Of a stretch of DNA of 64,000 bases, positions 1 through 64,000 are shown in pieces. The position numbers and the translations under genes were made by a program. The DNA lies in assembly GCA_963674965.2 (NCBI GenBank), contig CAXXFL010000006.1, forward strand, positions 1,120,001 to 1,184,000, read 5' to 3'. Numbering within the stretch: the stretch's first letter is position 1; each line of letters begins with the position of its first letter. This DNA is from a bacterium (GTDB lineage Bacteria; RBG-13-61-14; DATKZS01). The notes under the pieces were generated by a model, which was not told the DNA's origin, ran no database searches, and was given only the letters and a program-made list of their open reading frames with translations.

Positions 1-2040
1 GCCGGGCTCGTCGAAATCGTCGAATACGGGGGCCGGCCAAAGGGACCATGCCAGGCCGCGCCAGCCGGCGCGCTCGTGGATTCTCGGGTCCTCGATCCTG
101 CTCCTGATTCCTTCTCTCAATACGGAGGCCGCGCCGCGCCACTTTTCGACTTCCGTCCGGTCGAAGCCCCACTCTTCTTTCGCCGACCCGGCCGCGGCCA
201 GTCCGGTCAACACGGCCGCGACCCCGTGTAAAGTCGCGTCGGGGGGGAAGCTGTCGTCCTCGATGGCCGGCCTGGTCCAGCCCTGTCTCATGTCCACGTA
301 GTCGCAAAGGGCGTTGGCCGAACGCCTCATGGTGCCCCGGGTTCGACTTATATAGTCGGAGCGCTCCTCCCCGGAGAGGACCCTGGCGTGCCTCCAGAAG
401 TTCCAGACCGAAAGGGCCGTCTCGTCGATCTCGAAGGCCAGAATGGACGGGATCGATCCCGGCGTCCCGTCGGCCGCCATGTTCGAGGGCCAGTGACCCT
501 CAGGCTTGTAAAAAGGAAGACGATAATTGAAGATTCTGACGAAGTCGGGAGCCATGGACCCGGTCATCTGGGTCCGGCGATAGAAGTCGTGGTGGAGGCT
601 GACCTTTTCCGGGAACCCGGCCATGTCCAGGGTCAGGTCGAAAAAGGCGCCGTCGCGGGGCCAGTCGTAGTTATACGCGGGCTGCCTGGAAATGGACGCC
701 ACCACGCATCCCCCTTCCTTGTCCTGCCCCTGAATGAGGTTGACCACCGAGCGCCTGATGACCCGGTCCACCCCCGGGTCGGGGACTTTCGGCGCCTGGA
801 TGGACGACCAGACGGCGCGCCACGAATCGGCCGCCTCGTCGCGATACCTGGCGGCGCCTTCCGCGCGGACCTTCTCGATCATGTCCACCGCGCCGGCCGC
901 CGACTCCGATACCGCGATGGCCAGGGTCACGGTCCGATGGCCCCCTTCCTCGAAATCCTTGACCAGCGCCGAATCGGCCTTGCCAATATAATACGAGGCA
1001 TTCTCAAGCTCCCCGTCCCGCGAGTCCAAGACCCCGCCGGATAAGGCGCCAGTGCCCTTTCCTTCACATGAGTCTGGCCCCACCTGAAAGCCGTCGGAAC
1101 CCTCGATAAAGCCATAGGCGATAAACACGCCGCCCGCCGGGTAAGCCAGGTCGAGAAGCTCGGCCGTGACGCCGCCCGATATAAGTTCCAGAGCGGCCTT
1201 GCGGTCGCGGTCCTCGTGATAGAAATGCACCACCGCGTCGCTTTGGGCAAGATATACGGCCGCGAAGCCGGCCTTCTTGGGATCGGGGTCCGTGTATTCT
1301 CCGGGTCCGGCTTTGAAGGGGGCAAAAGTCCCGTGATAGAAGAAGCGCCGAACCGGTCCGCCAAGGTCATAAGCGCGGACCATGAGGTCCAGGTCGGGAT
1401 GGATGAAGTCCTTGACCGTCATCGTCACGTCGCCGCTTTTTAAAGTGGTGGACAATATGGTCGAGTCGGGCGGCTCGTACTCCCTCGAGCTTTCCCACAC
1501 GGGATCGTGGGCCCACAGCACTGACCCGCTCTCGGTCATGACCGCGCCGGAGGACCCGAGCTCGGGACAGGGTTCGATGGGCCTGGAGTACCGGCGCCAG
1601 TCGGGGGTGGGCGCGTCTTCTCCCATCCTGACGGCGACGGCCTTGGCCAGGGTGATGCCGTTCATCTGGGTGAAATATCTTAGCTGGTCGGTGAAGGTGG
1701 GGTTGGGCCAGCGGAAAACGGCCAACTCTCCCCACGGGGAGACCTCGACGGACAGGCGGCCGTTGCCCAGGGCGGTGGCGTAGTTCGAGGCGCCCATCAT
1801 CGACTCGGCGGCAAGGTCGGCCGCGAAAAGCGCGTCGCCGCCCGACTCCTCGAGGTGGGGCTTCACCATGTTCATGGAGACCTTGTCATAAAGCCATTTC
1901 ACGCCCGGCCAAACGGGAACGAAAGGCTCGGAAGCCTCGCCTCCTTTCGCTCCGGCGTCGATCGCCGCCCCGGAAAACATCAAAGCCGCTAAAAGGAACG
2001 CCGCCGCGATCCGTACTTTTAATTTTTTGGTTCGAGCCAT
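1..2040 (-). CDS. Secreted glycoside hydrolase family 15 (glucoamylase/trehalase-like), 3' end runs off the window start
   Basis: Not in the ORF track; translated by hand in segments. ATG at 2040 with SD GGGAGGAG; signal peptide MARTKKLKVRIAAAFLLAALMF; GNGRLSVEVSPWGEL; GH15-type YNYDWPRDG and EIDETA motifs. Confidence 0.8.
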   Translation of the reverse strand, partial: MARTKKLKVRIAAAFLLAALMFSGAAIDAGAKGGEASEPFVPVWPGVKWLYDKVSMNMVKPHLEESGGDALFAADLAAESMMGASNYATALGNGRLSVEVSPWGELAVFRWPNPTFTDQLRYFTQMNGITLAKAVAVRMGEDAPTPDWRRYSRPIEPCPELGSSGAVMTESGSVLWAHDPVWESSREYEPPDSTILSTTLKSGDVTMTVKDFIHPDLDLMVRAYDLGGPVRRFFYHGTFAPFKAGPGEYTDPDPKKAGFAAVYLAQSDAVVHFYHEDRDRKAALELISGGVTAELLDLAYPAGGVFIAYGFIEGSDGFQVGPDSCEGKGTGALSGGVLDSRDGELENASYYIGKADSALVKDFEEGGHRTVTLAIAVSESAAGAVDMIEKVRAEGAARYRDEAADSWRAVWSSIQAPKVPDPGVDRVIRRSVVNLIQGQDKEGGCVVASISRQPAYNYDWPRDGAFFDLTLDMAGFPEKVSLHHDFYRRTQMTGSMAPDFVRIFNYRLPFYKPEGHWPSNMAADGTPGSIPSILAFEIDETALSVWNFWRHARVLSGEERSDYISRTRGTMRRSANALCDYVDMRQGWTRPAIEDDSFPPDATLHGVAAVLTGLAAAGSAKEEWGFDRTEVEKWRGAASVLREGIRSRIEDPRIHERAGWRGLAWSLWPAPVFDDFDEPG

Positions 2041-2204
2041 TTTGCTCCTCCCTCCGCCGCGCCCCGCCAAGCGCGTTTCAGGTGTTTTTCAAACATGTTA
2101 TGATGAAGTTGGAAATCTGCCCAAAAACGTCTGGAGGCAAAGGATGATCGACCGTTTTTATCTGGAGATGAGCTTCATGCAGACCCACGGGCCGGCCATC
2201 CCAT

Positions 2205-2387
2205 CCCGACGGCGAGGTCACCTACGGCTCCGGCTCCCATACGAACGAGCTGGTTATGGTATACGCCATCGGGCCCGGATCGAAAGGATTCACCACCCGC
2301 CAGGGCTCGTGGCGCTCCGGCACGACCCTTTTCAACAACTCCATGATCTTCGACGTCATGGCCGCCTCCACGGGAATCGAGAGGTAA
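2205..2387 (+). pseudogene. C-terminal fragment of alkaline phosphatase
   Basis: Reads PDGEVTYGSGSHTNELVMVYAIGPGSKGF...NNSMIFDVM, matching the AP C-terminal HTxExVxVYAxGPG...NxxIF pattern. No start codon; in-frame stop just upstream. Confidence 0.6.
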
Positions 2388-2414
2388 AAAACAACAACAA
2401 AATATCAGCCGTGC

Positions 2415-4118
2415 TTACCGCTTTTTCCCTCGACATGCCTCCAGAAGGATACGAAATAAGTAACCTCGATTCTTTTTCAATGCTAATATTAAAGGAGTTT
2501 GACCTTTCGCGTTCCTGGCTTTAATATCAGCGCCATGTTCCAATAAAAGTCGAATAACTCGATCATTGTCTATTTGTGTGGGTCCGGTAACGGCTTTGTG
2601 CAAGGGAGTATCACCATAGGCATCTTGCGAGTTCACCTTGGCTCCGTGCTCGAGAAGGATTCTTGCAATTTCAGTATTACCCCAAGTTGAAACTTCATGC
2701 AAGGGGTAAGTTCCGAACTCGGCGCTCCCTGAAAATTTGCCGGAGCGGACATTTCCATCAAACTCCTCTTTGCCCTCTTCACTCATTCTCGCGTTCACGT
2801 CGGCGCCCGCGTCGATTAGAGTCTTCACAACTTCCGAGCGTCCGCGAGCGGCGGCTTTGTAAAGAGCGGTTCGGCCCCGATTATCCACCGCGTCGACCTT
2901 AGCCCCATGTTTGAGCAGAAGTTTGACGATCTCGTCGTGGCCGCAAGAGGCGGCATTCATCAAGGGAGTCACTCCATCCTCGTCGGCGCTATTGACGTCG
3001 GCGCCTTTCTCGATAAAGAGCTCGGCGAGATTGATTTTTCCAAACGACGCCGCGGGATGGAGCGTTGAAGTGCCACTGTCGGATATAAACTTTGCATCCG
3101 CTCCATTTTCGATGAGGAAAACCGCTGTTTTATAATCCTGCTCCCATCCGCGTGCAATCAATTGGTCCCTGGCCACCCGTTGGCCGTCATCCGTTTCATT
3201 GCGGGCGTTTGCTGAGTCATTATTCCGTTTCCATGCCACGCAATATAGATAACCATTGTTTACATCTACTCCACTCTCAATCAGGAGCGCGGCAATCTCC
3301 AGATCGTTGTTCATGACCGCTAATAAAAAAGGAGTGCGGCCATCGTCGTCTTTCGCTTCCACGTCCGCGTTATGATCGACCAGGAATCGGCATACGTCCA
3401 AATGCCCGGCCGTCACGGCATAATGAAGCGGCGTTCTTTCAGGGTCTTTGGCGTTTACAAGCTCCGGGTCTCGGTCGACAATCTCCTTAACTTCCTCTAA
3501 GAGGCCCATGGCTGAAGCGGTGAAGACGTCGTGCTCGGCTCCGTGGGATAACAGTAGACCGTAAATATTCTCGTGTCCCATTCTGGCGGCGTAATGAAGG
3601 GGGGAATATCCGAGATTATCCACCGCGTTCACGTCCGCCCCTTTTCCGATGAGGAACTCAGCGTATTCTTTATTTCCGCCTGAAGCGGCGTTATGTAGCG
3701 CCGTCTCACCCCAGCAAAAATTTTTGGAATTAATATCGGCTCCATAATCAAGTAAGATTGAAATGATCTTTCCATGGTCCTCCCACTCCGCGGAATGCAA
3801 TGGAGTATTTTTATACGAATCGACCTTGTTAACGTCCATCCCGATCTCACAGAAATATTTAACAACGTCCCCGTGTCCGAAAGAAGCCGCCATGTGAAGG
3901 GGTCCGCCTTTTCCTTTGAACTCGAAATCAAGCAACTCTGGACTTTTTTTCACCATTTTCTTAATCCGTTTGAGATCCCCCTCCTCGAGGGCTCGATAAT
4001 AGCGTATCTCCTCCTCGGTCATCTTCTGGGGCCAGTCGGTGACACTAAAAAAACATGAAGCTCCAGATAAAAGAAGCATTGCTATAAGTACTATAATGTG
4101 GTTTCTCTTCCTCAACAC
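2415..4118 (-). CDS. Exported ankyrin-repeat protein
   Basis: Many TPLHxAA/GADVNA repeats; hydrophobic N-terminus ending in Cys; GTG start with GGAGG SD. Confidence 0.92.
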   Translation of the reverse strand: MLRKRNHIIVLIAMLLLSGASCFFSVTDWPQKMTEEEIRYYRALEEGDLKRIKKMVKKSPELLDFEFKGKGGPLHMAASFGHGDVVKYFCEIGMDVNKVDSYKNTPLHSAEWEDHGKIISILLDYGADINSKNFCWGETALHNAASGGNKEYAEFLIGKGADVNAVDNLGYSPLHYAARMGHENIYGLLLSHGAEHDVFTASAMGLLEEVKEIVDRDPELVNAKDPERTPLHYAVTAGHLDVCRFLVDHNADVEAKDDDGRTPFLLAVMNNDLEIAALLIESGVDVNNGYLYCVAWKRNNDSANARNETDDGQRVARDQLIARGWEQDYKTAVFLIENGADAKFISDSGTSTLHPAASFGKINLAELFIEKGADVNSADEDGVTPLMNAASCGHDEIVKLLLKHGAKVDAVDNRGRTALYKAAARGRSEVVKTLIDAGADVNARMSEEGKEEFDGNVRSGKFSGSAEFGTYPLHEVSTWGNTEIARILLEHGAKVNSQDAYGDTPLHKAVTGPTQIDNDRVIRLLLEHGADIKARNAKGQTPLILALKKNRGYLFRILLEACRGKKR

Positions 4119-4368
4119 CGCCTCCGGTGGAGAATACTCTCAAAAATAAAGTAGCTATCCATTTTATGAGGATCATCTCTCATATTGCCCATCATTATAT
4201 CTATTTGACTCAATGGAATACAAATACGCCTCCTGCCAGAGCCCGGATATCGCGCTATATGGCGGCCGCGCTCGAACGGCCGGGATTCCCCTCGTTTGCT
4301 TTGATGGCTTTTCGGTCCGATAATAAGGTAAATCGTGGTTGGCCTTGGGCCTAGGACAAGGAGGCGGT

Positions 4369-5832
4369 ATGGAACTTGACCGGCTTTTCTACCCGAAAAA
4401 GATAGCCGTAGTGGGAGCTTCCGGCCGATTAGGCGGCGGCAAAATCCCTTTTTATCAGATAGTTAAGAAGGCGGGCTTTGGCGGTCCCATATATCCGGTT
4501 AACCCCAAGTACGACGATATTGACGGCGAGAAATGCTACAAGTCCCTGGCCGACGTGCCCGAGGGCGTGGACCTGGCCATCTGCTCCGTGCCCGCCCGCT
4601 TTGCCCTGGACACGCTCAGGATCGCGGTGGAAAAGAAGATCGGTTTCGTGCATTTTTTCACCTCGGGCTTTTCCGAGCTTGGCAACCGGGACCTGGAAAA
4701 AGACCTGATCGAGGCCGCCCGCAAGGGAGAGACCAGGATAGTGGGACCCAACTGCATCGGCGTCCACTGCGCACAGTCCCGGGTCACCTTCGATTTCCAG
4801 ATGCTGGACTGGAATGAGGACGCGAAAAAGGCGGAGGCCGATCAAAGCTTCGACGTCAAGTTCCGCATGGACGGCCCGGGCGACACGGCTTTTCTGGGTC
4901 AGTCCGGCGGCGTGACCAGCAACTTCGCGGTCATGACCCGGGCGCGCCACGTCCGGCTCAACAAGGCGGTAAGCTACGGTAACCAGATAGACATTCGGGC
5001 GGAGGACTACGTACGGTATTTCGCGGCCGACGAAAATATCAAGGTGATCGCGGCTTACATCGAGGACGTCAAGGACGGCCGGGCCTTTTTCGAGGTCCTC
5101 CGCCAGACCACGCCCGAGAAGCCGGTGGTTATCTTAAAGGGCGGCTCGACGGACGCGGGAGCGAGGGCGGCGGCCAGCCATACGGGCGCCATGGCTGGCC
5201 GGTCGGCCATCTGGCGGTCGGCCATGCGCCAGCTTCGGTGCATCGAGGTGGACACTCCCGAGGAGCAGCTTGACGTGGTCATGATGGCGACCTCGGCCAA
5301 GACCCCGAAGGGACCGAGGCTGGGCTACCTGGGAGCGGGCGGCGGAACGTCGGTGATCTTTACCGACCTGGCCGAGAAACACGGACTTCAAATGCCCGAG
5401 CTTTCCCCCCGGACGCGGGAAACCATCTCGGCTAAAATACCCGACGTCAACACCAGCACCAGGAACCCCGTTGACCTCGGGGCCTTCGGTTTCGACACTC
5501 GGATCATGAAGCACGCCATGGACGCCATGGACCCGGACCCCAGGGTGGACGTGATCGTGCCCTATTTTTCCCTCGACTTTATCAGCCTTTATCCCGACGA
5601 GTTGATAATCAAGGGGCTTACATCTTTTACCAACGACGCCATGAAGCTCGAAAAGCCCGTGGTCCCCATCCTGACCAAGGCGGCCGACGAGAAACCACGC
5701 CTCGAGTACCTAAGGCTCATGGCCCTCGCCATTTTCCGCCGGGCCGGGATGCCGGTCTACTACAACCTGCAGGACGCGATCAGGGCCATCTCCGCCGTGC
5801 TGCAATGGAGCGAGAACGGCAAAAGAGAATGA
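4369..5832 (+). CDS. Acyl-CoA synthetase (NDP-forming), CoA-binding alpha-type subunit
   Basis: IAVVGAS, YPVNP, GPNCIG, QSGG, SYGNQ, ASHTGAMAG (phospho-His) and NPVDL motifs; AAGGAGG SD before ATG 4369. Confidence 0.9.
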   Translation: MELDRLFYPKKIAVVGASGRLGGGKIPFYQIVKKAGFGGPIYPVNPKYDDIDGEKCYKSLADVPEGVDLAICSVPARFALDTLRIAVEKKIGFVHFFTSGFSELGNRDLEKDLIEAARKGETRIVGPNCIGVHCAQSRVTFDFQMLDWNEDAKKAEADQSFDVKFRMDGPGDTAFLGQSGGVTSNFAVMTRARHVRLNKAVSYGNQIDIRAEDYVRYFAADENIKVIAAYIEDVKDGRAFFEVLRQTTPEKPVVILKGGSTDAGARAAASHTGAMAGRSAIWRSAMRQLRCIEVDTPEEQLDVVMMATSAKTPKGPRLGYLGAGGGTSVIFTDLAEKHGLQMPELSPRTRETISAKIPDVNTSTRNPVDLGAFGFDTRIMKHAMDAMDPDPRVDVIVPYFSLDFISLYPDELIIKGLTSFTNDAMKLEKPVVPILTKAADEKPRLEYLRLMALAIFRRAGMPVYYNLQDAIRAISAVLQWSENGKRE

Positions 5833-6159
5833 CGCGGTCTTGGCCCAAGCGGCCGGGAACCGCCGGCGGGCGAGGAATTGCAAGTAACTCTCCAGGCGAT
5901 CGGCCGTTTCAGGCCGCTTCAGGAGCCAAAGTCATCGGTCAAAACAAAAGCGAACCACATGCTCCCGTAACCTCCTGACCTTCAAAGAAATATATAGGCA
6001 TTCAGCGAAATCGGAGGCAAGATAGTTCTTCATCTTTTTCGCGCCGCCGCGGTTTTCAAGGGAGATTGCGTAGGGGAGTTTTCCGCTCCCGTCTTTAACA
6101 TAACGCTCTTAAATATTCGTCCAGGATACAGAATTTACACGTCGTGCATTCTCTGAACC

Positions 6160-6345
6160 GTATTTTAAAAATACATGACGTAACCGGTTAAATACAATGT
6201 GTTTTGTGAACGCCTTCCAGTAATGGACTTTATATTTATCGCAAAAGAAATATCAATATTTCGATATTTATAAATATCACGCGTGCAATACGATAAATAT
6301 AATAAATGAACGAAAAGCCGACGTCAAGAGAAATCTTATCGATAA
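6160..6345. promoter_or_regulatory. Cluster of AT-rich dyads in a long intergenic region (putative operator sites)
   Basis: TAACCGGTTA 6181-6190; GATATTTATAAATATC 6263-6278; 12-bp inverted pair 6230-6241/6291-6302; TTATCGATAA 6336-6345. Confidence 0.3.
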
Positions 6346-6598
6346 AACGATATTTTATTGATGACTTGGGTCGGGCCATGAAAAATGGACGCCGCCTGGA
6401 TACCAATAATATCCAAATTATTTAATAGGATTAAGCCGAAAAATAACGCCGAGTTTGTACCTTTTCAATTTGAAATTATTATCGGAATACCCACTGGAAT
6501 AATGTTGAAAAACGGCCAGGATCAATGGAAATTTCTATTGATTTTCTGGTGAAATATAACTTCGGAATTATTGCCGGGAAAAAGCTAGGGCGGCGAAA

Positions 6599-7168
6599 TT
6601 ACCATTTTACACTCAGGCTGTGGGTCACCTTATTCTCGGAGGATTCCTCGGTTAGTTCGAAAACGGCCTCGGGATACCCGGACATCTCTATCAGCCTCTC
6701 GATACACCCGCAAATCTGCTCGATATAAGCGTCCGTTCCCGGGTCGGTGGGTTTGGAATAAATGTTTACTACTGCTTCCCTTTCCGAGGGGAACCCCACG
6801 TCAAAGGCCTCGAAGGAATAAAAATTATGCTGAATCTGGACGTATCGTTTCAGAGTTTCCAGCGGCCTTCCCTTGCCGATCATGGCCGGGTAATCGGCAA
6901 CGAGTTCATCGGCCTGAGATTTCCCGAGCGCCCTCGCCAGGGGGAGGCTTTCTCGTCCTACCAGCTTGAAGACGGCCATCCCCGCTCTCTGGAAGAACCC
7001 CATGGGATACCAGGAAGCGGGAAGTACCATTTGTTCGATCTTGCTCTTGTCGTCAGCCGTCAGGTAATCGCCCCAGGGAAGATTAGGGGACGACCGGATA
7101 ATCTTGACGTAATTAAGGACCAGGTTCCCTTTCACGTGTCTTCCGGCAAGTTTGCTTTTTTGTACCAT
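6599..7168 (-). CDS. Conserved hypothetical protein, DUF2378/TIGR02265-like
   Basis: VKG at the N-terminus and LPASWYP motif; C-terminal GCIERLIEMSG...VKW resembles V4R/HNOB-like folds. Start uncertain. Confidence 0.55.
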   Translation of the reverse strand: MVQKSKLAGRHVKGNLVLNYVKIIRSSPNLPWGDYLTADDKSKIEQMVLPASWYPMGFFQRAGMAVFKLVGRESLPLARALGKSQADELVADYPAMIGKGRPLETLKRYVQIQHNFYSFEAFDVGFPSEREAVVNIYSKPTDPGTDAYIEQICGCIERLIEMSGYPEAVFELTEESSENKVTHSLSVKW

Positions 7169-7404
7169 ATAGAGGAATCTATACCAAACTTGAATCAAGA
7201 TCAATAGGCAAGGCAATTATTTTCCCCTGGCTCTATCCTCACGGCTACCCGAAGAAGGCGTCAATACCTAAACAGCTAATATAAATGATAATATTTTATT
7301 AACGGAAAGTTGGGATAAATGCGGCCGTTAAATAAAGTGGTCATGCAATGTACAAAAAGCCCAACCAGCTTTCGGAATTTATTTCAATGGTAAATGCAAA
7401 ATAT

Positions 7405-9915
7405 TTACTGGCCAGCTCCGGCCTTGGCGCCGCTGAGAGATTCTCTGATTTTTGCCGCGAGCGTTTTCTTGGTAAAGGGCTTCTCTATGAAGTTTTCATA
7501 CATGCCCGGCCCGCCTCGCGCCAGGACGGTCTCGTCGGAGTATCCTGACATGAAAAGGGTCTTCATTTGCGGGTTCATTTTGGAAAGCTCGACGGCCAGT
7601 TCTCCCCCCTTTTTGCCGCGGATGACCACGTCGGCCAGGGTCAGGTCGATCTTACCCCGGTTTCGCTTCCCAATATCGATCGCTTCCTCGCCGCTTCCGG
7701 CCTCGAGCACCTTATAACCGCACTCGGTCAACATCTTTTTGGCCACCATTCTGATCGAGCTTTCATCCTCCACGATGAGGATGGTTTCTCCCGCCGACGT
7801 TTTATCGTCACAAAGATCGGGGACTTTCTGGGCTTTGGCCTCCTCGTCGGCCAGGGGCAGATACACTCGAAAGGTAGACCCCAAACCGGGACGGCTCGAG
7901 ACGGTTATGTCGCCGCCTGACTGCCTCGCAATCCCGTAAACGGTGGACAGCCCAAGGCCCGTGCCCCGGCCTTGTTCCTTGGTAGTGAAAAAAGGCTCGA
8001 AAATCTGGCCCTTTACGACGTCATCCATACCGAGGCCCGTGTCCGTGACCGAAAGGGACGCAAAGGCCGCGGCCCGACCGGCGCCTGGAGTTATTTGCTT
8101 TATGGCCTCGGCGGCGGCGACTTTTAAAGTCTCGATGAACACTTTTCCTCCCCGGGGCATGGCGTCGCGGGCGTTTATTACCAGGTTTAGCAGTATCTGT
8201 TCGATCTGGATGGGATCGGCCTTGATGTTTAGCTCCTTTTCCCAAAGACCGGTCTGAAGCTCGATATCCTCGCCTAAAAGCCTGACCAGCATTTTCTGCA
8301 CGCCGCTCACGCACTCGTTTAAGTCCATTATTTTAGGACGTATCATCGTTTTCCTGCTGAAGGTCAGAAGCTGGCGGGTAAGCGATGCCCCGCTTTCCCC
8401 GGCGGCCCTTAAAAGCTCGAGGTCTTCCCTTATTGCCCGGTCGTCGCCCATCCTCTCGAAAAGACCGTCGCATACGGCGAGGATCACCGTAAGCTGGTTG
8501 TTGAAATCATGGGCCACGCCGCCGGCCAACTTGCCGATGGCGTTCATCTTTTGGGCGTGAAGAAGCTGCTCCTCCAGTTTCTTGCGCTCGCCGATGTCCG
8601 TTATTATGGCCCGGCTCTCGATCACGTTTCCATGTTCTCCGATAATGGGATGCAAACACAACAGCCCGTGAACTTCCGCGCCAATCACGCTTTGGGCCAG
8701 AATTTCCAGGTTGTCGATCCGACGCCCGTCTTCTATCAGTTCTCCGATAGTCTCCCGGTCGCCCGGCGCCGCCTCGGAAATCAGGTCGATAAACCTCATG
8801 CCCCGCAAATGGGCGGCTTCAAGGCCAAACATCTTTCCCGCCGCCTTGTTGGCCTGGCGGATTTTTCCTTCCCCGCCGATGGTCAGATACGCGGCGGGGG
8901 CCCCGTCGTAAAGGTCCTGGTACCTTGCCTCGGAATCAAGAAGCGCCCTTTGCGCTTCTTCCCGCTCGTCAATCTCCTTTTTCAGCATGATATTCGCCTG
9001 GGTCAGGCGCTTTGTTCTTCTTTTTACTCTTCCCTCGAGTTCTTCATTGGCCTTCCGAAGGCCCCTCTGGGCCCTGGTCAGATCGGTAACGTCATGGAAA
9101 AGAGCGACAAAGCCCTTGAACTTGCCGCTGACGTCGAGCATTTTCTTCAGCTTTACCCGGTAGTTAAACTCCGCCCCCCCGCTCGATACCCGCTTTTCCA
9201 CCTCCAGCTGCTCATCGCCGGAGCGGACCAGACTTTCAATGTCATCGGAAATCCAATCGAAGCCGGGAGCGCAATCTTCATCGCTATAATAACTGGCGCC
9301 GGGAACTCCCCCCTGGCAAAACCTTTCCTGAGCCGCGTGGTTCATGCCGATTACGTTACACTTCTTGTCGAACAGGACCGCGGGATCGTAAAGGCTTTCG
9401 AATATGGTAAGGTACTTGTTCTTCTCGTTGGTCATGCGGCGGTTGGTGGACTGCAACTCCCTGGTCTTCTCTCCCTCGCCTAGGGCGGCCCATTCCATGC
9501 AGAAACCCAACTCCACCCTGTCGAAAAAGCGGTCGATATACCGGCAGGCCATCTCTTTTCGAGCGGCCTCGAAATCCGAATCTCCTATGAGGTCGATATA
9601 GCTCTGGCGGTAGTACTTCATGAGACCCAGGAACATGCCCAGCGTAACGCCCCGTTTCCTGTGGCGTTTGGCCTCGAGGATACCGAAGGCCGCGATCGGG
9701 TCGATCGAGTAATCCTCCTCCGGCGAGAGCTCGGGAGGAGAAGAGGAAGTGACAAGCGCATCGATTAACGACTCGGATAGCCTGGAAACCGAAACGCGCC
9801 AAGCCTCGGCCAGGGTCGAGGTATACTTGACGTATCCCCGTTCCCGGGCGTAGCCGATTACGCGCTGGATGATCCAGTCCTCGCTCGACTCGATAAGGGC
9901 CGCCATGGCTTCCAT
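7405..9915 (-). CDS. Cytoplasmic hybrid sensor histidine kinase (N-terminal helical sensor, PAS x2, HisKA, HATPase, REC)
   Basis: GGVAHDFNN, NLVINARDAM, EPFFTTK, GTGLGL, ILIVEDE, FMSGY and KPF motifs. Confidence 0.95.
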   Translation of the reverse strand: MEAMAALIESSEDWIIQRVIGYARERGYVKYTSTLAEAWRVSVSRLSESLIDALVTSSSPPELSPEEDYSIDPIAAFGILEAKRHRKRGVTLGMFLGLMKYYRQSYIDLIGDSDFEAARKEMACRYIDRFFDRVELGFCMEWAALGEGEKTRELQSTNRRMTNEKNKYLTIFESLYDPAVLFDKKCNVIGMNHAAQERFCQGGVPGASYYSDEDCAPGFDWISDDIESLVRSGDEQLEVEKRVSSGGAEFNYRVKLKKMLDVSGKFKGFVALFHDVTDLTRAQRGLRKANEELEGRVKRRTKRLTQANIMLKKEIDEREEAQRALLDSEARYQDLYDGAPAAYLTIGGEGKIRQANKAAGKMFGLEAAHLRGMRFIDLISEAAPGDRETIGELIEDGRRIDNLEILAQSVIGAEVHGLLCLHPIIGEHGNVIESRAIITDIGERKKLEEQLLHAQKMNAIGKLAGGVAHDFNNQLTVILAVCDGLFERMGDDRAIREDLELLRAAGESGASLTRQLLTFSRKTMIRPKIMDLNECVSGVQKMLVRLLGEDIELQTGLWEKELNIKADPIQIEQILLNLVINARDAMPRGGKVFIETLKVAAAEAIKQITPGAGRAAAFASLSVTDTGLGMDDVVKGQIFEPFFTTKEQGRGTGLGLSTVYGIARQSGGDITVSSRPGLGSTFRVYLPLADEEAKAQKVPDLCDDKTSAGETILIVEDESSIRMVAKKMLTECGYKVLEAGSGEEAIDIGKRNRGKIDLTLADVVIRGKKGGELAVELSKMNPQMKTLFMSGYSDETVLARGGPGMYENFIEKPFTKKTLAAKIRESLSGAKAGAGQ

Positions 9916-10363
9916 GCGCTTCGCCTTTCAAACCGGGCGATAAAGATCGCCTTCTAAATGGCCAACAACTTCGGCGTTTTGGGAGTCCCCGTCTCCTCAT
10001 TTATCCAGAGAGTGGAAATAATTTGCTTTTCGATGCGTCGAGCGCGAGCGTCAACTTCGTGAGCGGTCTCGTGGGGTATATGGTTTTGACGTTAACGACG
10101 TTCCTTCCCTACGGCACGGAAGTCGCGATCGTTCCTCTTCCCGAATCTCAGTCGAAACCGCCAGGTAAGATCGAATATCACATTATCATATATTTTTTAA
10201 AAGGCAAGCAAAAAAAGTATAAAAGGAAAACGCATATGCGTCGGCCCAGCGGCCTCGGCGCGAGGGTAACCATGAGGCCGCCAAGCCGCCGGCCAAACAA
10301 GATTCGGCGCCGCGGCGCCTTGCGAGGTTGTCCTATATAGAGCGCGCCCTTGTCCCCGCACCA

Positions 10364-10440
10364 ATAAGCCCCGTCACCCACGCAAGATGCGTGGGCGACC
10401 CGGAATGGTGGCGGCCGGAAGTTTGGCAAACCCCTCAAGA
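10364..10440. repeat. REP-like repeat, right (R) module
   Basis: CACCCACGCAAGATGCGTGGGCGACCCGGAATGGTGGCGGCCGGAAGTTTGGCAAACCCCTCA, near-identical to 15058-15120. Confidence 0.85.
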
Positions 10441-10597
10441 CCGTGTAGCCCATCTCGCGAGCCGTCGGCGAACTCTTCGAAAAAACCCGGGCCATGCTCG
10501 AAAGACTTCATCGCGTCCAAATCCTCCAGGTCTCTAACCGGGCCGAGTTTTTTCGAACCGCTGGGCGCCCCGTCTTTTTCATGATCGGAAGAGTTGC

Positions 10598-11113
10598 TCA
10601 TTTTTTCCTTCTACTTGATCGCGACGAAAAATCAAAAGCCAGCACGTCTTCATCGGTTAACTCGGGGCCCGTATAGACCATCGCCTTGCCGTGGCACGCG
10701 CCGACCGCGATGGCAAGTTCCAGGAGCGCCCTTTCCTCCACCATGGTAAGACCGCCCTCGAGCCTGGTTAATGGATGAATCACCATGGCGGGCCTTAGCC
10801 TTAATATCTTTCTCGGTCTTCCGCGGCCGAGTTCCCGGATAAAACGCCTCAGCGTGGCCTCGGCGATCGTGAAGTCGCTTATTATCGAGCGAGGATGGTC
10901 GAATCCATTACATAAAACCACGCCATGGCCCTCCCCGCGTTCGCGGGCGGCTTTGCCGATCATTACTATTTCTTGCCTTCCCTTCGAATTTATCGCCACC
11001 CAGGGTTCGTCCTCATAGTGGGATTTGGTGATGACGCCGCGCACGGACAAAAGGTCGGGCCTGATTCGAACGTATAGAGCGTCGGTCAAATAATCTCTTA
11101 GCCGGTTACGCAT
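10598..11113 (-). CDS. Short MreB/Mbl-like protein (N-terminal actin-like part only)
   Basis: DEPWVAI...IGKAA, HPRSIISDFTIAEATLRRFI and GGLTMVEERAL motifs; GGGAGG SD. Confidence 0.75.
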   Translation of the reverse strand: MRNRLRDYLTDALYVRIRPDLLSVRGVITKSHYEDEPWVAINSKGRQEIVMIGKAARERGEGHGVVLCNGFDHPRSIISDFTIAEATLRRFIRELGRGRPRKILRLRPAMVIHPLTRLEGGLTMVEERALLELAIAVGACHGKAMVYTGPELTDEDVLAFDFSSRSSRRKK

Positions 11114-11182
11114 GTTGCCTCCCAATCGGCCCTACGGCTTCCTCGTCAGCTTCTCGGCCAGTTTCAGCGCCAGGCCGGTTTG

Positions 11183-11328
11183 GGGTCGCCCATGCATCAT
11201 GCATGGGCGGCGTAAGCCGCGGGCTGAGGTCCTCAATTTCCAGCCACGCCGTTGTCATCCAATTCGACGTGAGGAAAAAACCGGGCGCATGCCTTTTCTC
11301 CGAAACCATAAGCCCCGTAGCTCCGCTC
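11183..11328. repeat. REP-like repeat, left (L) module plus spacer
   Basis: GGGTCGCCCATGCATCATGCATGGGCGGCGTAAGCCGCGGGCTGAGGTCCTC...; colinear with 14912-15058. Confidence 0.85.
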
Positions 11329-11492
11329 CGTTCAGTCCTCCATTGAATCAAGATTCGGAGTGATCGATGATATCCAAAATAGAGAATCTACTTTGGTTTA
11401 ACAAAATTTAGCCTTGGAAAGAGCAAGGTCCGTCACGATATTTTCCTCGCGTTCAGATTTTCGCGGGTGTTTTGGCCCCACCAGTATCTTGT

Positions 11493-14400
11493 TTAAAAAG
11501 GAGCGGGATACTCATCGAGCCTCTCTATTGCTCTCTTATATCCGGGCGCCGCCTCGACCGCCATTCGATAGTGCCTAACGGCCGACTTTTTATTCTTCAT
11601 TATCTCGTGGCACCCGCCTAAGTAGTAGTCCCATATCCATTTAAAATCGCTTCTCCTTTTCATTCTCTCAAACAAAGCGAGCACTACCTTGTGATCGGAC
11701 GATTTGGTCATTCCCATGAATTCCATGCCGAGTTCACCGAGTAGTATTTCACCTTGAAACCCTTCCGGTAGGTCAAGGCTTCGGGAGAGCAGATCGAAAT
11801 GTTTTCGAGCGTCCTTAACGTTTTTGGATTTGACCGACACGAGCGCGGCGATCATTTGATCATAACAGGGCTTGTAATGCGAACGGTATAGAATCTCGGC
11901 GCTTTCAACGGCCTGCTTCTTCTTGCCGGCCTCGAATTGCGCGCGTATGGTGAGGTAAGTAATGATTTGTTGCTCCAGGATGAATTTGTTTTTCTCGGGG
12001 ATATCCTCGAGGATTATCAAGGCTTCCTCATAGTCATGTCCGAACAGCGCGACGTCGGCGCGTAAAGCGTCGTCGATCGAGGATTGCTTCTCTTCCTTTC
12101 CAAATTTCTCCAGGGCCTTTGTGGCCGAGACCGCGTCGCCTTTTCCATAAAGGTCCCAAAGACAAACGAGAGACAAATAGTAGCGGTCATAATCCTTGTG
12201 CTTTTTCGGAGGAGTTGCCTGGATGAAATCATTTTCCTTTTGCCCACGCACTCGCGCTTCAAAAATGCGGTTTAAAGACGACATGGAAGGCGACATTTCA
12301 AAAGCCTTTTCAAATTTTTCCGACGCGCGGTCGAGTTCTCCCCGCTCCATCAAAGTTTCTCCCCAATCCCCGTATATCCATTTGCCGTTCGGGTATCTTT
12401 CAACCGCCCTCGCGAATTCCGCGTCCGATTTAGCATAATCTCCGACCGCGTTATACCCTTTGGCCAAACCAACTATCGCGCCGCCCTGCCAATAACTTAT
12501 TTTTGAGGCTTTTTGGTAGTAATCCATGGCCTTGAATTTATTTCCCTCGCCCAGGTGGATGTTCCCTATACTTACAAGCGTAACCGTCCGACAAAGAGGA
12601 GACTCGTCCACCTCCAACTCGCGTCTCATTACTTTCAAAGCCTTTTCAACTTGCCCTTTTTCCATATACAAATCTCTTAGTTTCGAATAGTACTTTTTAT
12701 TGCCTGGGTCTTTCTTTATGGCCTCCTCAAGCCGTCCGATACTATCGTCGATCATAACCGGCGTTTCGGGCGCCGCTTTAACTATCACGCTTCCTTCAAG
12801 TTTGTCCGCCTCCTCGTGTTTGCCGGCTTGTCTGAGGACCCTGGCTTTATAGGATTTGGCCACTGATGAATCAGGTCTCGCGAACAGCATGGCGTCAATG
12901 GAGTCTTGATAAGGACTCCATCCCTTTCTCTGAAATGCATATGGCGCAACCCGTTTATTAAGGCTGTAATCGTAGGGCCACCGTCGGGAGATTCTGGCCA
13001 TCTGAGGCCCCGCTTTTGGGTCCAACGTCTTTTCCGCGTAATAGACAATGGCTTTGAGTAACTCCGTATTGTCCTCGAATCTTCGAGTCCGCTTGAACAT
13101 CAGACGCTTGGCTTCTTCGAATTTTTTAAACGCCATCAAGTACCGTCCGGCGTCGGCCTGGGGCTCGGCCATTTCCGGATACAGTTCATATTGTTCCACG
13201 AGTATCTTTTCCCACTGCTCGGGCCAGTTGATCGCCTTGACCATTCCCAGGTGGCCGTCGATGTTCAGATAGGTTATGGCGTTTAAGTAATCGACAAGCA
13301 GCATCGGACCGGCGTTCAAGCCGGGCAAAGGACGTTCCCGCAGGCGCTCCGTATCCTTCTGTACAAGCTTGCGCCACTCATCTTCCCGCTTTCTGAAATC
13401 CCGCAGGGACGCGTAATACGTCCCCCTTTTCATACCTAATATGTTGGCGTTCCCGCGCGAATCCGCGTTCGCTTTCGAAAACGCCTTTTTAACCGGCGCT
13501 CTTTCCATATCTGGCGCTATAGGGACCGCTCCCTGCTCCCATTGCCTCTCCATGTCGTCCATGGCGGCCATCCCGAACTTTGAAGTACCGTCGACCGCCG
13601 CCAGGAAAAAGTTCATGCCCGATACAAAATCGCTTTTTGCATAGAACTTGCCGGACAGTTTTGTATTGACCCAAAGAGATTGCAGAGGCTCCAGTTCGTA
13701 TAGTTCCTTAAACTTTTCCCAGGAATCCTTGTCCTTTAAAGTGGCAAGCGCCAGTTTATGGACGAAATAATCATCCGACTGCTCCTCGTCCAACTCTCGA
13801 AGCCTGGAGTGACTAACCCACCACAGGTATATTGCTTTGGCCCTGACCTTTTCTCGGCCCATCTTCTCCGCCAGTTTCACTTCCTTTTCCGCTCGATATT
13901 CTCGGTTGGTGACGTAGTCGATCCATGCCGCGGCCCGGTTTGCGTCCGGGTCTTGAGGGCCGTATATAAGCGCTATCCGGGAGGCGCAAAAAGCCGGAAG
14001 ATTGTACCGGTCGGCCAGTCCCGCCACTTCTCTAAACTCGAATCCCATTGAAGACCAGGCCTCGGACAAGCCGGCCCACGCCTTGGGGTCGCTCGGGTTA
14101 GAGACCGCGGCGGCGGAGAAACTGTCAATGGCGCGGATCAAGGAAAACGGATCGCTTTTCAGGAGCAGCTCTTGCCCCCGTTGCATCGCGTCCTTGTCCG
14201 TGAGGCGCGAGTTTCCCTTTTTCAACGAGAATTTCCTTTTCCCTGGATGACGCTTGGCGATCTCTTTTGCAAGTTCGCGCGCGCTTTCCATCTGCAGGTC
14301 TTCCATGATCGATGGAGACATTCCCTTTTGCGACAACGTCTTCTCAAAACCGCCGGCGGCCTTGGCGGAACAGTCATAATCCCTTATTACGATTTTTGTA

Positions 14401-14894
14401 GCGTCGATGTCCATGAACAACTCCGCGAAGTAAAGCCGGTTTACGTTCAGGGCGGAGCAGCTTTGATTTAGAAGTTCAACCGCTTCCTCGTCCTCGCCGA
14501 AGGTCGGTTGTTTCTTGCGGTTCTCCGGCCGGTAGTAAATATCCTTGACCTGGCTTATCGCTTCCGGAAGAGGCATGGCCGCCGTGGAATAAACGTCCGC
14601 CAGCGCCGTTGCCACTTGGTCGAACCCTCTGCGCAAGCATATATCGAAGCTGTAGTCGTTGCCGTGATGCATAATTATCGGCAGCACCGCCAGGTCGGAA
14701 GCGGGACCGGCTTGGACGGCCCTTATATAGTCGTTGCTCATAAGCGGCGTTTCCAGTTCGTAGATGGGGCCCTTCGGGGCGGGAGGCGCCGGCGGCTTCT
14801 TGCGCTCCACCCATGTTGACACGCCGAAAAATCCTAACAGCAGCGCGAAAACGACCGCCACCGTTATTACGGCCAATACTAATATTCGTTTCAT
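11493..14894 (-). CDS. Large membrane-anchored or exported TPR-repeat protein (1133 aa)
   Basis: N-terminal hydrophobic anchor, Pro-rich linker and multiple TPR-like helices (e.g. AWAGLSEAW, YQKA, AFEMSP); AAGGAGG SD. Confidence 0.8.
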   Translation of the reverse strand: MKRILVLAVITVAVVFALLLGFFGVSTWVERKKPPAPPAPKGPIYELETPLMSNDYIRAVQAGPASDLAVLPIIMHHGNDYSFDICLRRGFDQVATALADVYSTAAMPLPEAISQVKDIYYRPENRKKQPTFGEDEEAVELLNQSCSALNVNRLYFAELFMDIDATKIVIRDYDCSAKAAGGFEKTLSQKGMSPSIMEDLQMESARELAKEIAKRHPGKRKFSLKKGNSRLTDKDAMQRGQELLLKSDPFSLIRAIDSFSAAAVSNPSDPKAWAGLSEAWSSMGFEFREVAGLADRYNLPAFCASRIALIYGPQDPDANRAAAWIDYVTNREYRAEKEVKLAEKMGREKVRAKAIYLWWVSHSRLRELDEEQSDDYFVHKLALATLKDKDSWEKFKELYELEPLQSLWVNTKLSGKFYAKSDFVSGMNFFLAAVDGTSKFGMAAMDDMERQWEQGAVPIAPDMERAPVKKAFSKANADSRGNANILGMKRGTYYASLRDFRKREDEWRKLVQKDTERLRERPLPGLNAGPMLLVDYLNAITYLNIDGHLGMVKAINWPEQWEKILVEQYELYPEMAEPQADAGRYLMAFKKFEEAKRLMFKRTRRFEDNTELLKAIVYYAEKTLDPKAGPQMARISRRWPYDYSLNKRVAPYAFQRKGWSPYQDSIDAMLFARPDSSVAKSYKARVLRQAGKHEEADKLEGSVIVKAAPETPVMIDDSIGRLEEAIKKDPGNKKYYSKLRDLYMEKGQVEKALKVMRRELEVDESPLCRTVTLVSIGNIHLGEGNKFKAMDYYQKASKISYWQGGAIVGLAKGYNAVGDYAKSDAEFARAVERYPNGKWIYGDWGETLMERGELDRASEKFEKAFEMSPSMSSLNRIFEARVRGQKENDFIQATPPKKHKDYDRYYLSLVCLWDLYGKGDAVSATKALEKFGKEEKQSSIDDALRADVALFGHDYEEALIILEDIPEKNKFILEQQIITYLTIRAQFEAGKKKQAVESAEILYRSHYKPCYDQMIAALVSVKSKNVKDARKHFDLLSRSLDLPEGFQGEILLGELGMEFMGMTKSSDHKVVLALFERMKRRSDFKWIWDYYLGGCHEIMKNKKSAVRHYRMAVEAAPGYKRAIERLDEYPAPF

Positions 14895-14911
14895 CTACAT
14901 CCTCCTTAACG

Positions 14912-15121
14912 AGGTCCCCCACGCGTCATGCATGGGCGGCGTAAGCCGCGGGCTGAGGTCCTCCATTTCCAGACCCGACGCGGCCATCCAATCCGACGCG
15001 GGGAAAAAACCGGGCGCATGCTCCTATCTCCGAGGCCATAAGCCCGTTCGCCGCGCTCACCCAAGCAAGATGCGTGGGCGACCCGGAATGGTGGCGGCCG
15101 GAAGTTTGGCAAACCCCTCAG
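14912..15121. repeat. Complete ~210-bp composite repeat (two inverted REP-like hairpins, L + spacer + R)
   Basis: Left part matches 11183-11328; right part matches 10364-10440 and 17403-17450. Confidence 0.85.
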
Positions 15122-15156
15122 GCCGGCTCCACTCATTCATCCTATATCATACGGGC

Positions 15157-15897
15157 TCACATGAAAAGCGGCCTCAATAGCACGGCGCCGGCGATGAGGA
15201 GGAGGACGTAGATCATCATGCTGAAGGGTTTTTGGGGGATGCGGTCGTGGAGGAGGTTGCCGAAGAAGGTCCCGAAGGCCACGCAGGGCAGTCCGGTCAG
15301 GACGATGGGTATCATGCTCGTCTCCCACGCTCCCGAGGCCGTGTAGGTGGCGCAGAGGATGACGTTGAGCACGGCCCAGACCAGGCTGAGGGTGGCGCGG
15401 AAGGATGATTTTTCGGGCAGCATCTTGGCGGCGTAGATGACCAGGAAGGGCCCGCCGCTGGCCAGCGCCCCCTGGGTGACGCCGCCCAACAGGTTAAGGG
15501 CGTGATAAAAGCCGTCGGGGATTTTGCGAGAGGTCCTGGCCCCGGCCAGGTTCCACAGGGCCACGAAGACCACGAAGAATCCAAGGGCCAGCTTGAGGCT
15601 CTCAGTCGGCAGGTAGCGGTAAACGGCGTAGCCCAAGGGCAGTCCGATAAGGGAGAGGATTACGATGGACCGGGCGTGGGTCCGGTCGAGGTGGTCCCGC
15701 TCGGTATAGGCGAAGTAGCCGCACTGGACGAGGTTGATGATAATTAGCGCCGGTATCAGGGTTTTAAGCTCGAAGAAGAAGATGAGCACGGGCAGGATAA
15801 GGACGATGGCGCCGAAGCCGGTAATGCCCTGGACAAGGTGCGATATGCAAAGCGATATCGCCAGCACCGAATATTTTACCGCGTCGGGACTATCCAT
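15157..15897 (-). CDS. TauE/SafE (TSUP) family exporter
   Basis: QGITGFGA and GALASGGP motifs; about 8 TM segments; 246 aa. Confidence 0.88.
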   Translation of the reverse strand: MDSPDAVKYSVLAISLCISHLVQGITGFGAIVLILPVLIFFFELKTLIPALIIINLVQCGYFAYTERDHLDRTHARSIVILSLIGLPLGYAVYRYLPTESLKLALGFFVVFVALWNLAGARTSRKIPDGFYHALNLLGGVTQGALASGGPFLVIYAAKMLPEKSSFRATLSLVWAVLNVILCATYTASGAWETSMIPIVLTGLPCVAFGTFFGNLLHDRIPQKPFSMMIYVLLLIAGAVLLRPLFM

Positions 15898-16178
15898 CTT
15901 TAACCACCGGACGGTTTAGATGTTACGCCAAGATGGGGATTTAGACAAAAGTTAAAAACCGGCCCGATAAACTTGAGAAGGCGCGCCCCGGCCGGGGCTA
16001 TACAAGGGGGGAAAAGGAATGGGCTGAACCGGAGCTATTCATTCAACATTACTTTCCCGTTCCCGGCTTTCTTTCGTCGAAAAACACTTCTTCTTTCGAG
16101 ACCGGTTTGGACATGGAAGGATTTGGATATATCTTCATTGGCGAGGGGGCCATACAAGGCCCGACGGGGGGAAGCCTA

Positions 16179-17252
16179 ATGAAAGCGAAAGTATATCTTG
16201 CCAGGGTGAAGGACGGCGCCGAGCCGGAGCGGCAGGCCAAGGCGGCCAGGTCGGCGCTTTTGGCTACGGGGTTTATCGATCGGCTCATGGCCCGCGACAT
16301 GGTGGCCATCAAGGTACACGTGGGCGAGAGGCATAACGACACGCACGCGCCGCCCGAGATAGCGGCGGCCATGGTTGCCGCGGCGAGGAAGGCCAAGGCC
16401 CAGTGTTTCATCACCGACACCTCGACCCTCTACAAGGGAAGGCGTGAGAACGCCATCGTCCACGCCCTCCACGCCCATGACCACGGCTTTTCCATCGAGA
16501 ACACGGGGGCTCCCTTCTTGCCGGTGGACGGCCTCTCGGGCACGGATGAGGCGGAGGTCGAAATAAAGGGAGAGCTTTTCGAGAGCGTCAAGGTCGCGGG
16601 CCAGATACTTCTGGCCGACGCCATGATCATGATCAGCCACCCGACGGGCCATCCGGCCTCGGGCCTGGGCGCGGCCATCAAGAACGCGGGCATGGGCCTT
16701 GCCTCCCGGGCGGGCAAGATGCGCCAGCACAGCTCGATCACTCCCGAGGTGGACGCCGGCAAATGCACCAACTGCGGCAAGTGCAGGAAGTGGTGCCCCA
16801 AGGACGCCATCAGCGAGAAGGACGACGTTTCCTATATCCACCAGAAGAGCTGCATCGGCTGCGGCGAGTGCATAGCCGTGTGCCGTTTCGGGGCCATCAT
16901 GTGGGACTGGAAGATCGAGTCGCCCGTGGTGCAAAGGTCGATCGCCGAGTACGCCGCCGGGGCACTCAGGCACTTCGGGGACAAGGCCGTCTTTATAAAC
17001 GCTCTTACCAACATGACCCAGGACTGCGACTGCTTTAACCGGAAACAAAAGAAGATCATACCCGACGTGGGCATAGTGGCCTCGACGGACATAGTGGCGG
17101 CGGACCAGGCCACCCTGGACCTGACCATCCAGGAGGGGGGCAAGAACCTGGCGCAATTATCCTACGGGCGGCTGGACTCTTCCATCCAGCTCGATCACGC
17201 CGTCAAGATGGGACTGGGAACCAGGGAATACGAGATCGAGGAGGTCAAATAG
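16179..17252 (+). CDS. DUF362 domain protein with 2x[4Fe-4S] ferredoxin domain
   Basis: VAIKVHVGE, GAAIKNAGMG, CTNCGKCRKWCP, CIGCGECIAVC and CDC motifs. Confidence 0.9.
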   Translation: MKAKVYLARVKDGAEPERQAKAARSALLATGFIDRLMARDMVAIKVHVGERHNDTHAPPEIAAAMVAAARKAKAQCFITDTSTLYKGRRENAIVHALHAHDHGFSIENTGAPFLPVDGLSGTDEAEVEIKGELFESVKVAGQILLADAMIMISHPTGHPASGLGAAIKNAGMGLASRAGKMRQHSSITPEVDAGKCTNCGKCRKWCPKDAISEKDDVSYIHQKSCIGCGECIAVCRFGAIMWDWKIESPVVQRSIAEYAAGALRHFGDKAVFINALTNMTQDCDCFNRKQKKIIPDVGIVASTDIVAADQATLDLTIQEGGKNLAQLSYGRLDSSIQLDHAVKMGLGTREYEIEEVK

Positions 17253-17402
17253 CCGCTGGTACTTCGGCCGCTTATTTTTGTCGGGTCGTCGCGTCATTAA
17301 AAACGGTGATGAAGCGACTCGGCAAACAAGCCGGCATTTAAGCGCGCAATCGTCCCGCTCCGTTGCGAAGCCGTCGGCAAACGACCTCGATTCCCTGGAC
17401 CA

Positions 17403-17450
17403 AAGCCCGTTCGCCGCGCTCACCCACGCAAAATGCGTGGGCGACCCGGA
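17403..17450. repeat. REP-like repeat, R module
   Basis: AAGCCCGTTCGCCGCGCTCACCCACGCAAAATGCGTGGGCGACCCGGA; matches 15040-15087. Confidence 0.85.
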
Positions 17451-17489
17451 TTCCGGACGGCTCGAAGTCATATAACGACCTGTAAGTCT

Positions 17490-17560
17490 GGGTCGCCCAT
17501 GCATTCTGCATGGGCGGCGTAAGCCGCAGGCTGAGTCCCTCCTGCCGCCGGCCCCCTTCC
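17490..17560. repeat. REP-like repeat, L module
   Basis: GGGTCGCCCATGCATTCTGCATGGGCGGCGTAAGCCGCAGGCTGAG. Confidence 0.85.
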
Positions 17561-17668
17561 GGCCCGTTCGCTTTTCTCGCCCACCCGATTTTATCCGGTC
17601 ATCGCTCCGTATTGGCGGCAAGGCCAAGACGCGCCCAACAAGCAAGCCGACATTTTATAGTCGGAGTA

Positions 17669-19381
17669 TTAGAGGGTCCGCGATGGTCCTCCCTTTAACA
17701 ACTCGGCCGCCCTGGCCGCGTGCTCGGAATCGGGATACCGTTCTATAAGGGCCGATAGAACGTTGGCCGCGTTTTCCCGCATGGCGCACTTCATCATCAG
17801 TATCTCGCCGCACCGATAAAGCGCCTCGGCCGCCCGGGGATCGTCCTTGTAAAGGACGCCGTACTCCCGCAACATGCGCGCCGCCTCGAGGGGCTTTCCC
17901 GCCTTCTCGGCCCAGTCGGCCACGGCCATCAGCTCGGGAGGATCGAAGGTGAAGTCGGGTATGGTTTTCCTGTAGTCCTCATACATGTCGAAGAGGGCCT
18001 CGAGGGCGTACTGCCTGACGAAGTCTCGGGCCAGCTCGCGCCCGTATTTTTTCACGGTCTCCTGGTCCCCGAGGTGATAGGACGCCACCATAATGCCGCG
18101 GAGTCCTCCCAGGTTTTCCGGGTCGGCCGCCAGCACTTCCGCGAAAAGGACCTTGGCCTGATCGAAGCTTCCGTGCTCGATGAGGTAATTGCCGTGCATG
18201 ACCTTTTCCGACAGCTCGATATCCCGGCCGAGGTCGCGCCCCGCCTCGGGAGGAGCCGCTCCCCCCGGGCCGGCCGCGACGTCTCGGCCGCTTTTCGCGA
18301 CCGCCGCCGCGGCCAGGGCCACGCCCGCTCCGTATGTTTCTTCCCCCGGCGACCAGAAGGGCGTGGTGGGCTTGCCGTCCACTCTAAAGGTCGGCTCCTC
18401 CTCGGTCTCCCGCCACCACTTCAGCTTGTAGCGGGTCTGGTAGGAAAGGTATCCCATCAGGTAAGCGACGGTGATCAGCATGTAAACGTGAGCCGCGCCG
18501 TCCACGACGTAAAACAGAACGTGATAGATAACGTACTTGGAAAAGGACTTCTCCGGAAGAAGGGCGTGAAGCGCGGTCCTGGCAAGGGCGTAGACGATAA
18601 AAATTCCCGCGATGACGGCGAAGGCCCTTCTGTATTCGTCCTTTATCTTTTGCACCTGGGACGAGATGAACCTGAGGTCGAAGGCCTTGGACCCGCTCTT
18701 GAACACCCCCTGGATCAAAAGAGACATGGGGAACATGTAAATGGCCTGCGAAAAATATATGCCGCCCACCACCAGAAAAAAGGACAGGAAAACGTAACGG
18801 ACCCATACGTCGGGCCAGTAGTACACGCTGTTAAGCGACAGTATGATAAGGACCAGGGGCCAGAACATGCCCAGAGCGGCCACGAACAGCCTGACGTAGG
18901 CCAGGCCGAAATCCTGGAGCGGGCTAGTGCCCGGCCTGGCCCTTGGCAGCCCGAACCTTCCGTCCTCGACCCATGACACGCTCAGATAGAAGTAGGGGAT
19001 CATGAAGGAGAAGAAGGTCGAGTAAGCCACCATGATGGTCGCCCTCCAAAAGCTCTCCATGCCCATGTTCTCGAATTCCTCGGCGAAAAAGACGTAGCCG
19101 TAAAGGGTCCGAAGCATGGTCGCCAGCGCGACGAAGACGGCCATCATCACGGGTCCGTACTCGGTAAAGGCCACTGTGAAAACGTTGCGAAGGTTTTTCC
19201 AGAAGGGCATGATCTGGATATAGGGGGACAGGTCGGTAAGGGAGTTCGAGCACCTGGCGCACATGATCACGCTGGTGTGCTTGAAGGGTCTGACCTTTAC
19301 GCACTCGGCGCAAAAGCCCTTCTCGCATCTCGGGCAATGATAGGTCGCGCTCCTTTCCGGATGGTTGGCGCAGTGGATCAT
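17669..19381 (-). CDS. Membrane protein with N-terminal B-box-type zinc finger and C-terminal TPR
   Basis: CANHP...CPRC...CAEC...CARC, several TM helices and C-terminal AEALYRCGE...YPDS TPR-like segments. Confidence 0.8.
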   Translation of the reverse strand: MIHCANHPERSATYHCPRCEKGFCAECVKVRPFKHTSVIMCARCSNSLTDLSPYIQIMPFWKNLRNVFTVAFTEYGPVMMAVFVALATMLRTLYGYVFFAEEFENMGMESFWRATIMVAYSTFFSFMIPYFYLSVSWVEDGRFGLPRARPGTSPLQDFGLAYVRLFVAALGMFWPLVLIILSLNSVYYWPDVWVRYVFLSFFLVVGGIYFSQAIYMFPMSLLIQGVFKSGSKAFDLRFISSQVQKIKDEYRRAFAVIAGIFIVYALARTALHALLPEKSFSKYVIYHVLFYVVDGAAHVYMLITVAYLMGYLSYQTRYKLKWWRETEEEPTFRVDGKPTTPFWSPGEETYGAGVALAAAAVAKSGRDVAAGPGGAAPPEAGRDLGRDIELSEKVMHGNYLIEHGSFDQAKVLFAEVLAADPENLGGLRGIMVASYHLGDQETVKKYGRELARDFVRQYALEALFDMYEDYRKTIPDFTFDPPELMAVADWAEKAGKPLEAARMLREYGVLYKDDPRAAEALYRCGEILMMKCAMRENAANVLSALIERYPDSEHAARAAELLKGGPSRTL

Positions 19382-19394
19382 TCGCCGCTCCTCG

Positions 19395-21851
19395 CTAATG
19401 TCTTAGCTCGATGGCCACCTCGCCGCCCTCGTCCGGCGCCTCGATGGTTACCGCCCCCTCCGATTTCAGGTAGCCGTATTGCTCGAGGCCCGGGCCGGGC
19501 CGCTCGTCTTGCTTTGCAGGCCTCGCCTCGGTCCCGTTGATTAAAACTTGTCTTGGCCTCGATCCCGTCCTGACCTTGATCTTCAGCGTCCGGGGAGGAG
19601 GCTGGAAGGGTCCCTCCCTGGGACGGATCGTCACCGACAGGCCGCCGTCCTCAAGGCGTTCCTGATGAACGCGACGCCTTGAGAACACCCCGCTCTCGTA
19701 ATCACGGCTTATACCGTCGTCCTCGTAAAGCGACGACTCGGAGCGGCCCGAGGCCGGCGGGTACAGATCGATCTTGAGGAACTCGGGCGGCTTCTCGTCC
19801 AGCCACCTTAGGGCGGGCCAGAGGAAAAGAGCGGCGCCGTCCCGGACGTAAACGGGCATGGTCTCGAGGGGCGCGCGACGCTCGATGGTCCTCGGTCCCC
19901 CGATCTCCTCGCCCGTCCAGAAGTCCGTCCATTTCGCCTCGGGAAGATATACCTCCCTCCGCCTCGATCCCTTCTCCATGACCGGCGCGATCATGATCCA
20001 CGGCCCGATCATGACCTGGTCGTCGATGCGCGGAGCGACCCGGTCCTCGGGAAAGTCGTAAAACAGCGGCCTGAAAACGGGGGCCCCGCTCTCGTGGTGC
20101 TCCCTTACCAAGGAGTACATGGCCGGGTGGAGGCGGTAGCGGAGCTTCAGGTAACGGCGGGCTATGCTCTCGACTTTCGCCCCGAAGCTCCACGGTTCCT
20201 GCCTCGAGGTCCAGATGGCCGAGTGGGTACGGCTAAACGGATAAAAAGCCCCGAGTTGTATCCAGCGAGCGTAAAGCTCGGGCGAGCAGTTGCCCTTGAA
20301 GCCGCCCACGTCGGCCCCGCAAAGGCCAACGCCCGAGAGGCCCAGGTTGAGGAGCATGCGGACGCTGAGGGCCAGGTGGTTGAAGGCGCTCGAGTTGTCT
20401 CCCGTCCATACGGCGGCCAGGGACTGGACCCCCGCGTAGCCGGCGCGGGTGAGGATGAAGGGACGCTCGCCGGGCCGCAGCCTCTCGAGGCCCTCCCGCG
20501 TGGCCCGGTTCTCGTCCATGGCGTAGAGGTTGCGGCAGGCCTCGTGGTCGAGCTTCCGGCCGTTCGCTTCATGGATAAGGTCGGGGTCCTTGATGGTTCC
20601 CACCGCCGCCACCGAGCCGCCCACCCGAGCGTCAAGCCGCCAGCAGGCCGGCTCGTTCATGTCGTTCCATATCCCCCGAATCCCGGACTCGATAAGCACC
20701 GAGTGCATGTCGCCCCACCAGGTCCCCACCCCGGGTCTCGAGAAGTCGGGAAAAGCGACCTTACCCGGCCACACCCGGGCGCGAAACTCCCTGCCCAGGG
20801 AGTCCCTTAGAAAATAATCATTGTCCACTCCCTCACGGTAAGGCTCGTATTCCTCGTCCGCGGCCAGGCCGGGGTCCACGATGGATATGAGCTTGAAGCC
20901 CGACTCGGCCAGGTCCCCGGACATGGCCTTCATATCGGGAAAGCGCTCGCGGTCGATGGTGAAAGAGCGGTATCGGTCCATATAGTGAATGTCCAGGTGG
21001 ATGACGTCCGAGGGGACGTCCCTTTCCCGGAACTCCCGGGCTATCCCTCGGACCTCCTCTTCGTTCTTGTAGGACCAGCGGGACTGGTGATGCCCCAGGG
21101 CCCAGCGGGGAGGCATGGGCGCGTGGCCCGTTACGTCGGCGTAGCGGGAAAGGACCTGGGCCGGCGTGGGCCCGAGCATGACGTAAAGGTCCAACTCGCC
21201 TTGCGCGGCGTTGTATCCGAAGACCTCGCCGAAGGTCGCGCCCAGGTCGAACCCCGCCCGCCCGGGGTTGTCGAAGAGGAGACCGTTGGCCTCCCCCTCC
21301 CGGAGAATAAGGGCGAAGGGAATGGACATGTAAATGGGGTCCGTATCCATGGAATAGCTCTTGTCCGCGTTCCACATCTCCATCTTGCGCCCGAGCTTGT
21401 TGAAAGGGCCCGTCTTTTCCCCGAAGCCGAAGTATCCCGAGTGACGATCGATCGAGTGGGCCAGGGCCACGCCCGTCTCGGTCCAGCCCATGCAAAGACC
21501 AGGATACTCCTTAAAGACCGCGTTGCCCGAGGAGTCGTAAACGCTCAGGCGATAGGGCTTCCTCGCCGCGATCAGCCTGAAACCGGGAAAAAAGACCTCG
21601 GCCGCGGCCGCCTTCTCGACCACCTCGGGGTCGGGACCCGCCTTGCCGGACATGGAGGGCGCGAAATAACCGCCGTCCCCCATCCGGCCGCCCCTGCCCG
21701 AGCGGATAAGGAGAACGCCCTCCATAGGATTGGAAATCCGGACCGAGCCGCCTTCACCTTTTAGAAGCACCCCGCCCTCCGAGGTCTCGATACCGGTAAG
21801 TTCCCCGAACTTAACGAAGCGTTTATTATATAAGTTTTTTATTACGTCCAT
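19395..21851 (-). CDS. Alpha-glucosidase, glycoside hydrolase family 31
   Basis: GFGEK, HQSRWSY, LDIHYMD, WNDMNEP (nucleophile), WTGDN, GADVGGF and EPW motifs. Confidence 0.95.
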   Translation of the reverse strand: MDVIKNLYNKRFVKFGELTGIETSEGGVLLKGEGGSVRISNPMEGVLLIRSGRGGRMGDGGYFAPSMSGKAGPDPEVVEKAAAAEVFFPGFRLIAARKPYRLSVYDSSGNAVFKEYPGLCMGWTETGVALAHSIDRHSGYFGFGEKTGPFNKLGRKMEMWNADKSYSMDTDPIYMSIPFALILREGEANGLLFDNPGRAGFDLGATFGEVFGYNAAQGELDLYVMLGPTPAQVLSRYADVTGHAPMPPRWALGHHQSRWSYKNEEEVRGIAREFRERDVPSDVIHLDIHYMDRYRSFTIDRERFPDMKAMSGDLAESGFKLISIVDPGLAADEEYEPYREGVDNDYFLRDSLGREFRARVWPGKVAFPDFSRPGVGTWWGDMHSVLIESGIRGIWNDMNEPACWRLDARVGGSVAAVGTIKDPDLIHEANGRKLDHEACRNLYAMDENRATREGLERLRPGERPFILTRAGYAGVQSLAAVWTGDNSSAFNHLALSVRMLLNLGLSGVGLCGADVGGFKGNCSPELYARWIQLGAFYPFSRTHSAIWTSRQEPWSFGAKVESIARRYLKLRYRLHPAMYSLVREHHESGAPVFRPLFYDFPEDRVAPRIDDQVMIGPWIMIAPVMEKGSRRREVYLPEAKWTDFWTGEEIGGPRTIERRAPLETMPVYVRDGAALFLWPALRWLDEKPPEFLKIDLYPPASGRSESSLYEDDGISRDYESGVFSRRRVHQERLEDGGLSVTIRPREGPFQPPPRTLKIKVRTGSRPRQVLINGTEARPAKQDERPGPGLEQYGYLKSEGAVTIEAPDEGGEVAIELRH

Positions 21852-21911
21852 TTCTCTATTTCACCGGCCGCCTATTTTTATGCGGCCATCGCTCCGTCAA
21901 TACGGCAACCA

Positions 21912-21980
21912 GGGTCGTCAAGCATCCTGCATGGGCGTCGCAAGCCGCGGGCTGAGTTCCTCCCGCCGTCCGGCCTCCTT
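21912..21980. repeat. Degenerate REP-like repeat, L module
   Basis: GGGTCGTCAAGCATCCTGCATGGGCGTCGCAAGCCGCGGGCTGAG. Confidence 0.75.
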
Positions 21981-22086
21981 TTCCTCCGTTCGGAAGCCGC
22001 CAAACGCCCCCGCTTATGAAGCCAAAAGCCCGTTCTCTTCACCGCGGGATTTATTTATTCCACCGTCGGCATGAAAAAAGCTCGTG

Positions 22087-22697
22087 TAGTGTATCACGCT
22101 TATGCCACATCATGAAGGACGGCCCGGCCGCGTTCCACCTTGGCCATGATTTCATCCGCCTTGGCCGTCCAGGAAAAACTTTTCGGGTCGGAATTATAAT
22201 GGGGGCTTGAGACCGGCGGCTTTCCACACCCTCTGCACCATGGAGTGGCTTGTTCCCAGTTCCTTGGCCAGAGTTCTGGTGCTCCAGTGGGTGGCGTTGT
22301 TCGGCTTCTCTTGAGTGGTTTTCCTGATGATCTTAGACGCCATCTTCTCCCGCGCCGCTGGCTTTCGCCCACCGCGGGGCGCGTCCTTGATCATGCCCTC
22401 CAGCCCCTGCTCCGCGAAACGGTTCCGCCAGCGTTTTACGGTTTGGGCGTCGGTGGCAAGAGCGGCCTGAATGTCTTTGTTCATCATGCCGTCCGCCGCC
22501 ATCAGAACAATCTTCGCCCGGAGCGCCCGCCGCGCCGGGATGGAACGACCCCGCGACCAGCGCTCCAAGGTTTTTCGCTCTTCTTCATTCAGCTTGATTT
22601 TGACCGCGACTCTCATGGGCGGCATCCTTTGACTATCGAGGATAATACCATGGCAATACACGGCGGATTTATAATCAACTAAAATTATGATTCACTA
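22087..22697 (-). mobile_element. Internally deleted IS630-family element (611 bp including both TA)
   Basis: Inverted ends TAGTGTATCA (22087) and TGATTCACTA (22688-22697) with TA at both ends; transposase N- and C-termini inside. Confidence 0.85.
22100..22616 (-). pseudogene. IS630 transposase lacking the DDE domain
   Basis: HTH region (RAKIVLMAADG...WRNRF...THWSTRTLA...GLKP) joined out of frame to the IS630 C-terminus HYNSDPKSFSWTAKADEI. Confidence 0.85.
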
Positions 22698-24290
22698 TGA
22701 TGGGTCCTTATGGACGGATTCTTTTTCGATCAATTGGTCGAGCCTCCCGTCAAGTTGGTTGACCAGTTTCTTGAGGGACGACTCGCTTAGCATGCCCATG
22801 GCGTAAGCCTTTTTGAGCTCGTCCTTTTCCATTGCCAGCAGGTGTCGCCTTGTGGCCCTGGTCTCCTCGTCGTGCAGTTCCCTGGTCGTCTCGTATATTT
22901 CGCCGATGGCCGTTTCGTTTTGGGCGAGTTTCTCCTTGTATTCCTGGAGAAGTTTTTCGTGGACGAACCTGGATATGGACCTTGCCCCGTAAAGCTCCTC
23001 CAACTCGGTCATGGCCGCGTGGGCGCTTTTAATGCCGGCCGCCAGTTCCTGGTACTGGGCGTGTCCGCCGCCGTGGAGGACCCCGAGTTTCTTTAAAAGG
23101 GGCTTGATAGTCAGGGCCTGTCCGAGGATTGAGAGGACCACCACTCCGAAGGTCATGGAAAGGATAAGCTCCCGGTGGGGCATATTCCTGTCCAGGCTGA
23201 GTACCAGGGCCATGGATATGCTTCCCCTGAGCCCTCCCCATATCATGATTGGACTCCATTTCCAGGGGAACTTATGGAACAGTCCGTTAATGAGGGGCAA
23301 AAGCAGGGTCACCGAGGCCGCCCGGGCCACGAGCACGGCGAGCCAGGCAATAATAATATGTCCGGAGTAAGACAGGAGTATGCTCAGCTTGGCCTCCATG
23401 CCGATGAGCAGGAAGATGATCGAGTTGATGATAAAGGCGGCGAACTCCCAGAAGCTGACGACGGCCATCTTGGTGGTGGGAGACATGCCCACGCTGGCTC
23501 CGTAGTTGCCGCTCATCATTCCGGCGGCGACCACGGCGATGACTCCGGACACGTGCAGGTGCTCGGCGATGATATAGGAGCCGTAGGCGAGGATGGTGGT
23601 GAGCATTATCTCGATGAGGTGGTCGTCCACCCTGGCGGTCAGGTAGCTCATGGCCAGTCCCGTGACCAGGCCCACGCCCAGTCCGCCGAGGACCTCCTTG
23701 AGAAAACTTCCCGCCACCCAGAGTGCCCCGATGTGTTTGACCGTCTCCCCGTGGGCGTCATGTCCGGCCACCGCGGCCAGGAGCAGTGAAAACATTACCA
23801 CGGCCGTGCCGTCATTGAACAGGCTCTCGCCTTCCACCACCAGGTGCAGGCGGTGAGGCACTCCCAGTTCCTTGAAGATGGCGATAACCGAAATCGGGTC
23901 GGTGGCGGAAATAAGGGCCCCGAAGAGCAAGGCGTAGAGAATGCCGAACTGGGCGTAACCGATGACGTACTGGAGGCCCAGGAAGGTCAGGCCACCGCAG
24001 ATGAGGAGGGAAATGACCACCCCGAGCACGGCCAGAATAAGTATTGGTCCCGCGTCCCGCTTGAAGTGGGACACGTCCAGGTGGAAGGCCGCCTCATACA
24101 AAAGGGCGGGCAGGAACACGGCGAAAACCAGCTCCTTGTTCAGGTGTAGCTCGACCTCCAGGGAGAGCGCTCCCAGCGCGAGGCCCGTGACGACCAGGGC
24201 CACCGTGTAGGGTAGACGAAGGCGCTGGGCCAGCATGGCCACCGCCGCCGCCACGATGAGTAAAAGGATAAGCTGCTCTTCGATAATCAT
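22695..24290 (-). CDS. Na+/H+ antiporter, CPA1 (NhaP-like)
   Basis: FLPALLYEAA, SATDPISV, EGESLFNDG and WGGLRG motifs. Confidence 0.93.
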   Translation of the reverse strand: MIIEEQLILLLIVAAAVAMLAQRLRLPYTVALVVTGLALGALSLEVELHLNKELVFAVFLPALLYEAAFHLDVSHFKRDAGPILILAVLGVVISLLICGGLTFLGLQYVIGYAQFGILYALLFGALISATDPISVIAIFKELGVPHRLHLVVEGESLFNDGTAVVMFSLLLAAVAGHDAHGETVKHIGALWVAGSFLKEVLGGLGVGLVTGLAMSYLTARVDDHLIEIMLTTILAYGSYIIAEHLHVSGVIAVVAAGMMSGNYGASVGMSPTTKMAVVSFWEFAAFIINSIIFLLIGMEAKLSILLSYSGHIIIAWLAVLVARAASVTLLLPLINGLFHKFPWKWSPIMIWGGLRGSISMALVLSLDRNMPHRELILSMTFGVVVLSILGQALTIKPLLKKLGVLHGGGHAQYQELAAGIKSAHAAMTELEELYGARSISRFVHEKLLQEYKEKLAQNETAIGEIYETTRELHDEETRATRRHLLAMEKDELKKAYAMGMLSESSLKKLVNQLDGRLDQLIEKESVHKDPS

Positions 24291-24385
24291 TCGGTTTTAC
24301 CTCGGCCGTGGTATCATGTAAATATTACTTTATTATTGTCCGCGATAAAAACCTAACATGTGGCCAATAACCCGCGGGAAAACGC

Positions 24386-25999
24386 ATGAACGTGGATACA
24401 CAAGAAAAAGAGAAGGGCGCGAGAAGAAAAAGGGCGCCGTTCAAGGCCTTTTTTATCTTACTGCCCTTCCTGGCCATATTGACGCTGGAGCTTTTCCTGA
24501 GGGCCATAGGCTTCGAATACTGGCCGGAGAGGCCCGATCCCACTTGTCTTCCCTATCTTGCATCGCGCGTTGAAGGGGACAAAACAATATACGAGCCTTC
24601 CAGGTACTATCAATTGTGGAACCATCACTTTCAGGTTCAGGTACCGAAGGAAAAGGAGCACAAAAGGATAGCGTGCTTGGGGGGCAGCGCGACCTACGGC
24701 GGGTCCTTCGGAAGGCCCGGCTCTTTTTCGGAATGGCTGTCGGTCATGCTTTCCGCCGTGGACCGAGACGCCAAATGGGAGGTCATCAACGCGGGACAAA
24801 ACGGGGCCTCCAGTTTCGGAGTTTTGGGGATAGCCGCTGAAATTATGATGACGCGGCCCGATCTCGTCATCATATATTGCGGGAATAACGAGTTCCGTTA
24901 CCACCGTCTGAACCCGAGGCCCGATTGCCGAGGCGCCTGGCTGAAAAAAATAAAATTGGATTCAAGGACCCTGAGGCTGGGGGGCATGATCGCCGACAAG
25001 TTGTCCAATTCCGAGGACAAGTCCAAGTTTGACGCGGGGCGCGTGATAGGACGCGGCGTCGAGGAGATCGATTCCCTCTGGGAATGCGGTTGGGACGTGG
25101 AAAATGAAGAGGAAGTATTTCGAAGATACGCGGGCAATTTGGATAAGATGGTCCAAGCGGCCAAGCAAGGCGGCGCCAGGGTATTTTTATGCTCCATTCC
25201 CGTCAACCTCAAAGATCGCGAGCCCTTTGGAAAGTACGATGAAGCCGGGCTTGAGGAACGGACGCTTAGAGAAGTAAACGGGTTCCTTGACGCGGGAGAC
25301 GAGAAATATCTGGAGGGAGACGTAAAGAAGGCGCTGGATTATTATATAAAAGCCGAGGAGTCGGCTCCCGCCTTGGCTCGCGTTAAATATAGAATCGCGT
25401 GTTCATATTTCTCGCTTGGAGAAAAGGAGTTGGCGTCGCGCCATTTCCACGCCGCCTTGGACCTCGAGGCGATCAAGGACCGGGCCAACGGCCGGATTAA
25501 CGCGGCTATAAGGGAGGTCGCCCAAAAAAACGGCGTGACCTTCGTGGACCTCGAGTCGGCCATGGCCGATAATTCCTCAGCCGGGATACCGGGAGACGAT
25601 GAGTTTTCCGATGAAGTACATCCCACGTTGTCCGGATATGAAATTATCGCCGAAAGACTTCTTGCCGCCATGATAGAGGAGGAATTGGTCGAGCCGGATA
25701 AAGAATGGATTCAAACGGCCCGCGGGGCCAGGGATTATTACCGGGACCATATGCCCCATGATTTCCTTTACGCCTCGTATATGAACGCGGCCAAATACAA
25801 CGCGGCGGCCGCCCGCTTCGAGCGGGCGAAGTATTATATCAAGCGGGCAATCCAATATAAGCCGGCTGACGATGAGGCCCTTGATCTTCTATTTGCCCTG
25901 GAAAAGATCAAGCCCCCAGGTATCGAGCAAGAGGCCCCGTGGGGAACTTTCGATTACGCCTTGACCCTGTCTGGCGGGAAAGGGAAAGCGAAACGGTAA
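24386..25999 (+). CDS. Membrane-anchored SGNH/GDSL hydrolase-like protein with TPR insertion
   Basis: RIACLGGSATYG, INAG, YCGNNEF and DEVHP blocks; N-terminal TM helix. Confidence 0.82.
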   Translation: MNVDTQEKEKGARRKRAPFKAFFILLPFLAILTLELFLRAIGFEYWPERPDPTCLPYLASRVEGDKTIYEPSRYYQLWNHHFQVQVPKEKEHKRIACLGGSATYGGSFGRPGSFSEWLSVMLSAVDRDAKWEVINAGQNGASSFGVLGIAAEIMMTRPDLVIIYCGNNEFRYHRLNPRPDCRGAWLKKIKLDSRTLRLGGMIADKLSNSEDKSKFDAGRVIGRGVEEIDSLWECGWDVENEEEVFRRYAGNLDKMVQAAKQGGARVFLCSIPVNLKDREPFGKYDEAGLEERTLREVNGFLDAGDEKYLEGDVKKALDYYIKAEESAPALARVKYRIACSYFSLGEKELASRHFHAALDLEAIKDRANGRINAAIREVAQKNGVTFVDLESAMADNSSAGIPGDDEFSDEVHPTLSGYEIIAERLLAAMIEEELVEPDKEWIQTARGARDYYRDHMPHDFLYASYMNAAKYNAAAARFERAKYYIKRAIQYKPADDEALDLLFALEKIKPPGIEQEAPWGTFDYALTLSGGKGKAKR

Positions 26000-26033
26000 A
26001 ATCTCCGGGATAACGCCCGACAAGCGCGCCCCG

Positions 26034-27341
26034 TTAAGGCCATATTTTACCCAGCATCCGCGGGAAGGGTATGGTTTCGCGCACGTGTTTTAGCCCGCAA
26101 ATCCATGCGACGGTCCTTTCAATGCCCAGCCCGAAGCCCGCGTGAGGCGCGGTCCCGTAGGTCCGCAGGTCGAGGTACCACTCGAAGGCCTGGCGGGGAA
26201 GCCCGTGTTTTTCGATCATCCGCTCGAGGACGGCAAGGTCGTCCTCCCTTTGCCCGCCTCCGATGATCTCGCCGTAGCCCTCCGGCCCGAGAACGTCGAC
26301 GCAAAGGGCGACCTCCGGCCTTTCCGGGTCGCGCTTCATGTAGAAGGCCTTGATCTCCGCCGGATAACGGTGAATCATGACGGGACGGTCGAACTTCTCC
26401 GAGATCACCGTCTCGTCCTCCGCCCCGAAGTCTCCGCCCCAGGAGAACTCGATACCCTCCTTGTTCAGTATCCGGACCGCCTCGTCGTAGGTTATCCGGG
26501 GGAATGGTTTCCTCACGCGGCTCAGGACCGAAAGGTCCCGCTCGAGAGACTCCAGTTCGGCCTTTTTGTTCTCGGTGGTCCTTTGGACCACGGCCTCGAG
26601 GAAATCCTCGGCCAGGTCCATGTCCCCGGCCAGGTCGAGCCAGGCCACCTCGGGCTCGAGCATCCAGAATTCCATCAGGTGGCGCCTGGTCTTGGACTTC
26701 TCGGCCCGGAAGGTCGGTCCGAAACAATAGACCTTGCCAAAGGCCATGGCCGCGGCCTCCTGGTAAAGCTGGCCCGACTGAGTCAGGAACGCCGGGTCCC
26801 CGAAGTAATCGGTCTCGAACAAGGTGGTTGTGCCCTCGCAGGCCGCGGGCGTCAGGATGGGCGAGTCGATCAGGGTAAAGCCTTCCTCGTCCATGTAACG
26901 CCGGCACTGGCGTATTATCTCGTGTCTGACCCGAAGGATGGCGTGCTGGCGGCGCGAGCGGAGCCAGAGGTGGCGGTTGCTCATGAGGAAGGCCGTGCCG
27001 TGGTCCTTTGGCCCGATGGGGTATTCACTGGCCAGGTGTACTATCTCGAAGTGATTCACGCCGATCTCGAAGCCGATGGGAGAGCGCGGGTCCTTTTTGA
27101 CCTCTCCCCTCACGATGACCGAGCTTTCCTGGGTGACCTCGCCGGCGGCCTGGAAGGACTCCTCCGACAGGTCTCCCTTGAACGCCACGCACTGAATAAT
27201 GCCGCTGCCGTCCCGAAGCTGAAGGAAATGTAGCTTGCCCTTGCTGCTTTTGTTGTAGAGCCAGCCCCTCAGCTCGACCTCGTCTCCATGGTGATCGGCG
27301 ACGTCCTCTATCCTTATCGTTTTCATGTCTTTCCCCATCAT
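26034..27341 (-). CDS. asnS: Asparagine--tRNA ligase
   Basis: OB-fold RGWLYNK...[51 protein letters not shown]. Confidence 0.93.
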
Positions 27342-27911
27342 TTATTTTGGGCCGTCAAATATCATCCTGGTGTAGGGGCGAGTCTCGACGTCTTCCTCGC
27401 CGATCCCCAGCTCGCGGAAAATTTTCTTGATCCGTTTCCATGCGCCACCTATTTCATCTTCATTCGCGACCATGATCTCGATCTCGACAAACCATCCCAG
27501 CCCTCCGATCTCGATCAGCTCTATCCTTGCCGGCCCATCAGGTTTATCGGAAGGTCCCGCCTCGATTATATACCTTTTTCCTTTTTTGGTTTTCTCGACC
27601 AGGGCCGCGAACCCGAAGGACCTTATGAAAGCAATAAAGGCCGCCGTGTCGCTTACCTCGAACTCGACCTCGGCGCAGGCCTCGCCGCCGCCGTTGGCGA
27701 TTTTGTCCTTCACCGTCACGAGGCTGTTTTTTCCGCTCATGCGCAGTCGGAACCTATTATAGGTGTAGCCTTCAATGGATTCCGGCTTGAAATAGACGTC
27801 GTGGTAATCGATTTCCTCAAGGAAGCGGGCATTTTTCGCGAGCCAGGAGCGTATGGACTCCGGGTCCGATATCCTCGCCTTGATCTCGACCTCGATGGGG
27901 CGTTCGTTCAT
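27342..27911 (-). CDS. cyaB: Class IV adenylate cyclase / CYTH domain protein
   Basis: IEVEIK, DVYF, RLR, LGWFVEIE and PY motifs; ATGA overlap with the upstream gene. Confidence 0.8.
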   Translation of the reverse strand: MNERPIEVEIKARISDPESIRSWLAKNARFLEEIDYHDVYFKPESIEGYTYNRFRLRMSGKNSLVTVKDKIANGGGEACAEVEFEVSDTAAFIAFIRSFGFAALVEKTKKGKRYIIEAGPSDKPDGPARIELIEIGGLGWFVEIEIMVANEDEIGGAWKRIKKIFRELGIGEEDVETRPYTRMIFDGPK

Positions 27912-29536
27912 AATTTGTCCTTTTTTAGCGATTGGGACGACAATCTTCTCAACAGTTCCAGTTCGCGCCAGGGCATTCCCCATTCGTAATCAGCGTTTCT
28001 TAAAATATCGTCAACGTTCATCCTCAGTTCCACGGCGGATTGCGTTCCCGGTTGATAAGAAAGGGCTCGGTCGAGGCAGAGTCTGGATCGTTCAAACCTT
28101 CCAAGAAAGGCGTTTAGCGAGGCGCTGGTAAAATATGAGCCATAAAGATAGTCGTCCGGGAAGGATTCCTCATATTTATCGGCGGCTTCCCTTGCCCTTC
28201 TTCGCCACGCCGGGTGAGCGGCTACCATTTTTTCCTCCACCATGATTTCAAGTAACGATTCGGCTATTATTCTGTGACCCATGTGGGTGGGATGCACGTT
28301 GTCAACGAACAAGTCGTCGCCCGGCACTCCATCCCGGGAATGCAATCTAAAAACAGTCTCAATATCGGAGACTGGAGTATTTAACTCTTTTCCCTTTCGA
28401 ACTACTATATCATTCAGGTCCTTGCCGGCCCTGTCCCGGTTTACGTCAAGGTAGGCGGCGTCGCGAAAAAAATTGTACGCGCCGTCGGTATCGCCGCTTA
28501 TCAGCGAGACGTGTCCCAGATAATAATTTAATTCGGCCGATTCGGGGTCCGTTCTATATGCTTGCATCAGGGCATTTTGGGCCAGATTGTAGTCGCCCTC
28601 TTTAAAGGCTTTCTTTCCCTCATCCACCAGGCGAGTAAAAACACCCGTCTTGTCTTCATGCAATTCCGATCCATGATATGAACCCGTTGGCTCGAAGTCT
28701 TTCAGGTTTGAAGCCACCGTGCAAATGATTACCTTCGATCCTCTTTGACGAGCCTCGGATATCATGGCGCCTATTAGTTCCTCATATCGGCGTCTGATGA
28801 CGGCGGCGTTCTTCCTGTCCCAATCATTATATTTAATTTTTTGGTAATATTTCACGGCGTGCTTTTTCATATCCTCCTGGTTGGGACTGAATATGGCCTC
28901 TTCATTACCTTGCTTCCAGGAGAATATTTTATGCGTCAAGATGACAAGCCTTAGATCCCTGAGGCGTCTTTGGATTCGCGGCATCCAGGAAGAGCGGGTG
29001 GATGACGTTTGCGCGCGATGATAAAAAAACTCGTTATTTCCCGAATAGATTATAACGAGGTCTGGATCGAGAAATAAAACCTCTCGTTCAACTTCCAAAA
29101 CAAGAGAAGCTGGGAAACCGGCTTGACCGCAATTTATCGTCTCAAAGGTGAAACCACTTTGGATATCTTTCAACATGGCGTGCAGCCACCCGAGAAAAGC
29201 GCCGGGGTTTCCAAAGGAATAACCGTTGGCCGTGCTTCCTCCCACGCATACTATTCTAAACGTGCCCGGGGGTTTTTCCTCTTTGACTCGAAAATTATGT
29301 CCCCATGGCCGATAGTATCGCGTTGGTTCATAATAAGCCTCTCCATCTATCGTCACCCTTTGCAGATAAGGAAGACCCGCGGGGTTTTTTTTCAGTCCAT
29401 ATTCCGATTCAATAAAGTCAAACTTCAAAAAAAACAAGGATATTTCCAAGGCCGCGGGAATTGATAAGAGTATTAGCAATGCCAGAAGACTGAAAAGAAC
29501 GCGATTTTTCAAGCTTGATTTTTTTTCGGGGGACAT
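27908..29536 (-). CDS. Membrane-anchored SGNH/GDSL hydrolase-like protein with TPR insertion (paralog of 24386..25999)
   Basis: RIVCVGGSTANG, INCG, YSGNNEF and DNVHP blocks. Confidence 0.82.
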   Translation of the reverse strand: MSPEKKSSLKNRVLFSLLALLILLSIPAALEISLFFLKFDFIESEYGLKKNPAGLPYLQRVTIDGEAYYEPTRYYRPWGHNFRVKEEKPPGTFRIVCVGGSTANGYSFGNPGAFLGWLHAMLKDIQSGFTFETINCGQAGFPASLVLEVEREVLFLDPDLVIIYSGNNEFFYHRAQTSSTRSSWMPRIQRRLRDLRLVILTHKIFSWKQGNEEAIFSPNQEDMKKHAVKYYQKIKYNDWDRKNAAVIRRRYEELIGAMISEARQRGSKVIICTVASNLKDFEPTGSYHGSELHEDKTGVFTRLVDEGKKAFKEGDYNLAQNALMQAYRTDPESAELNYYLGHVSLISGDTDGAYNFFRDAAYLDVNRDRAGKDLNDIVVRKGKELNTPVSDIETVFRLHSRDGVPGDDLFVDNVHPTHMGHRIIAESLLEIMVEEKMVAAHPAWRRRAREAADKYEESFPDDYLYGSYFTSASLNAFLGRFERSRLCLDRALSYQPGTQSAVELRMNVDDILRNADYEWGMPWRELELLRRLSSQSLKKDKL

Positions 29537-29548
29537 ATCCGATTATCT

Positions 29549-30346
29549 CTAAAGTCTGTCGGCGAAACCCGGCGCCAGTCGAGCCATGACCCTGGCGCCG
29601 GCCATGGCCGACAGGACGGCGCAAAAGACCATCGCCGCGAGGGACGTCCAGTCCGGCCACAGGCCCTCGAGCAGGACGGCCCGGTAAGACTCGACGAAAT
29701 GAGTGAAGGGGTTGAGGTAGATCAATACCCGAAAGCCGCCGGGCACGAGCTCGGCCGGATAGAAAATGGGCGTTCCGTACATCCATACCAGGAGCAGGAC
29801 CGGAAGAACGTGTATAAGGTCCCGAAGGTATACCGAGACCGAGCCGATTATCATGGAAAGACCGACGGTGAAGACCAGTTGCAAAAGCACGATGACCGGT
29901 AGAATAATCATCGAGTCCGAGGGGCCGGGCAAGGTGACGGAGGAGATAAGACCCAATACAAGCATGCCCATGAACTGGCCCAGGAGCGCGCTGACGGCGG
30001 GGAAGGTCAAAAGCACGGAAAGGGGAAACCTGGCCCGGGTGACCAGGTTCTTGTTCTCCAGGACTACCGTTCCCGCCCGGGCGAGGGCCTCCTGGAAGGC
30101 CAGCCAGGGCAGGATACCGCAAAGGATGTAAAGAGCGCTGACTCCCAGCTCCGGCCTGCCTCCGAACCGGGCCTTGAAAACCACGGCAAAGATGAAAGTG
30201 AACACCAACAGCAAAAGCAGTGGATTGACGATCGTCCAGAAAGCGCCCATCAGGCTCCCAACATACTTGGACCTGAAGTCCCGGGCCGTCATGGTCCAGA
30301 GCAGGCCCGGGTGGGCGAGCAACTCTCGATATGGGTCGCTTTGCAT
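29549..30346 (-). CDS. ABC-2 polysaccharide export permease (Wzm/RfbA-like)
   Basis: RDFRSKYVGSLMGAFW...NP, YLRD, TPIFYP and LNP motifs. Confidence 0.9.
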   Translation of the reverse strand: MQSDPYRELLAHPGLLWTMTARDFRSKYVGSLMGAFWTIVNPLLLLLVFTFIFAVVFKARFGGRPELGVSALYILCGILPWLAFQEALARAGTVVLENKNLVTRARFPLSVLLTFPAVSALLGQFMGMLVLGLISSVTLPGPSDSMIILPVIVLLQLVFTVGLSMIIGSVSVYLRDLIHVLPVLLLVWMYGTPIFYPAELVPGGFRVLIYLNPFTHFVESYRAVLLEGLWPDWTSLAAMVFCAVLSAMAGARVMARLAPGFADRL

Positions 30347-30449
30347 GGAAAGAGTTTATCACCATTACCGGCATTATTTCAAAAGGTTGGCCGGCCCGCT
30401 CCTTGTGGTAGAATCGACGGACCGGTGCAAAACGTTAAAGCCTAAAATC

Positions 30450-32912
30450 ATGGAAGACAAAAGTAAAAAGATATTGAAATCGATCGAAAGGGGGGGGGAG
30501 TTCCTGGCGGCCCGGTCCCTTCTTCGGGATTTCATCGTGCTTGCCTTCTTGACGGCCCTCTTTTTCCACCGGGCCTTTCCTGGGGATTTTATCTGGCGCG
30601 ACGCTTATCACGAGTATTACGTTCTGCGCTTGATAATTGACCGGGCTGGGGGCTTTCCCCTCTGGAACCGTCACGTATATTGCGGGTCTCCCCTGGCCGG
30701 GGCCGTGTATCCAGGATTATGGTACCCGGTAAACCTGCTCCTGTTTACTCTCAGTCCACTTCCGGTCGGTTTGTCCTGCAAGCTTTTCATCATGATCCAC
30801 TTTCTGGCCGCCGGGGCGGGGCTTTCCTTTTTGGCTCGTAAAGCCGGCGTTAACGGCTCGTCCGCCCTTGTCGCGGGTCTGGCCTATGAGTTCTCTGGCT
30901 ACCTCGTATGCCAGCATTCGTCCATTAACCTGCTTCCCTCCTTTACTTTGGTCCCGCTGGCCATGGCTTTTATGGGAAAGGCCAGGTCGGGCGACGGCCT
31001 ACGCTGGGCCGCTCTGGCCGGGGTCTCGGCCGGTCTGACCTTTTTGGGGGGCGACCCGCAGGGGTTCGCGCTGGCCCTGGGCCTCGGGGCCTTATGGGCC
31101 ATATTCGCCTCGTCGGGTCATCCCGGCGCGGACATAGGCCGCCGTTTAACCTGGGGCCGATTGGCCCAGGCCGTCGCTCTGATGACCCTGTTCGCCCTCG
31201 CCATTGCCGCGATCGAATTCATCCCCGCTCTTTCCGTTCTGGCTCAGAGCGGAAGGGGAGGGGGGTTCGATATCGACGTGGCCGGGTGCTGGTCCTTCCA
31301 TCCCCTCCGGACCATCGAGTTCTTGCTGTCTCGTCCCTTTGGAGACTCCTTGGGGCTGGACAACTACTGGGGCGCTTTCCTGGGGGAGAAGTGCTTTCCC
31401 CTTCCTCTCACCATGTCGCCCTATCTGGGGGTCTGGACCTGTTTCGCCGCGGCATTGGCGTGGAGGTATCGCGAGGGCAAAGGGGACGGCGTCCTTTATT
31501 TCTTCTCCGCCCTTTTGGCGCTGGCCCTCCTGATGGCGGCCGGCCGGCATTCTCCCGTTTACCGCCTGGTTTTCGCTTCCCTGCCCGGCATGCATCTTTT
31601 AAGGTATCCGGAAAAATACCTTTTCGTGGCCGCTATCTCCTCGTCCATGCTGGCCGGGCTGGGAACGAAAAGGCTCCTTGCCCGCCGGAACGAGGCGAGG
31701 TCTCGATTCGCGTCTTTAGGCCCGCCTTTCCTGGCCCTCGCTTTAACGGTCCTGTTTGTACTGGCGTTGAAGATATTTGAAGTCGAGCTTCTCGGGCCGC
31801 TCGGCAATCTCCTTGCCAGGGGCGCGCCCGCCGAGGTCACCCCCGAAATGGCCCTCGCCGACGTCAAGCGGGCCGTCGTCTTTTTCGGTTTCATGATGGT
31901 GTTTTGCCTGATGATTTTCAACGCCGTAAAAGGCGGGGCCTCGAGGTGGCGCGGCGCTCTCATTATGTTATTTCTTTTCGCCGATCTTTATATCGCCAAT
32001 TCACCGCTCGCTCCGGTCGCGAAAAATATCTATAAGGGAGATTCAAGGTTCGCGTCCATTATTCTAGGCGGCAAGGGAAATGAGCGGGGACGCGATGGGC
32101 GGCCCGAGACGATCAGGATGTTTCGGGACAACGGCATTGCCGATCCCGGGCGGCTGACCCTCCAGGAAGTGAGGCTTTGGGAAAGGGACACCCTTAAGCC
32201 GAACATTGCCCTGGCCTACGGGATAGAGTATTTCGGCGGCGTCAACGTGGCCCACGCCGCACGCTTCGACGACCTCATGAAGCGGGCGGTGGGCTTTTTC
32301 GACCTGCCGGCTTACAACGTGAGGTTCGCCGCGGTTTCCGAGCGGCAACCTTTAGACCTGGATTCGAACGCTCGGGTGATCGAAAGCTACAGGGGAGTAA
32401 AGCTTATCGAGTTCAAGCGATACCTGCCCAGGGCCTATTTTATTGGCCGGGCTAGGTCGGTGGAGGAGGAAGAGGAACTTTTCGCGCTGATGAGGAATTT
32501 CCAGCCCGAGCGTTTCGTAATATTGGAAACGGGTCCCGGCCTGGAGCCGGTCAAGGAGTCGGCGCCCGGAGCGGAGCCTCTTTTAAGGGACGCCGAGGTA
32601 ATTTCGCATGGCGCGAACCGGGTGGTGGTGGAGGTCGATTCTCCGTCCTCCGGCTGGCTGGTGCTTAACGACTCTTATTCTCCGGGCTGGAGCGCCCGGG
32701 TCAACGGGGCCTCGGCTCCAATCTATCGCGCGAACGGCCTGGCCCGGGCCGTTCCCGTTCCCTCCGGCGAGGTCAGGGTCGAGTTCTCCTACTTTCCTCC
32801 CGGCCTGGCGCTCGGCATGGCGATTACGTCTTTGGCGCTTATCGCGACGCTCGCCTGGTTCGGTCTGGCTGCTATAAGAAGCGGTCGCTTTTGGAAAAAG
32901 CCAAGAGCATAA
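30450..32912 (+). CDS. YfhO-family membrane protein (GT-C-like)
   Basis: PLWNRHVYCGSP, LRYPEKY and C-terminal LVLNDSYSPGWSARVNG...RAV...F.Y.P motifs; many TM helices. Confidence 0.85.
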   Translation: MEDKSKKILKSIERGGEFLAARSLLRDFIVLAFLTALFFHRAFPGDFIWRDAYHEYYVLRLIIDRAGGFPLWNRHVYCGSPLAGAVYPGLWYPVNLLLFTLSPLPVGLSCKLFIMIHFLAAGAGLSFLARKAGVNGSSALVAGLAYEFSGYLVCQHSSINLLPSFTLVPLAMAFMGKARSGDGLRWAALAGVSAGLTFLGGDPQGFALALGLGALWAIFASSGHPGADIGRRLTWGRLAQAVALMTLFALAIAAIEFIPALSVLAQSGRGGGFDIDVAGCWSFHPLRTIEFLLSRPFGDSLGLDNYWGAFLGEKCFPLPLTMSPYLGVWTCFAAALAWRYREGKGDGVLYFFSALLALALLMAAGRHSPVYRLVFASLPGMHLLRYPEKYLFVAAISSSMLAGLGTKRLLARRNEARSRFASLGPPFLALALTVLFVLALKIFEVELLGPLGNLLARGAPAEVTPEMALADVKRAVVFFGFMMVFCLMIFNAVKGGASRWRGALIMLFLFADLYIANSPLAPVAKNIYKGDSRFASIILGGKGNERGRDGRPETIRMFRDNGIADPGRLTLQEVRLWERDTLKPNIALAYGIEYFGGVNVAHAARFDDLMKRAVGFFDLPAYNVRFAAVSERQPLDLDSNARVIESYRGVKLIEFKRYLPRAYFIGRARSVEEEEELFALMRNFQPERFVILETGPGLEPVKESAPGAEPLLRDAEVISHGANRVVVEVDSPSSGWLVLNDSYSPGWSARVNGASAPIYRANGLARAVPVPSGEVRVEFSYFPPGLALGMAITSLALIATLAWFGLAAIRSGRFWKKPRA

Positions 32913-33166
32913 GATTAATTTGACAAATAAAGTACAAGAAAAATTGATATTTGCGATTATTGTCTCCATTTTACAACAGGTATGCCAGCCTATCAGTACG
33001 AACAAACTTTTATTCCTCTAAAATCAACATAATTAATATAATAAATAAAAATAATTAAAATATTCAATTTCAAACTTGACATTTAAGATTTTTGATGTAC
33101 ATTAATATTAACTGGCCGGGAAAAAGAATATCCATCCCGGCGCCTGACGGAACTGGAGAAGAAAAA

Positions 33167-33532
33167 ATGCTTGATTGGCAAGAACTTACAAGAATGACGG
33201 GCAATGAGGACATCTATATCGAGCGCGTTCGCGTTCCTTCCAAGGGTATTTCGGTGGAGGGTCAATTCGATCTTCCCCCCCTGGCCAGGCTGACCATGGA
33301 GGACCAGGTGTTCGTGGCGTCCTTTGTCAAATGCCACGGCTCGATCAAAAGGATGGAGAAGCTCTTCGATATCAGCTATCCGACGGTGAAAAACCGTCTG
33401 AACCGGATTGGTGAAAAACTGGATTTCATCGAGGTCGCTCCGGACGAGGAAGGCCCTGACGTCCTGGACCTCCTTGAAAAAGGAGAGCTTACCGCCAAAG
33501 AGGCGATAGAGCGACTGAAAAAAAGGACGTGA
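33167..33532 (+). CDS. DUF2089 family HTH protein
   Basis: GSIKRMEKLFDISYPTVKNRL; C-terminal LEKGELTAKEA. Confidence 0.85.
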   Translation: MLDWQELTRMTGNEDIYIERVRVPSKGISVEGQFDLPPLARLTMEDQVFVASFVKCHGSIKRMEKLFDISYPTVKNRLNRIGEKLDFIEVAPDEEGPDVLDLLEKGELTAKEAIERLKKRT

Positions 33533-33569
33533 TTAAAATCCATTCAACCGCAAAAAGGAGGTATTGGTC

Positions 33570-34004
33570 ATGGGTGAGGAAAGAAAAAGAATATTGGCCA
33601 TGCTTGGCGAGGGCAAGATCAGCGTGGAAGAGGCGGACGAGCTTTTGAAGGCCCTCGAGGGAGAAACTTCTTCCCCAAGCGCTGACGCTGCGGGCACTTC
33701 ATCGGTCAAGCGCCTGAAACACTTGAAGATTCAGGTGGACCCCGTAAACGGCCACGGCCGTGGCAAAAAGGACCGGGTCAACGTCAAGGTCCCCCTGGCC
33801 CTGATCCGGGCGGGCGTGAAGTTCCATACTATCCTGCCCGATGAAGCCCGGGAGAAAATCGAAACGGTCCTCAGCGAGAAGGGCGTGGGCTTTCGGCTGG
33901 AGGACTTAAACCAGAGCAACGTGGAATCTATCATCGAGGCCCTGGGTGATTTGAGCGTGGACGTGGACACGGAGGACCATCGGGTAAAGATTTTCTGCGA
34001 ATGA
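33570..34004 (+). CDS. SHOCT-like domain protein (DUF2089 partner)
   Basis: EERKRILAMLGEGKISVEEADELL and VNVKVPL motifs; AAGGAGG SD. Confidence 0.8.
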   Translation: MGEERKRILAMLGEGKISVEEADELLKALEGETSSPSADAAGTSSVKRLKHLKIQVDPVNGHGRGKKDRVNVKVPLALIRAGVKFHTILPDEAREKIETVLSEKGVGFRLEDLNQSNVESIIEALGDLSVDVDTEDHRVKIFCE

Positions 34005-34074
34005 AGTTAAGGAGGCGGCGGGGGCTGGAATATTATTAACAATTCGCGGGGGACCCGGCACGATTTCCAGCCGG

Positions 34075-35793
34075 CTAAAAGGACTCCCTCGAGAACTCTT
34101 CATCCTCGAGCACGCGCGCCTGGCCCTCGCCGCCTTGCCGTTCCTCCTCGCCATGTTCCCCGTACCTGTCTTCCATCTGGGTCTCGAGCAGGGCCATGAG
34201 CTTTCCGGCGGCCTGCTTGAGTGACTCCATGGACGTCTCGATTTTCTTGGCCCCGTTCTCGACCTCCCTGGCCTCCTGCTCGACCTCGCGCATGGACGCG
34301 ACCATCTGGTTGGTGGCCGACGACTGCTGACGCGTGATGATGCCGATCTCGGAGGAAGCCCTTCTCGAGGTGTCCACCGTGTCCAGGATGTGCTGGAAAT
34401 ACTCGCCCATGGCCATGACCGATCCCGCGCCTTCCTCGGCGGCCACCTGCTCCTGGTCGGCCAGGGAGACCATCGTGGTGGACGACTTCTGGATGGCCTC
34501 GACCATGGCCTTGATCGACTCGGTGGCCTCGAGGGTCCTTTTGGCCAGGTGCTGGACCTCCTCTGCCACCACGGTGAACCTCTTGCCGTACTCTCCCGCT
34601 CCGGCGGCCTCGATGGTGGCGTTGAGGGAAAGGAGGTTGGTCTGGTCGCTGATTTCCTCGATGATCCCGACCACGCCCCCAATCATCTGGGCCTGCCAGG
34701 CCAGGTCGAGTATCTGGGCCGTTCCCTTCTCGATCTTTTCCTTGATCAGGTTGATGCCGCCCACGGCGTCCTCCATCATATCCCGACCCTGGTTGGCCGC
34801 CTCGTAGGCCTTTTGTACCGCCTCGTTGACCGACGCGGCCGTGTCGGCTATGCGGTTGGCCGTGGAGGATATCTCCTCCGTGGTCGCCACCACCTCCTCG
34901 ACTATCACCGCCTGCTCGGTGGCCCCGGCCGACTGCTCCGTGGCCACCGCCACCAGCTGCTCGGCCGTCTCGGTGAGCATCATGATGGTCTCGGAAATAT
35001 TGTCGATCATCTCCTCGGAGCGCCTTCTCTGCTCCTTGATGCTGACCGCCATCTCGTTGAAGGCGCCGGCGAGTATGCCTATCTCGTCCTCCCTCTCGAC
35101 TCGCACCTCGACGTCGTACTCGCCCTCCCCAATTTTCCTGGCGGCCACGGCCAGCTTCAAGATGGGAGGAAGAATCTTGCGCAGGGTAAAAACCACTATG
35201 CCCGCGCCAAGAACCACCACCAAAAGGGTCATGGCGGCGCCGAGCCTTCGCGAGGTGTCTCGCTGGGCCACCAGATCATCCAGGGAGAAACCCACTCTTA
35301 TCCAGCCGCAAGTGGCCCCTCCCCCCAATACCGCCTTGACGTCCGAAACCATTTCAATGTATCTCGCGCCGCTCGGCGACATGGTATCCCTAGCCGCAAC
35401 GCCATCGTCGGGGAAAGTATCGGGCGGGGTCGGAAAGGACTCCTGGTCCTGGACCATCCGAGCGGAACGCCTGGATAACAATGACTTGCGCTCGTTGTCG
35501 TAAATCACGGCGTAACTTACGGTGGGGTCCTTGAAAAGATCGTCGAAATTCTGGCTGAGCGCCGCCGTGTCTCCGCTGCATACTCCAAATACTATGTCCT
35601 GGCTGAAACCTCCAACCAGCATGTCGCCGTGAATCTTGTAAAGCGACTTGGCCGAACGGAAATGAGACCGGCTGTAATAGCCGATGTAGAAGAACATCAG
35701 GACCCCGAAAACGGCCACAACCAGGAAAAGGGCCATCAGAATCTGATAGCCGAGTTTCCGCTTGAGCCCGTCTAGTATGCCTTGTTTTGCCAA
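34075..35793 (-). CDS. Methyl-accepting chemotaxis protein
   Basis: Two TM helices, HAMP ([13 protein letters not shown]) and [23 protein letters not shown]. Confidence 0.93.
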
Positions 35794-36450
35794 GAAACGT
35801 ACCCCGCTTGACGACGCCCCGCCGCCGTCCGCTTAACCCGTTTTAATCGCCGTTTTGAAAAACGATAAAAGGCGGTTGGAACGTCGGACGCCCGGACGCC
35901 CGGACGAAAGGTCCAAATTCGGCGTCGTTCGAATACATGAATGATAGTTAATCGCCCTTGCCAAGTCAAGAAAGGGTAAGGCGGACTTCCCCGTTTTTTC
36001 AAAACTTGGGATGCAAGGCTCGTGGCGGTCTGCAAACAAATCGCGGGCCAAGGCCCGAAGGGCTCTAATATCAGTAGCCGCAAGCGCCAGCCTACGGCTA
36101 CTCGAATTTTCCCCTACCTTCGGGGGGGGGGAGGCGACCGCGTCCGTTTCAGCGGCTTCGGCGACCGGACGCGTGAGGAGACGACGATTGATTTTCACTT
36201 CGCGCGGCGGACATCTTGCCGGATGGAAAAGAGCCAATAGTGAAACGGTTAAAATTGGGAGGAGTTCTGAGCGCGAAACATTGACATCCCTAGGCCTCTA
36301 AATTGTGTGGCCCAAAATTCTTGTTGTTTAATGGGCGCTGATTATGTATTCTTCTCTTGATGGACTCAGCGTAAAGCCTTCCACCTATGAGTCGGGGCTT
36401 TCAGCGGAATAATTTATCGTTTCATGACTTCACCGCCGGCGAGGCGCCGA

Positions 36451-39400
36451 ATGGCCGAGCACGATCAAAAGAGTAACCCCAATTCACCGGGGCGAAAGGG
36501 GACGAGCGGCTTGTCTTCCCCCTTGGGGGAAGGACCGTTTTCCTCGGCCCTGGTTATGGGCGATGAAAGGATAAGTCTCTTCGAGAAGTTTATCGAGAAC
36601 TCGGGGGAGGGCATGGGATGGGCCGACCTTGAGGGCAACATCCGCTACGCCAACGCGGCCCTTTGCCGGATGCTGGGGGAGGACGGCCCCGATTCGGCCC
36701 GGGGCAAGTCCGTGCTGGATTATTACGGGTCCGAGGACGCCGAGGTCCTCGCGAGCGAGATACTTCCCCTGGTGCTCCGCCACGGCTACTGGCAGGGAGA
36801 GTTGAGCCTCGTGTCCAGGACCGGCGAGTCCACGCCCACCAAGCACAGCCTCTTTCTTCTTCGCGACCCAAACGGAGAGCCTCACAGCTTTGCCAACGTT
36901 CTCACTGACCTTACGGAGCGTAAGCTGGCCGAGAGCGAGCTGGCCTCACGCGAGGAGCGCCTCGAGGAATTGGTGGAGGAGAGGGCAAAAAGCCTGAGGA
37001 TCGCCAACGACGAGCTTCGCCTGCAGATTGACGAGCGCGAGAAAGCGGACCGGGCGCGGATGAAGCTCGAGGAGATTCTGGACGCCACGACGGACTTCGT
37101 GGCCATGTCCACGGCCGACGGCAGGGTAACATATATTAACCGGGCGGGCAGGCGGATGCTGGGCCTTGGCGGCGAAGCCTCGGGCCGGACCTTGACCGTA
37201 GCTTCCACGCATCCCGAGTGGGCGGCCCGGACCGTGATCGAGAGGGCCCTGCCGGCGGCGGAGAAACACGGCGTCTGGAGGGGCATTACCGCCTTTCTCA
37301 ACGCCGAGGGCCATGAGATTCCCACCAGCCAGGTGATTATGGTCCATCGCGACGAGGAGGGACGGGTCGAGTTTTTCTCGACCATCGCCCGTGACCTGAC
37401 GGAGCAGAAGAGGTCGGAGGAAAAGCTTCAAAAGAGCGAGTCGACCTTGAAGAGCATCCTCCAGGCGGCTCCCATTGGCATCGGCCTGATGGAGGGCCGG
37501 ACCATGCTCTGGTCCAACGATCAGATGACGAAGTTTATCGGCTACGCCCGGGAAGAGTTCGAGGGCAAGGACACCAGGCTGTTGTATCCCGACGAGGAGG
37601 AATACCAGAGGATAGGAAAGGCCCTGTATTCGAGGATCGACGTCGATGGCGTGGGCCGGGCCGAGGGAAAGATGAGGAGGAAGGACGGGAAGATTTTCGA
37701 CGCCTCGATAAGCGTCACTCCCGTGGACCTGGGGGGCGAAGCCAAACACTTCATCGCCACGGTTATGGACATTACGGAGCGCAAGAACGCCGAGCGCCGC
37801 CTCCGTTTCAAGCGGGAGTTCGAGAAGCTGATCCTCGAGATATCCACCCGTTTCATCAACCTCAGCGTGGAGAAGATCGACGAGTGCATCGGGGAGTCCA
37901 TGGGCGATATCGGGGAGTTCCTGGGGGCCGACCGGGGCCACATGTTTTCCTTTTCCGAGGACGGCGAGGAATTCACTTTGATCTACATGTGGGACTCGGA
38001 GGGCAAGATCAAGATCGAGACTCCTTTCCTGGACATGAAAACGAAGGACCACCCCTGGTGGATAGGTAAACTTCTAAACCGCGAATACGTGGTGATATCC
38101 AGCCCGGATGACGTGCCGGAGGAGGCCGCGGCCGAGCGCGAGGTGGTGAAGGCCAGGGGAACGAGGGCGGCCGTTGACGTGCCCATTATCTACGAGGAAA
38201 AGGTCACCGGCTTTATGGGGTTTTCCTCGGTCACGGCCGATCGCAAATGGACGGGCGACGAGCTTCATCTTCTCACCATGGCGTCCCAGATTTTCGTGAA
38301 CGCCATGAAGAGGAAGGAGGCGGAGCGGGAAAAGCAGAGCATCCAGGCCCAGTTCCTGCAATCGCAGAAGATGGAGTCGATCGGACGCCTGGCTGGCGGC
38401 GTGGCCCATGACTTCAACAACCAGCTCCTGGTAATAAGGAGCGTGGCGGAGATGATTAAAAGGGCCCTGCCCGCCGAGGACCCTCTTCAGAAGAAGGTGG
38501 CCATGCTCGAGAAGGCCTCCCAACAATCGGCCAACCTGACCAAGCAGCTTCTGACTTTCAGCAGACGCCAGGTGATCGAGCCCCGGATACTCAAGCTGGG
38601 AGAGGTGCTGGAGCCGCTCGAGAAGATGCTCGACAGGCTGCTGGGAGACGACGTGAGCCTGGACATCCGGGTCGCGGACGACGAGGGATACGTCAAGGCC
38701 GACCCGACTCAGGTCGAGCAGGTGGTGGTCAACCTGGCGGTCAACGCCAAGGACGCCATGCCGGGCGGCGGCCAGATCGTGATCGAGACCATGAACGTCG
38801 AATTGAGCGGCGACTGGGCGAGGGGCCATCCCGACGCTTTTCCCGGCCCTAGGGTCATGCTGGCGGTGAGCGATAATGGAGAGGGCATCCCCCGTGAATA
38901 TTTGTCCCACATTTTCGAGCCCTTTTTCACCACCAAGGAGATGGGAAAAGGCACCGGACTTGGCCTGGCCACGGTTTACGGCATAGTGAAGCAGTTCGAG
39001 GGCGACGTGCAGGTCTACAGCGAGCCTGGCATAGGCACGACCTTCAAGATATACCTTCCCCGGGTGGACTCGGCCGGGCTCGAGCGCGACGACGCCAAGG
39101 CCGATGAGGCCCATCCTCTTGGTGGCTCGGAGACCGTCCTGGTGGTGGAGGACGAGCCCGCCGTGCGGGGAACGGTGGTGGACGTGCTCGAGATGAACGG
39201 CTACTCGGTCATTGCCGCGGAGAGCGGCGAGGAGGCCCTGCGGATATTCGGGGAGCGCCGTGGAGGTTTCGACATAATCGTCACGGACGTGGTCATGAAG
39301 GGAATGAGCGGCAAGGACCTGGCCACCAGGCTGACGGAGATAGACCCTAACCTTAAGATACTATACATGTCGGGCTATACGGACGACGTGATCGTGCATC

Positions 39401-39495
39401 ACGGCATCCTCGAGCCCGGCATCGAGTACATCCAGAAGCCCTTCCGGATAGCCTCTCTGCTGAAAAAGGTCCGGAACATATTGGACTCCGAGTAA
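36451..39495 (+). CDS. Hybrid sensor histidine kinase (PAS x3, GAF, HisKA, HATPase, REC)
   Basis: GGVAHDFNN, NLAVNAKDAM, EPFFTTK, GTGLGL, VLVVEDE and YMSGY motifs. Start uncertain. Confidence 0.95.
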   Translation: MAEHDQKSNPNSPGRKGTSGLSSPLGEGPFSSALVMGDERISLFEKFIENSGEGMGWADLEGNIRYANAALCRMLGEDGPDSARGKSVLDYYGSEDAEVLASEILPLVLRHGYWQGELSLVSRTGESTPTKHSLFLLRDPNGEPHSFANVLTDLTERKLAESELASREERLEELVEERAKSLRIANDELRLQIDEREKADRARMKLEEILDATTDFVAMSTADGRVTYINRAGRRMLGLGGEASGRTLTVASTHPEWAARTVIERALPAAEKHGVWRGITAFLNAEGHEIPTSQVIMVHRDEEGRVEFFSTIARDLTEQKRSEEKLQKSESTLKSILQAAPIGIGLMEGRTMLWSNDQMTKFIGYAREEFEGKDTRLLYPDEEEYQRIGKALYSRIDVDGVGRAEGKMRRKDGKIFDASISVTPVDLGGEAKHFIATVMDITERKNAERRLRFKREFEKLILEISTRFINLSVEKIDECIGESMGDIGEFLGADRGHMFSFSEDGEEFTLIYMWDSEGKIKIETPFLDMKTKDHPWWIGKLLNREYVVISSPDDVPEEAAAEREVVKARGTRAAVDVPIIYEEKVTGFMGFSSVTADRKWTGDELHLLTMASQIFVNAMKRKEAEREKQSIQAQFLQSQKMESIGRLAGGVAHDFNNQLLVIRSVAEMIKRALPAEDPLQKKVAMLEKASQQSANLTKQLLTFSRRQVIEPRILKLGEVLEPLEKMLDRLLGDDVSLDIRVADDEGYVKADPTQVEQVVVNLAVNAKDAMPGGGQIVIETMNVELSGDWARGHPDAFPGPRVMLAVSDNGEGIPREYLSHIFEPFFTTKEMGKGTGLGLATVYGIVKQFEGDVQVYSEPGIGTTFKIYLPRVDSAGLERDDAKADEAHPLGGSETVLVVEDEPAVRGTVVDVLEMNGYSVIAAESGEEALRIFGERRGGFDIIVTDVVMKGMSGKDLATRLTEIDPNLKILYMSGYTDDVIVHHGILEPGIEYIQKPFRIASLLKKVRNILDSE

Positions 39496-39502
39496 GCCCC
39501 TT

Positions 39503-40309
39503 TCAATCTATCCAGTCGATCTCCGGCTCGAGCGACCCAAGCCCCCATTCCCCGGCCATGCGCAGGTAGGGAACGTCCCCCGGCTTCTTGCCGGCCAGGC
39601 TCGGCTCGATCTCGCCCAGCATGGAAAGGCCGGCGGCGTCCAGGGCCGCGGCGTCCGTTCCCGCCAGCATGCATCCCAGCCTCGCGGGCCTGCCACCGTG
39701 CCTGACCTCGTTGGTCACGGTCATGGTCTCGATGGCGTCCATAATATAAAGGGCCGGCGGCGTAACCTGGAGGAGCGAGGCGATGGCCGCGTGGATGTCG
39801 CCGCGTCCGAAATGCAGCTTTCCCCGCTGTCCCCTGCCGAGCAGGCCGAAGTGGTTCTTGATGGCGCCGGTCATCATGCATATCTTGTGGGTTTTAAGGA
39901 CGGGAAGCGAGACCATGAAGTCGGCCTTTACCGCCTCGGCGCTTATGGTAAGCTCGACCCCGGAGGGGGCCTTGACCTTTCCCATGGCGCGGCCGTAAAG
40001 GTCTAGAAGGGGTAGCCCATGGCTCTGGCATACGCGGGCCAGGGCGTGGTCCCTGATAGCCTTGCCCGGCCGGATCAGGTCGGCCGCCGCCCCGTCCCCC
40101 ACCAGGAACTTCTTTCCGGCCAGAAGGTGGAGGACGGCGTCCAGCGTCTCGGGATGGGTCGTGGTCGGATAGGGCTCATGGGAGACCACGTTGGGCTTGA
40201 CCAGTATAGTCCCCTCCGGAAGGGAAGGCGCGAAACGCTCGAAAGCGGCCTTGACGAACCCGGCCCGGTCCAGGGACCTCGAGGCTATTATTTGACCCGC
40301 TTTTTCCAT
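39503..40309 (-). CDS. DUF362 domain protein
   Basis: LVKPN...TTHP and LPVLKTH...TGAIKNHFG motifs. Confidence 0.88.
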   Translation of the reverse strand: MEKAGQIIASRSLDRAGFVKAAFERFAPSLPEGTILVKPNVVSHEPYPTTTHPETLDAVLHLLAGKKFLVGDGAAADLIRPGKAIRDHALARVCQSHGLPLLDLYGRAMGKVKAPSGVELTISAEAVKADFMVSLPVLKTHKICMMTGAIKNHFGLLGRGQRGKLHFGRGDIHAAIASLLQVTPPALYIMDAIETMTVTNEVRHGGRPARLGCMLAGTDAAALDAAGLSMLGEIEPSLAGKKPGDVPYLRMAGEWGLGSLEPEIDWID

Positions 40310-40398
40310 GCATTAAGATTGTAGTGCGGGAACAAGACAATTTCATCCGGCGGCCCGACCCCGCGATGAGGAAGGGGCCGGAAAAGAGAGGACGGAAT

Positions 40399-41295
40399 AT
40401 GAAGGTATTCGTGACCGGTGGGACCGGCTTCGTGGGCGGCTTTATTCTGCGGCGTCTTCTGGATGACGGCCATGAGGTCGTCGCCCTGGCGCGGCCCGAC
40501 TCCGAGCGGGGAGTGGCTCATCTGCCCGATGGCGTCCAAACGGCCAGGGCCGACGTCCTGGGTCCCGATCTTTCGGACCAGATGGAGGGCGTGGACGCGG
40601 TCATCCACCTGGTGGGCATAATCAGGGAGTACCCGCGGCGGGGAGTGACCTTCCGGTCGTTGCACGTGGAGGCGACCCAAAACGTGGTCCGCGCCATGGA
40701 GAAGGCGGGCGTAAAAAGGCTCGTTCACATGTCCGCCCTGGGCGCCGGGCCGGAGGGGGCCACGGATTACTTCGCCACCAAGTGGGAGGCGGAAAAGGCC
40801 GTCAAGGAGTCGGGACTCGAGTGGACCGTGATGAAGCCGTCGGTGATCTTCGGGCCTGGGGACGAGTTCGTCAACATGCTGGCCGGACAGGTGAGACTGG
40901 CGCCCGTTGTCCCGGTCATGGGAGACGGCCGATACCAAATGCAGCCCGTCTCGGCGGCGGACGTGGCCGAGGGTTTCGTCAAGAGCCTGTCCATGCCCGA
41001 GAGCGCGGGAAAATCCTTCGAGGTGGGAGGTCCAGACCGGCTGACCTATCTCGAGATCATCGACGCCATCGGCGCGGCCCTGGGCAAGGGACCGAGGCCC
41101 AAGCTGCGTTTTCCCCTCTGGCTCATGGGGCCGATCATCAGGATGATGGGCGGGTTCGATTTCTTCCCCGTCACGGAGGGGCAGCTCAAGATGCTGCTAA
41201 TGAGCAACGTCTGCGATCCCGGCCCATATTTCGAGTTTTTCAATATCTCGCCCAAGCCCTTCCGGCAAGGCATCAGGGAATATCTGGCTCCCTAG
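40399..41295 (+). CDS. NAD-dependent epimerase/dehydratase, NDUFA9-like SDR
   Basis: VTGGTGFVG, IHLVGII, HMSALGA, YFATK and PSVIFG motifs. Confidence 0.9.
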   Translation: MKVFVTGGTGFVGGFILRRLLDDGHEVVALARPDSERGVAHLPDGVQTARADVLGPDLSDQMEGVDAVIHLVGIIREYPRRGVTFRSLHVEATQNVVRAMEKAGVKRLVHMSALGAGPEGATDYFATKWEAEKAVKESGLEWTVMKPSVIFGPGDEFVNMLAGQVRLAPVVPVMGDGRYQMQPVSAADVAEGFVKSLSMPESAGKSFEVGGPDRLTYLEIIDAIGAALGKGPRPKLRFPLWLMGPIIRMMGGFDFFPVTEGQLKMLLMSNVCDPGPYFEFFNISPKPFRQGIREYLAP

Positions 41296-41670
41296 GCGCT
41301 GGACGTTTCGGCCATGGCGCGCAACTTTGATAACGCCCGGCCGACGCTGTCCTGGAGGGGATCCCGGTTTCCTCGTCCCCGCCAGTATTGGAAGTGGACC
41401 TTGCCGGACCGGTCTTTTTCAATCTTATCGGCCTTATGCCGTCCGCGGGTATCGGGTTCCACGACAAGTAACGCGCATGACCGTCCCGTGAGACGCCGCG
41501 GTAAAAAGGGCCTTGACTTACATCATTTGTTACATCCTCGTCGGAAAGGCACGCGCGCTAGTAATTATTGTTATCTTTTCGACTAATGCTGATATAAAGG
41601 GGAATCCAATGGTCGCAGCCTTGAGACGACGCGATTTTCCGCGACAAACTTTTTATTGGAGAGGTATTGC

Positions 41671-42213
41671 ATGGAAAAAATGATTATAAGGGAGGCGCTC
41701 GATACTGACCTCGAGAGCGTACTTTTCACGCATCGCCAGGCCTTTGGCCAGGAGGAGGAAGCCGGTCTGGTTCGGGACCTTCTCGATGACCCCAGCGCGG
41801 CGCCATTCCTCTCGCTCCTGGCTTGCATGGGCGGGCGGCCAATAGGACACGTGCTTTTTACCAGGGCCAGACTCGAGCCGATGGCTCCCCTGTCCGTCTC
41901 GATCCTCGCGCCTCTGGCCGTTATTCCCCAGTTCCAAAGGCAAGGGGTGGGCATAAAACTGACGGAGCATGGCCTGGCGATCCTGACCGAATCCGGAACC
42001 GACCTGGTCTTCGTCCTGGGTCATCCCGAGTACTACCCTCGTTTCGGCTTCGAGCCGGCCGGAAGGCTCGGGTTCGAGGCAACTTTCCCCATCCCCGACA
42101 AAAACGCCGCCGCCTGGATGGTCAAGGCGCTTGGACCCGGCGTCATCGGGAGTTATCAAGGAAGGGTAATCTGCGCCGACAAACTAAACGAGCCCGAGTT
42201 CTGGAAAGAATGA
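41671..42213 (+). CDS. GNAT N-acetyltransferase (YhbS-like)
   Basis: LAPLAVIPQFQRQGVG and VLGHPEYYPRFGF motifs. Confidence 0.9.
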   Translation: MEKMIIREALDTDLESVLFTHRQAFGQEEEAGLVRDLLDDPSAAPFLSLLACMGGRPIGHVLFTRARLEPMAPLSVSILAPLAVIPQFQRQGVGIKLTEHGLAILTESGTDLVFVLGHPEYYPRFGFEPAGRLGFEATFPIPDKNAAAWMVKALGPGVIGSYQGRVICADKLNEPEFWKE

Positions 42214-42231
42214 CTCTCACTCGGTAGAAGG

Positions 42232-44247
42232 CTACTCCATTCGATCGTGGTTATCGATAATGCTTTTGGCCGCGAAGAGCTCGGCCGCTCGGGCCATCTT
42301 GTCGGGGGGGCCGGTGAGGATGGCTATGTCCTCGGCTTGCATGGGATCGAAGGCTCCGGGGTCCTGGATCATCGATTGGCCTCTCCTGATGGCGAGAAGC
42401 GTCACGCCGTGGACCTTCCTCAGGCTCAGGTCGGCGGGGGATTTCCCGGCCGCCTCGCTGCCCGGCTCGATCTTGAGCGCGGCCACCTCCAGGTCCGGAA
42501 TCAGGGCCCGCAGGTCGCATACCGCGGCCTTTTCCCGGGAGGGCGACCTGAACATGCCGTAGCCGCCGGACCGAAGCTCGGAGGTGTACCTCTTGATCTC
42601 GTCGGCCGGCACCAGGTACCTGGCCAGGACCCGCGTGAATATCTCGACCGAGGTCTCGAGCTCGGCGGGGATGACCTCGCTCGCGCCCAGCTCGTAAAGG
42701 GGATCGACCTCGCGGATGTAGGCCGTCCGGGCGATGATAAAGAGCCTGGGGTTCATCTTCCTGGCGATATGGACCACGCGGCGGGTGGCCGCGGGATCGG
42801 GCACGGCCACCACCAGCACCCGGGCCTTCACCACGCGCGCGTGCTCGAGGGTATGCTCCTGGGCGGCGTCCCCGTAGTAGATGGGCGTTCCCCTCTCCCT
42901 CTCGCGGCGCACGGTCGAGGGGTTAAGCTCGATCACGGCGAAGGGTATCCGCGAGGCCTCCGCCGCCCTGGCCAGGTTGCGGCCGTTGGGACCGAAGCCA
43001 ACTATGACCAGGTGGTCCTCCAGCTTAACCTCATCACCCCGCAGCTCGGCCCGGTGGCGGCCGTCACGGAGGAAAGCCGGCATGGGCAGGCGGTTGGCAA
43101 GGTTCGAGACCCGCTCGGAAGAAGAGATGATAAAAGGCGTGGCGATCATGGTCAGGACCGACACGCCCAGGAAAAACTGATAGGCCGGGGCGTCCATCAG
43201 GCCCTGGTCCACGCCGGCCCGGGCCAGGATAAAGGAGAACTCGCCCACCTGCGACACGGCCAGCCCCCCCAGCAGGGCCAGCCGGAAGGGAAGGCCGAGG
43301 ATGGCCGCGCTCGAGCCGGCCAGAAGGGTCTTAAGGAAATGTACCCCCAGGGCCAGGAGCACGATGAGGGCCGGATGGGTGAGGAAGAAGCCAATATCTA
43401 GGAGCATTCCCACCGAGACGAAGAACAGGGAGGTGAACACGTCGCGGAGGGGAAGAACGTCGGCCAGGACCTTAATCTGGTACTCGGACTCGGATATGAT
43501 CAGCCCCGCCAGAAAGGCGCCAAGGGCGAGGGACAGCCCGGCCGCCGAGGTCAGCCAGGCCACGCCCAGCCCGATCGAGACCACGGCCAGCATGAAGAGC
43601 TGGCTGTCCTGAAGCCGGGCCGCCTGATAAAGGACCCGGGGCACGAGCGTCCTGGCCAGGAAAAGAGCGGCCCCCACCACTAATAGGGCCTTGCCCAGGG
43701 TGATGGCGATCCGGGTCCCGTCCGCTCCTCCCTGGCCCGACAGGATGGGGATGAGGAGCATCATGGGAACGACGGCCACGTCCTGGAAGATCAAGGCGCC
43801 CACGATGAAGCCGCCGTGAGGGCTGTCCACCTCGGCCCTCTCCTGTACCAGCTTGAGCACGATGGCCGTCGAGGAAAGGGCCAGGAGACACCCGAAAAAT
43901 ATGGCCTGGTTCCAGGCCCGGCCGGTCAGCATGGTGATGGCCGCGCCCGCCGCCAGGGTGGCCGCCACTTGGAGGCCGCCTCCAATCAGCACCGTGGCCT
44001 TGATGCGCATGAGCCGCGCAAGGGAGAACTCGATCCCGATGGTGAAAAGGAGGAGCACCACGCCGATCTCGGCCAGGACCTCGACCTCGTGCTTGGCCTC
44101 GATGGCGCCCAGGCCGTGGGGACCCGCGATCACGCCCGTCAGCAAAAGCCCCACTACCACCGGCGCCTTCACCCTCCGGCTGACAAGGACAACGGCCAGG
44201 GCGAGCCCGAATATTATCAGCAGGTCTTTGATAAAGGGTATTTCCAT
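42232..44247 (-). CDS. CPA2 cation:proton antiporter (Kef-type) with TrkA-N and TrkA-C domains
   Basis: LSSTAIV, LIFQD, SQVGEF, IVGFGPNG and YGDA motifs. Confidence 0.93.
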   Translation of the reverse strand: MEIPFIKDLLIIFGLALAVVLVSRRVKAPVVVGLLLTGVIAGPHGLGAIEAKHEVEVLAEIGVVLLLFTIGIEFSLARLMRIKATVLIGGGLQVAATLAAGAAITMLTGRAWNQAIFFGCLLALSSTAIVLKLVQERAEVDSPHGGFIVGALIFQDVAVVPMMLLIPILSGQGGADGTRIAITLGKALLVVGAALFLARTLVPRVLYQAARLQDSQLFMLAVVSIGLGVAWLTSAAGLSLALGAFLAGLIISESEYQIKVLADVLPLRDVFTSLFFVSVGMLLDIGFFLTHPALIVLLALGVHFLKTLLAGSSAAILGLPFRLALLGGLAVSQVGEFSFILARAGVDQGLMDAPAYQFFLGVSVLTMIATPFIISSSERVSNLANRLPMPAFLRDGRHRAELRGDEVKLEDHLVIVGFGPNGRNLARAAEASRIPFAVIELNPSTVRRERERGTPIYYGDAAQEHTLEHARVVKARVLVVAVPDPAATRRVVHIARKMNPRLFIIARTAYIREVDPLYELGASEVIPAELETSVEIFTRVLARYLVPADEIKRYTSELRSGGYGMFRSPSREKAAVCDLRALIPDLEVAALKIEPGSEAAGKSPADLSLRKVHGVTLLAIRRGQSMIQDPGAFDPMQAEDIAILTGPPDKMARAAELFAAKSIIDNHDRME

Positions 44248-44457
44248 TAATAAACCTGTCCGCCCAACAACAAAAAAGACTTCCCCACCGCCAAATCTAT
44301 CGCGGCGGCGCGAGATATGTCAAGACCCGGGCGAAAGAGCCGGATTCCCATTTTACACGCTGAAAGAATAAACTTGAAACCTCCATTGCATTTCTTTAAT
44401 CTAACCGGTTAGAATCAAGCGTTAGCCTTTTTCAAAAACGCGTCCCTAAAGAGGAAA

Positions 44458-45627
44458 ATGAGGTACCAAGGTATGAATTGCCCTTCCCTGTCTCGAGCCA
44501 TGGACTTGCCGATGTTTTTAATTCTCGCCCTTCTCGCTTTTGCCCCCTCGGCGAGCGCGGAGGATGACCGGCTTCACTTCAAGCCGGAACTCTTCGAGAT
44601 GCTAAAGGACGAATGGGGCTGCGGGGAGCAGTGCAGGGAAATCATTACCTCCCATTGTAGCTACCCGGACTTCAAAGCCGACGAAGAACTGACCGACGCG
44701 TGTTATTTGAAATCCTTCCTATCGGAAAAATCGTGGAACACCAGGTGGATTATCAAATCGGATTGGATCGCGGAGGATAAAATCCTGACGCCTGAAATTG
44801 GGAAATTTTCAAAACTTTGCACAAGTTTCGTTATGGACGATTATAAAGTTTATGTTGTCGAAAGCTTCAGCATTATTTCGGTAGTAGTCATTGAACGCCA
44901 ATCAAAAGCATTACAAGTCAAAGAAAAGGACGTCTCCGAAATCGCTAAAAAGCTATTTGTAGATAAATTCAGATATACTTATTTAGCAGGAAATAAATAC
45001 AATGATTACTATGTTCCTGTAACTTTCGATTTTGTGCAGACGGGAGAGAAAGCCGCTATAAGATATGGATATCAACGCGCATACGCTGAAAAAATAAACA
45101 AAGAGCGAAGGGGAATCGAGGTTAAATGGAAGAGTACATGGTATAATGACATGCTATGGTGGGCGGATAAAAATAAAATCGGCTTTATGGCCACCAGCTT
45201 AGATGACACAATTTCCAGGAATTCAGATACATATATATGCAAAGATTGTGAAGGAGATAATGGTAGGTGGTTTTATAGTTATAAATATAAGTGGTCTAAA
45301 AATATTAATAAGGCGCCAGAATTAGTCGATTGCCTAAAAGAAAAAGGAGAAGGAACGGATGAGGCCAGGCGGGAAGGGCCGGCCCTTAAAGGGCCGGATA
45401 TGGTTACCGAAAAAGCCGGCGATAAAGCCGCCAGGCCGGCGGACGCGACCGATGACCCTATGCCAAAGGGCGGCCCGAACGCGCGGCCCTCGGAAGAGAC
45501 GACCCCCGAGGCGGAGGGCGGAGGAGATATCGGCCCTTCCAGCGCCTGGATTGCCGCTATAGCGGCATTGGCCGCCGCGATTCTATTACTTGTGTTCTTC
45601 CCGCGAGCGCGGGGCGGGCGGGTTTAA
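44458..45627 (+). CDS. Exported hypothetical protein with C-terminal TM anchor
   Basis: Signal peptide (LALLAFAPSASA), Pro/Ala/Glu linker, C-terminal hydrophobic helix and Arg-rich tail. Start uncertain. Confidence 0.7.
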   Translation: MRYQGMNCPSLSRAMDLPMFLILALLAFAPSASAEDDRLHFKPELFEMLKDEWGCGEQCREIITSHCSYPDFKADEELTDACYLKSFLSEKSWNTRWIIKSDWIAEDKILTPEIGKFSKLCTSFVMDDYKVYVVESFSIISVVVIERQSKALQVKEKDVSEIAKKLFVDKFRYTYLAGNKYNDYYVPVTFDFVQTGEKAAIRYGYQRAYAEKINKERRGIEVKWKSTWYNDMLWWADKNKIGFMATSLDDTISRNSDTYICKDCEGDNGRWFYSYKYKWSKNINKAPELVDCLKEKGEGTDEARREGPALKGPDMVTEKAGDKAARPADATDDPMPKGGPNARPSEETTPEAEGGGDIGPSSAWIAAIAALAAAILLLVFFPRARGGRV

Positions 45628-45649
45628 CCCGCGCCTCGTATAGGTTCAG

Positions 45650-50019
<4,370 letters not shown>

Positions 50020-50027
<8 letters not shown>

Positions 50028-50751
50028 CGAACTTGCCGGATAAAAGAGCGTTCCTGGCGGCTTCCTGCTCGGCCTCCTTTTTGCTCTTTCCCTTGCCCAG
50101 GCCGCAGGTTATGCCCTCGACTTTCACCTCGACCTCGAAGGTCTTCATGTGGTCCGGGCCCTGCTCCTCGATGACGCGATAAACGGGAGTGCTTTTATAA
50201 AGGGCCTGGACCCTCTCCTGGAAGGGCGTCTTATAATCGCCCAACAGATCGATGGGAGGAAGGGAATCGAGCAGGGGCTGGAAAAGACGCTCGATGACCT
50301 TGAAGGTCTCGTCGAACCCTCCGTCCAGGTAGATGGCGCCCATAAGCGACTCGAAGGCGTCCTCCAAGATCGAGGTCTTGTCCGCGCCGCCGGTCAGCTT
50401 CTCGCCCTTGCCCAGTCTTAAAGCGTTGCCCAGTCCGAGGTCCCTGGCCAGGTCCGCCAACCTGTCGCAGTTGACGAGCCCAGCCCGAATCCTCGAAAGC
50501 TCTCCCTCCGCCGCGCCGCTGAAACGGAGCATGAGCATATGGGAAACCACCAGCCCGAGGACCGCGTCTCCCAGGAACTCGAGCCGCTCGTAATGGATTT
50601 TTATCATCTCCCTCCCGTCGTCGAGCAGCGACTGGGTGACCTCGTGGGCGAATGACGAGTGCGTCATGGCCCTCTCGAACAGCGCCCCGTTTTTAAAGCG
50701 ATACCCGATCTTGTCCTGGATGACCTCCAGGGACTCGGTATTGTTTCCCAT
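50020..50751 (-). CDS. rnc: Ribonuclease III (possible internal start inside the fusion ORF)
   Basis: YERLEFLGDAVL, EDAFESLMGAIYLDGG and dsRBD DYKT...GPDH...SKKEAEQ; GGAGA 7 nt before ATG 50751. Confidence 0.85.
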
Positions 50752-52116
50752 CCAATTGTCTCCATTCTCCGTGATATTGTATCCAACGCCCGACCGTATC
50801 TGTATCCGGCCGTTCGGCTCGATCTTGTCGCCCCAAAGGGCCGCGCCGTCATGGGAATATATTTCTACTCGATAAATATTGCCTACCATGTCCGCGCCGC
50901 CATTGCATCCGACCCTTAAGTAATTATCGCTCGTCCCGAATATTTTACCGTCCATCTCCGTTTCCCCGAGCGTCTCCAACTCGAAACCAACCTGTTCCTC
51001 CAGGAAAGCGGCCCTCTTCTTTTTGCCCAGCTTCCTGAGCTCGGCGGCGCGGGCCTTGATGGTCTCCGGGTCCAGATGGCCGGGCATGGCGTCGGCCGCC
51101 GTGCCGGTACGCCTGGAATAAGGAAATACGTGAAGATAGGTCACGGGAAGCTCGGTAATAAAATCAAGGCAGTTGGAATGCTCCCTTTCCGTCTCGCCGG
51201 GAAAGCCGGCTATCACGTCCATGCCAAGGCCGGCCCGGGGCATGGCCTCCTTAAGACGCCAGACGGCCCGCCTCACCGCGTCCACCTTATAGGGCCTGCC
51301 CATGCGGGTGAGGACCTCGTCGTCTCCGCTTTGCAGGGGAACGTGGAAATGAGAGCAGAACAATCCTGAATCGGCCGCGGCCTCGATCAGGTCATCGGTC
51401 AACTCCTGCGGCTCGATGGAGGACAGCCTGATCCTGGCGGGCATATCCCGGCTCCCGGCCAGCAGCTTGAGAAGGTCCGAGAGCTTTTTGCCCCATTCCT
51501 TGCCGTAAAGCCCAATATGCACGCCCGTGAGCACGGCCTCGCGAAACCCGGCCCGGGCCACGCCCCGGAGTTGGCGGACCACCTCGGCCATGGGCACGCT
51601 TCGGCTCGGTCCCCTCGCCACGGTGACGATGCAATAGGCGCAGTTGAAATCGCAGCCGTCCTGGATTTTCACCAGGGCCCTGCCCTTTCCCTTTTGCAGC
51701 CCGCCCTCGGGATGATAGAAAACGGGGGACCGGGGAAGGACTTTCCCCGTCAGTAGCTCGATCACCCTCTCCCGCTGGGAGGGCCCGACCGCCGCGTCGG
51801 CCCCCGCCTCGAGGAGCGCCGGGGCGGAAACCTCGGCCAGGCAGCCGGCGGCGATGATCTTCGCGGCGGGGCCGACCCTCCTGGCCCGCCTGATCATCTG
51901 CAGGCACTGCATCTCCCCCCGCCTGGTCACGGCGCAGGTGTTGACCACGTAGGCGGCCGCCTCGACTTCCTCGTCAACCGCTCCTCCCATGTCCACCGCC
52001 AGGAAAGAATCGGCCGGGACCATGGCCATCATGGCCGCGGTGTCGTAGCGGTTGGCCTTGCATCCCAGCGTGATAAAGGCCGCTATCGGGAGTCGCCTCG
52101 AGCCTTCGCTTCCCAT
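50020..52116 (-). CDS. mtaB: tRNA methylthiotransferase MtaB in one reading frame with ribonuclease III
   Basis: TLGCKAN, VNTCAVT, KIQDGCDFNCAYC (radical SAM), HFHVPLQSG and HVFPYS motifs; no stop before the RNase III domain. Confidence 0.85.
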
Positions 52117-52124
52117 GCTCTCGA

Positions 52125-53252
52125 TTACCCTCTTTCCCCTGGGACGGGTCGCCCGATGGACCCGCCTCCCAGCGCCTCGTCGCCGCGATAGATCACCGCC
52201 GTCTGGCCCGGAGTGATCGCCCGCTGGGGCTCGTCGAATATTATTTCCACTTCGTCCTCGCCGATAAGGCTGACCCTGGCGGCCGCGAGGGGCGCCCGGT
52301 AACGGATTTTCACCGCCACCTTTTCTTCTTCTCCGGGTGGGGAAGAAAGCCAGTTCATCTCCTGGACAACCGCCCTCTTATGGAACAGGTCTTCCCATTT
52401 TCCCACCACCACCCGACGCGCCTCGGGGTCGATGTCCACCACGTAGGAAGGATCGGGACCGGGAAGGGAGAGCCCTTTCCGCTGCCCTATGGTAAAGCCA
52501 TGCACGCCCATATGCGACCCGACCGACTTCCCCTCCAGGTCCACTATGTCTCCGGGAGGGGGGACCGAGCGGCCGAGCGCCTTCTCCACTATCTCCATGT
52601 ACCCGTCCTTGATAAAGCAGACGTCCTGGCTCTCCTCCTTGTCCGAGACGAATAACCCGGCCTCCCGGCAGGCGTCCCTTACCCGGTCTTTCTCGAACCA
52701 GCCCGCGGGCAAAGCCGCCCGGGCCAGTTGCTCGGGCCTTAGCCGGCTGAGGAAATAGGACTGGTCCTTTTTGCCGTCCAGCCCCCGGAGAAGGCGGGGT
52801 CTTCCCGCCGAGTCCCTTGTAACTCTCGCGTAATGCCCGGTGGCGACAAGGTCGGCCCCAATCCTTTGCGCCGTCTCTATCAGGGTCTTCCACTTTACCA
52901 TGGGGTTGCACGTGACGCAGGGGTTGGGCGTAAGACCCTGGGCGTATTTTTGGGCAAAGGGAGTGACAACTTCTCGATACAGCCTCTCCTCGATGGGCAC
53001 GGCCGTGAACTCGATCCCCAGGCATTTGGCCACCCGCTCTGCGTCCACGCGGTCCCGGTCCGGGGATTTTCCTTTGCCCGGCTTAAGTTCTCCCAGGTCG
53101 AAATGCACCGCCGCCAGGGGTACTCCGGTCCGTTTTATGGCCAGGGCCGCGAAGGCGCTGTCCACACCCCCGCTCAGGGCGACCAGGGCTTTGCGCGGCT
53201 TTTTGCCCTCGAGCCAGGGAGGGGACGGACCTATTTCATCGAGAATTCCCAT
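52125..53252 (-). CDS. mnmA: tRNA 2-thiouridylase MnmA
   Basis: SGGVDS, TPNPCVTCN, ATGHYA, KDQSYFL, ESQDVCF, TIGQRKG and AITPGQ motifs. Start uncertain. Confidence 0.95.
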   Translation of the reverse strand: MGILDEIGPSPPWLEGKKPRKALVALSGGVDSAFAALAIKRTGVPLAAVHFDLGELKPGKGKSPDRDRVDAERVAKCLGIEFTAVPIEERLYREVVTPFAQKYAQGLTPNPCVTCNPMVKWKTLIETAQRIGADLVATGHYARVTRDSAGRPRLLRGLDGKKDQSYFLSRLRPEQLARAALPAGWFEKDRVRDACREAGLFVSDKEESQDVCFIKDGYMEIVEKALGRSVPPPGDIVDLEGKSVGSHMGVHGFTIGQRKGLSLPGPDPSYVVDIDPEARRVVVGKWEDLFHKRAVVQEMNWLSSPPGEEEKVAVKIRYRAPLAAARVSLIGEDEVEIIFDEPQRAITPGQTAVIYRGDEALGGGSIGRPVPGERG

Positions 53253-53524
53253 GACCTCACGGGTGTTATTATGTCCCATCTTTACCGGGATTAGAAGCCC
53301 GGCCGGGGTTGCACGGATGCATATCCGCTCGCCGGGTCGGGCGTCACCGTAGAGTCCGGGTCGGATACCATGGCCTGACATTTTCGACAAAATGTAATTT
53401 TTTTCTATACATGAGAGTAAATTTGTGATAAATTGATAAGACCGAAATTCTGTCACCTCGGTATATCATGCCGGGGTTGCCTTGGAAGCTGCGTTGGAAT
53501 ATGCGCGTAAAGGAGTGCAAGCGG

Positions 53525-54532
53525 GTGGAAAACACGGGTGAAAAGACGGACGAGGTAAAAAAACACGTTCCCCGGAACAGGCTGCTCAAGGCCCCCATCC
53601 GGGTGAGGACCGAAGAAGGCGACCATGACGAGGAGTTCACCGAGTACATGATGGAGGTGGACAAGGACCGCATTTACATCCAGACGGATAATCCCTATAA
53701 AGAGGGCACGGTCCTGCATCTGGGTCTCGACCTTCCCGGGATCAACCGTACCATACACTTCAAGGGCGAGGTGGTAAGGATCAACCCCCACAAGCCCAAA
53801 ACGCCCGAGGACTTAGAGCCCGGCATGGGCATAGTCTTCGAGCGGGTCAGTTTCGACAACCGCAAGCTTATCGCCGACTACCTCGAGAAAATCCAGTCTG
53901 AGGACCGCTCGGAGGATTACTCGGTATTCCTTTCCTGGGTCTCGAAGATCAGCCGTCCCATGTCGCCCAAGGAAAAGGAGAAGATCAAAAAGGACCTCCT
54001 CAAGGTCCTCTATGGCGCCAACAAGGAACCCATCCCGGAGAAGCAAAAGAAAAAGACCCCCGAGGAACTGGAGATCATCGCCAGAATTCCCCTCTTCGAG
54101 GAACTTGACGAGATCGAGATCGAGGAGATGGCCCGCATAATGGCCAAGGAAAAATACCGCGCCGGCGACGGGATTTTCGACGAGGGCGACGTGGGCGACA
54201 AGATGTACCTCATCCTGAAGGGAGCGGTGGACATCATCAAGGACACGGGCAAGGGGCCGGGACAGATACTGGTCACCCTCAAGGCCGGAGACTACTTCGG
54301 CGAGATGTCCCTTATCGACGACGCGCCAAGGTCGGCCTCGGCCATGGCCGGGGAGGAAACCATCCTCCTCAGCATCAACAAGAAGCACCTCAACCTGCTC
54401 CTGGACAACTCGCCCACCATCGCCGCCAAAATCTACAAGTTCTTCGTCGCCGTTCTGAACGACAGGCTCAGGGAAACCAACGATAAAATCAGAAGCTTCG
54501 TCAGCATGGCCCAGGAGATGAGCCAGGCTTAA
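53525..54532 (+). CDS. PilZ-like plus cyclic-nucleotide-binding domain protein
   Basis: N-terminal IYIQT...GEVVR...PGMGIVF (PilZ-like); C-terminal IFDEGD...GDYFGEMSLIDDAPRSA (CNB); AAGGAG SD before GTG. Confidence 0.82.
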   Translation: MENTGEKTDEVKKHVPRNRLLKAPIRVRTEEGDHDEEFTEYMMEVDKDRIYIQTDNPYKEGTVLHLGLDLPGINRTIHFKGEVVRINPHKPKTPEDLEPGMGIVFERVSFDNRKLIADYLEKIQSEDRSEDYSVFLSWVSKISRPMSPKEKEKIKKDLLKVLYGANKEPIPEKQKKKTPEELEIIARIPLFEELDEIEIEEMARIMAKEKYRAGDGIFDEGDVGDKMYLILKGAVDIIKDTGKGPGQILVTLKAGDYFGEMSLIDDAPRSASAMAGEETILLSINKKHLNLLLDNSPTIAAKIYKFFVAVLNDRLRETNDKIRSFVSMAQEMSQA

Positions 54533-54543
54533 TCCGCCAACGC

Positions 54544-54584
54544 CCCCGGCGCCCGCGGACCAGCACCCGGCGCCGGGGATTTTT
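54544..54584 (+). terminator. Putative intrinsic terminator
   Basis: CCCCGGCGCC...GGCGCCGGGG followed by ATTTTT just after the stop codon. Confidence 0.5.
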
Positions 54585-54653
54585 ATGCCCTGTCATTTTC
54601 CAGGAAGCTTAAAGAGGCTGGAGATATTCTGAGAAAGTATTAATTATGGAAAA

Positions 54654-54684
54654 TTGACATCCCAGGGGGGGGGGGGGGTAGTAT
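54654..54684 (+). promoter_or_regulatory. Sigma70 promoter with a G14 homopolymer in the spacer (putative phase-variable switch)
   Basis: TTGACA 54654-54659; spacer TCCCA+G14 (19 nt); TAGTAT 54679-54684; 66 nt before ATG 54751. Confidence 0.7.
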
Positions 54685-54750
54685 TGTAATTTACAGCATG
54701 GTAACATATGGATGAATTGTCTACAAATCTCGGAGAAGGGGGATTAAGTC

Positions 54751-56064
54751 ATGAGGGCTAAGATTGGAATGGCGTTGGTTGGAGTTTTGGTTATGGCCGT
54801 GGTGGTGGGGATTGCCTGGGCGCAGTCCGCTCCGCAGCTTATCAATTACCAGGGGCGGCTCACGAACGCGGCGGGGCAGCCGCTTGCGGACGGTACTACC
54901 GTTGATCTGACATTCGCTTTCTATGGAGTTGAAACGGGCGGGACCGCGTACCTCACGGTTTTCCAGGAGGACGTGGTGGTCAATGGCGGTATTTACAACG
55001 TGCTCATCGGCTCCGGTACGGTCACGCCCGGTTCCGAGCCCAACCTGGGCGCTGTCTTCCAGAACCACCAGGACGTGTGGATGGGGGTCGAGGTTGAAAG
55101 CGATGGCGAGATGTCGCCCCGGTCCAGGATCGCCAGCGTGCCTTATGCCTTGAAGGTAGAAGGAGGCTGGCTTACGGCCTTTTACAATAAGAGCGATTAC
55201 GACGGGGACGGTTACTCAAAGGTCGTTGACGGGGCCACGGCCACCACGGATTGCAACGATGTCGACGCCTCCATAAACCCCGGCGCGGCCGAAGTCTGTG
55301 ACGACGGTTTCGATAATGACTGCGACGGCAAGATCGACGGTGATGACCCTGACTGCCAGGGAGGAAGCACTGTCGGCCCAATGGCCCTTATCCCCTCCGG
55401 CTGTTTCAACATGGGCGACGCGTTCAGCGAGGGAAGCAGCGATGAACTTCCGGTGCATAACGTTTGCATCACCTCGGACTTCTACATGGACGTTCATGAG
55501 GTGACCAACTCGGAGTACGCGGCTTGCGTGAGCGGAGGGGGATGCACGGCGCCCGGCTATTCTTCAAGTTATTCTCGCGGCTCTTATTACGGTAATCCGA
55601 CCTATGACAATTTTCCTGTTATCTGGGTTGACTGGAATCAGGCCACGGCCTATTGCGCCTGGGCGGGCAAGAGACTGCCCACCGAGGCCGAGTGGGAGTA
55701 CGCTGCCCGTGGCGGCCTGTCCGGCAAACGCTATCCCTGGGGAGATACAGCTACAGCATGTGTTGACGCAAATTACGATTGGTGTATTGGAGATACCAGC
55801 GAGGTTGAAAGCTATCCTGCTAATGGTTACGGTCTTTATGATGTGGGGGGTAATGTTTATGAATGGGTCAACGACTGGTATCAGAGCGATTACTACAGTA
55901 CAAGTCCCACCAACGATCCTCCCGGTCCCGCGTCAGGTACGTCTCGCGTTTTGCGCGGCGGCTATTGGTTCGGCGCTACGCACGACCTGCGCGTGGCGAA
56001 CCGGGCCGGCACTACGCCTACTCTCCGGAGCTACGACATTGGCTTCCGTTGTGCTGGGGACTGA
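54751..56064 (+). CDS. Secreted FGE-sulfatase (C-type lectin fold) domain protein; putative DGR target
   Basis: Signal peptide; INYQGRL N-terminal domain; DCND...PGAAEVCD..DNDCDG metal-binding repeat; RLPTEAEWEYAARGG, NGYGLYD.GGNVYEW and RGG.W...GFRC motifs. Confidence 0.9.
   Translation: MRAKIGMALVGVLVMAVVVGIAWAQSAPQLINYQGRLTNAAGQPLADGTTVDLTFAFYGVETGGTAYLTVFQEDVVVNGGIYNVLIGSGTVTPGSEPNLGAVFQNHQDVWMGVEVESDGEMSPRSRIASVPYALKVEGGWLTAFYNKSDYDGDGYSKVVDGATATTDCNDVDASINPGAAEVCDDGFDNDCDGKIDGDDPDCQGGSTVGPMALIPSGCFNMGDAFSEGSSDELPVHNVCITSDFYMDVHEVTNSEYAACVSGGGCTAPGYSSSYSRGSYYGNPTYDNFPVIWVDWNQATAYCAWAGKRLPTEAEWEYAARGGLSGKRYPWGDTATACVDANYDWCIGDTSEVESYPANGYGLYDVGGNVYEWVNDWYQSDYYSTSPTNDPPGPASGTSRVLRGGYWFGATHDLRVANRAGTTPTLRSYDIGFRCAGD
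55945..56064 (+). other. Putative DGR variable region (VR)
   Basis: 3' end of the CLec domain; 16 of 20 non-consensus codons end in C/T, as expected from AAY template codons; followed by a hairpin and avd. Confidence 0.65.
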
Positions 56065-56094
56065 TTACTCTTTTGTCCTTTTTAACTCTTACAC

Positions 56095-56122
56095 TTTAAT
56101 GGGGGCGTAAGCCCCCATTAAA
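56095..56122. other. Perfect 12-bp hairpin downstream of the VR (DGR target-recognition hairpin and/or terminator)
   Basis: TTTAATGGGGGC-GTAA-GCCCCCATTAAA. Confidence 0.7.
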
Positions 56123-56134
56123 AAATTTTTAAAA

Positions 56135-56320
56135 ATGAAGAAAGAACTTCCCGCTGTTCAAAAGGCGTATGATCTGTGCAAAGAGGTTTTGCCAAGGGTT
56201 TCAAAGCTTCCAAGAGACGTGAAGTTCACACTGGGAGACCGGATAGCCGACAATTGCCTTGCCGTGCTTGAGATATTGCTTCAGGCCGCCGGCGTTACGT
56301 TTTTCAAGAGGCCTCATTGA
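56135..56320 (+). pseudogene. avd: Truncated DGR accessory protein Avd (four-helix bundle), N-terminal half
   Basis: ELPAVQKAYDL...KLPRDVKFTLGDRI...LEILLQA; the resemblance stops at about residue 51. Confidence 0.75.
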
Positions 56321-56386
56321 TTATCCTCTCACCCCGGCTTACAATAATTTCATGTCAAAGAGGCCAATTAATTGGGGAGAATCTTC

Positions 56387-56635
56387 ATGAAAGACGAGGC
56401 TTTACTGGAGCACATCGTTTTAGACGCCACCGTGATGGCCGGAAAGCCGGTTATTCGCGGGACTCGGCTTACCGTTGATTTCATCCTGAACCTTTTGGCT
56501 CATGGCGCCACCGAGGAAGATATCCTGGCCGAATACAAAAGTCTTTCTAAAGAGGACCTCCGCGCCTGCATTCTGTTCGCGGCCGAGGCCATCAGGAACA
56601 CGGACTTTATGCCGCTGGCCGCTAAAACCGTCTGA
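56387..56635 (+). CDS. DUF433 family antitoxin
   Basis: MAGKPVIRGTRLTV...EDILAEY..LSKEDLRAC motif. Confidence 0.9.
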   Translation: MKDEALLEHIVLDATVMAGKPVIRGTRLTVDFILNLLAHGATEEDILAEYKSLSKEDLRACILFAAEAIRNTDFMPLAAKTV

Positions 56636-56745
56636 TGAAATTCATGGTGGAAGAATGTACGGATCCAGCCGTAGCCTCCTGGCTACGATAGCAAAATCAC
56701 GAGGTATTTTCGGTTTTCGACCAGGCCAAGGGCGCGAATTGGTGA
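56635..56745 (+). pseudogene. DUF5615 PIN-like toxin remnant
   Basis: ATG overlaps the DUF433 stop; MKFMVEECTDPAVASWLR*QNHEVFSVFDQAKG with TAG at 56689, then truncated. Confidence 0.75.
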
Positions 56746-56777
56746 TTGAAAAGGGCGCTCGACCAGCTTCCCGCCGT

Positions 56778-57186
56778 TCAAGGGAAGTATCTATATAAAT
56801 CCTTGCGGTGTAAAAAGCGGACAAAGATTACGGTATCTCCTTCCAAAGTGAATCCCAACCTGTAATCTCCTATCCTGATCCTGTAATGCCCGCCGCTGGA
56901 CGTCAGCTTTTTCATTAGCCTCTTGAAAAAGTCCCGCTTTGGAGTGCGGCGGCTCGACGCCGCTTTTCTTCCGAGCGGCTTGACGCGAGGCTGGCCGTTT
57001 TATTGTAAGGCCTTGTCAAGCCAAGGCCATCGAAAGCGGTCTCAAGCGACCGCGCTCCAAAGCGGCTATGCCGCCAAGAAAAGGACTTTCGCAAAAAATT
57101 CTCATATTACCGATTTGCGCGCTGTTTTCCGCTTGCTTGACAATATCGATGGTTTTACGCGCGCGCCCTTTGTAATCAACCTTCAA
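56778..57186 (-). pseudogene. RelE/ParE-family toxin interrupted by a MITE
   Basis: MKVDYK...KQAENSAQIGNM [insert] KKLTSSGGHYRIRIGDYRLGFTLEGDTVIFVRFLHRKDLYRYFP. Confidence 0.8.
56916..57101. mobile_element. 186-bp MITE carrying an inverted REP-like pair
   Basis: TCAT direct repeats 56912-56915 and 57102-57105; imperfect 19-bp TIRs ending AAAGTCC; internal CTTTGGAGTGCGG...CCGCGCTCCAAAG. Confidence 0.75.
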
Positions 57187-57194
57187 GCGGCGCC

Positions 57195-57392
57195 TCAGAG
57201 AGCTTTCAAGACTTCATCTTCCGAGACTGAATCGGTGTTTATTCCCTCTTCAATGGCATTGGCCATTGCAAAATCCTCGATTACTTCGGCCATCACCTCG
57301 TAAAACAAGTCCCGGCGTTCAGACGGGGCTTCCAGGACCGCCTCCTTTAGAAGCTCCTTGATTCTTTCCTCGCCAAACAATTGTTCAGCCAT
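57195..57392 (-). CDS. Putative antitoxin of the RelE-like toxin
   Basis: Small acidic protein (EVIEDFAMANAIEEG...VSEDEV) directly upstream of the toxin; AAGGAGG SD. Confidence 0.7.
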   Translation of the reverse strand: MAEQLFGEERIKELLKEAVLEAPSERRDLFYEVMAEVIEDFAMANAIEEGINTDSVSEDEVLKAL

Positions 57393-57449
57393 CTTTGTCC
57401 TCCTTCGTAAGCATTTTATCCAAGAATAACCATTTTGTAACTGTATTGG

Positions 57450-57477
57450 TTGACAATAGGCTAAAAATAACTATAAT
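57450..57477 (+). promoter_or_regulatory. Consensus sigma70 promoter for the fic gene
   Basis: TTGACA-N16-TATAAT; GGAGGAG SD before ATG 57511. Confidence 0.7.
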
Positions 57478-57510
57478 AACAAAAGTGTAATCGTTTTAGC
57501 GGAGGAGACG

Positions 57511-59043
57511 ATGGCTCAGGAAGACCCAAAAGAAGCTTTGCCAAGACCCGCAGGATACTCTGCGCTCGTTCAGCGGTACGATCTTGATGTGATCCAGAAC
57601 TGGCATGAGTCTTATATCGCGGCCAGTGGAATCCACCGGATCGATTCCACTGGCGATGTTACCGTTGAGACTTATCCTTCTCAATACTGGCCCGGGGATC
57701 GATTGGGCGACCATCTTGAATTCGCGCTCAAGTACGACGGCATCAACCTCGCAATCCTCGCCAGCCTTTTCCAGAAGGCCGACGAAAAAGAAGTCCTGGA
57801 ATACATTGAATCCAAACCGACAGGTAAATACGCGCGGCGGGTCTGGTTCCTCTACGAGTTCATGACGGGCGGGATTCTGCCGATTCCAGACTTGAAGCGA
57901 GGGAACTATATCGACTTGTTCGAGTCCGAATCGTACTACACGGTGAGCCAGGCTCGCAGAGTAAAGCGCCAACGGATCAACGACAATATGTTGGGAGACG
58001 GCAAATTCAGCCCCATCGTGCGCCGAACCGAAACCCTTCTGGCTTTTGAAAAGGCCCATCTGACCGAGCGATGCCGGGAAGTTGTGGCAAGCTATTCCCC
58101 GGAACTGTTGAAAAGGGCGCTGGGATACCTTTACTCCAAAGAGACGAAATCATCCTTCGAGATCGAACACATCAAACCAAGCTCAACGCGCATAGAGCGT
58201 TTCGCGGCGTTGCTCCGATTGGCGGAGCAAGAGGATTTCTGCCGGAAGGAGCGACTGATCGATCTTCAGAACAATATCGTAGATCCCAGGTTTCGGGATT
58301 CCGACTACAGAGCGAATCAAAACTACGTCGGTGAGACCGTGGCCTGGCAGAACGAAAAGATTCATTATGTGTCTCCGAAGCCTGCCGACTTGCCGGGCCT
58401 GATGGAAGGTCTGCTGGAAGCCCATACGCGGATGGAGACAGGCCAAACCCAAGCGGTGATCCACGCCGCCGTCATCGCCTACGGGTTCGTCTTCATGCAT
58501 CCCTTCGAGGACGGGAACGGCAGAATCCACCGTTTTCTGATCCATAACGTTCTCGCCCGAAGAGGGTTTACGCCCCCCGGAGTTATGTTTCCCGTCTCGG
58601 CTTCGATGCTGAAAAACCCGAGTGAGTATGACGCATCCCTCGAAGCGTATTCACGAAAACTGATGCCCTTGATTGAATACTCTCTCAACGAAGAGGGCAG
58701 CATGACGGTCCACGACGATACGGCCATTTGGTACCGCTACCTGGACATGACGGCTCAAGCAGAAGCGCTTTTTCATTTCATTGATCTGACCATCAATACC
58801 GAGCTCACGAGTGAACTGGCCTTCTTGGCCAATTACGACCAAGCCAAGAAAGCCCTGCAAGAGATCGTGGACTTGCCGGACAGACGGGTCGATCTTTTTA
58901 TCCGGTTCTGCCTGCAAAACAACGGGCGAATTTCCTCAAGAAAGCGCGCGAACCACTTTGACTTCTTGTCGGATGACGAAATCGCTCGGATGGAGCAAGC
59001 CGTCCATTCCGCTTATGGGGACATAAATTCCACGCCTAAATAA
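57511..59043 (+). CDS. Fic family protein
   Basis: HPFEDGNGRIHR motif; ETKSSFEIE. Confidence 0.93.
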   Translation: MAQEDPKEALPRPAGYSALVQRYDLDVIQNWHESYIAASGIHRIDSTGDVTVETYPSQYWPGDRLGDHLEFALKYDGINLAILASLFQKADEKEVLEYIESKPTGKYARRVWFLYEFMTGGILPIPDLKRGNYIDLFESESYYTVSQARRVKRQRINDNMLGDGKFSPIVRRTETLLAFEKAHLTERCREVVASYSPELLKRALGYLYSKETKSSFEIEHIKPSSTRIERFAALLRLAEQEDFCRKERLIDLQNNIVDPRFRDSDYRANQNYVGETVAWQNEKIHYVSPKPADLPGLMEGLLEAHTRMETGQTQAVIHAAVIAYGFVFMHPFEDGNGRIHRFLIHNVLARRGFTPPGVMFPVSASMLKNPSEYDASLEAYSRKLMPLIEYSLNEEGSMTVHDDTAIWYRYLDMTAQAEALFHFIDLTINTELTSELAFLANYDQAKKALQEIVDLPDRRVDLFIRFCLQNNGRISSRKRANHFDFLSDDEIARMEQAVHSAYGDINSTPK

Positions 59044-59149
59044 ACACCGGCTCGGTCATCAGCGGCGCCAGGTGGACCGTCTCCTGGCCCCTCCCGTTCA
59101 CATTGCCCCGCTACCTCGTCGAACCCGCCGCTGGTGACCTTGCCGGCGG

Positions 59150-59284
59150 GAGCGCCTGATGGCTGGGGCCATGCGGCGCGTCCTCGGCGAGACCGGCCGG
59201 TCCTTTCACCTCGAACCTCCTCCGCCATTGGAGGACGGTGGGACGGGACGTTCCCAACTCCTTGGCGATGGCGTTGTTGGATAT
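59150..59284 (-). pseudogene. IS630-family transposase HTH fragment
   Basis: ISNNAIAKELGTSRPTVLQWRRRFEVKGPAGLAEDAPHGPS, similar to the HTH at 22.4-22.5 kb. Confidence 0.65.
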
Positions 59285-59341
59285 GCGGGAGGCCGACGTT
59301 TATCAATCCTCATCAGGGAAAACTAAATGACGCGATTCCCA

Positions 59342-59404
59342 CCCAGGACGGCGGCCGCTTCGCGGCGCTTGCCCTGGGCTGTGATATCTTGCCCCCGCAG
59401 GGCG
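59342..59404. repeat. Solitary REP-like palindrome (third type)
   Basis: CCCAGG...GCCGC-TTC-GCGGC...CCTGGG followed by GCCC...GGGC; single copy in the window. Confidence 0.4.
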
Positions 59405-59647
59405 CGAAAAATCACTTGTAATAGGGGAACTTTGCGGGATATACTGACAACATGAAGCCAACACTGAGCCGGAAAATTTATTTGATTTTGCCGCCATTTT
59501 TTTTTATTATCATTTTATGTCTGGACCAGTACATTTCATTTATTTGGAACGCAAAAGCTTCAGACGCAAAATTCATCAATCTCGAGATTCAGCGATTTCA
59601 GGAGTGCCATCTCCAAAAATATGAAATATACTCCGAGGGTTTAGTTA

Positions 59648-61411
59648 GTTCCAGTTGCGTAACTAGAAAAAGCCAATAAAAACAATGTGCTGTAAGCATT
59701 TTTCGCTTCCCTTTTTGGTCTTGTTATGATACAATAACTCCTTGAAAAATCAAGGATTGACTTGCCGGGATGCTGTGAAGGGGGCGAAAAATGCGACCGA
59801 AAATTAAAATGCAAATGACCATTGAAGACCACGAATTTTTGAAAGCGGGCCATCTTTTCAAACAAGACACTGAGCTTGAGAAGATGAGCATAGCGCTCGA
59901 CGAGGCCAAGGAAATTCTGGAAGCTGTTGCCGATGATCTCCAAAGCGGACTCAAGGAGACCGGCGCCGAGGGGATGAGCGTCGAGCAGGTCCTTAGGAGC
60001 GCGGTCATCTATCAACTCAAGTGTTATTCCTACCGGGAACTCGGCGACCGCCTCGGTTCCGATTACAATTTCCGCAAGTTCACCAGGTTCTTCGGGCGGG
60101 ACATTCCCCATTTCAGCAGCCTGGAGCGGGCGATAAAACGCATCCGCCCCGAGACCTGGGAGCGGATCAACGAAATGCTCGTGGCCCTGGCCATTAAAAA
60201 AAAAGTAGAAGACGGCGAGGCGGTCCGCGCTGACACCGCGGTGGCCGAGGCCAACATCCACTATCCGACCGACGCTTCGCTTCTTTTTGACAGCATCCGT
60301 GTATTGGACCGGTTGATGAAAGGAGCGCGGAAGGAGCTGCCGGGTCTCGGGTTCGAATATCATGACCGGACTCGGCGGGCCAAGAAGCGCGCTTACCAGA
60401 TCGCCATGGGCAAAGGCAAAGGGATCGAGAAGAAACGGGCGGTCTGGTACCGGGACCTTCTCAAGGTTTCGGCGGAAATCTTGGCCATGGCCCGCTCGGC
60501 GCGGGAGGCGCTGGACGAGGCCCTTAAAGGCGGAGAGCTTTATTTCAGCGATGCGGGCCTGGCAACCATGATCAAGAGCGAACTCGATCATTACCTGCCG
60601 CTTTCTGAGCAGTGCGTCGAGCAGTGCGAGCGGCGGGTTATAAAAGGCGAGAAGGTTCCCGCGCAAGAGAAGGTGGTTTCCGTTTTCGAGCCGCACGTTG
60701 ATATCATCCGGAGAGGCAAGACCATGAGCCCGACCGAGTTCGGTCACAAGGTGATGGCGGCGACGGGAAGGTCGGGGATTGTGCTTCAATATAAAGTGTG
60801 CGAGGGCAACCCTTCCGACGCCGACCTTTTCGAGGACATTTTGCAAAAACACGTCCGCCTGTTCGGCAAGGCTCCACGCGAGTTTACCGGCGACCGCCGC
60901 TTCTATCATGAGGACAATGAGAAGCTTGCGACCGAAGGTCCTTATTATATCGAGCGCCTGGCCATTCCCAAGCCCGGCAAAAGGAGTTCGGAGCGGATCG
61001 AGCACGAGCGTCAGCGCTGGTTCAAGAAGCTTCTTCGCTTCCGGGCCGGGATCGAGGGCGGCCTTTCCGCCCTTCTTCGCGGCTTCGGTCTGAGCCGATG
61101 CCTGTGGAGAGGTTTCGAGAGCTTCAAGTCCTGGGTGGGTCTTTCGTTCTTTGCCTGGAACCTTCGAAAACTCGCGCTGCTGACTTAGCCGCCGCCGGGC
61201 GCGCCCCTGTGGGGGCAATGAAAAACGGAAATGAAAAACAGCAAAAGGAGAGGTGTTTTTTGAAAGGATAGAAAAGGGCCGGCTCAGGCATTCAACTCGC
61301 CTGAAAGCGTTAAAATCTTTTCCGTCCTTTATGGACGCCCTGAAAATCTGCATGTCCATATCCTCTCCGCACCGCATAATGAAAGCCATTAAGCAGTTGT
61401 GCAACAGAAAC
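59648..61411 (+). mobile_element. Complete insertion sequence (ISNCY/IS5-like), 1764 bp
   Basis: 17-bp TIRs GTTCCAGTTGCGTAACT / GTTTCTGTTGCACAACT (13/17); TAGTTA direct repeats 59642-59647 and 61412-61417. Confidence 0.85.
59791..61188 (+). CDS. DDE transposase (ISNCY/IS5-like)
   Basis: RADTAVAEANIHYPTD, EKVVSVFEPH, EFGHK, GDRRF and FRAGIEGGLS motifs. Confidence 0.9.
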   Translation: MRPKIKMQMTIEDHEFLKAGHLFKQDTELEKMSIALDEAKEILEAVADDLQSGLKETGAEGMSVEQVLRSAVIYQLKCYSYRELGDRLGSDYNFRKFTRFFGRDIPHFSSLERAIKRIRPETWERINEMLVALAIKKKVEDGEAVRADTAVAEANIHYPTDASLLFDSIRVLDRLMKGARKELPGLGFEYHDRTRRAKKRAYQIAMGKGKGIEKKRAVWYRDLLKVSAEILAMARSAREALDEALKGGELYFSDAGLATMIKSELDHYLPLSEQCVEQCERRVIKGEKVPAQEKVVSVFEPHVDIIRRGKTMSPTEFGHKVMAATGRSGIVLQYKVCEGNPSDADLFEDILQKHVRLFGKAPREFTGDRRFYHEDNEKLATEGPYYIERLAIPKPGKRSSERIEHERQRWFKKLLRFRAGIEGGLSALLRGFGLSRCLWRGFESFKSWVGLSFFAWNLRKLALLT

Positions 61412-61414
61412 TAG

Positions 61415-62364
61415 TTAACGGGAAACATCGATATTTTATGCATTAACTGCGAAGGAGATCTTGTAGTCGTAGAGCTAAAGAAGAAAAAGACTCCAAGGGA
61501 GGTTGTAGCCCAGGCCCTTGATTATTGCGCCTGCATCAAGGATTGGCCGAACGAAAAAGTGTTGGACGTTGCATCGAATCTTTATCAAAATGAGGACGGA
61601 TTCATCAAGGCTTTCCGCTCTAAGTTCGAGACAGAAGGCATTCCAGAAGTTCTTAACAACCAACAGAAAATCTATATAATGGGAGCTGAGATCGACGCCA
61701 CAACTGAAAGGATCATCGAGTATCTATCAGATGTTTATGGCGTTGGAATAAACGCGGCAACATTCCAGATGTTCAAGGGAAAAGCTGGTGCTTTCATGAC
61801 AAGAATTTATACAAAGACGCCTGAAGAGGTTGATTATAGCGCCAAGACGAAACACAAAAGTAAAAAGACACCACCTCCAACTATAGAGATGTTCCAAGAG
61901 GCGGCAAAGAAGGCCGGCTTTGAGGAAGTCTATAATCACCTATTTGAATGGGCTAGTTATGAATTTGATACCATTCACAGAAGAAAAGCTAGTGTTGCTT
62001 TTAATCTCGAAAAAGCAGTTGTTTTTAACCTTTCGCCCTTTCCGGAATGGAGCGATCCAGAATACGGTCTTAATGCCGGTATTTACGTTGATAGGCTAGC
62101 AAAATATTGTGATGTTAAAAGCGAGGTAATAATGAAATATATTCCAAAAGAAATCGAGAAAGTGGAGTTGAATGAATATGAAGCCAATTTTTATGGGGCC
62201 TATTATCAGGTTTGGTTTAAGACAATGGATGAAGCGGAGAAGTTTACCAAAGGTATCACAAATCTTTTCAGAAAAGTGGAAGGGGGAGGCAATATTGTGA
62301 AATATAATCCAAATTGCGCAATAAATCAACGCTGCTTAACACTGTTAATTTGTCTACATTGCAA
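61415..62364 (+). pseudogene. 5'-truncated NucS/DUF91-like PD-(D/E)XK nuclease
   Basis: Frame upstream of ORF 61559 reads GNIDILCINCEGDLVVVELKKKKTPREVVAQALDY; no N-terminus; the 3' end runs into an IS4 end. Confidence 0.7.
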
Positions 62365-62773
62365 CACTGCTGTCCAAAATAGGACGGACCTTTCCTTTGC
62401 CCCATTAAAAAACGGGGATTTAGATGGTCAAACTATGGGTTTTCAGGTTGAGGTTATCCCTTTTTTTTCCGCCGGGGCTGTCCAAGACCGCTGATGGGAA
62501 GATATAGTTGCTCGGGTTTGGGCACGATCGGCTCCACGCCGAAGGGATTGTGCAGCCATTCCGTCAAATCCCGATAAGTAAAGAGGTTCAGCCGCGGCAT
62601 GGAGGCCAGGTTCGAGAACGACCAGCCGGCCATGGATATGTAATGGAGCCACTTTAAAATAAGGATGGCGATCAAGGCTGTCCAAATCTGGATGAGCGGC
62701 GCGTTCTCGCTCGTGCCCACGAAGGACTTGATTTTGAGGTTTTGTTTCAGGGCCTTGAAGAATATCTCGATCT
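62365..62773 (-). mobile_element. IS4-family remnant (transposase C-terminus plus terminal repeat)
   Basis: IEIFFKALKQNLKIKSFVGTSENA..IQIWTALI; terminus TTTTGGACAGCAGTG on the minus strand. Confidence 0.8.
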
Positions 62774-62778
62774 TGGCG

Positions 62779-63253
62779 CCGGGGCCGTGAACGCCCGGCT
62801 CGACTCGGAGCCAGGCGGCGAGGACCAGGCGAAATTATCGAACGCCTCTATACTTCACCTGGCGGTTGGCCGCCGCGACAAGGACATAGCCCGGACCCTG
62901 ATCGAGCATGGGGCCGACCCTAACGCCGGAGATTGCCGCGCCGAGTTCATGGGTAATTCCCACGAGGATATAACGCCCCTTCAACTGGCCTTGCTTGCCG
63001 AGCGCGAAATATCCATCGACATGCTCGAGACCCTTCTAGAGGGGGGAGACGGCCTCGAGAAGACGGACTCCCTGGGCCGAACCGCTCTGATGTACGCCGC
63101 GTACGGAGGATCAAAGGACGCGATCGAGTTTCTCCTTGAAAGAGGCGCCGATCCCGACGCAAGGATAACGCGGGCAAATCCCCTCTCGACCTCGCTAGAG
63201 AACTCGGCAACCCCGGCCTGATTAGCGCTGGAGGAATCATGCGGGGAGAATGA
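62779..63253 (+). pseudogene. Ankyrin-repeat gene fragment with frameshift
   Basis: ILHLAV...GADPN, GRTALMYAA...GADPDA; the continuation KDNAGKSPLDLA is in another frame; 5' end abuts the IS4 remnant. Confidence 0.75.
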
Positions 63254-63326
63254 ATAAATTGATTTTAGAGCCGCGACGGCCGATCGGTTTTTTTACCTTC
63301 TCATTTTCGCGATAGCGCGATTGACG

Positions 63327-64000
63327 TCATTGCCTTTGCTCGGCCGTGACAGGCATGAATATGACCCTGTATTCCTCTATTTTACAATCCTTCGAATTCA
63401 CGGGAACGATCATGATTCCCTTGATGGACTCAATGGCTATCCAATCCGGATAATTGGCGACTGGAAGAATGATCTTCTTTTCTCCTTTTGCCGTGGAAAT
63501 GGGAAATTGCAGTTTATTGCGTTCATCATAATCGTCGGCGCTATTTTCCTTCCAATATATATATCCTTCAAGGTCTTTTGGATTACGGCATTCTATCTCC
63601 ATGTCTATTTCAATGGAATTGACGATGGAGGGAGTTATATCCATATTTGAAAGAGTGAAAAAAGGATCGTCCGCGGTGGTGACGCATCCGCTGATTGGAG
63701 ACGTTTCGCAATGATGTATTATTAAGCCGTTGCTGAAATTTACCTCGATCGCGGACAAGTCGGTCCCGCTTACAAGCTTTATAACCTGGTTCCTGTTTTC
63801 TACGGTTTTTCTTATACTCTCGGTAACGTCCTCGAATTCTCCCGAGATTTTGTTCCATTTTAGAAAAATGGAAAAATAATCAAGAAAGCACGGGTCTTTT
63901 GGAAGAGTGAAAGGAGACAAATCGAATTTCAGGCGTTTGGTGGACACTCTTTTAAAATCATAGAATTTTTCCACGTCTTTGAATGGTTCGATGGCTAAAT
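63327..64000 (-). CDS. Hypothetical protein, 5' end beyond the window
   Basis: Open frame to the window edge; beta-rich C-terminus (DPFF...IYW...Y.E...F...P.W). Confidence 0.55.
   Translation of the reverse strand, partial: LAIEPFKDVEKFYDFKRVSTKRLKFDLSPFTLPKDPCFLDYFSIFLKWNKISGEFEDVTESIRKTVENRNQVIKLVSGTDLSAIEVNFSNGLIIHHCETSPISGCVTTADDPFFTLSNMDITPSIVNSIEIDMEIECRNPKDLEGYIYWKENSADDYDERNKLQFPISTAKGEKKIILPVANYPDWIAIESIKGIMIVPVNSKDCKIEEYRVIFMPVTAEQRQ

Follow-up and report, generated by a model that had tools for sequence, protein, structure and literature searches.

The window analysed here, a 64-kb stretch of bacterial DNA taken at its full length, contains a gene for a predicted secreted protein together with a set of compact elements on either side of it (Table 1). 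In order, these are a candidate promoter whose spacer holds an uninterrupted G14 tract, a conserved 5' leader, a reading frame with a hypervariable 3' end, a perfect hairpin and the 5' stub of an avd gene. An earlier note on this DNA had pointed out the promoter, a secreted gene of the FGE/CLec fold with a 3' end resembling a variable region (VR), the hairpin and the avd fragment; all of these were recovered in our analysis.

Table 1. Features of the locus, in window coordinates
Feature	Position	Strand	Remark
Terminator-like hairpin and U-run, end of upstream cNMP-binding/PilZ gene	54544..54585	+	Fold
-35 hexamer TTGACA, candidate promoter P1	54654..54659	+	6/6 consensus match
19-nt spacer, TCCCA+G14	54660..54678	+	Uninterrupted G14 tract at 54665-54678
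-10 hexamer TAGTAT, candidate promoter P1	54679..54684	+	4/6 to consensus, including A2 and T6
5' leader, conserved with L074	54685..54750	+	Side-by-side upstream sequences
TGGTAACAT, possible extended -10 (P2)	54699-54707	+	Downstream of G14 tract
Shine-Dalgarno-like GGAGAAGGGGGA	54732-54743	+	In 5' leader
Target (variable-protein) gene, 437 aa	54751..56064	+	ATG at 54751; signal peptide residues 1-24, beta-rich N-terminal domain, MopE-type Cys motif 167-196, FGE-sulfatase/CLec 211-435
VR-equivalent segment	55939..56061	+	Placed by analogy with L074 VR/TR homology
Hypervariable codons 398-430	55942-56040	+	Most variable columns, P0001 differences, dN/dS
Perfect 12-bp hairpin, GTAA loop	56095..56122	+	30 nt after stop, then A/T-rich run
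avd 5' stub, 52 codons	56135..56290	+	ORF continues through unrelated sequence to stop at 56320
Context past breakpoint: DUF433 gene; 45-aa ParE fragment (-); RelB-like gene (-)	56372..57392		
132-nt inverted-repeat element	56934-57065		Adjoins ParE fragment
Fic gene	57511-59043		
DDE transposase	59791-61188		

The signal peptide, read by eye, is predicted to end at AWA, with QS following, and Pfam identified both the Cys motif and the FGE-sulfatase domain (E 2.6e-60 for the latter). Sequence matches in the PDB included FGE (E 7e-48) and the Treponema denticola variable protein TvpA (2y3c, E 3.9e-26), and Foldseek returned the same two kinds of structure for the predicted model (FGE 2q17, E 5e-18; 2y3c, E 4.5e-10). 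The AlphaFold model itself was moderate (pLDDT 61.6, pTM 0.50) and was therefore used solely to confirm the FGE-like fold. Since FGEs are its closest matches in both sequence and fold, the protein might be taken for a working formylglycine-generating enzyme rather than a binding protein—a reading that we consider extremely improbable. The FGE stretch 'lchdsyc' (6muj, 2q17) faces a three-residue gap without Cys in the window protein, and both cysteines of the C-x4-C motif near the FGE C-terminus, which we take to be the active-site pair with the catalytic role, are accordingly missing. Moreover, the hypervariable segment coincides with this very two-cysteine stretch, and the signal peptide and extra N-terminal domains also speak against an enzyme. 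The variable residues of the protein sit on a C-terminal fold of the CLec/FGE-sulfatase type, as in a DGR target, and the protein resembles in this the T. denticola DGR, whose variable protein TvpA is likewise of the FGE-type CLec class with a C-terminal VR.

The distribution of variation along the gene is markedly uneven. Among 27 homologues, residues 398-430 hold 19 of the 30 highest-entropy columns, and the VR-equivalent segment closes with a conserved, IMH-like 3' end (IGFRCAGD). A comparison with P0001, which is 94% identical to the window protein and falls in the same 90% cluster, yielded 26 differences: 10 in residues 13-100, none in 101-397 and 16 in 398-429. Such a concentration of changes after 297 identical residues argues for recent rewriting and, judged from this alignment, the variable region is rewritten relative to P0001. 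Each of the two proteins is reported on a 1,249,510 bp contig. The dN/dS ratios of the variable region were 2.4, 1.3 and 2.4 against L002, L001 and L003, respectively (dS 0.25-0.31), compared with 0.09, 0.06 and 0.13 for the non-variable FGE part (dS 0.9-1.9). By these estimates, the non-variable part of the intact target gene is under strong purifying selection, and the changes in the VR match the DGR pattern of a fixed codon set in which synonymous divergence is low and non-synonymous divergence is high. The residues K, E, Q, M and W made up 8.8% of the hypervariable columns versus 12.9% elsewhere (Fisher P 0.006), and a test for A at third codon positions gave 0 of 19, a result that was not significant (P 0.22). 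The gene thus combines a short hypervariable 3' segment with a conserved scaffold, as DGR targets do.

The hairpin downstream of the gene is a candidate for a DGR target-recognition hairpin, a terminator or both. A scan of the window for terminator-like sites returned one against 2.7 expected, so that the hairpin does not rise above chance by count. The order target-VR-hairpin-avd is shared with Bordetella phage BPP-1 (mtd-avd-TR-brt), and the hairpin features given in the relevant passages of PMC3240598—a GC-rich stem of 7-10 bp, a 4-nt GRNA loop and a distance of 4-34 bp from the VR—are matched here in the 30-nt distance, the 4-nt loop and the GC-rich core. The window hairpin differs in its 12-bp stem and in its loop, GTAA departing from the GRNA form described there at the second base, with T where R is expected (PMC3240598). 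Among the relatives, L078 and L001 have a hairpin at the equivalent place; because these stems are built on the same ATGGGG...CCCCAT core as that of the window, they cannot be counted as covariation. L074 has a GGGGC/GCCCC hairpin at this place, and an insertion sits where the hairpin would be in L003/L004.

Beyond the hairpin, the locus departs from an intact cassette. The ORF at 56135-56320 encodes 61 aa, the first 52 of which align at 92% identity with positions 12-63 of an Avd of 126 aa; an intact avd would encode about 110-130 aa, and residues 1-52 are all that the window holds. Pfam bAvd scored 22 bits on the stub, below its cut-off of 40, along profile positions 4-48 of 107. The eight full-length Avd proteins related to the stub all come from short contigs (966-6263 bp) and not one from the 1.25-Mb contig; the best of them, P0122 (92%), lies on a contig of 1.5 kb. 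A blastn search of the 64-kb window for a template repeat (TR), with word size 7 and positions 55700-56135 as the query, gave only the self match and the hairpin arms, and a repeat finder run over the window detected no TR either. Pfam found no RVT domain, and hence no RT of a DGR cassette, in the 41 window ORFs scanned. Rfam returned no matches in the whole window, and no tRNA genes were found in it as island markers. The place of the missing avd 3' part, TR and RT is occupied by toxin-antitoxin and IS debris. An exact search of 80 loci for the 33-nt inverted-repeat arm had no hits, but BLAST recovered copies at about 86-91% identity. By comparison with BPP-1, the locus thus has an avd that breaks off at codon 52, lacks TR and RT within the window and is chromosomal instead of belonging to a phage.

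A motif-based screen of the 80 loci, which gives a lower bound, detected A-biased TR/VR pairs in cis in L074 and L041 only. L074 has its 5' leader, signal peptide and 3' flank in common with the window locus, and 22 of the 25 mismatches in its VR/TR pair lie at TR adenines. The earlier note had named the lack of any TR-like sequence in this genome or its relatives among the observations that would refute its reading, and such a sequence does occur in L074; a TR, an RT or a full avd within the window itself was not found. The L074 TR was tried as a stand-in template for the window VR and rejected, since 19 of 42 mismatches fell at non-A positions. The TR of L041 likewise shows A-biased mismatches (18-20 at A, of 23-27); we set this locus aside as a guide, as it belongs to an HRDC-type DGR with a fragmentary RT and is too distant.

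The closest loci come from MAGs labelled 'bacterium' and 'uncultured Desulfobacterales bacterium'. Multi-copy families are present in these related MAGs, with L001 and L078 in one and L004, L005 and L074 in another, and several close homologues are located on large contigs. Relatives carry a target together with an avd stub, the break points of which differ; L001 and L003 have one junction in common, implying that such orphans persist across species. Over 2835 nt, L003 and L004 share 99.93% identity and therefore do not count as independent. L078 was rejected as a full-length orthologue: it is a mosaic, with 48 MRAK-module codons, a frame change and a different, lipoprotein-like start. The recurring unit, made up of a target, a hairpin and an avd stub whose length varies, may point to a particular route by which DGR targets are copied around the genome. 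Overall, the fold, the hypervariable C-terminal segment, the hairpin and the avd remnant bear out the earlier reading of the gene as a DGR target, and we hold that it very probably encodes a DGR variable protein.

We now turn to how this gene may be expressed. The cNMP-binding/PilZ gene upstream (identified by Pfam) is closed by a terminator-like hairpin (-26.1 kcal/mol, followed by UUUUU, with a z-score of only -1.5), and the target gene would consequently need its own promoter. The pattern TTGACA-N16-19-TANNNT, to which P1 belongs, has four matches in the window against 0.49 expected, a count reached in none of 100 shuffles. Three of the four are co-directional with a gene, with the second hexamer ending 34-67 nt before the start codon; the fourth, at 33076-33103, runs across the earliest potential start of an ORF listed from 33092, at the 5' end of that gene. 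The other three matches have spacers of 16, 18 and 16 nt, compared with 19 nt in P1, and P1 is missing from a generic promoter scan because that scan allows spacers of 16-18 nt only. The G14 tract is the longest homopolymer of the 64-kb window, where 0.0009 (order-0 model) or 0.0035 (order-1 model) G runs of at least 14 would be expected. A long uninterrupted tract thus lies between -35 and -10 elements, within what the motif matches make a credible sigma-70 promoter spacer. Two further G runs are found at 5' regions in the window, a G9 in codons 14-17 of a YfhO-like gene and an intergenic G10.

As assembled, with a 19-nt spacer, P1 may be a weak or silent promoter. The spacer is 1-3 nt longer than those of the three similar promoters in the window, and slipped-strand loss of 1-3 G would for this reason raise expression, with gain lowering it. 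This is the behaviour of Neisseria fetA (poly-C) and porA (poly-G), in which homopolymers between -35 and -10 change expression (passages in PMC5320596, citing Carson 2000 and van der Ende 1995). The window and fetA/porA have in common a homopolymer of 10-14 nt that sets the spacer length in the promoter of a surface-protein gene; in fetA/porA, however, both length polymorphism and its effect on expression are documented according to the same passages (PMC5320596), whereas the tract of the window is known from its sequence. The window also differs from fetA/porA in that it comes from an uncultured environmental bacterium and concerns a DGR-target gene. Whether the G tract modulates transcription of the target gene through changes in length is, in our estimate, a nearly even question that tips slightly towards no.

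None of the available relatives shares the tract: among related loci amounting to 1.09 Mb, none of the five G/C runs of at least 9 lies in an FGE-gene promoter, and L074 has a G5 near the place corresponding to the G14 tract. The sequence of L078, one of the two closest loci, stops 48 nt upstream of the ATG. This break, together with the error-prone nature of homopolymer lengths on several sequencing platforms, could lead one to regard G14 as an artefact of sequencing or assembly. The tract lies inside a long contig, though, with ordinary unique sequence on either side, and errors of this kind shift lengths by a few bases but do not create a 14-mer; an artefact is thus very unlikely, while the exact length of the tract in the assembly is uncertain. 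We also considered the G run as the non-templated tail of a retro-copied transcript and rejected this origin, as the homology boundary does not adjoin the tract and L005 shows tandem DNA duplicates.

Transcription might alternatively start from the conserved, extended -10-like TGGTAACAT, in which case G14 would be positioned upstream of the true promoter, at about -49 to -36, and would exert an upstream-element or activator-spacing effect—of which Bordetella fim is reportedly an example—or none. The motif and the leader are indeed common to L074, with 75% identity over 141 nt (window 54688-54823 versus L074 50-189), and this conservation covers TGGTAACAT and the surrounding leader but not the differing sequence upstream of ~54685. 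However, TGNTANNNT is a common pattern, and the conservation of the leader may reflect a leader RNA element instead. P1, on the other hand, has a perfect -35 and belongs to a pattern class that is strongly enriched at gene starts in the window. We therefore judge a start from TGGTAACAT to be unlikely and retain P1 as the candidate promoter.

Bringing these observations together, we propose that the locus belongs to a family, present in multiple copies, of secreted DGR variable proteins, in which an FGE-sulfatase/C-type-lectin domain would carry a variable region of ~33 codons at its C-terminal end. The gene would now be one of two things: a remote target on which a master DGR at another place in the genome acts in trans, or an orphan in which the last diversification is frozen; it would be read from TTGACA-N19-TAGTAT, with the length of the G tract acting as outlined above. 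Targets far from the RT and served in trans are described for T. denticola in the part of PMC5758913 that concerns them. The orphan targets considered here differ from that system in that each carries an avd stub. To our knowledge, the Treponema system includes no promoter homopolymer. Taken as a whole—rewritten VR, broken cassette and G14 promoter switch—we find this explanation evenly balanced between holding and failing.

A more sober account would treat the locus as a fossil, in which the DGR is dead or gone, the VR is frozen into a fixed binding protein and the expansion to G14, neutral or slightly harmful, makes for a weak promoter. The truncated avd and 64 kb without TR or RT fit such an account, as do the decayed neighbours (the ParE fragment by the inverted-repeat element and the IS transposase), the relatives in which a target and an avd stub occur with varied break points or the common L001/L003 junction, and a 19-nt spacer that exceeds the 16-18 nt of three similar promoters. 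Against it stand the intact ORF with a dN/dS of 0.06-0.13 in its non-variable part and the concentration of P0001 differences in the VR after a long identical stretch. A pure 14-nt run, moreover, would be expected to erode rapidly in the absence of renewal or selection. Finally, the absence of a local cassette is tempered by the service of remote targets in trans by DGRs, as that part of PMC5758913 relates. We regard a fossil as a minority possibility, one that nevertheless deserves to be taken seriously.

At the other extreme, the system could be fully active at two levels, with a master DGR elsewhere diversifying both this gene and its sister targets, each of which would be switched separately by its own promoter repeat. 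This would accord with the rewriting of the VR relative to P0001, the close homologues on large contigs and the multi-copy families in related MAGs, the G14 in a promoter spacer and the G9 and G10 runs at other 5' regions of the window; relatives without the tract and a window without TR or RT count against it, and we consider it unlikely. That both layers are currently active together at this locus seems improbable to us, and the broader picture of paralogous secreted CLec receptors, with tips rewritten by a DGR in trans and each tuned by a slippage-prone promoter repeat, slightly more so. The coupling of stochastic expression with binding-site hypermutation put forward in the earlier note is thus partly supported: the DGR target is real and the switch plausible, given G14 in its promoter spacer, whereas the diversifying machinery is represented in the 64-kb window by a cut avd, with neither TR nor RT.

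Of the routes to pre-programmed variation in bacteria, the two that are understood best are DGRs and repeat-mediated phase variation: a DGR changes what a protein binds, and phase variation changes whether the protein is made. In Mycoplasma hyorhinis, the vlp genes are said to pair a promoter homopolymer that switches expression with a second mechanism that varies the coding sequence; this second layer is reportedly size variation of tandem repeats and not retroelement-driven adenine mutagenesis. In line with the earlier impression that the pairing had not been described, our literature searches found no paper that joins a DGR and phase variation on one gene, as judged largely from listings and abstracts. 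If both layers work, environmental bacteria would join bet-hedging of expression to hypermutation of a binding site, in a simple and testable model. Were the genome to carry a repertoire of such paralogous receptors, a clonal population would show many combinations of expressed and diversified receptors, and a free-living environmental bacterium would possess a system akin to antigenic variation or clonal selection. Even without the switch, orphan targets with avd stubs bear on the spread of DGR target families and on how such families outlive their retroelement.

Inspection of the sequence recovered every element of the locus listed in the earlier note, at the coordinates collected in the table below. 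The target protein matched both solved FGEs (E 7e-48) and TvpA (2y3c, E 3.9e-26), a variable protein of a Treponema denticola diversity-generating retroelement (DGR). The resemblance to TvpA extends from sequence to fold, with a Foldseek search using an AlphaFold model of moderate quality (pLDDT 61.6) returning the same folds (2q17, E 5e-18; 2y3c, E 4.5e-10). Judging from the alignment, a working FGE enzyme appears to be ruled out: the stretch that holds two cysteines in FGEs (6muj, 2q17) falls against a 3-residue gap without any Cys. Those two cysteines are catalytic in FGEs.

Features of the target locus and of other parts of the window
Feature	Coordinates	Strand	Details
-35 hexamer TTGACA	54654-54659	+	from sequence
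TCCCA, then uninterrupted G14	G14: 54665-54678	+	19-nt spacer
-10 hexamer TAGTAT	54679-54684	+	from sequence
Target ATG	54751	+	from sequence
Target ORF	54751-56064	+	437 aa
Signal peptide-like N-terminus			ends AWA/QS, by eye; helix 2-24 in AlphaFold model
Beta-rich domain			N-terminal part of target
MopE-type cysteine motif	residues 167-196
FGE-sulfatase domain	residues 211-435		Pfam E 2.6e-60
Hairpin	56095-56122		12 perfect pairs, GTAA loop; starts 30 nt after stop
avd remnant ORF	56135-56320		residues 1-52 92% identical to 12-63 of a 126-aa Avd; similarity ends there
TTGACA-N16-19-TANNNT	44294	-	before Na/H exchanger
TTGACA-N16-19-TANNNT	54654	+	before target
TTGACA-N16-19-TANNNT	57450	gene's strand	before Fic
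TTGACA-N16-19-TANNNT	33076-33103		overlaps first possible start of DUF2089 ORF listed from 33092
698-aa ORF	50020-52116	-	RNase III and dsRBD domains joined to a MiaB-like UPF0004 and radical-SAM part; an unusual fusion, or possibly read-through of two genes
Repeat families, 52-109 nt	10346-22035		internal palindromes; found between genes at 3-4 sites near TPR and glycosidase genes; look REP-like; examples GCCCATGCAT...ATGCATGGGC and GCGGCGTAAGCCGC

Because no template repeat (TR) was available for this genome, the variable region (VR) was assessed by indirect tests. The sole other member of the protein's 90% cluster in the protein database, P0001 (437 aa, 94% identical), is in all likelihood a paralogue within this genome, since both proteins are reported on a 1,249,510-bp contig. 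Of the 26 residues at which the two differ, 16 lie in positions 398-429 and the other 10 in 13-100, with 101-397 identical throughout. Moreover, across 27 full-length homologues, residues 398-430 hold 19 of the 30 columns with the highest variability, interspersed with an invariant scaffold (RVLRGG-W------LRVA-R----P------GFRC). Against the related loci L002, L001 and L003, codons 398-430 gave dN/dS values of 2.4, 1.3 and 2.4 (dS 0.25-0.31), and the non-variable FGE part 0.09, 0.06 and 0.13 (dS 0.9-1.9)—the low synonymous and high non-synonymous divergence expected where a conserved template is copied over a segment again and again with adenine-specific errors. K, E, Q, M and W, unreachable from AAY codons, are rarer in the hypervariable columns (8.8% vs 12.9%, P 0.006); A-ending codons account for 0/19 there, which is not significant (P 0.22). 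In addition, a relative (L074) with a common 5' leader, signal peptide and 3' flank carries a TR 170 nt from its VR, with 22 of 25 mismatches at TR adenines and the same 40-codon layout as the window segment. The fold, the contrast with P0001, the dN/dS pattern and this TR bear out the proposal of a DGR-target lectin-fold protein with a VR-like 3' end, and we regard the identification of the target as a DGR variable-protein gene as well supported and very probably correct.

The L074 TR itself is ruled out as the template of the window's VR, with 19 of 42 mismatches at non-A positions; 3' of it lie first an 81-aa ORF that matches nothing in Pfam and then a gene for the toxin HicA, with avd gone and no reverse transcriptase (RT) there. 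The shared leader and signal peptide (MRAKIGMA...) show 75% nucleotide identity (window 54685-54825, L074 50-189), and the mature parts differ despite this conservation (437 aa with extra domains in the window, 291 aa in L074). In another relative, L078, a 48-codon remnant of the same leader and signal-peptide module precedes a different start, a comparison of sequences that suggests modular shuffling of 5' ends. Four large contigs (0.43-1.6 Mb) carry seven further homologues 58-80% identical to the target (P0004, P0015, P0016, P0018, P0020, P0028 and P0072), some with two or three each.

Guo et al. describe hairpins 4-34 bp downstream of VRs, their GC-rich stems of 7-10 bp capped by 4-nt GRNA loops, that are required for efficient retrohoming and, together with the IMH, are enough to target a foreign gene (PMC3240598). 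The window's hairpin agrees with these in its distance, its loop size and the GC-rich core of its stem, but has T at loop base 2; it could equally be the terminator of the target gene. At the corresponding position, L078 and L001 carry a hairpin with the same ATGGGG...CCCCAT core as the window's and L074 has one with GGGGC/GCCCC, stems among which no covariation is countable; in L003 and L004 the site carries an insertion. The Pfam bAvd match to the avd stub spans profile positions 4-48 of 107, below cut-off, and the stub's eight full-length Avd relatives (71-92% identity) come without exception from contigs of 966-6263 bp, as expected if intact cassettes break assemblies, which proves nothing about this genome. 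The succession of target, hairpin and stub recurs in related MAGs with differing stub lengths—about 22 codons in L078, about 13 in L003 and L004 (99.93% identical and counted once), about 11 in L001, and degenerate in L002—and an open reading frame lies directly 3' of the stub in L078, L001, L003 and L004. L001 and L003 have one common junction; orphan targets have therefore been inherited across species. Multiple copies occur per MAG, one holding L001 and L078 and another L004, L005 (two copies) and L074.

Of the parts for which the earlier note proposed a search of the genome, the 64-kb window shows no TR, no intact avd and no RT among the 41 ORFs scanned with Pfam; a TR occurs in the relative L074. 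Beyond the break G+C is lower, and a DUF433 gene leads to a ParE fragment next to an inverted-repeat element of 132 nt, followed in turn by a RelB-like gene, Fic and a DDE transposase. At 56778-57392, the RelB-like antitoxin gene is followed by just the last 45 ParE codons, and the element (33-nt inverted arms, 56934-56966 and 57033-57065) occupies the expected place of the ParE 5' part; it looks MITE-like because arm copies occur in L001 and L003 (~86-91% identity). A DGR may currently act on the window gene, though we judge this slightly less likely than not.

Turning to expression, G14 is the longest homopolymer of the 64-kb window, where base and dinucleotide frequencies from the rest of the window predict 0.0009-0.0035 G runs of at least 14; the next G or C runs are G10 (36122) and G9 (30490), and no C run reaches 8. 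The surrounding promoter, P1, went unreported by a generic scan because the scan accepts 16-18 nt spacers only. The pattern TTGACA-N16-19-TANNNT occurs four times in the window (0.49 expected; 0/100 shuffles reach 4). By their coordinates, three matches have a second hexamer that ends 34-67 nt before a start codon on the same strand, and the fourth, overlapping the first possible DUF2089 start, sits at that gene's 5' end. Given this enrichment and positioning, consensus sigma-70 promoters appear to be in use in this organism, and P1 is credible as the promoter of the target, which needs its own because the upstream gene is closed by a terminator-like hairpin and U-run.

Several observations favour a switch. 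The tract is pure, long and inside the spacer of a strong promoter, and that spacer exceeds those of the other three matches (16, 18 and 16 nt) by 1-3 nt, so that losing 1-3 G would restore 18-16 nt. Its placement between the hexamers resembles Neisseria-type precedents, namely fetA, with C10-C14 between -35 and -10, and porA (PMC5320596). Two more G runs at 5' regions were also counted in its favour. The G9 (30490-30498) falls in codons 14-17 of a 912-aa ORF with a YfhO-like C-terminal match (likely start ATG 30450); repeats that drive translational phase variation classically sit at such coding-sequence 5' ends. The G10 (36122-36131) lies within the 630-nt gap that separates a divergent MCP gene (minus strand, start 35793) from a PAS/GAF histidine kinase gene (start 36424), with no recognisable promoter seen around it. 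Other observations weigh against a switch. Among the relatives, upstream DNA is available for L074 alone, which has G5 near that position but lacks TTGACA; the contig of L078 stops 48 nt short of the ATG. The 1.09 Mb of related loci contain five G or C runs of at least 9, none in the promoter of an FGE gene. Conservation with L074 starts at ~54685, directly after TAGTAT, which fits a transcript that would start there. The same conserved block, however, holds TGGTAACAT (54699-54707), a possible extended -10, in which case G14 would be an upstream element. Modulation of target expression by slippage in G14 is, on this sequence evidence, a plausible candidate, which we put forward tentatively.

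The earlier note had coupled the two layers, promoter switching and binding-site hypermutation, on this one gene. The DGR target and the G14 tract in a credible promoter spacer stand, and the TR, RT and intact avd are missing from the window; the coupling is partly supported and, taken as a whole, unlikely. The pairing seems undescribed: full-text literature outside subscription journals that joins DGRs with phase variation, homopolymeric or slipped-strand repeats yielded no repeat-controlled promoter on a DGR target, and papers that mention both deal with phages whose hosts are phase-variable (PMC10053308 and PMC11792537 among the sources). The component parts are of known kinds—a promoter homopolymer and a remote or orphaned FGE-type DGR variable protein. 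Chromosomal DGRs are known to serve remote targets in trans (PMC5758913), and the window gene may be one such target, or a frozen orphan.

Follow-up and report, generated by a model that had tools for sequence, protein, structure and literature searches.

The closest described counterparts of the locus reported here are the DGRs of Treponema denticola and Bordetella phage BPP-1, the MAT fibres of Bdellovibrio and the partly decayed DGRs of Thiohalocapsa PB-PSB1. In T. denticola, one RT and TR serve several distant FGE-type CLec targets, TvpA among them (PMC4891356, PMC5758913). The core is chromosomal there, most targets are lipoproteins, and both remote FGE targets and targets left over after loss of the core have been described (PMC4891356). 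The BPP-1 system (mtd-avd-TR-brt) is prophage-borne, and its GC-rich hairpin, whose loop has 4 nt, is found within 4-34 nt of the VR, the loop consensus of phage DGRs being GRNA (PMC3240598). MAT proteins are trimers that occur as many paralogues with different tips, and their beta-rich domain of ~110-130 aa directly follows the signal peptide and is without a clear solved homologue. An FGE tip is listed for one of them, and DGRs appear in the main text only as a reference title, with Mtd as a structural homologue (PMC10769870, Caulton et al. 2024). In PB-PSB1, targets and partial systems have been duplicated within the genome and redundant parts have decayed (10.1101/2023.09.22.558884). In addition, DGRs have been reported on pilus adhesins, in a text whose available part uses neither 'remote' nor 'in trans' (10.1101/2024.11.15.621889), and an exchange of DGRs between cells and prophages has been suggested (10.1101/2020.04.01.020958).

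We analysed a 64,000-nt stretch of bacterial DNA (the window), which contains a gene with a variable region (VR) at its 3' end, and compared it with the remainder of the genome. Our main reading, to which we assign a probability of about 0.78, is that this gene is a remote target of the one intact DGR of the genome, that its relic locus has been synchronised with this DGR by gene conversion and that its product is a MAT-like trimer. A remote FGE/CLec target is of a known kind; what sets this case apart is the prophage machinery, the conversion-matched relic, the MAT-like carrier and the relics filled with toxin-antitoxin (TA) genes. As in T. denticola, there are FGE-type CLec targets, a single RT and template (TR), several distant targets and leftover targets, and the TvpA structure 2Y3C matches the window protein (E 4e-26). 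Unlike in T. denticola, the core has a prophage as its insertion site, the base of the target is MAT_N-like, and avd stumps are followed by TA pairs. Prophage-borne avd and RT, an IMH-like end and a GC-rich hairpin with a 4-nt loop close to the VR are shared with BPP-1, whereas the order is target-avd-RT-TR, the loop is GTAA rather than GRNA, a secreted protein of a host family serves as target instead of a tail fibre, and targets lie outside the phage. The decay in PB-PSB1 involves MITEs and transposons in a genome with several RTs (10.1101/2023.09.22.558884), whereas here there is one RT and the lost core is occupied by TA pairs.

The variable region and its template

The features of the target gene that bear on diversification are as follows.

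54751-56064, + strand: target gene, 437 aa, 94% identical in amino acid sequence to the target of the prophage cassette
55939-56064, + strand: VR, with 25 of 25 mismatches at template A
56044-56064, + strand: IMH-like 3' end, 21 nt that are the same in VR and TR, with divergence beyond
56095-56122, + strand: target hairpin with a 12-bp stem and a GTAA loop, the same as that of the cassette

A preliminary description, made from the window alone, had proposed a VR with an adenine-mutagenesis footprint and a missing template. When VR-like copies were sought by BLAST (word size 7) against the whole genome, as that description had suggested, the best template-like match adjoined an RT and differed only at A. 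The template is absent from the window, as had been stated, and present elsewhere in the genome (G000:C6:952324-952199, - strand; G000 denotes this genome). It is non-coding and AAC-rich and begins at the stop codon of the RT. Over the 126 nt compared, which include 41 A in the TR, all 25 mismatches fall on template A (A to G, 12; A to C, 7; A to T, 6); the chance of this with randomly placed mismatches is 6e-16. Differences at all four bases, which would have spoken against a DGR, were not seen, the mismatches being confined to adenines. The 85 non-A template positions are all unchanged in the window VR, and the caveat that a GC-rich codon bias might produce the NNY pattern is therefore excluded. 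The segment 55939-56064 is thus confirmed as a DGR variable region.

Several details of the preliminary description need adjustment. The region it had marked is real, but its true 5' end lies 6 nt earlier (55939 instead of 55945). The stretch from RGG to GFRC has 26 codons, 18 of which are NNY (16 of 20 non-consensus codons had been counted), and 14 of the 16 NNY codons that had been named stand over template AAC or AAT, the other two over ACT and ATA. The predicted TR was right except at GTA, GCA and GGA, for which GTG, GCG and GGC had been given; all three errors are third-position (wobble) adenines. The TR contains 14 AAY codons, and its 22 codons with an amino-acid choice correspond to about 10^21 proteins.

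The 21-nt 3' end presumably serves as the IMH. The hairpin had been described correctly, 30 nt past the stop codon (z -4.7; 0 of 200 shuffles), and the sister hairpin in the relative G001 keeps the stem with different bases. Its loop lies outside the GRNA consensus of phage DGRs (PMC3240598), and the target of the cassette itself has the same GTAA loop. Beyond the preliminary description, our analysis identified the avd stump after the hairpin, the prophage site of the machinery, the conversion tract and the MAT-like N-terminal domain.

The DGR cassette and its prophage setting

The cassette has the order promoter-target-hairpin-avd-RT-TR-spacer-terminator. Its RT (358 aa, stop-free; PHROG 1423, E 4e-122) contains GNLTSQ and YVDD, the motifs that mark DGR RTs, and Avd (114 aa) matches NF033474 with 98 bits, above the cut-off of 80. 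No second DGR-type RT was found in the genome, two other RVT_1 matches being group II intron fragments. The cassette is located in a prophage at ~915-986 kb, with the genes for head, tail sheath and tape measure on one side and those for portal, terminase and integrase on the other. The major head (1e-84) and portal (3e-62) genes lie within 10 kb of it, one on each side, and by PHROG profiles, which we used in place of Wu's BLAST set, it is phage-associated under the conservative rule of phage structural genes on both sides with E < 1e-20 (PMC5758913). A search for the att sites of the prophage yielded one 15-nt repeat (E 0.1), which was not accepted. The prophage also encodes, at the head-scaffold position, a 1,291-aa protein with two DNA methyltransferase modules (G000:C6:948024-951899) that is conserved in related phages.

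The window gene lies ~190 kb outside this prophage, and its placement within another prophage was rejected, since 0 of 19 neighbouring proteins match a phage structural family. The distance between RT and VR is 222,539 nt on the same contig.

We compared 80 related viral loci, 38 of which cover both genes flanking the cassette. RT, avd and target are absent between the flanking genes in all 38; the gap is 165-369 nt in 32 of them, compared with 3,343 nt here, and the other six contain 1.2-4.3 kb of other DNA. The best viral relative of the RT is only 41% identical, whereas RT stumps that are 80-97% identical occur in two of four genomes of the same family. Close metagenomic RTs, where located on longer contigs, are surrounded by cellular genes. 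Because the phage sites are empty, the viral RT is distant and the RT stumps of the family are close, a native phage gene was rejected and the cassette seems to stem from the host lineage and to have entered the phage from there.

Gene conversion and probable rewriting in trans

The window gene and the cassette target share the following segment.

55087-56206, + strand: gene-conversion tract, identical in the window and the prophage cassette outside the VR

The tract is 1.12 kb long and carries the IMH-like end, the hairpin and the first 72 nt of avd. Outside the VR, 0/852 and 0/142 nt differ on its two sides (0/994 in all), compared with 38/336 nt upstream and 20/71 nt downstream of it. The two VRs differ at 29 sites, 28 of which are at template A; they differ inside otherwise identical DNA, and at least one of them was rewritten after the conversion. 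Since its IMH-like end and hairpin are now identical to those of the cassette, the window locus should be a usable target.

Wu 2018 defined a remote target as one with only A-to-N differences, >100 kb from the RT and outside another complete DGR (PMC5758913). The window gene is such a target, as there is no RT or TR at its locus. We compared 18 FGE-type ends with the TR, a few distant ones of which could not be aligned in register. Non-A mismatches number 0 in the window, 1 in the cassette target and 0 in a third gene (C2:337085), 7-10 at four further loci and at least 19 in the rest. An adenine bias by itself was rejected as proof for the older paralogues, because distant ones show it too (23/52, 24/47). 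C2:337085 has 23 A mismatches to the TR; its flanks differ from those of the cassette at 6/48 nt upstream and 9/30 nt downstream, and it has no hairpin. Because its flanks differ and the hairpin is absent, it is the best sign of action in trans in this genome.

This bears on an alternative that we consider unlikely, namely that the RT rewrites the cassette target only and that conversion handed the window gene an allele diversified beforehand, as a kind of allele archive. The tract extends past both ends of the VR, which may therefore be an allele copied with it, and the differences to the G001 stump (12/72 versus 5/55) are compatible with either direction of conversion. However, the window has the IMH and hairpin of the cassette target, C2:337085 fits the TR exactly without shared flanks, and the action of avd, TR and RT in trans is reported as experimentally shown (PMC5758913). 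We prefer the main reading, in which the window copy would itself be rewritten in trans. Wu 2018 expected phage-associated DGRs to be without targets >100 kb away, and every DGR with remote targets in that study except one was without phage evidence (PMC5758913); the two exactly matching chromosomal targets found here are a clear exception to this expectation.

Several further loci are of interest. A target paralogue (G000:C4:79326-80648) continues without a break into 95 nt with 85% identity to the 3' spacer of the TR, and C4:79326-80743 looks like a cassette collapsed by VR-TR recombination (loop-out), the fused spacer being the one piece of evidence for this. A DDE insertion sequence in the window (59642-61420) has 16 other near-identical matches in the genome; the insertion sequence shared by the surroundings of two targets was rejected as a special link, as it occurs at 16 other places. 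In a genome of the same class (G012:C23:17914-21246), we found a DGR of the order target-avd-TR-RT with 20 of 20 mismatches at A, the RT of which reaches the contig end.

A relic cassette filled with toxin-antitoxin genes

Downstream of the hairpin, the window contains the following elements.

56135-56320, + strand: avd stump of 61 codons, about 52 of them homologous; a mosaic
56387-56745, + strand: DUF433 antitoxin gene and broken DUF5615/PIN gene, in place of avd-RT-TR
56767-56781, + strand: second avd-start-like piece (14/15 nt)
56778-57392, - strand: ParE-like toxin fragment and RelB-like antitoxin gene

At the window locus, an older chromosomal cassette survives as a remnant that has lost its avd-RT-TR core and has TA genes in its place. 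The first 72 nt of the avd stump are identical to the prophage avd, and the remainder is of an older type common to relatives: past 56206 it has 5/55 differences to G001 but 14/55 to the cassette avd, and it is 28% different (20/71 nt) from the prophage avd. The genome contains three matches to the avd start, namely those of the two avd copies and the piece at 56767-56781, and the DUF433 gene is the only one found in it. Upstream of the target, a gene for a protein with PilZ and cNMP-binding domains (53468-54532) is kept in four of four family genomes, in none of which it is followed by a target.

The stump shows that a cassette once stood here, and the VR could have been written by the lost RT and TR of this locus, its match to the present TR being due to descent only. 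Leftover targets are described in Treponema (PMC4891356), and other paralogues have decayed, with 7-10 non-A mismatches at four loci. Nevertheless, a perfect non-A match by descent is unlikely, because 28% of the positions in the older portion of the stump deviate from the prophage avd, and identity to the present TR is 82% for the only complete TR that a relative yielded (G002:C9), and we regard this explanation as very improbable. Still less credible is an assembly artefact, in which the identical tract or the second copy would stem from collapse or cross-polishing of diverged paralogues: there are two near-identical 1.1-kb stretches in a metagenome-type assembly and no listed read piece spans the whole stretch, but in two short-read runs from one sample, perhaps the source sample, 55056-55687 forms one contig with a depth of 34 and 38 compared with 16-21 in the unique flanks, deviating at 0 and 1 letters, and 56177-56700 is covered without difference by a unique contig. 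The doubled depth over the tract argues against an artefact. These contig-level read data, in which the paralogues and TR overlap the VR, do not separate VR variants, and no variants of G-run length were distinguished in them.

TA genes recur at such sites. Among the 12 avd-stump sites counted in G000-G003, one of them read by eye, 8 have a type II TA pair directly after the stump; the genomes are kin, not independent, and the assemblies fragmented. Five different pairs are involved, one orthologous HicBA being common to three sites, and at four sites the TA pair is followed by part of the TR spacer or of its terminator. Among the 45 HicA matches found in five genomes, we examined 30; nine of them are no more than 1.5 kb away from an avd or spacer piece, as is the case for all five in G002. 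For comparison, 39 of 80 RT-bearing metagenomic loci had enough flank, and a TA gene is located within 1.6 kb after the RT in three of these 39; some TA adjacency therefore exists before decay. Our best guess is that TA modules were inserted into a dispensable core, followed by deletion. In the literature searched, by title and with few subscription papers, we found no relevant report of TA-filled DGR relics, in which TA pairs repeatedly take the place of avd-RT-TR.

Further remnants are found in G002. G002:C9:336-1996 consists of a target, a hairpin with a small repeat element inside, a complete TR, spacer, terminator and HicBA, with avd and RT deleted; its VR differs from its own TR at 23 sites, 22 of them at A. 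On G002:C212, C244 and C324, avd-start, HicBA and spacer/terminator pieces alternate; the arrangement resembles TA cassettes in tandem with DGR remnants at their borders, and its full reconstruction is cut off by contig ends.

The target protein

The target begins with a signal-peptide-like stretch (first 24 residues, by eye), followed by these domains.

54823-55155, + strand: N-terminal beta-sandwich, MAT_N-like (NF053851, E 2.3e-8, 34 bits, cut-off 60)
55249-55338, + strand: PF11617 (MopE-type) repeat, from Pfam
55381-56055, + strand: FGE-sulfatase/CLec-fold domain, from Pfam, alignment and fold; without the catalytic cysteine pair

The NF053851 (Bdello_MAT_N) match covers profile positions 4-95 of 162, and Pfam gave no match for residues 25-135. 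Bdello_MAT_N also matches 32 of the 39 relatives that were aligned; in this genome it has matches at 22 places, compared with none in 14 control genomes. Every one of these matches scores under the curated cut-off, the best reaching 43.8 of 60 bits. The domain appears to be distantly related to the base of the Bdellovibrio MAT fibres, with a match below the family cut-off. The genome has 32 MAT_N-like secreted ORFs with varied tips, 9 of them FGE, some with the domain interrupted by an insertion or near the C-terminus. The closest named relative of the domain (80%) carries a Desulfobacterales label. A profile of the domain finds 76,089 clusters. Among 54 longer proteins picked from the top 150 matches, 19 have an S74 chaperone, 16 collagen, 8 YadA heads and 15 no family; the S74, collagen and YadA architectures are those given for MAT fibres (PMC10769870).

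The domain was modelled as a beta-sandwich (pLDDT 87). Fold searches gave no clear solved match (best Z 6.6), and a search of the ESM Atlas returned unnamed clusters only. A homotrimer model of the domain scored 0.90 compared with 0.13 for the best control, with contacts that agree in at least 92% and a pLDDT of at least 90 in the trimer runs. Of the solved homodimers, 20 of 30 attained the mark applied, as did 1 of 23 single chains; for three copies these counts are a rough guide. The modelling thus supports a trimer. A linker of about 75 residues, with one short helix and the MopE-type repeat, connects base and tip, and no collagen, beta-helix or S74 stalk was found in the protein. The C-terminal domain folds like FGE and TvpA; the FGE catalytic cysteines, already not evident to the preliminary description, are both absent after RGG in an alignment with Streptomyces FGE (6MUJ/2Q17). 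Most likely, the gene encodes not an enzyme but a short, secreted, MAT-like trimer with three hypervariable CLec binding heads; this trimer would be displayed on the cell surface and act in adhesion.

With Bdellovibrio MAT it shares a beta-rich domain directly after the signal peptide that lacks a clear solved homologue and many paralogues with different tips (32 ORFs, 9 FGE), and it may share the trimer, which is a model here; unlike MAT, it scores below the family cut-off, has only 437 aa and is without a fibre stalk (PMC10769870). It probably works like a short MAT, but because it has no stalk we do not file it as a family member. This likeness does not imply predation by the host.

Promoters with poly-G runs

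54654-54684, + strand: sigma-70-like promoter with a G14 run (54665-54678) between -35 and -10

The spacer of this promoter is 19 nt long, compared with 16, 11, 16, 11 and 17 nt in five paralogues; that of the cassette copy is 16 nt. A consensus scan found no promoter with a 16-18 nt spacer at the window locus. G/C runs of at least 12 nt number only four in 6.5 Mb, of which two belong to these targets and one more lies in the spacer of a different promoter. In phase-variable promoters of the porA type, the poly-G length varies in the population and alters expression. Control by slippage of the G14 run is plausible, and the 19-nt spacer may cause low expression. No relevant report of a DGR combined with homopolymer phase variation was found in the literature searched, which included few subscription papers. 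A G16 run between -35 and -10 hexamers (G000:C5:167889-167921), upstream of an unrelated secreted-looking protein, is a further candidate slippage promoter.

A model for remote diversification

Following the Bordetella mechanism, Avd-RT would make a cDNA copy of the TR RNA that is error-prone at adenines, and this copy would take the place of the VR in any gene whose IMH and hairpin match. At the window locus, an older chromosomal cassette has lost its avd-RT-TR core and has TA genes in that place, and a recent 1.12-kb gene conversion has made the 3' end, IMH and hairpin identical to those of the prophage cassette. The mutated product would present 22 variable codons, or about 10^21 sequences, on each of three CLec heads. 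A relic cassette combined with gene conversion offers a route by which a remote target may arise and stay matched to its TR, and the phage may supply the bacterium's own adhesins with targeted mutation. If the MAT link is true, fibre-type adhesins that swap tips would gain antibody-scale variation at the tip, and the binding partners of these uncultured bacteria would become a testable question. The literature searched, with few subscription papers, yielded no relevant report of a DGR with gene conversion in trans or with MAT fibres.

More tentatively, and in our view doubtfully, lysogeny might act as a mutator switch: a host-lineage DGR in a prophage would rewrite the CLec tips of chromosomal MAT-like trimers whose own cassettes are gutted and TA-filled, conversion would recruit the relics, and poly-G promoters would choose the displayed variant.

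Elsewhere in the window, an ORF at 50020-52116 appears, by eye, to combine a MiaB/MtaB-like methylthiotransferase with RNase III in one frame, and could be two genes in frame.
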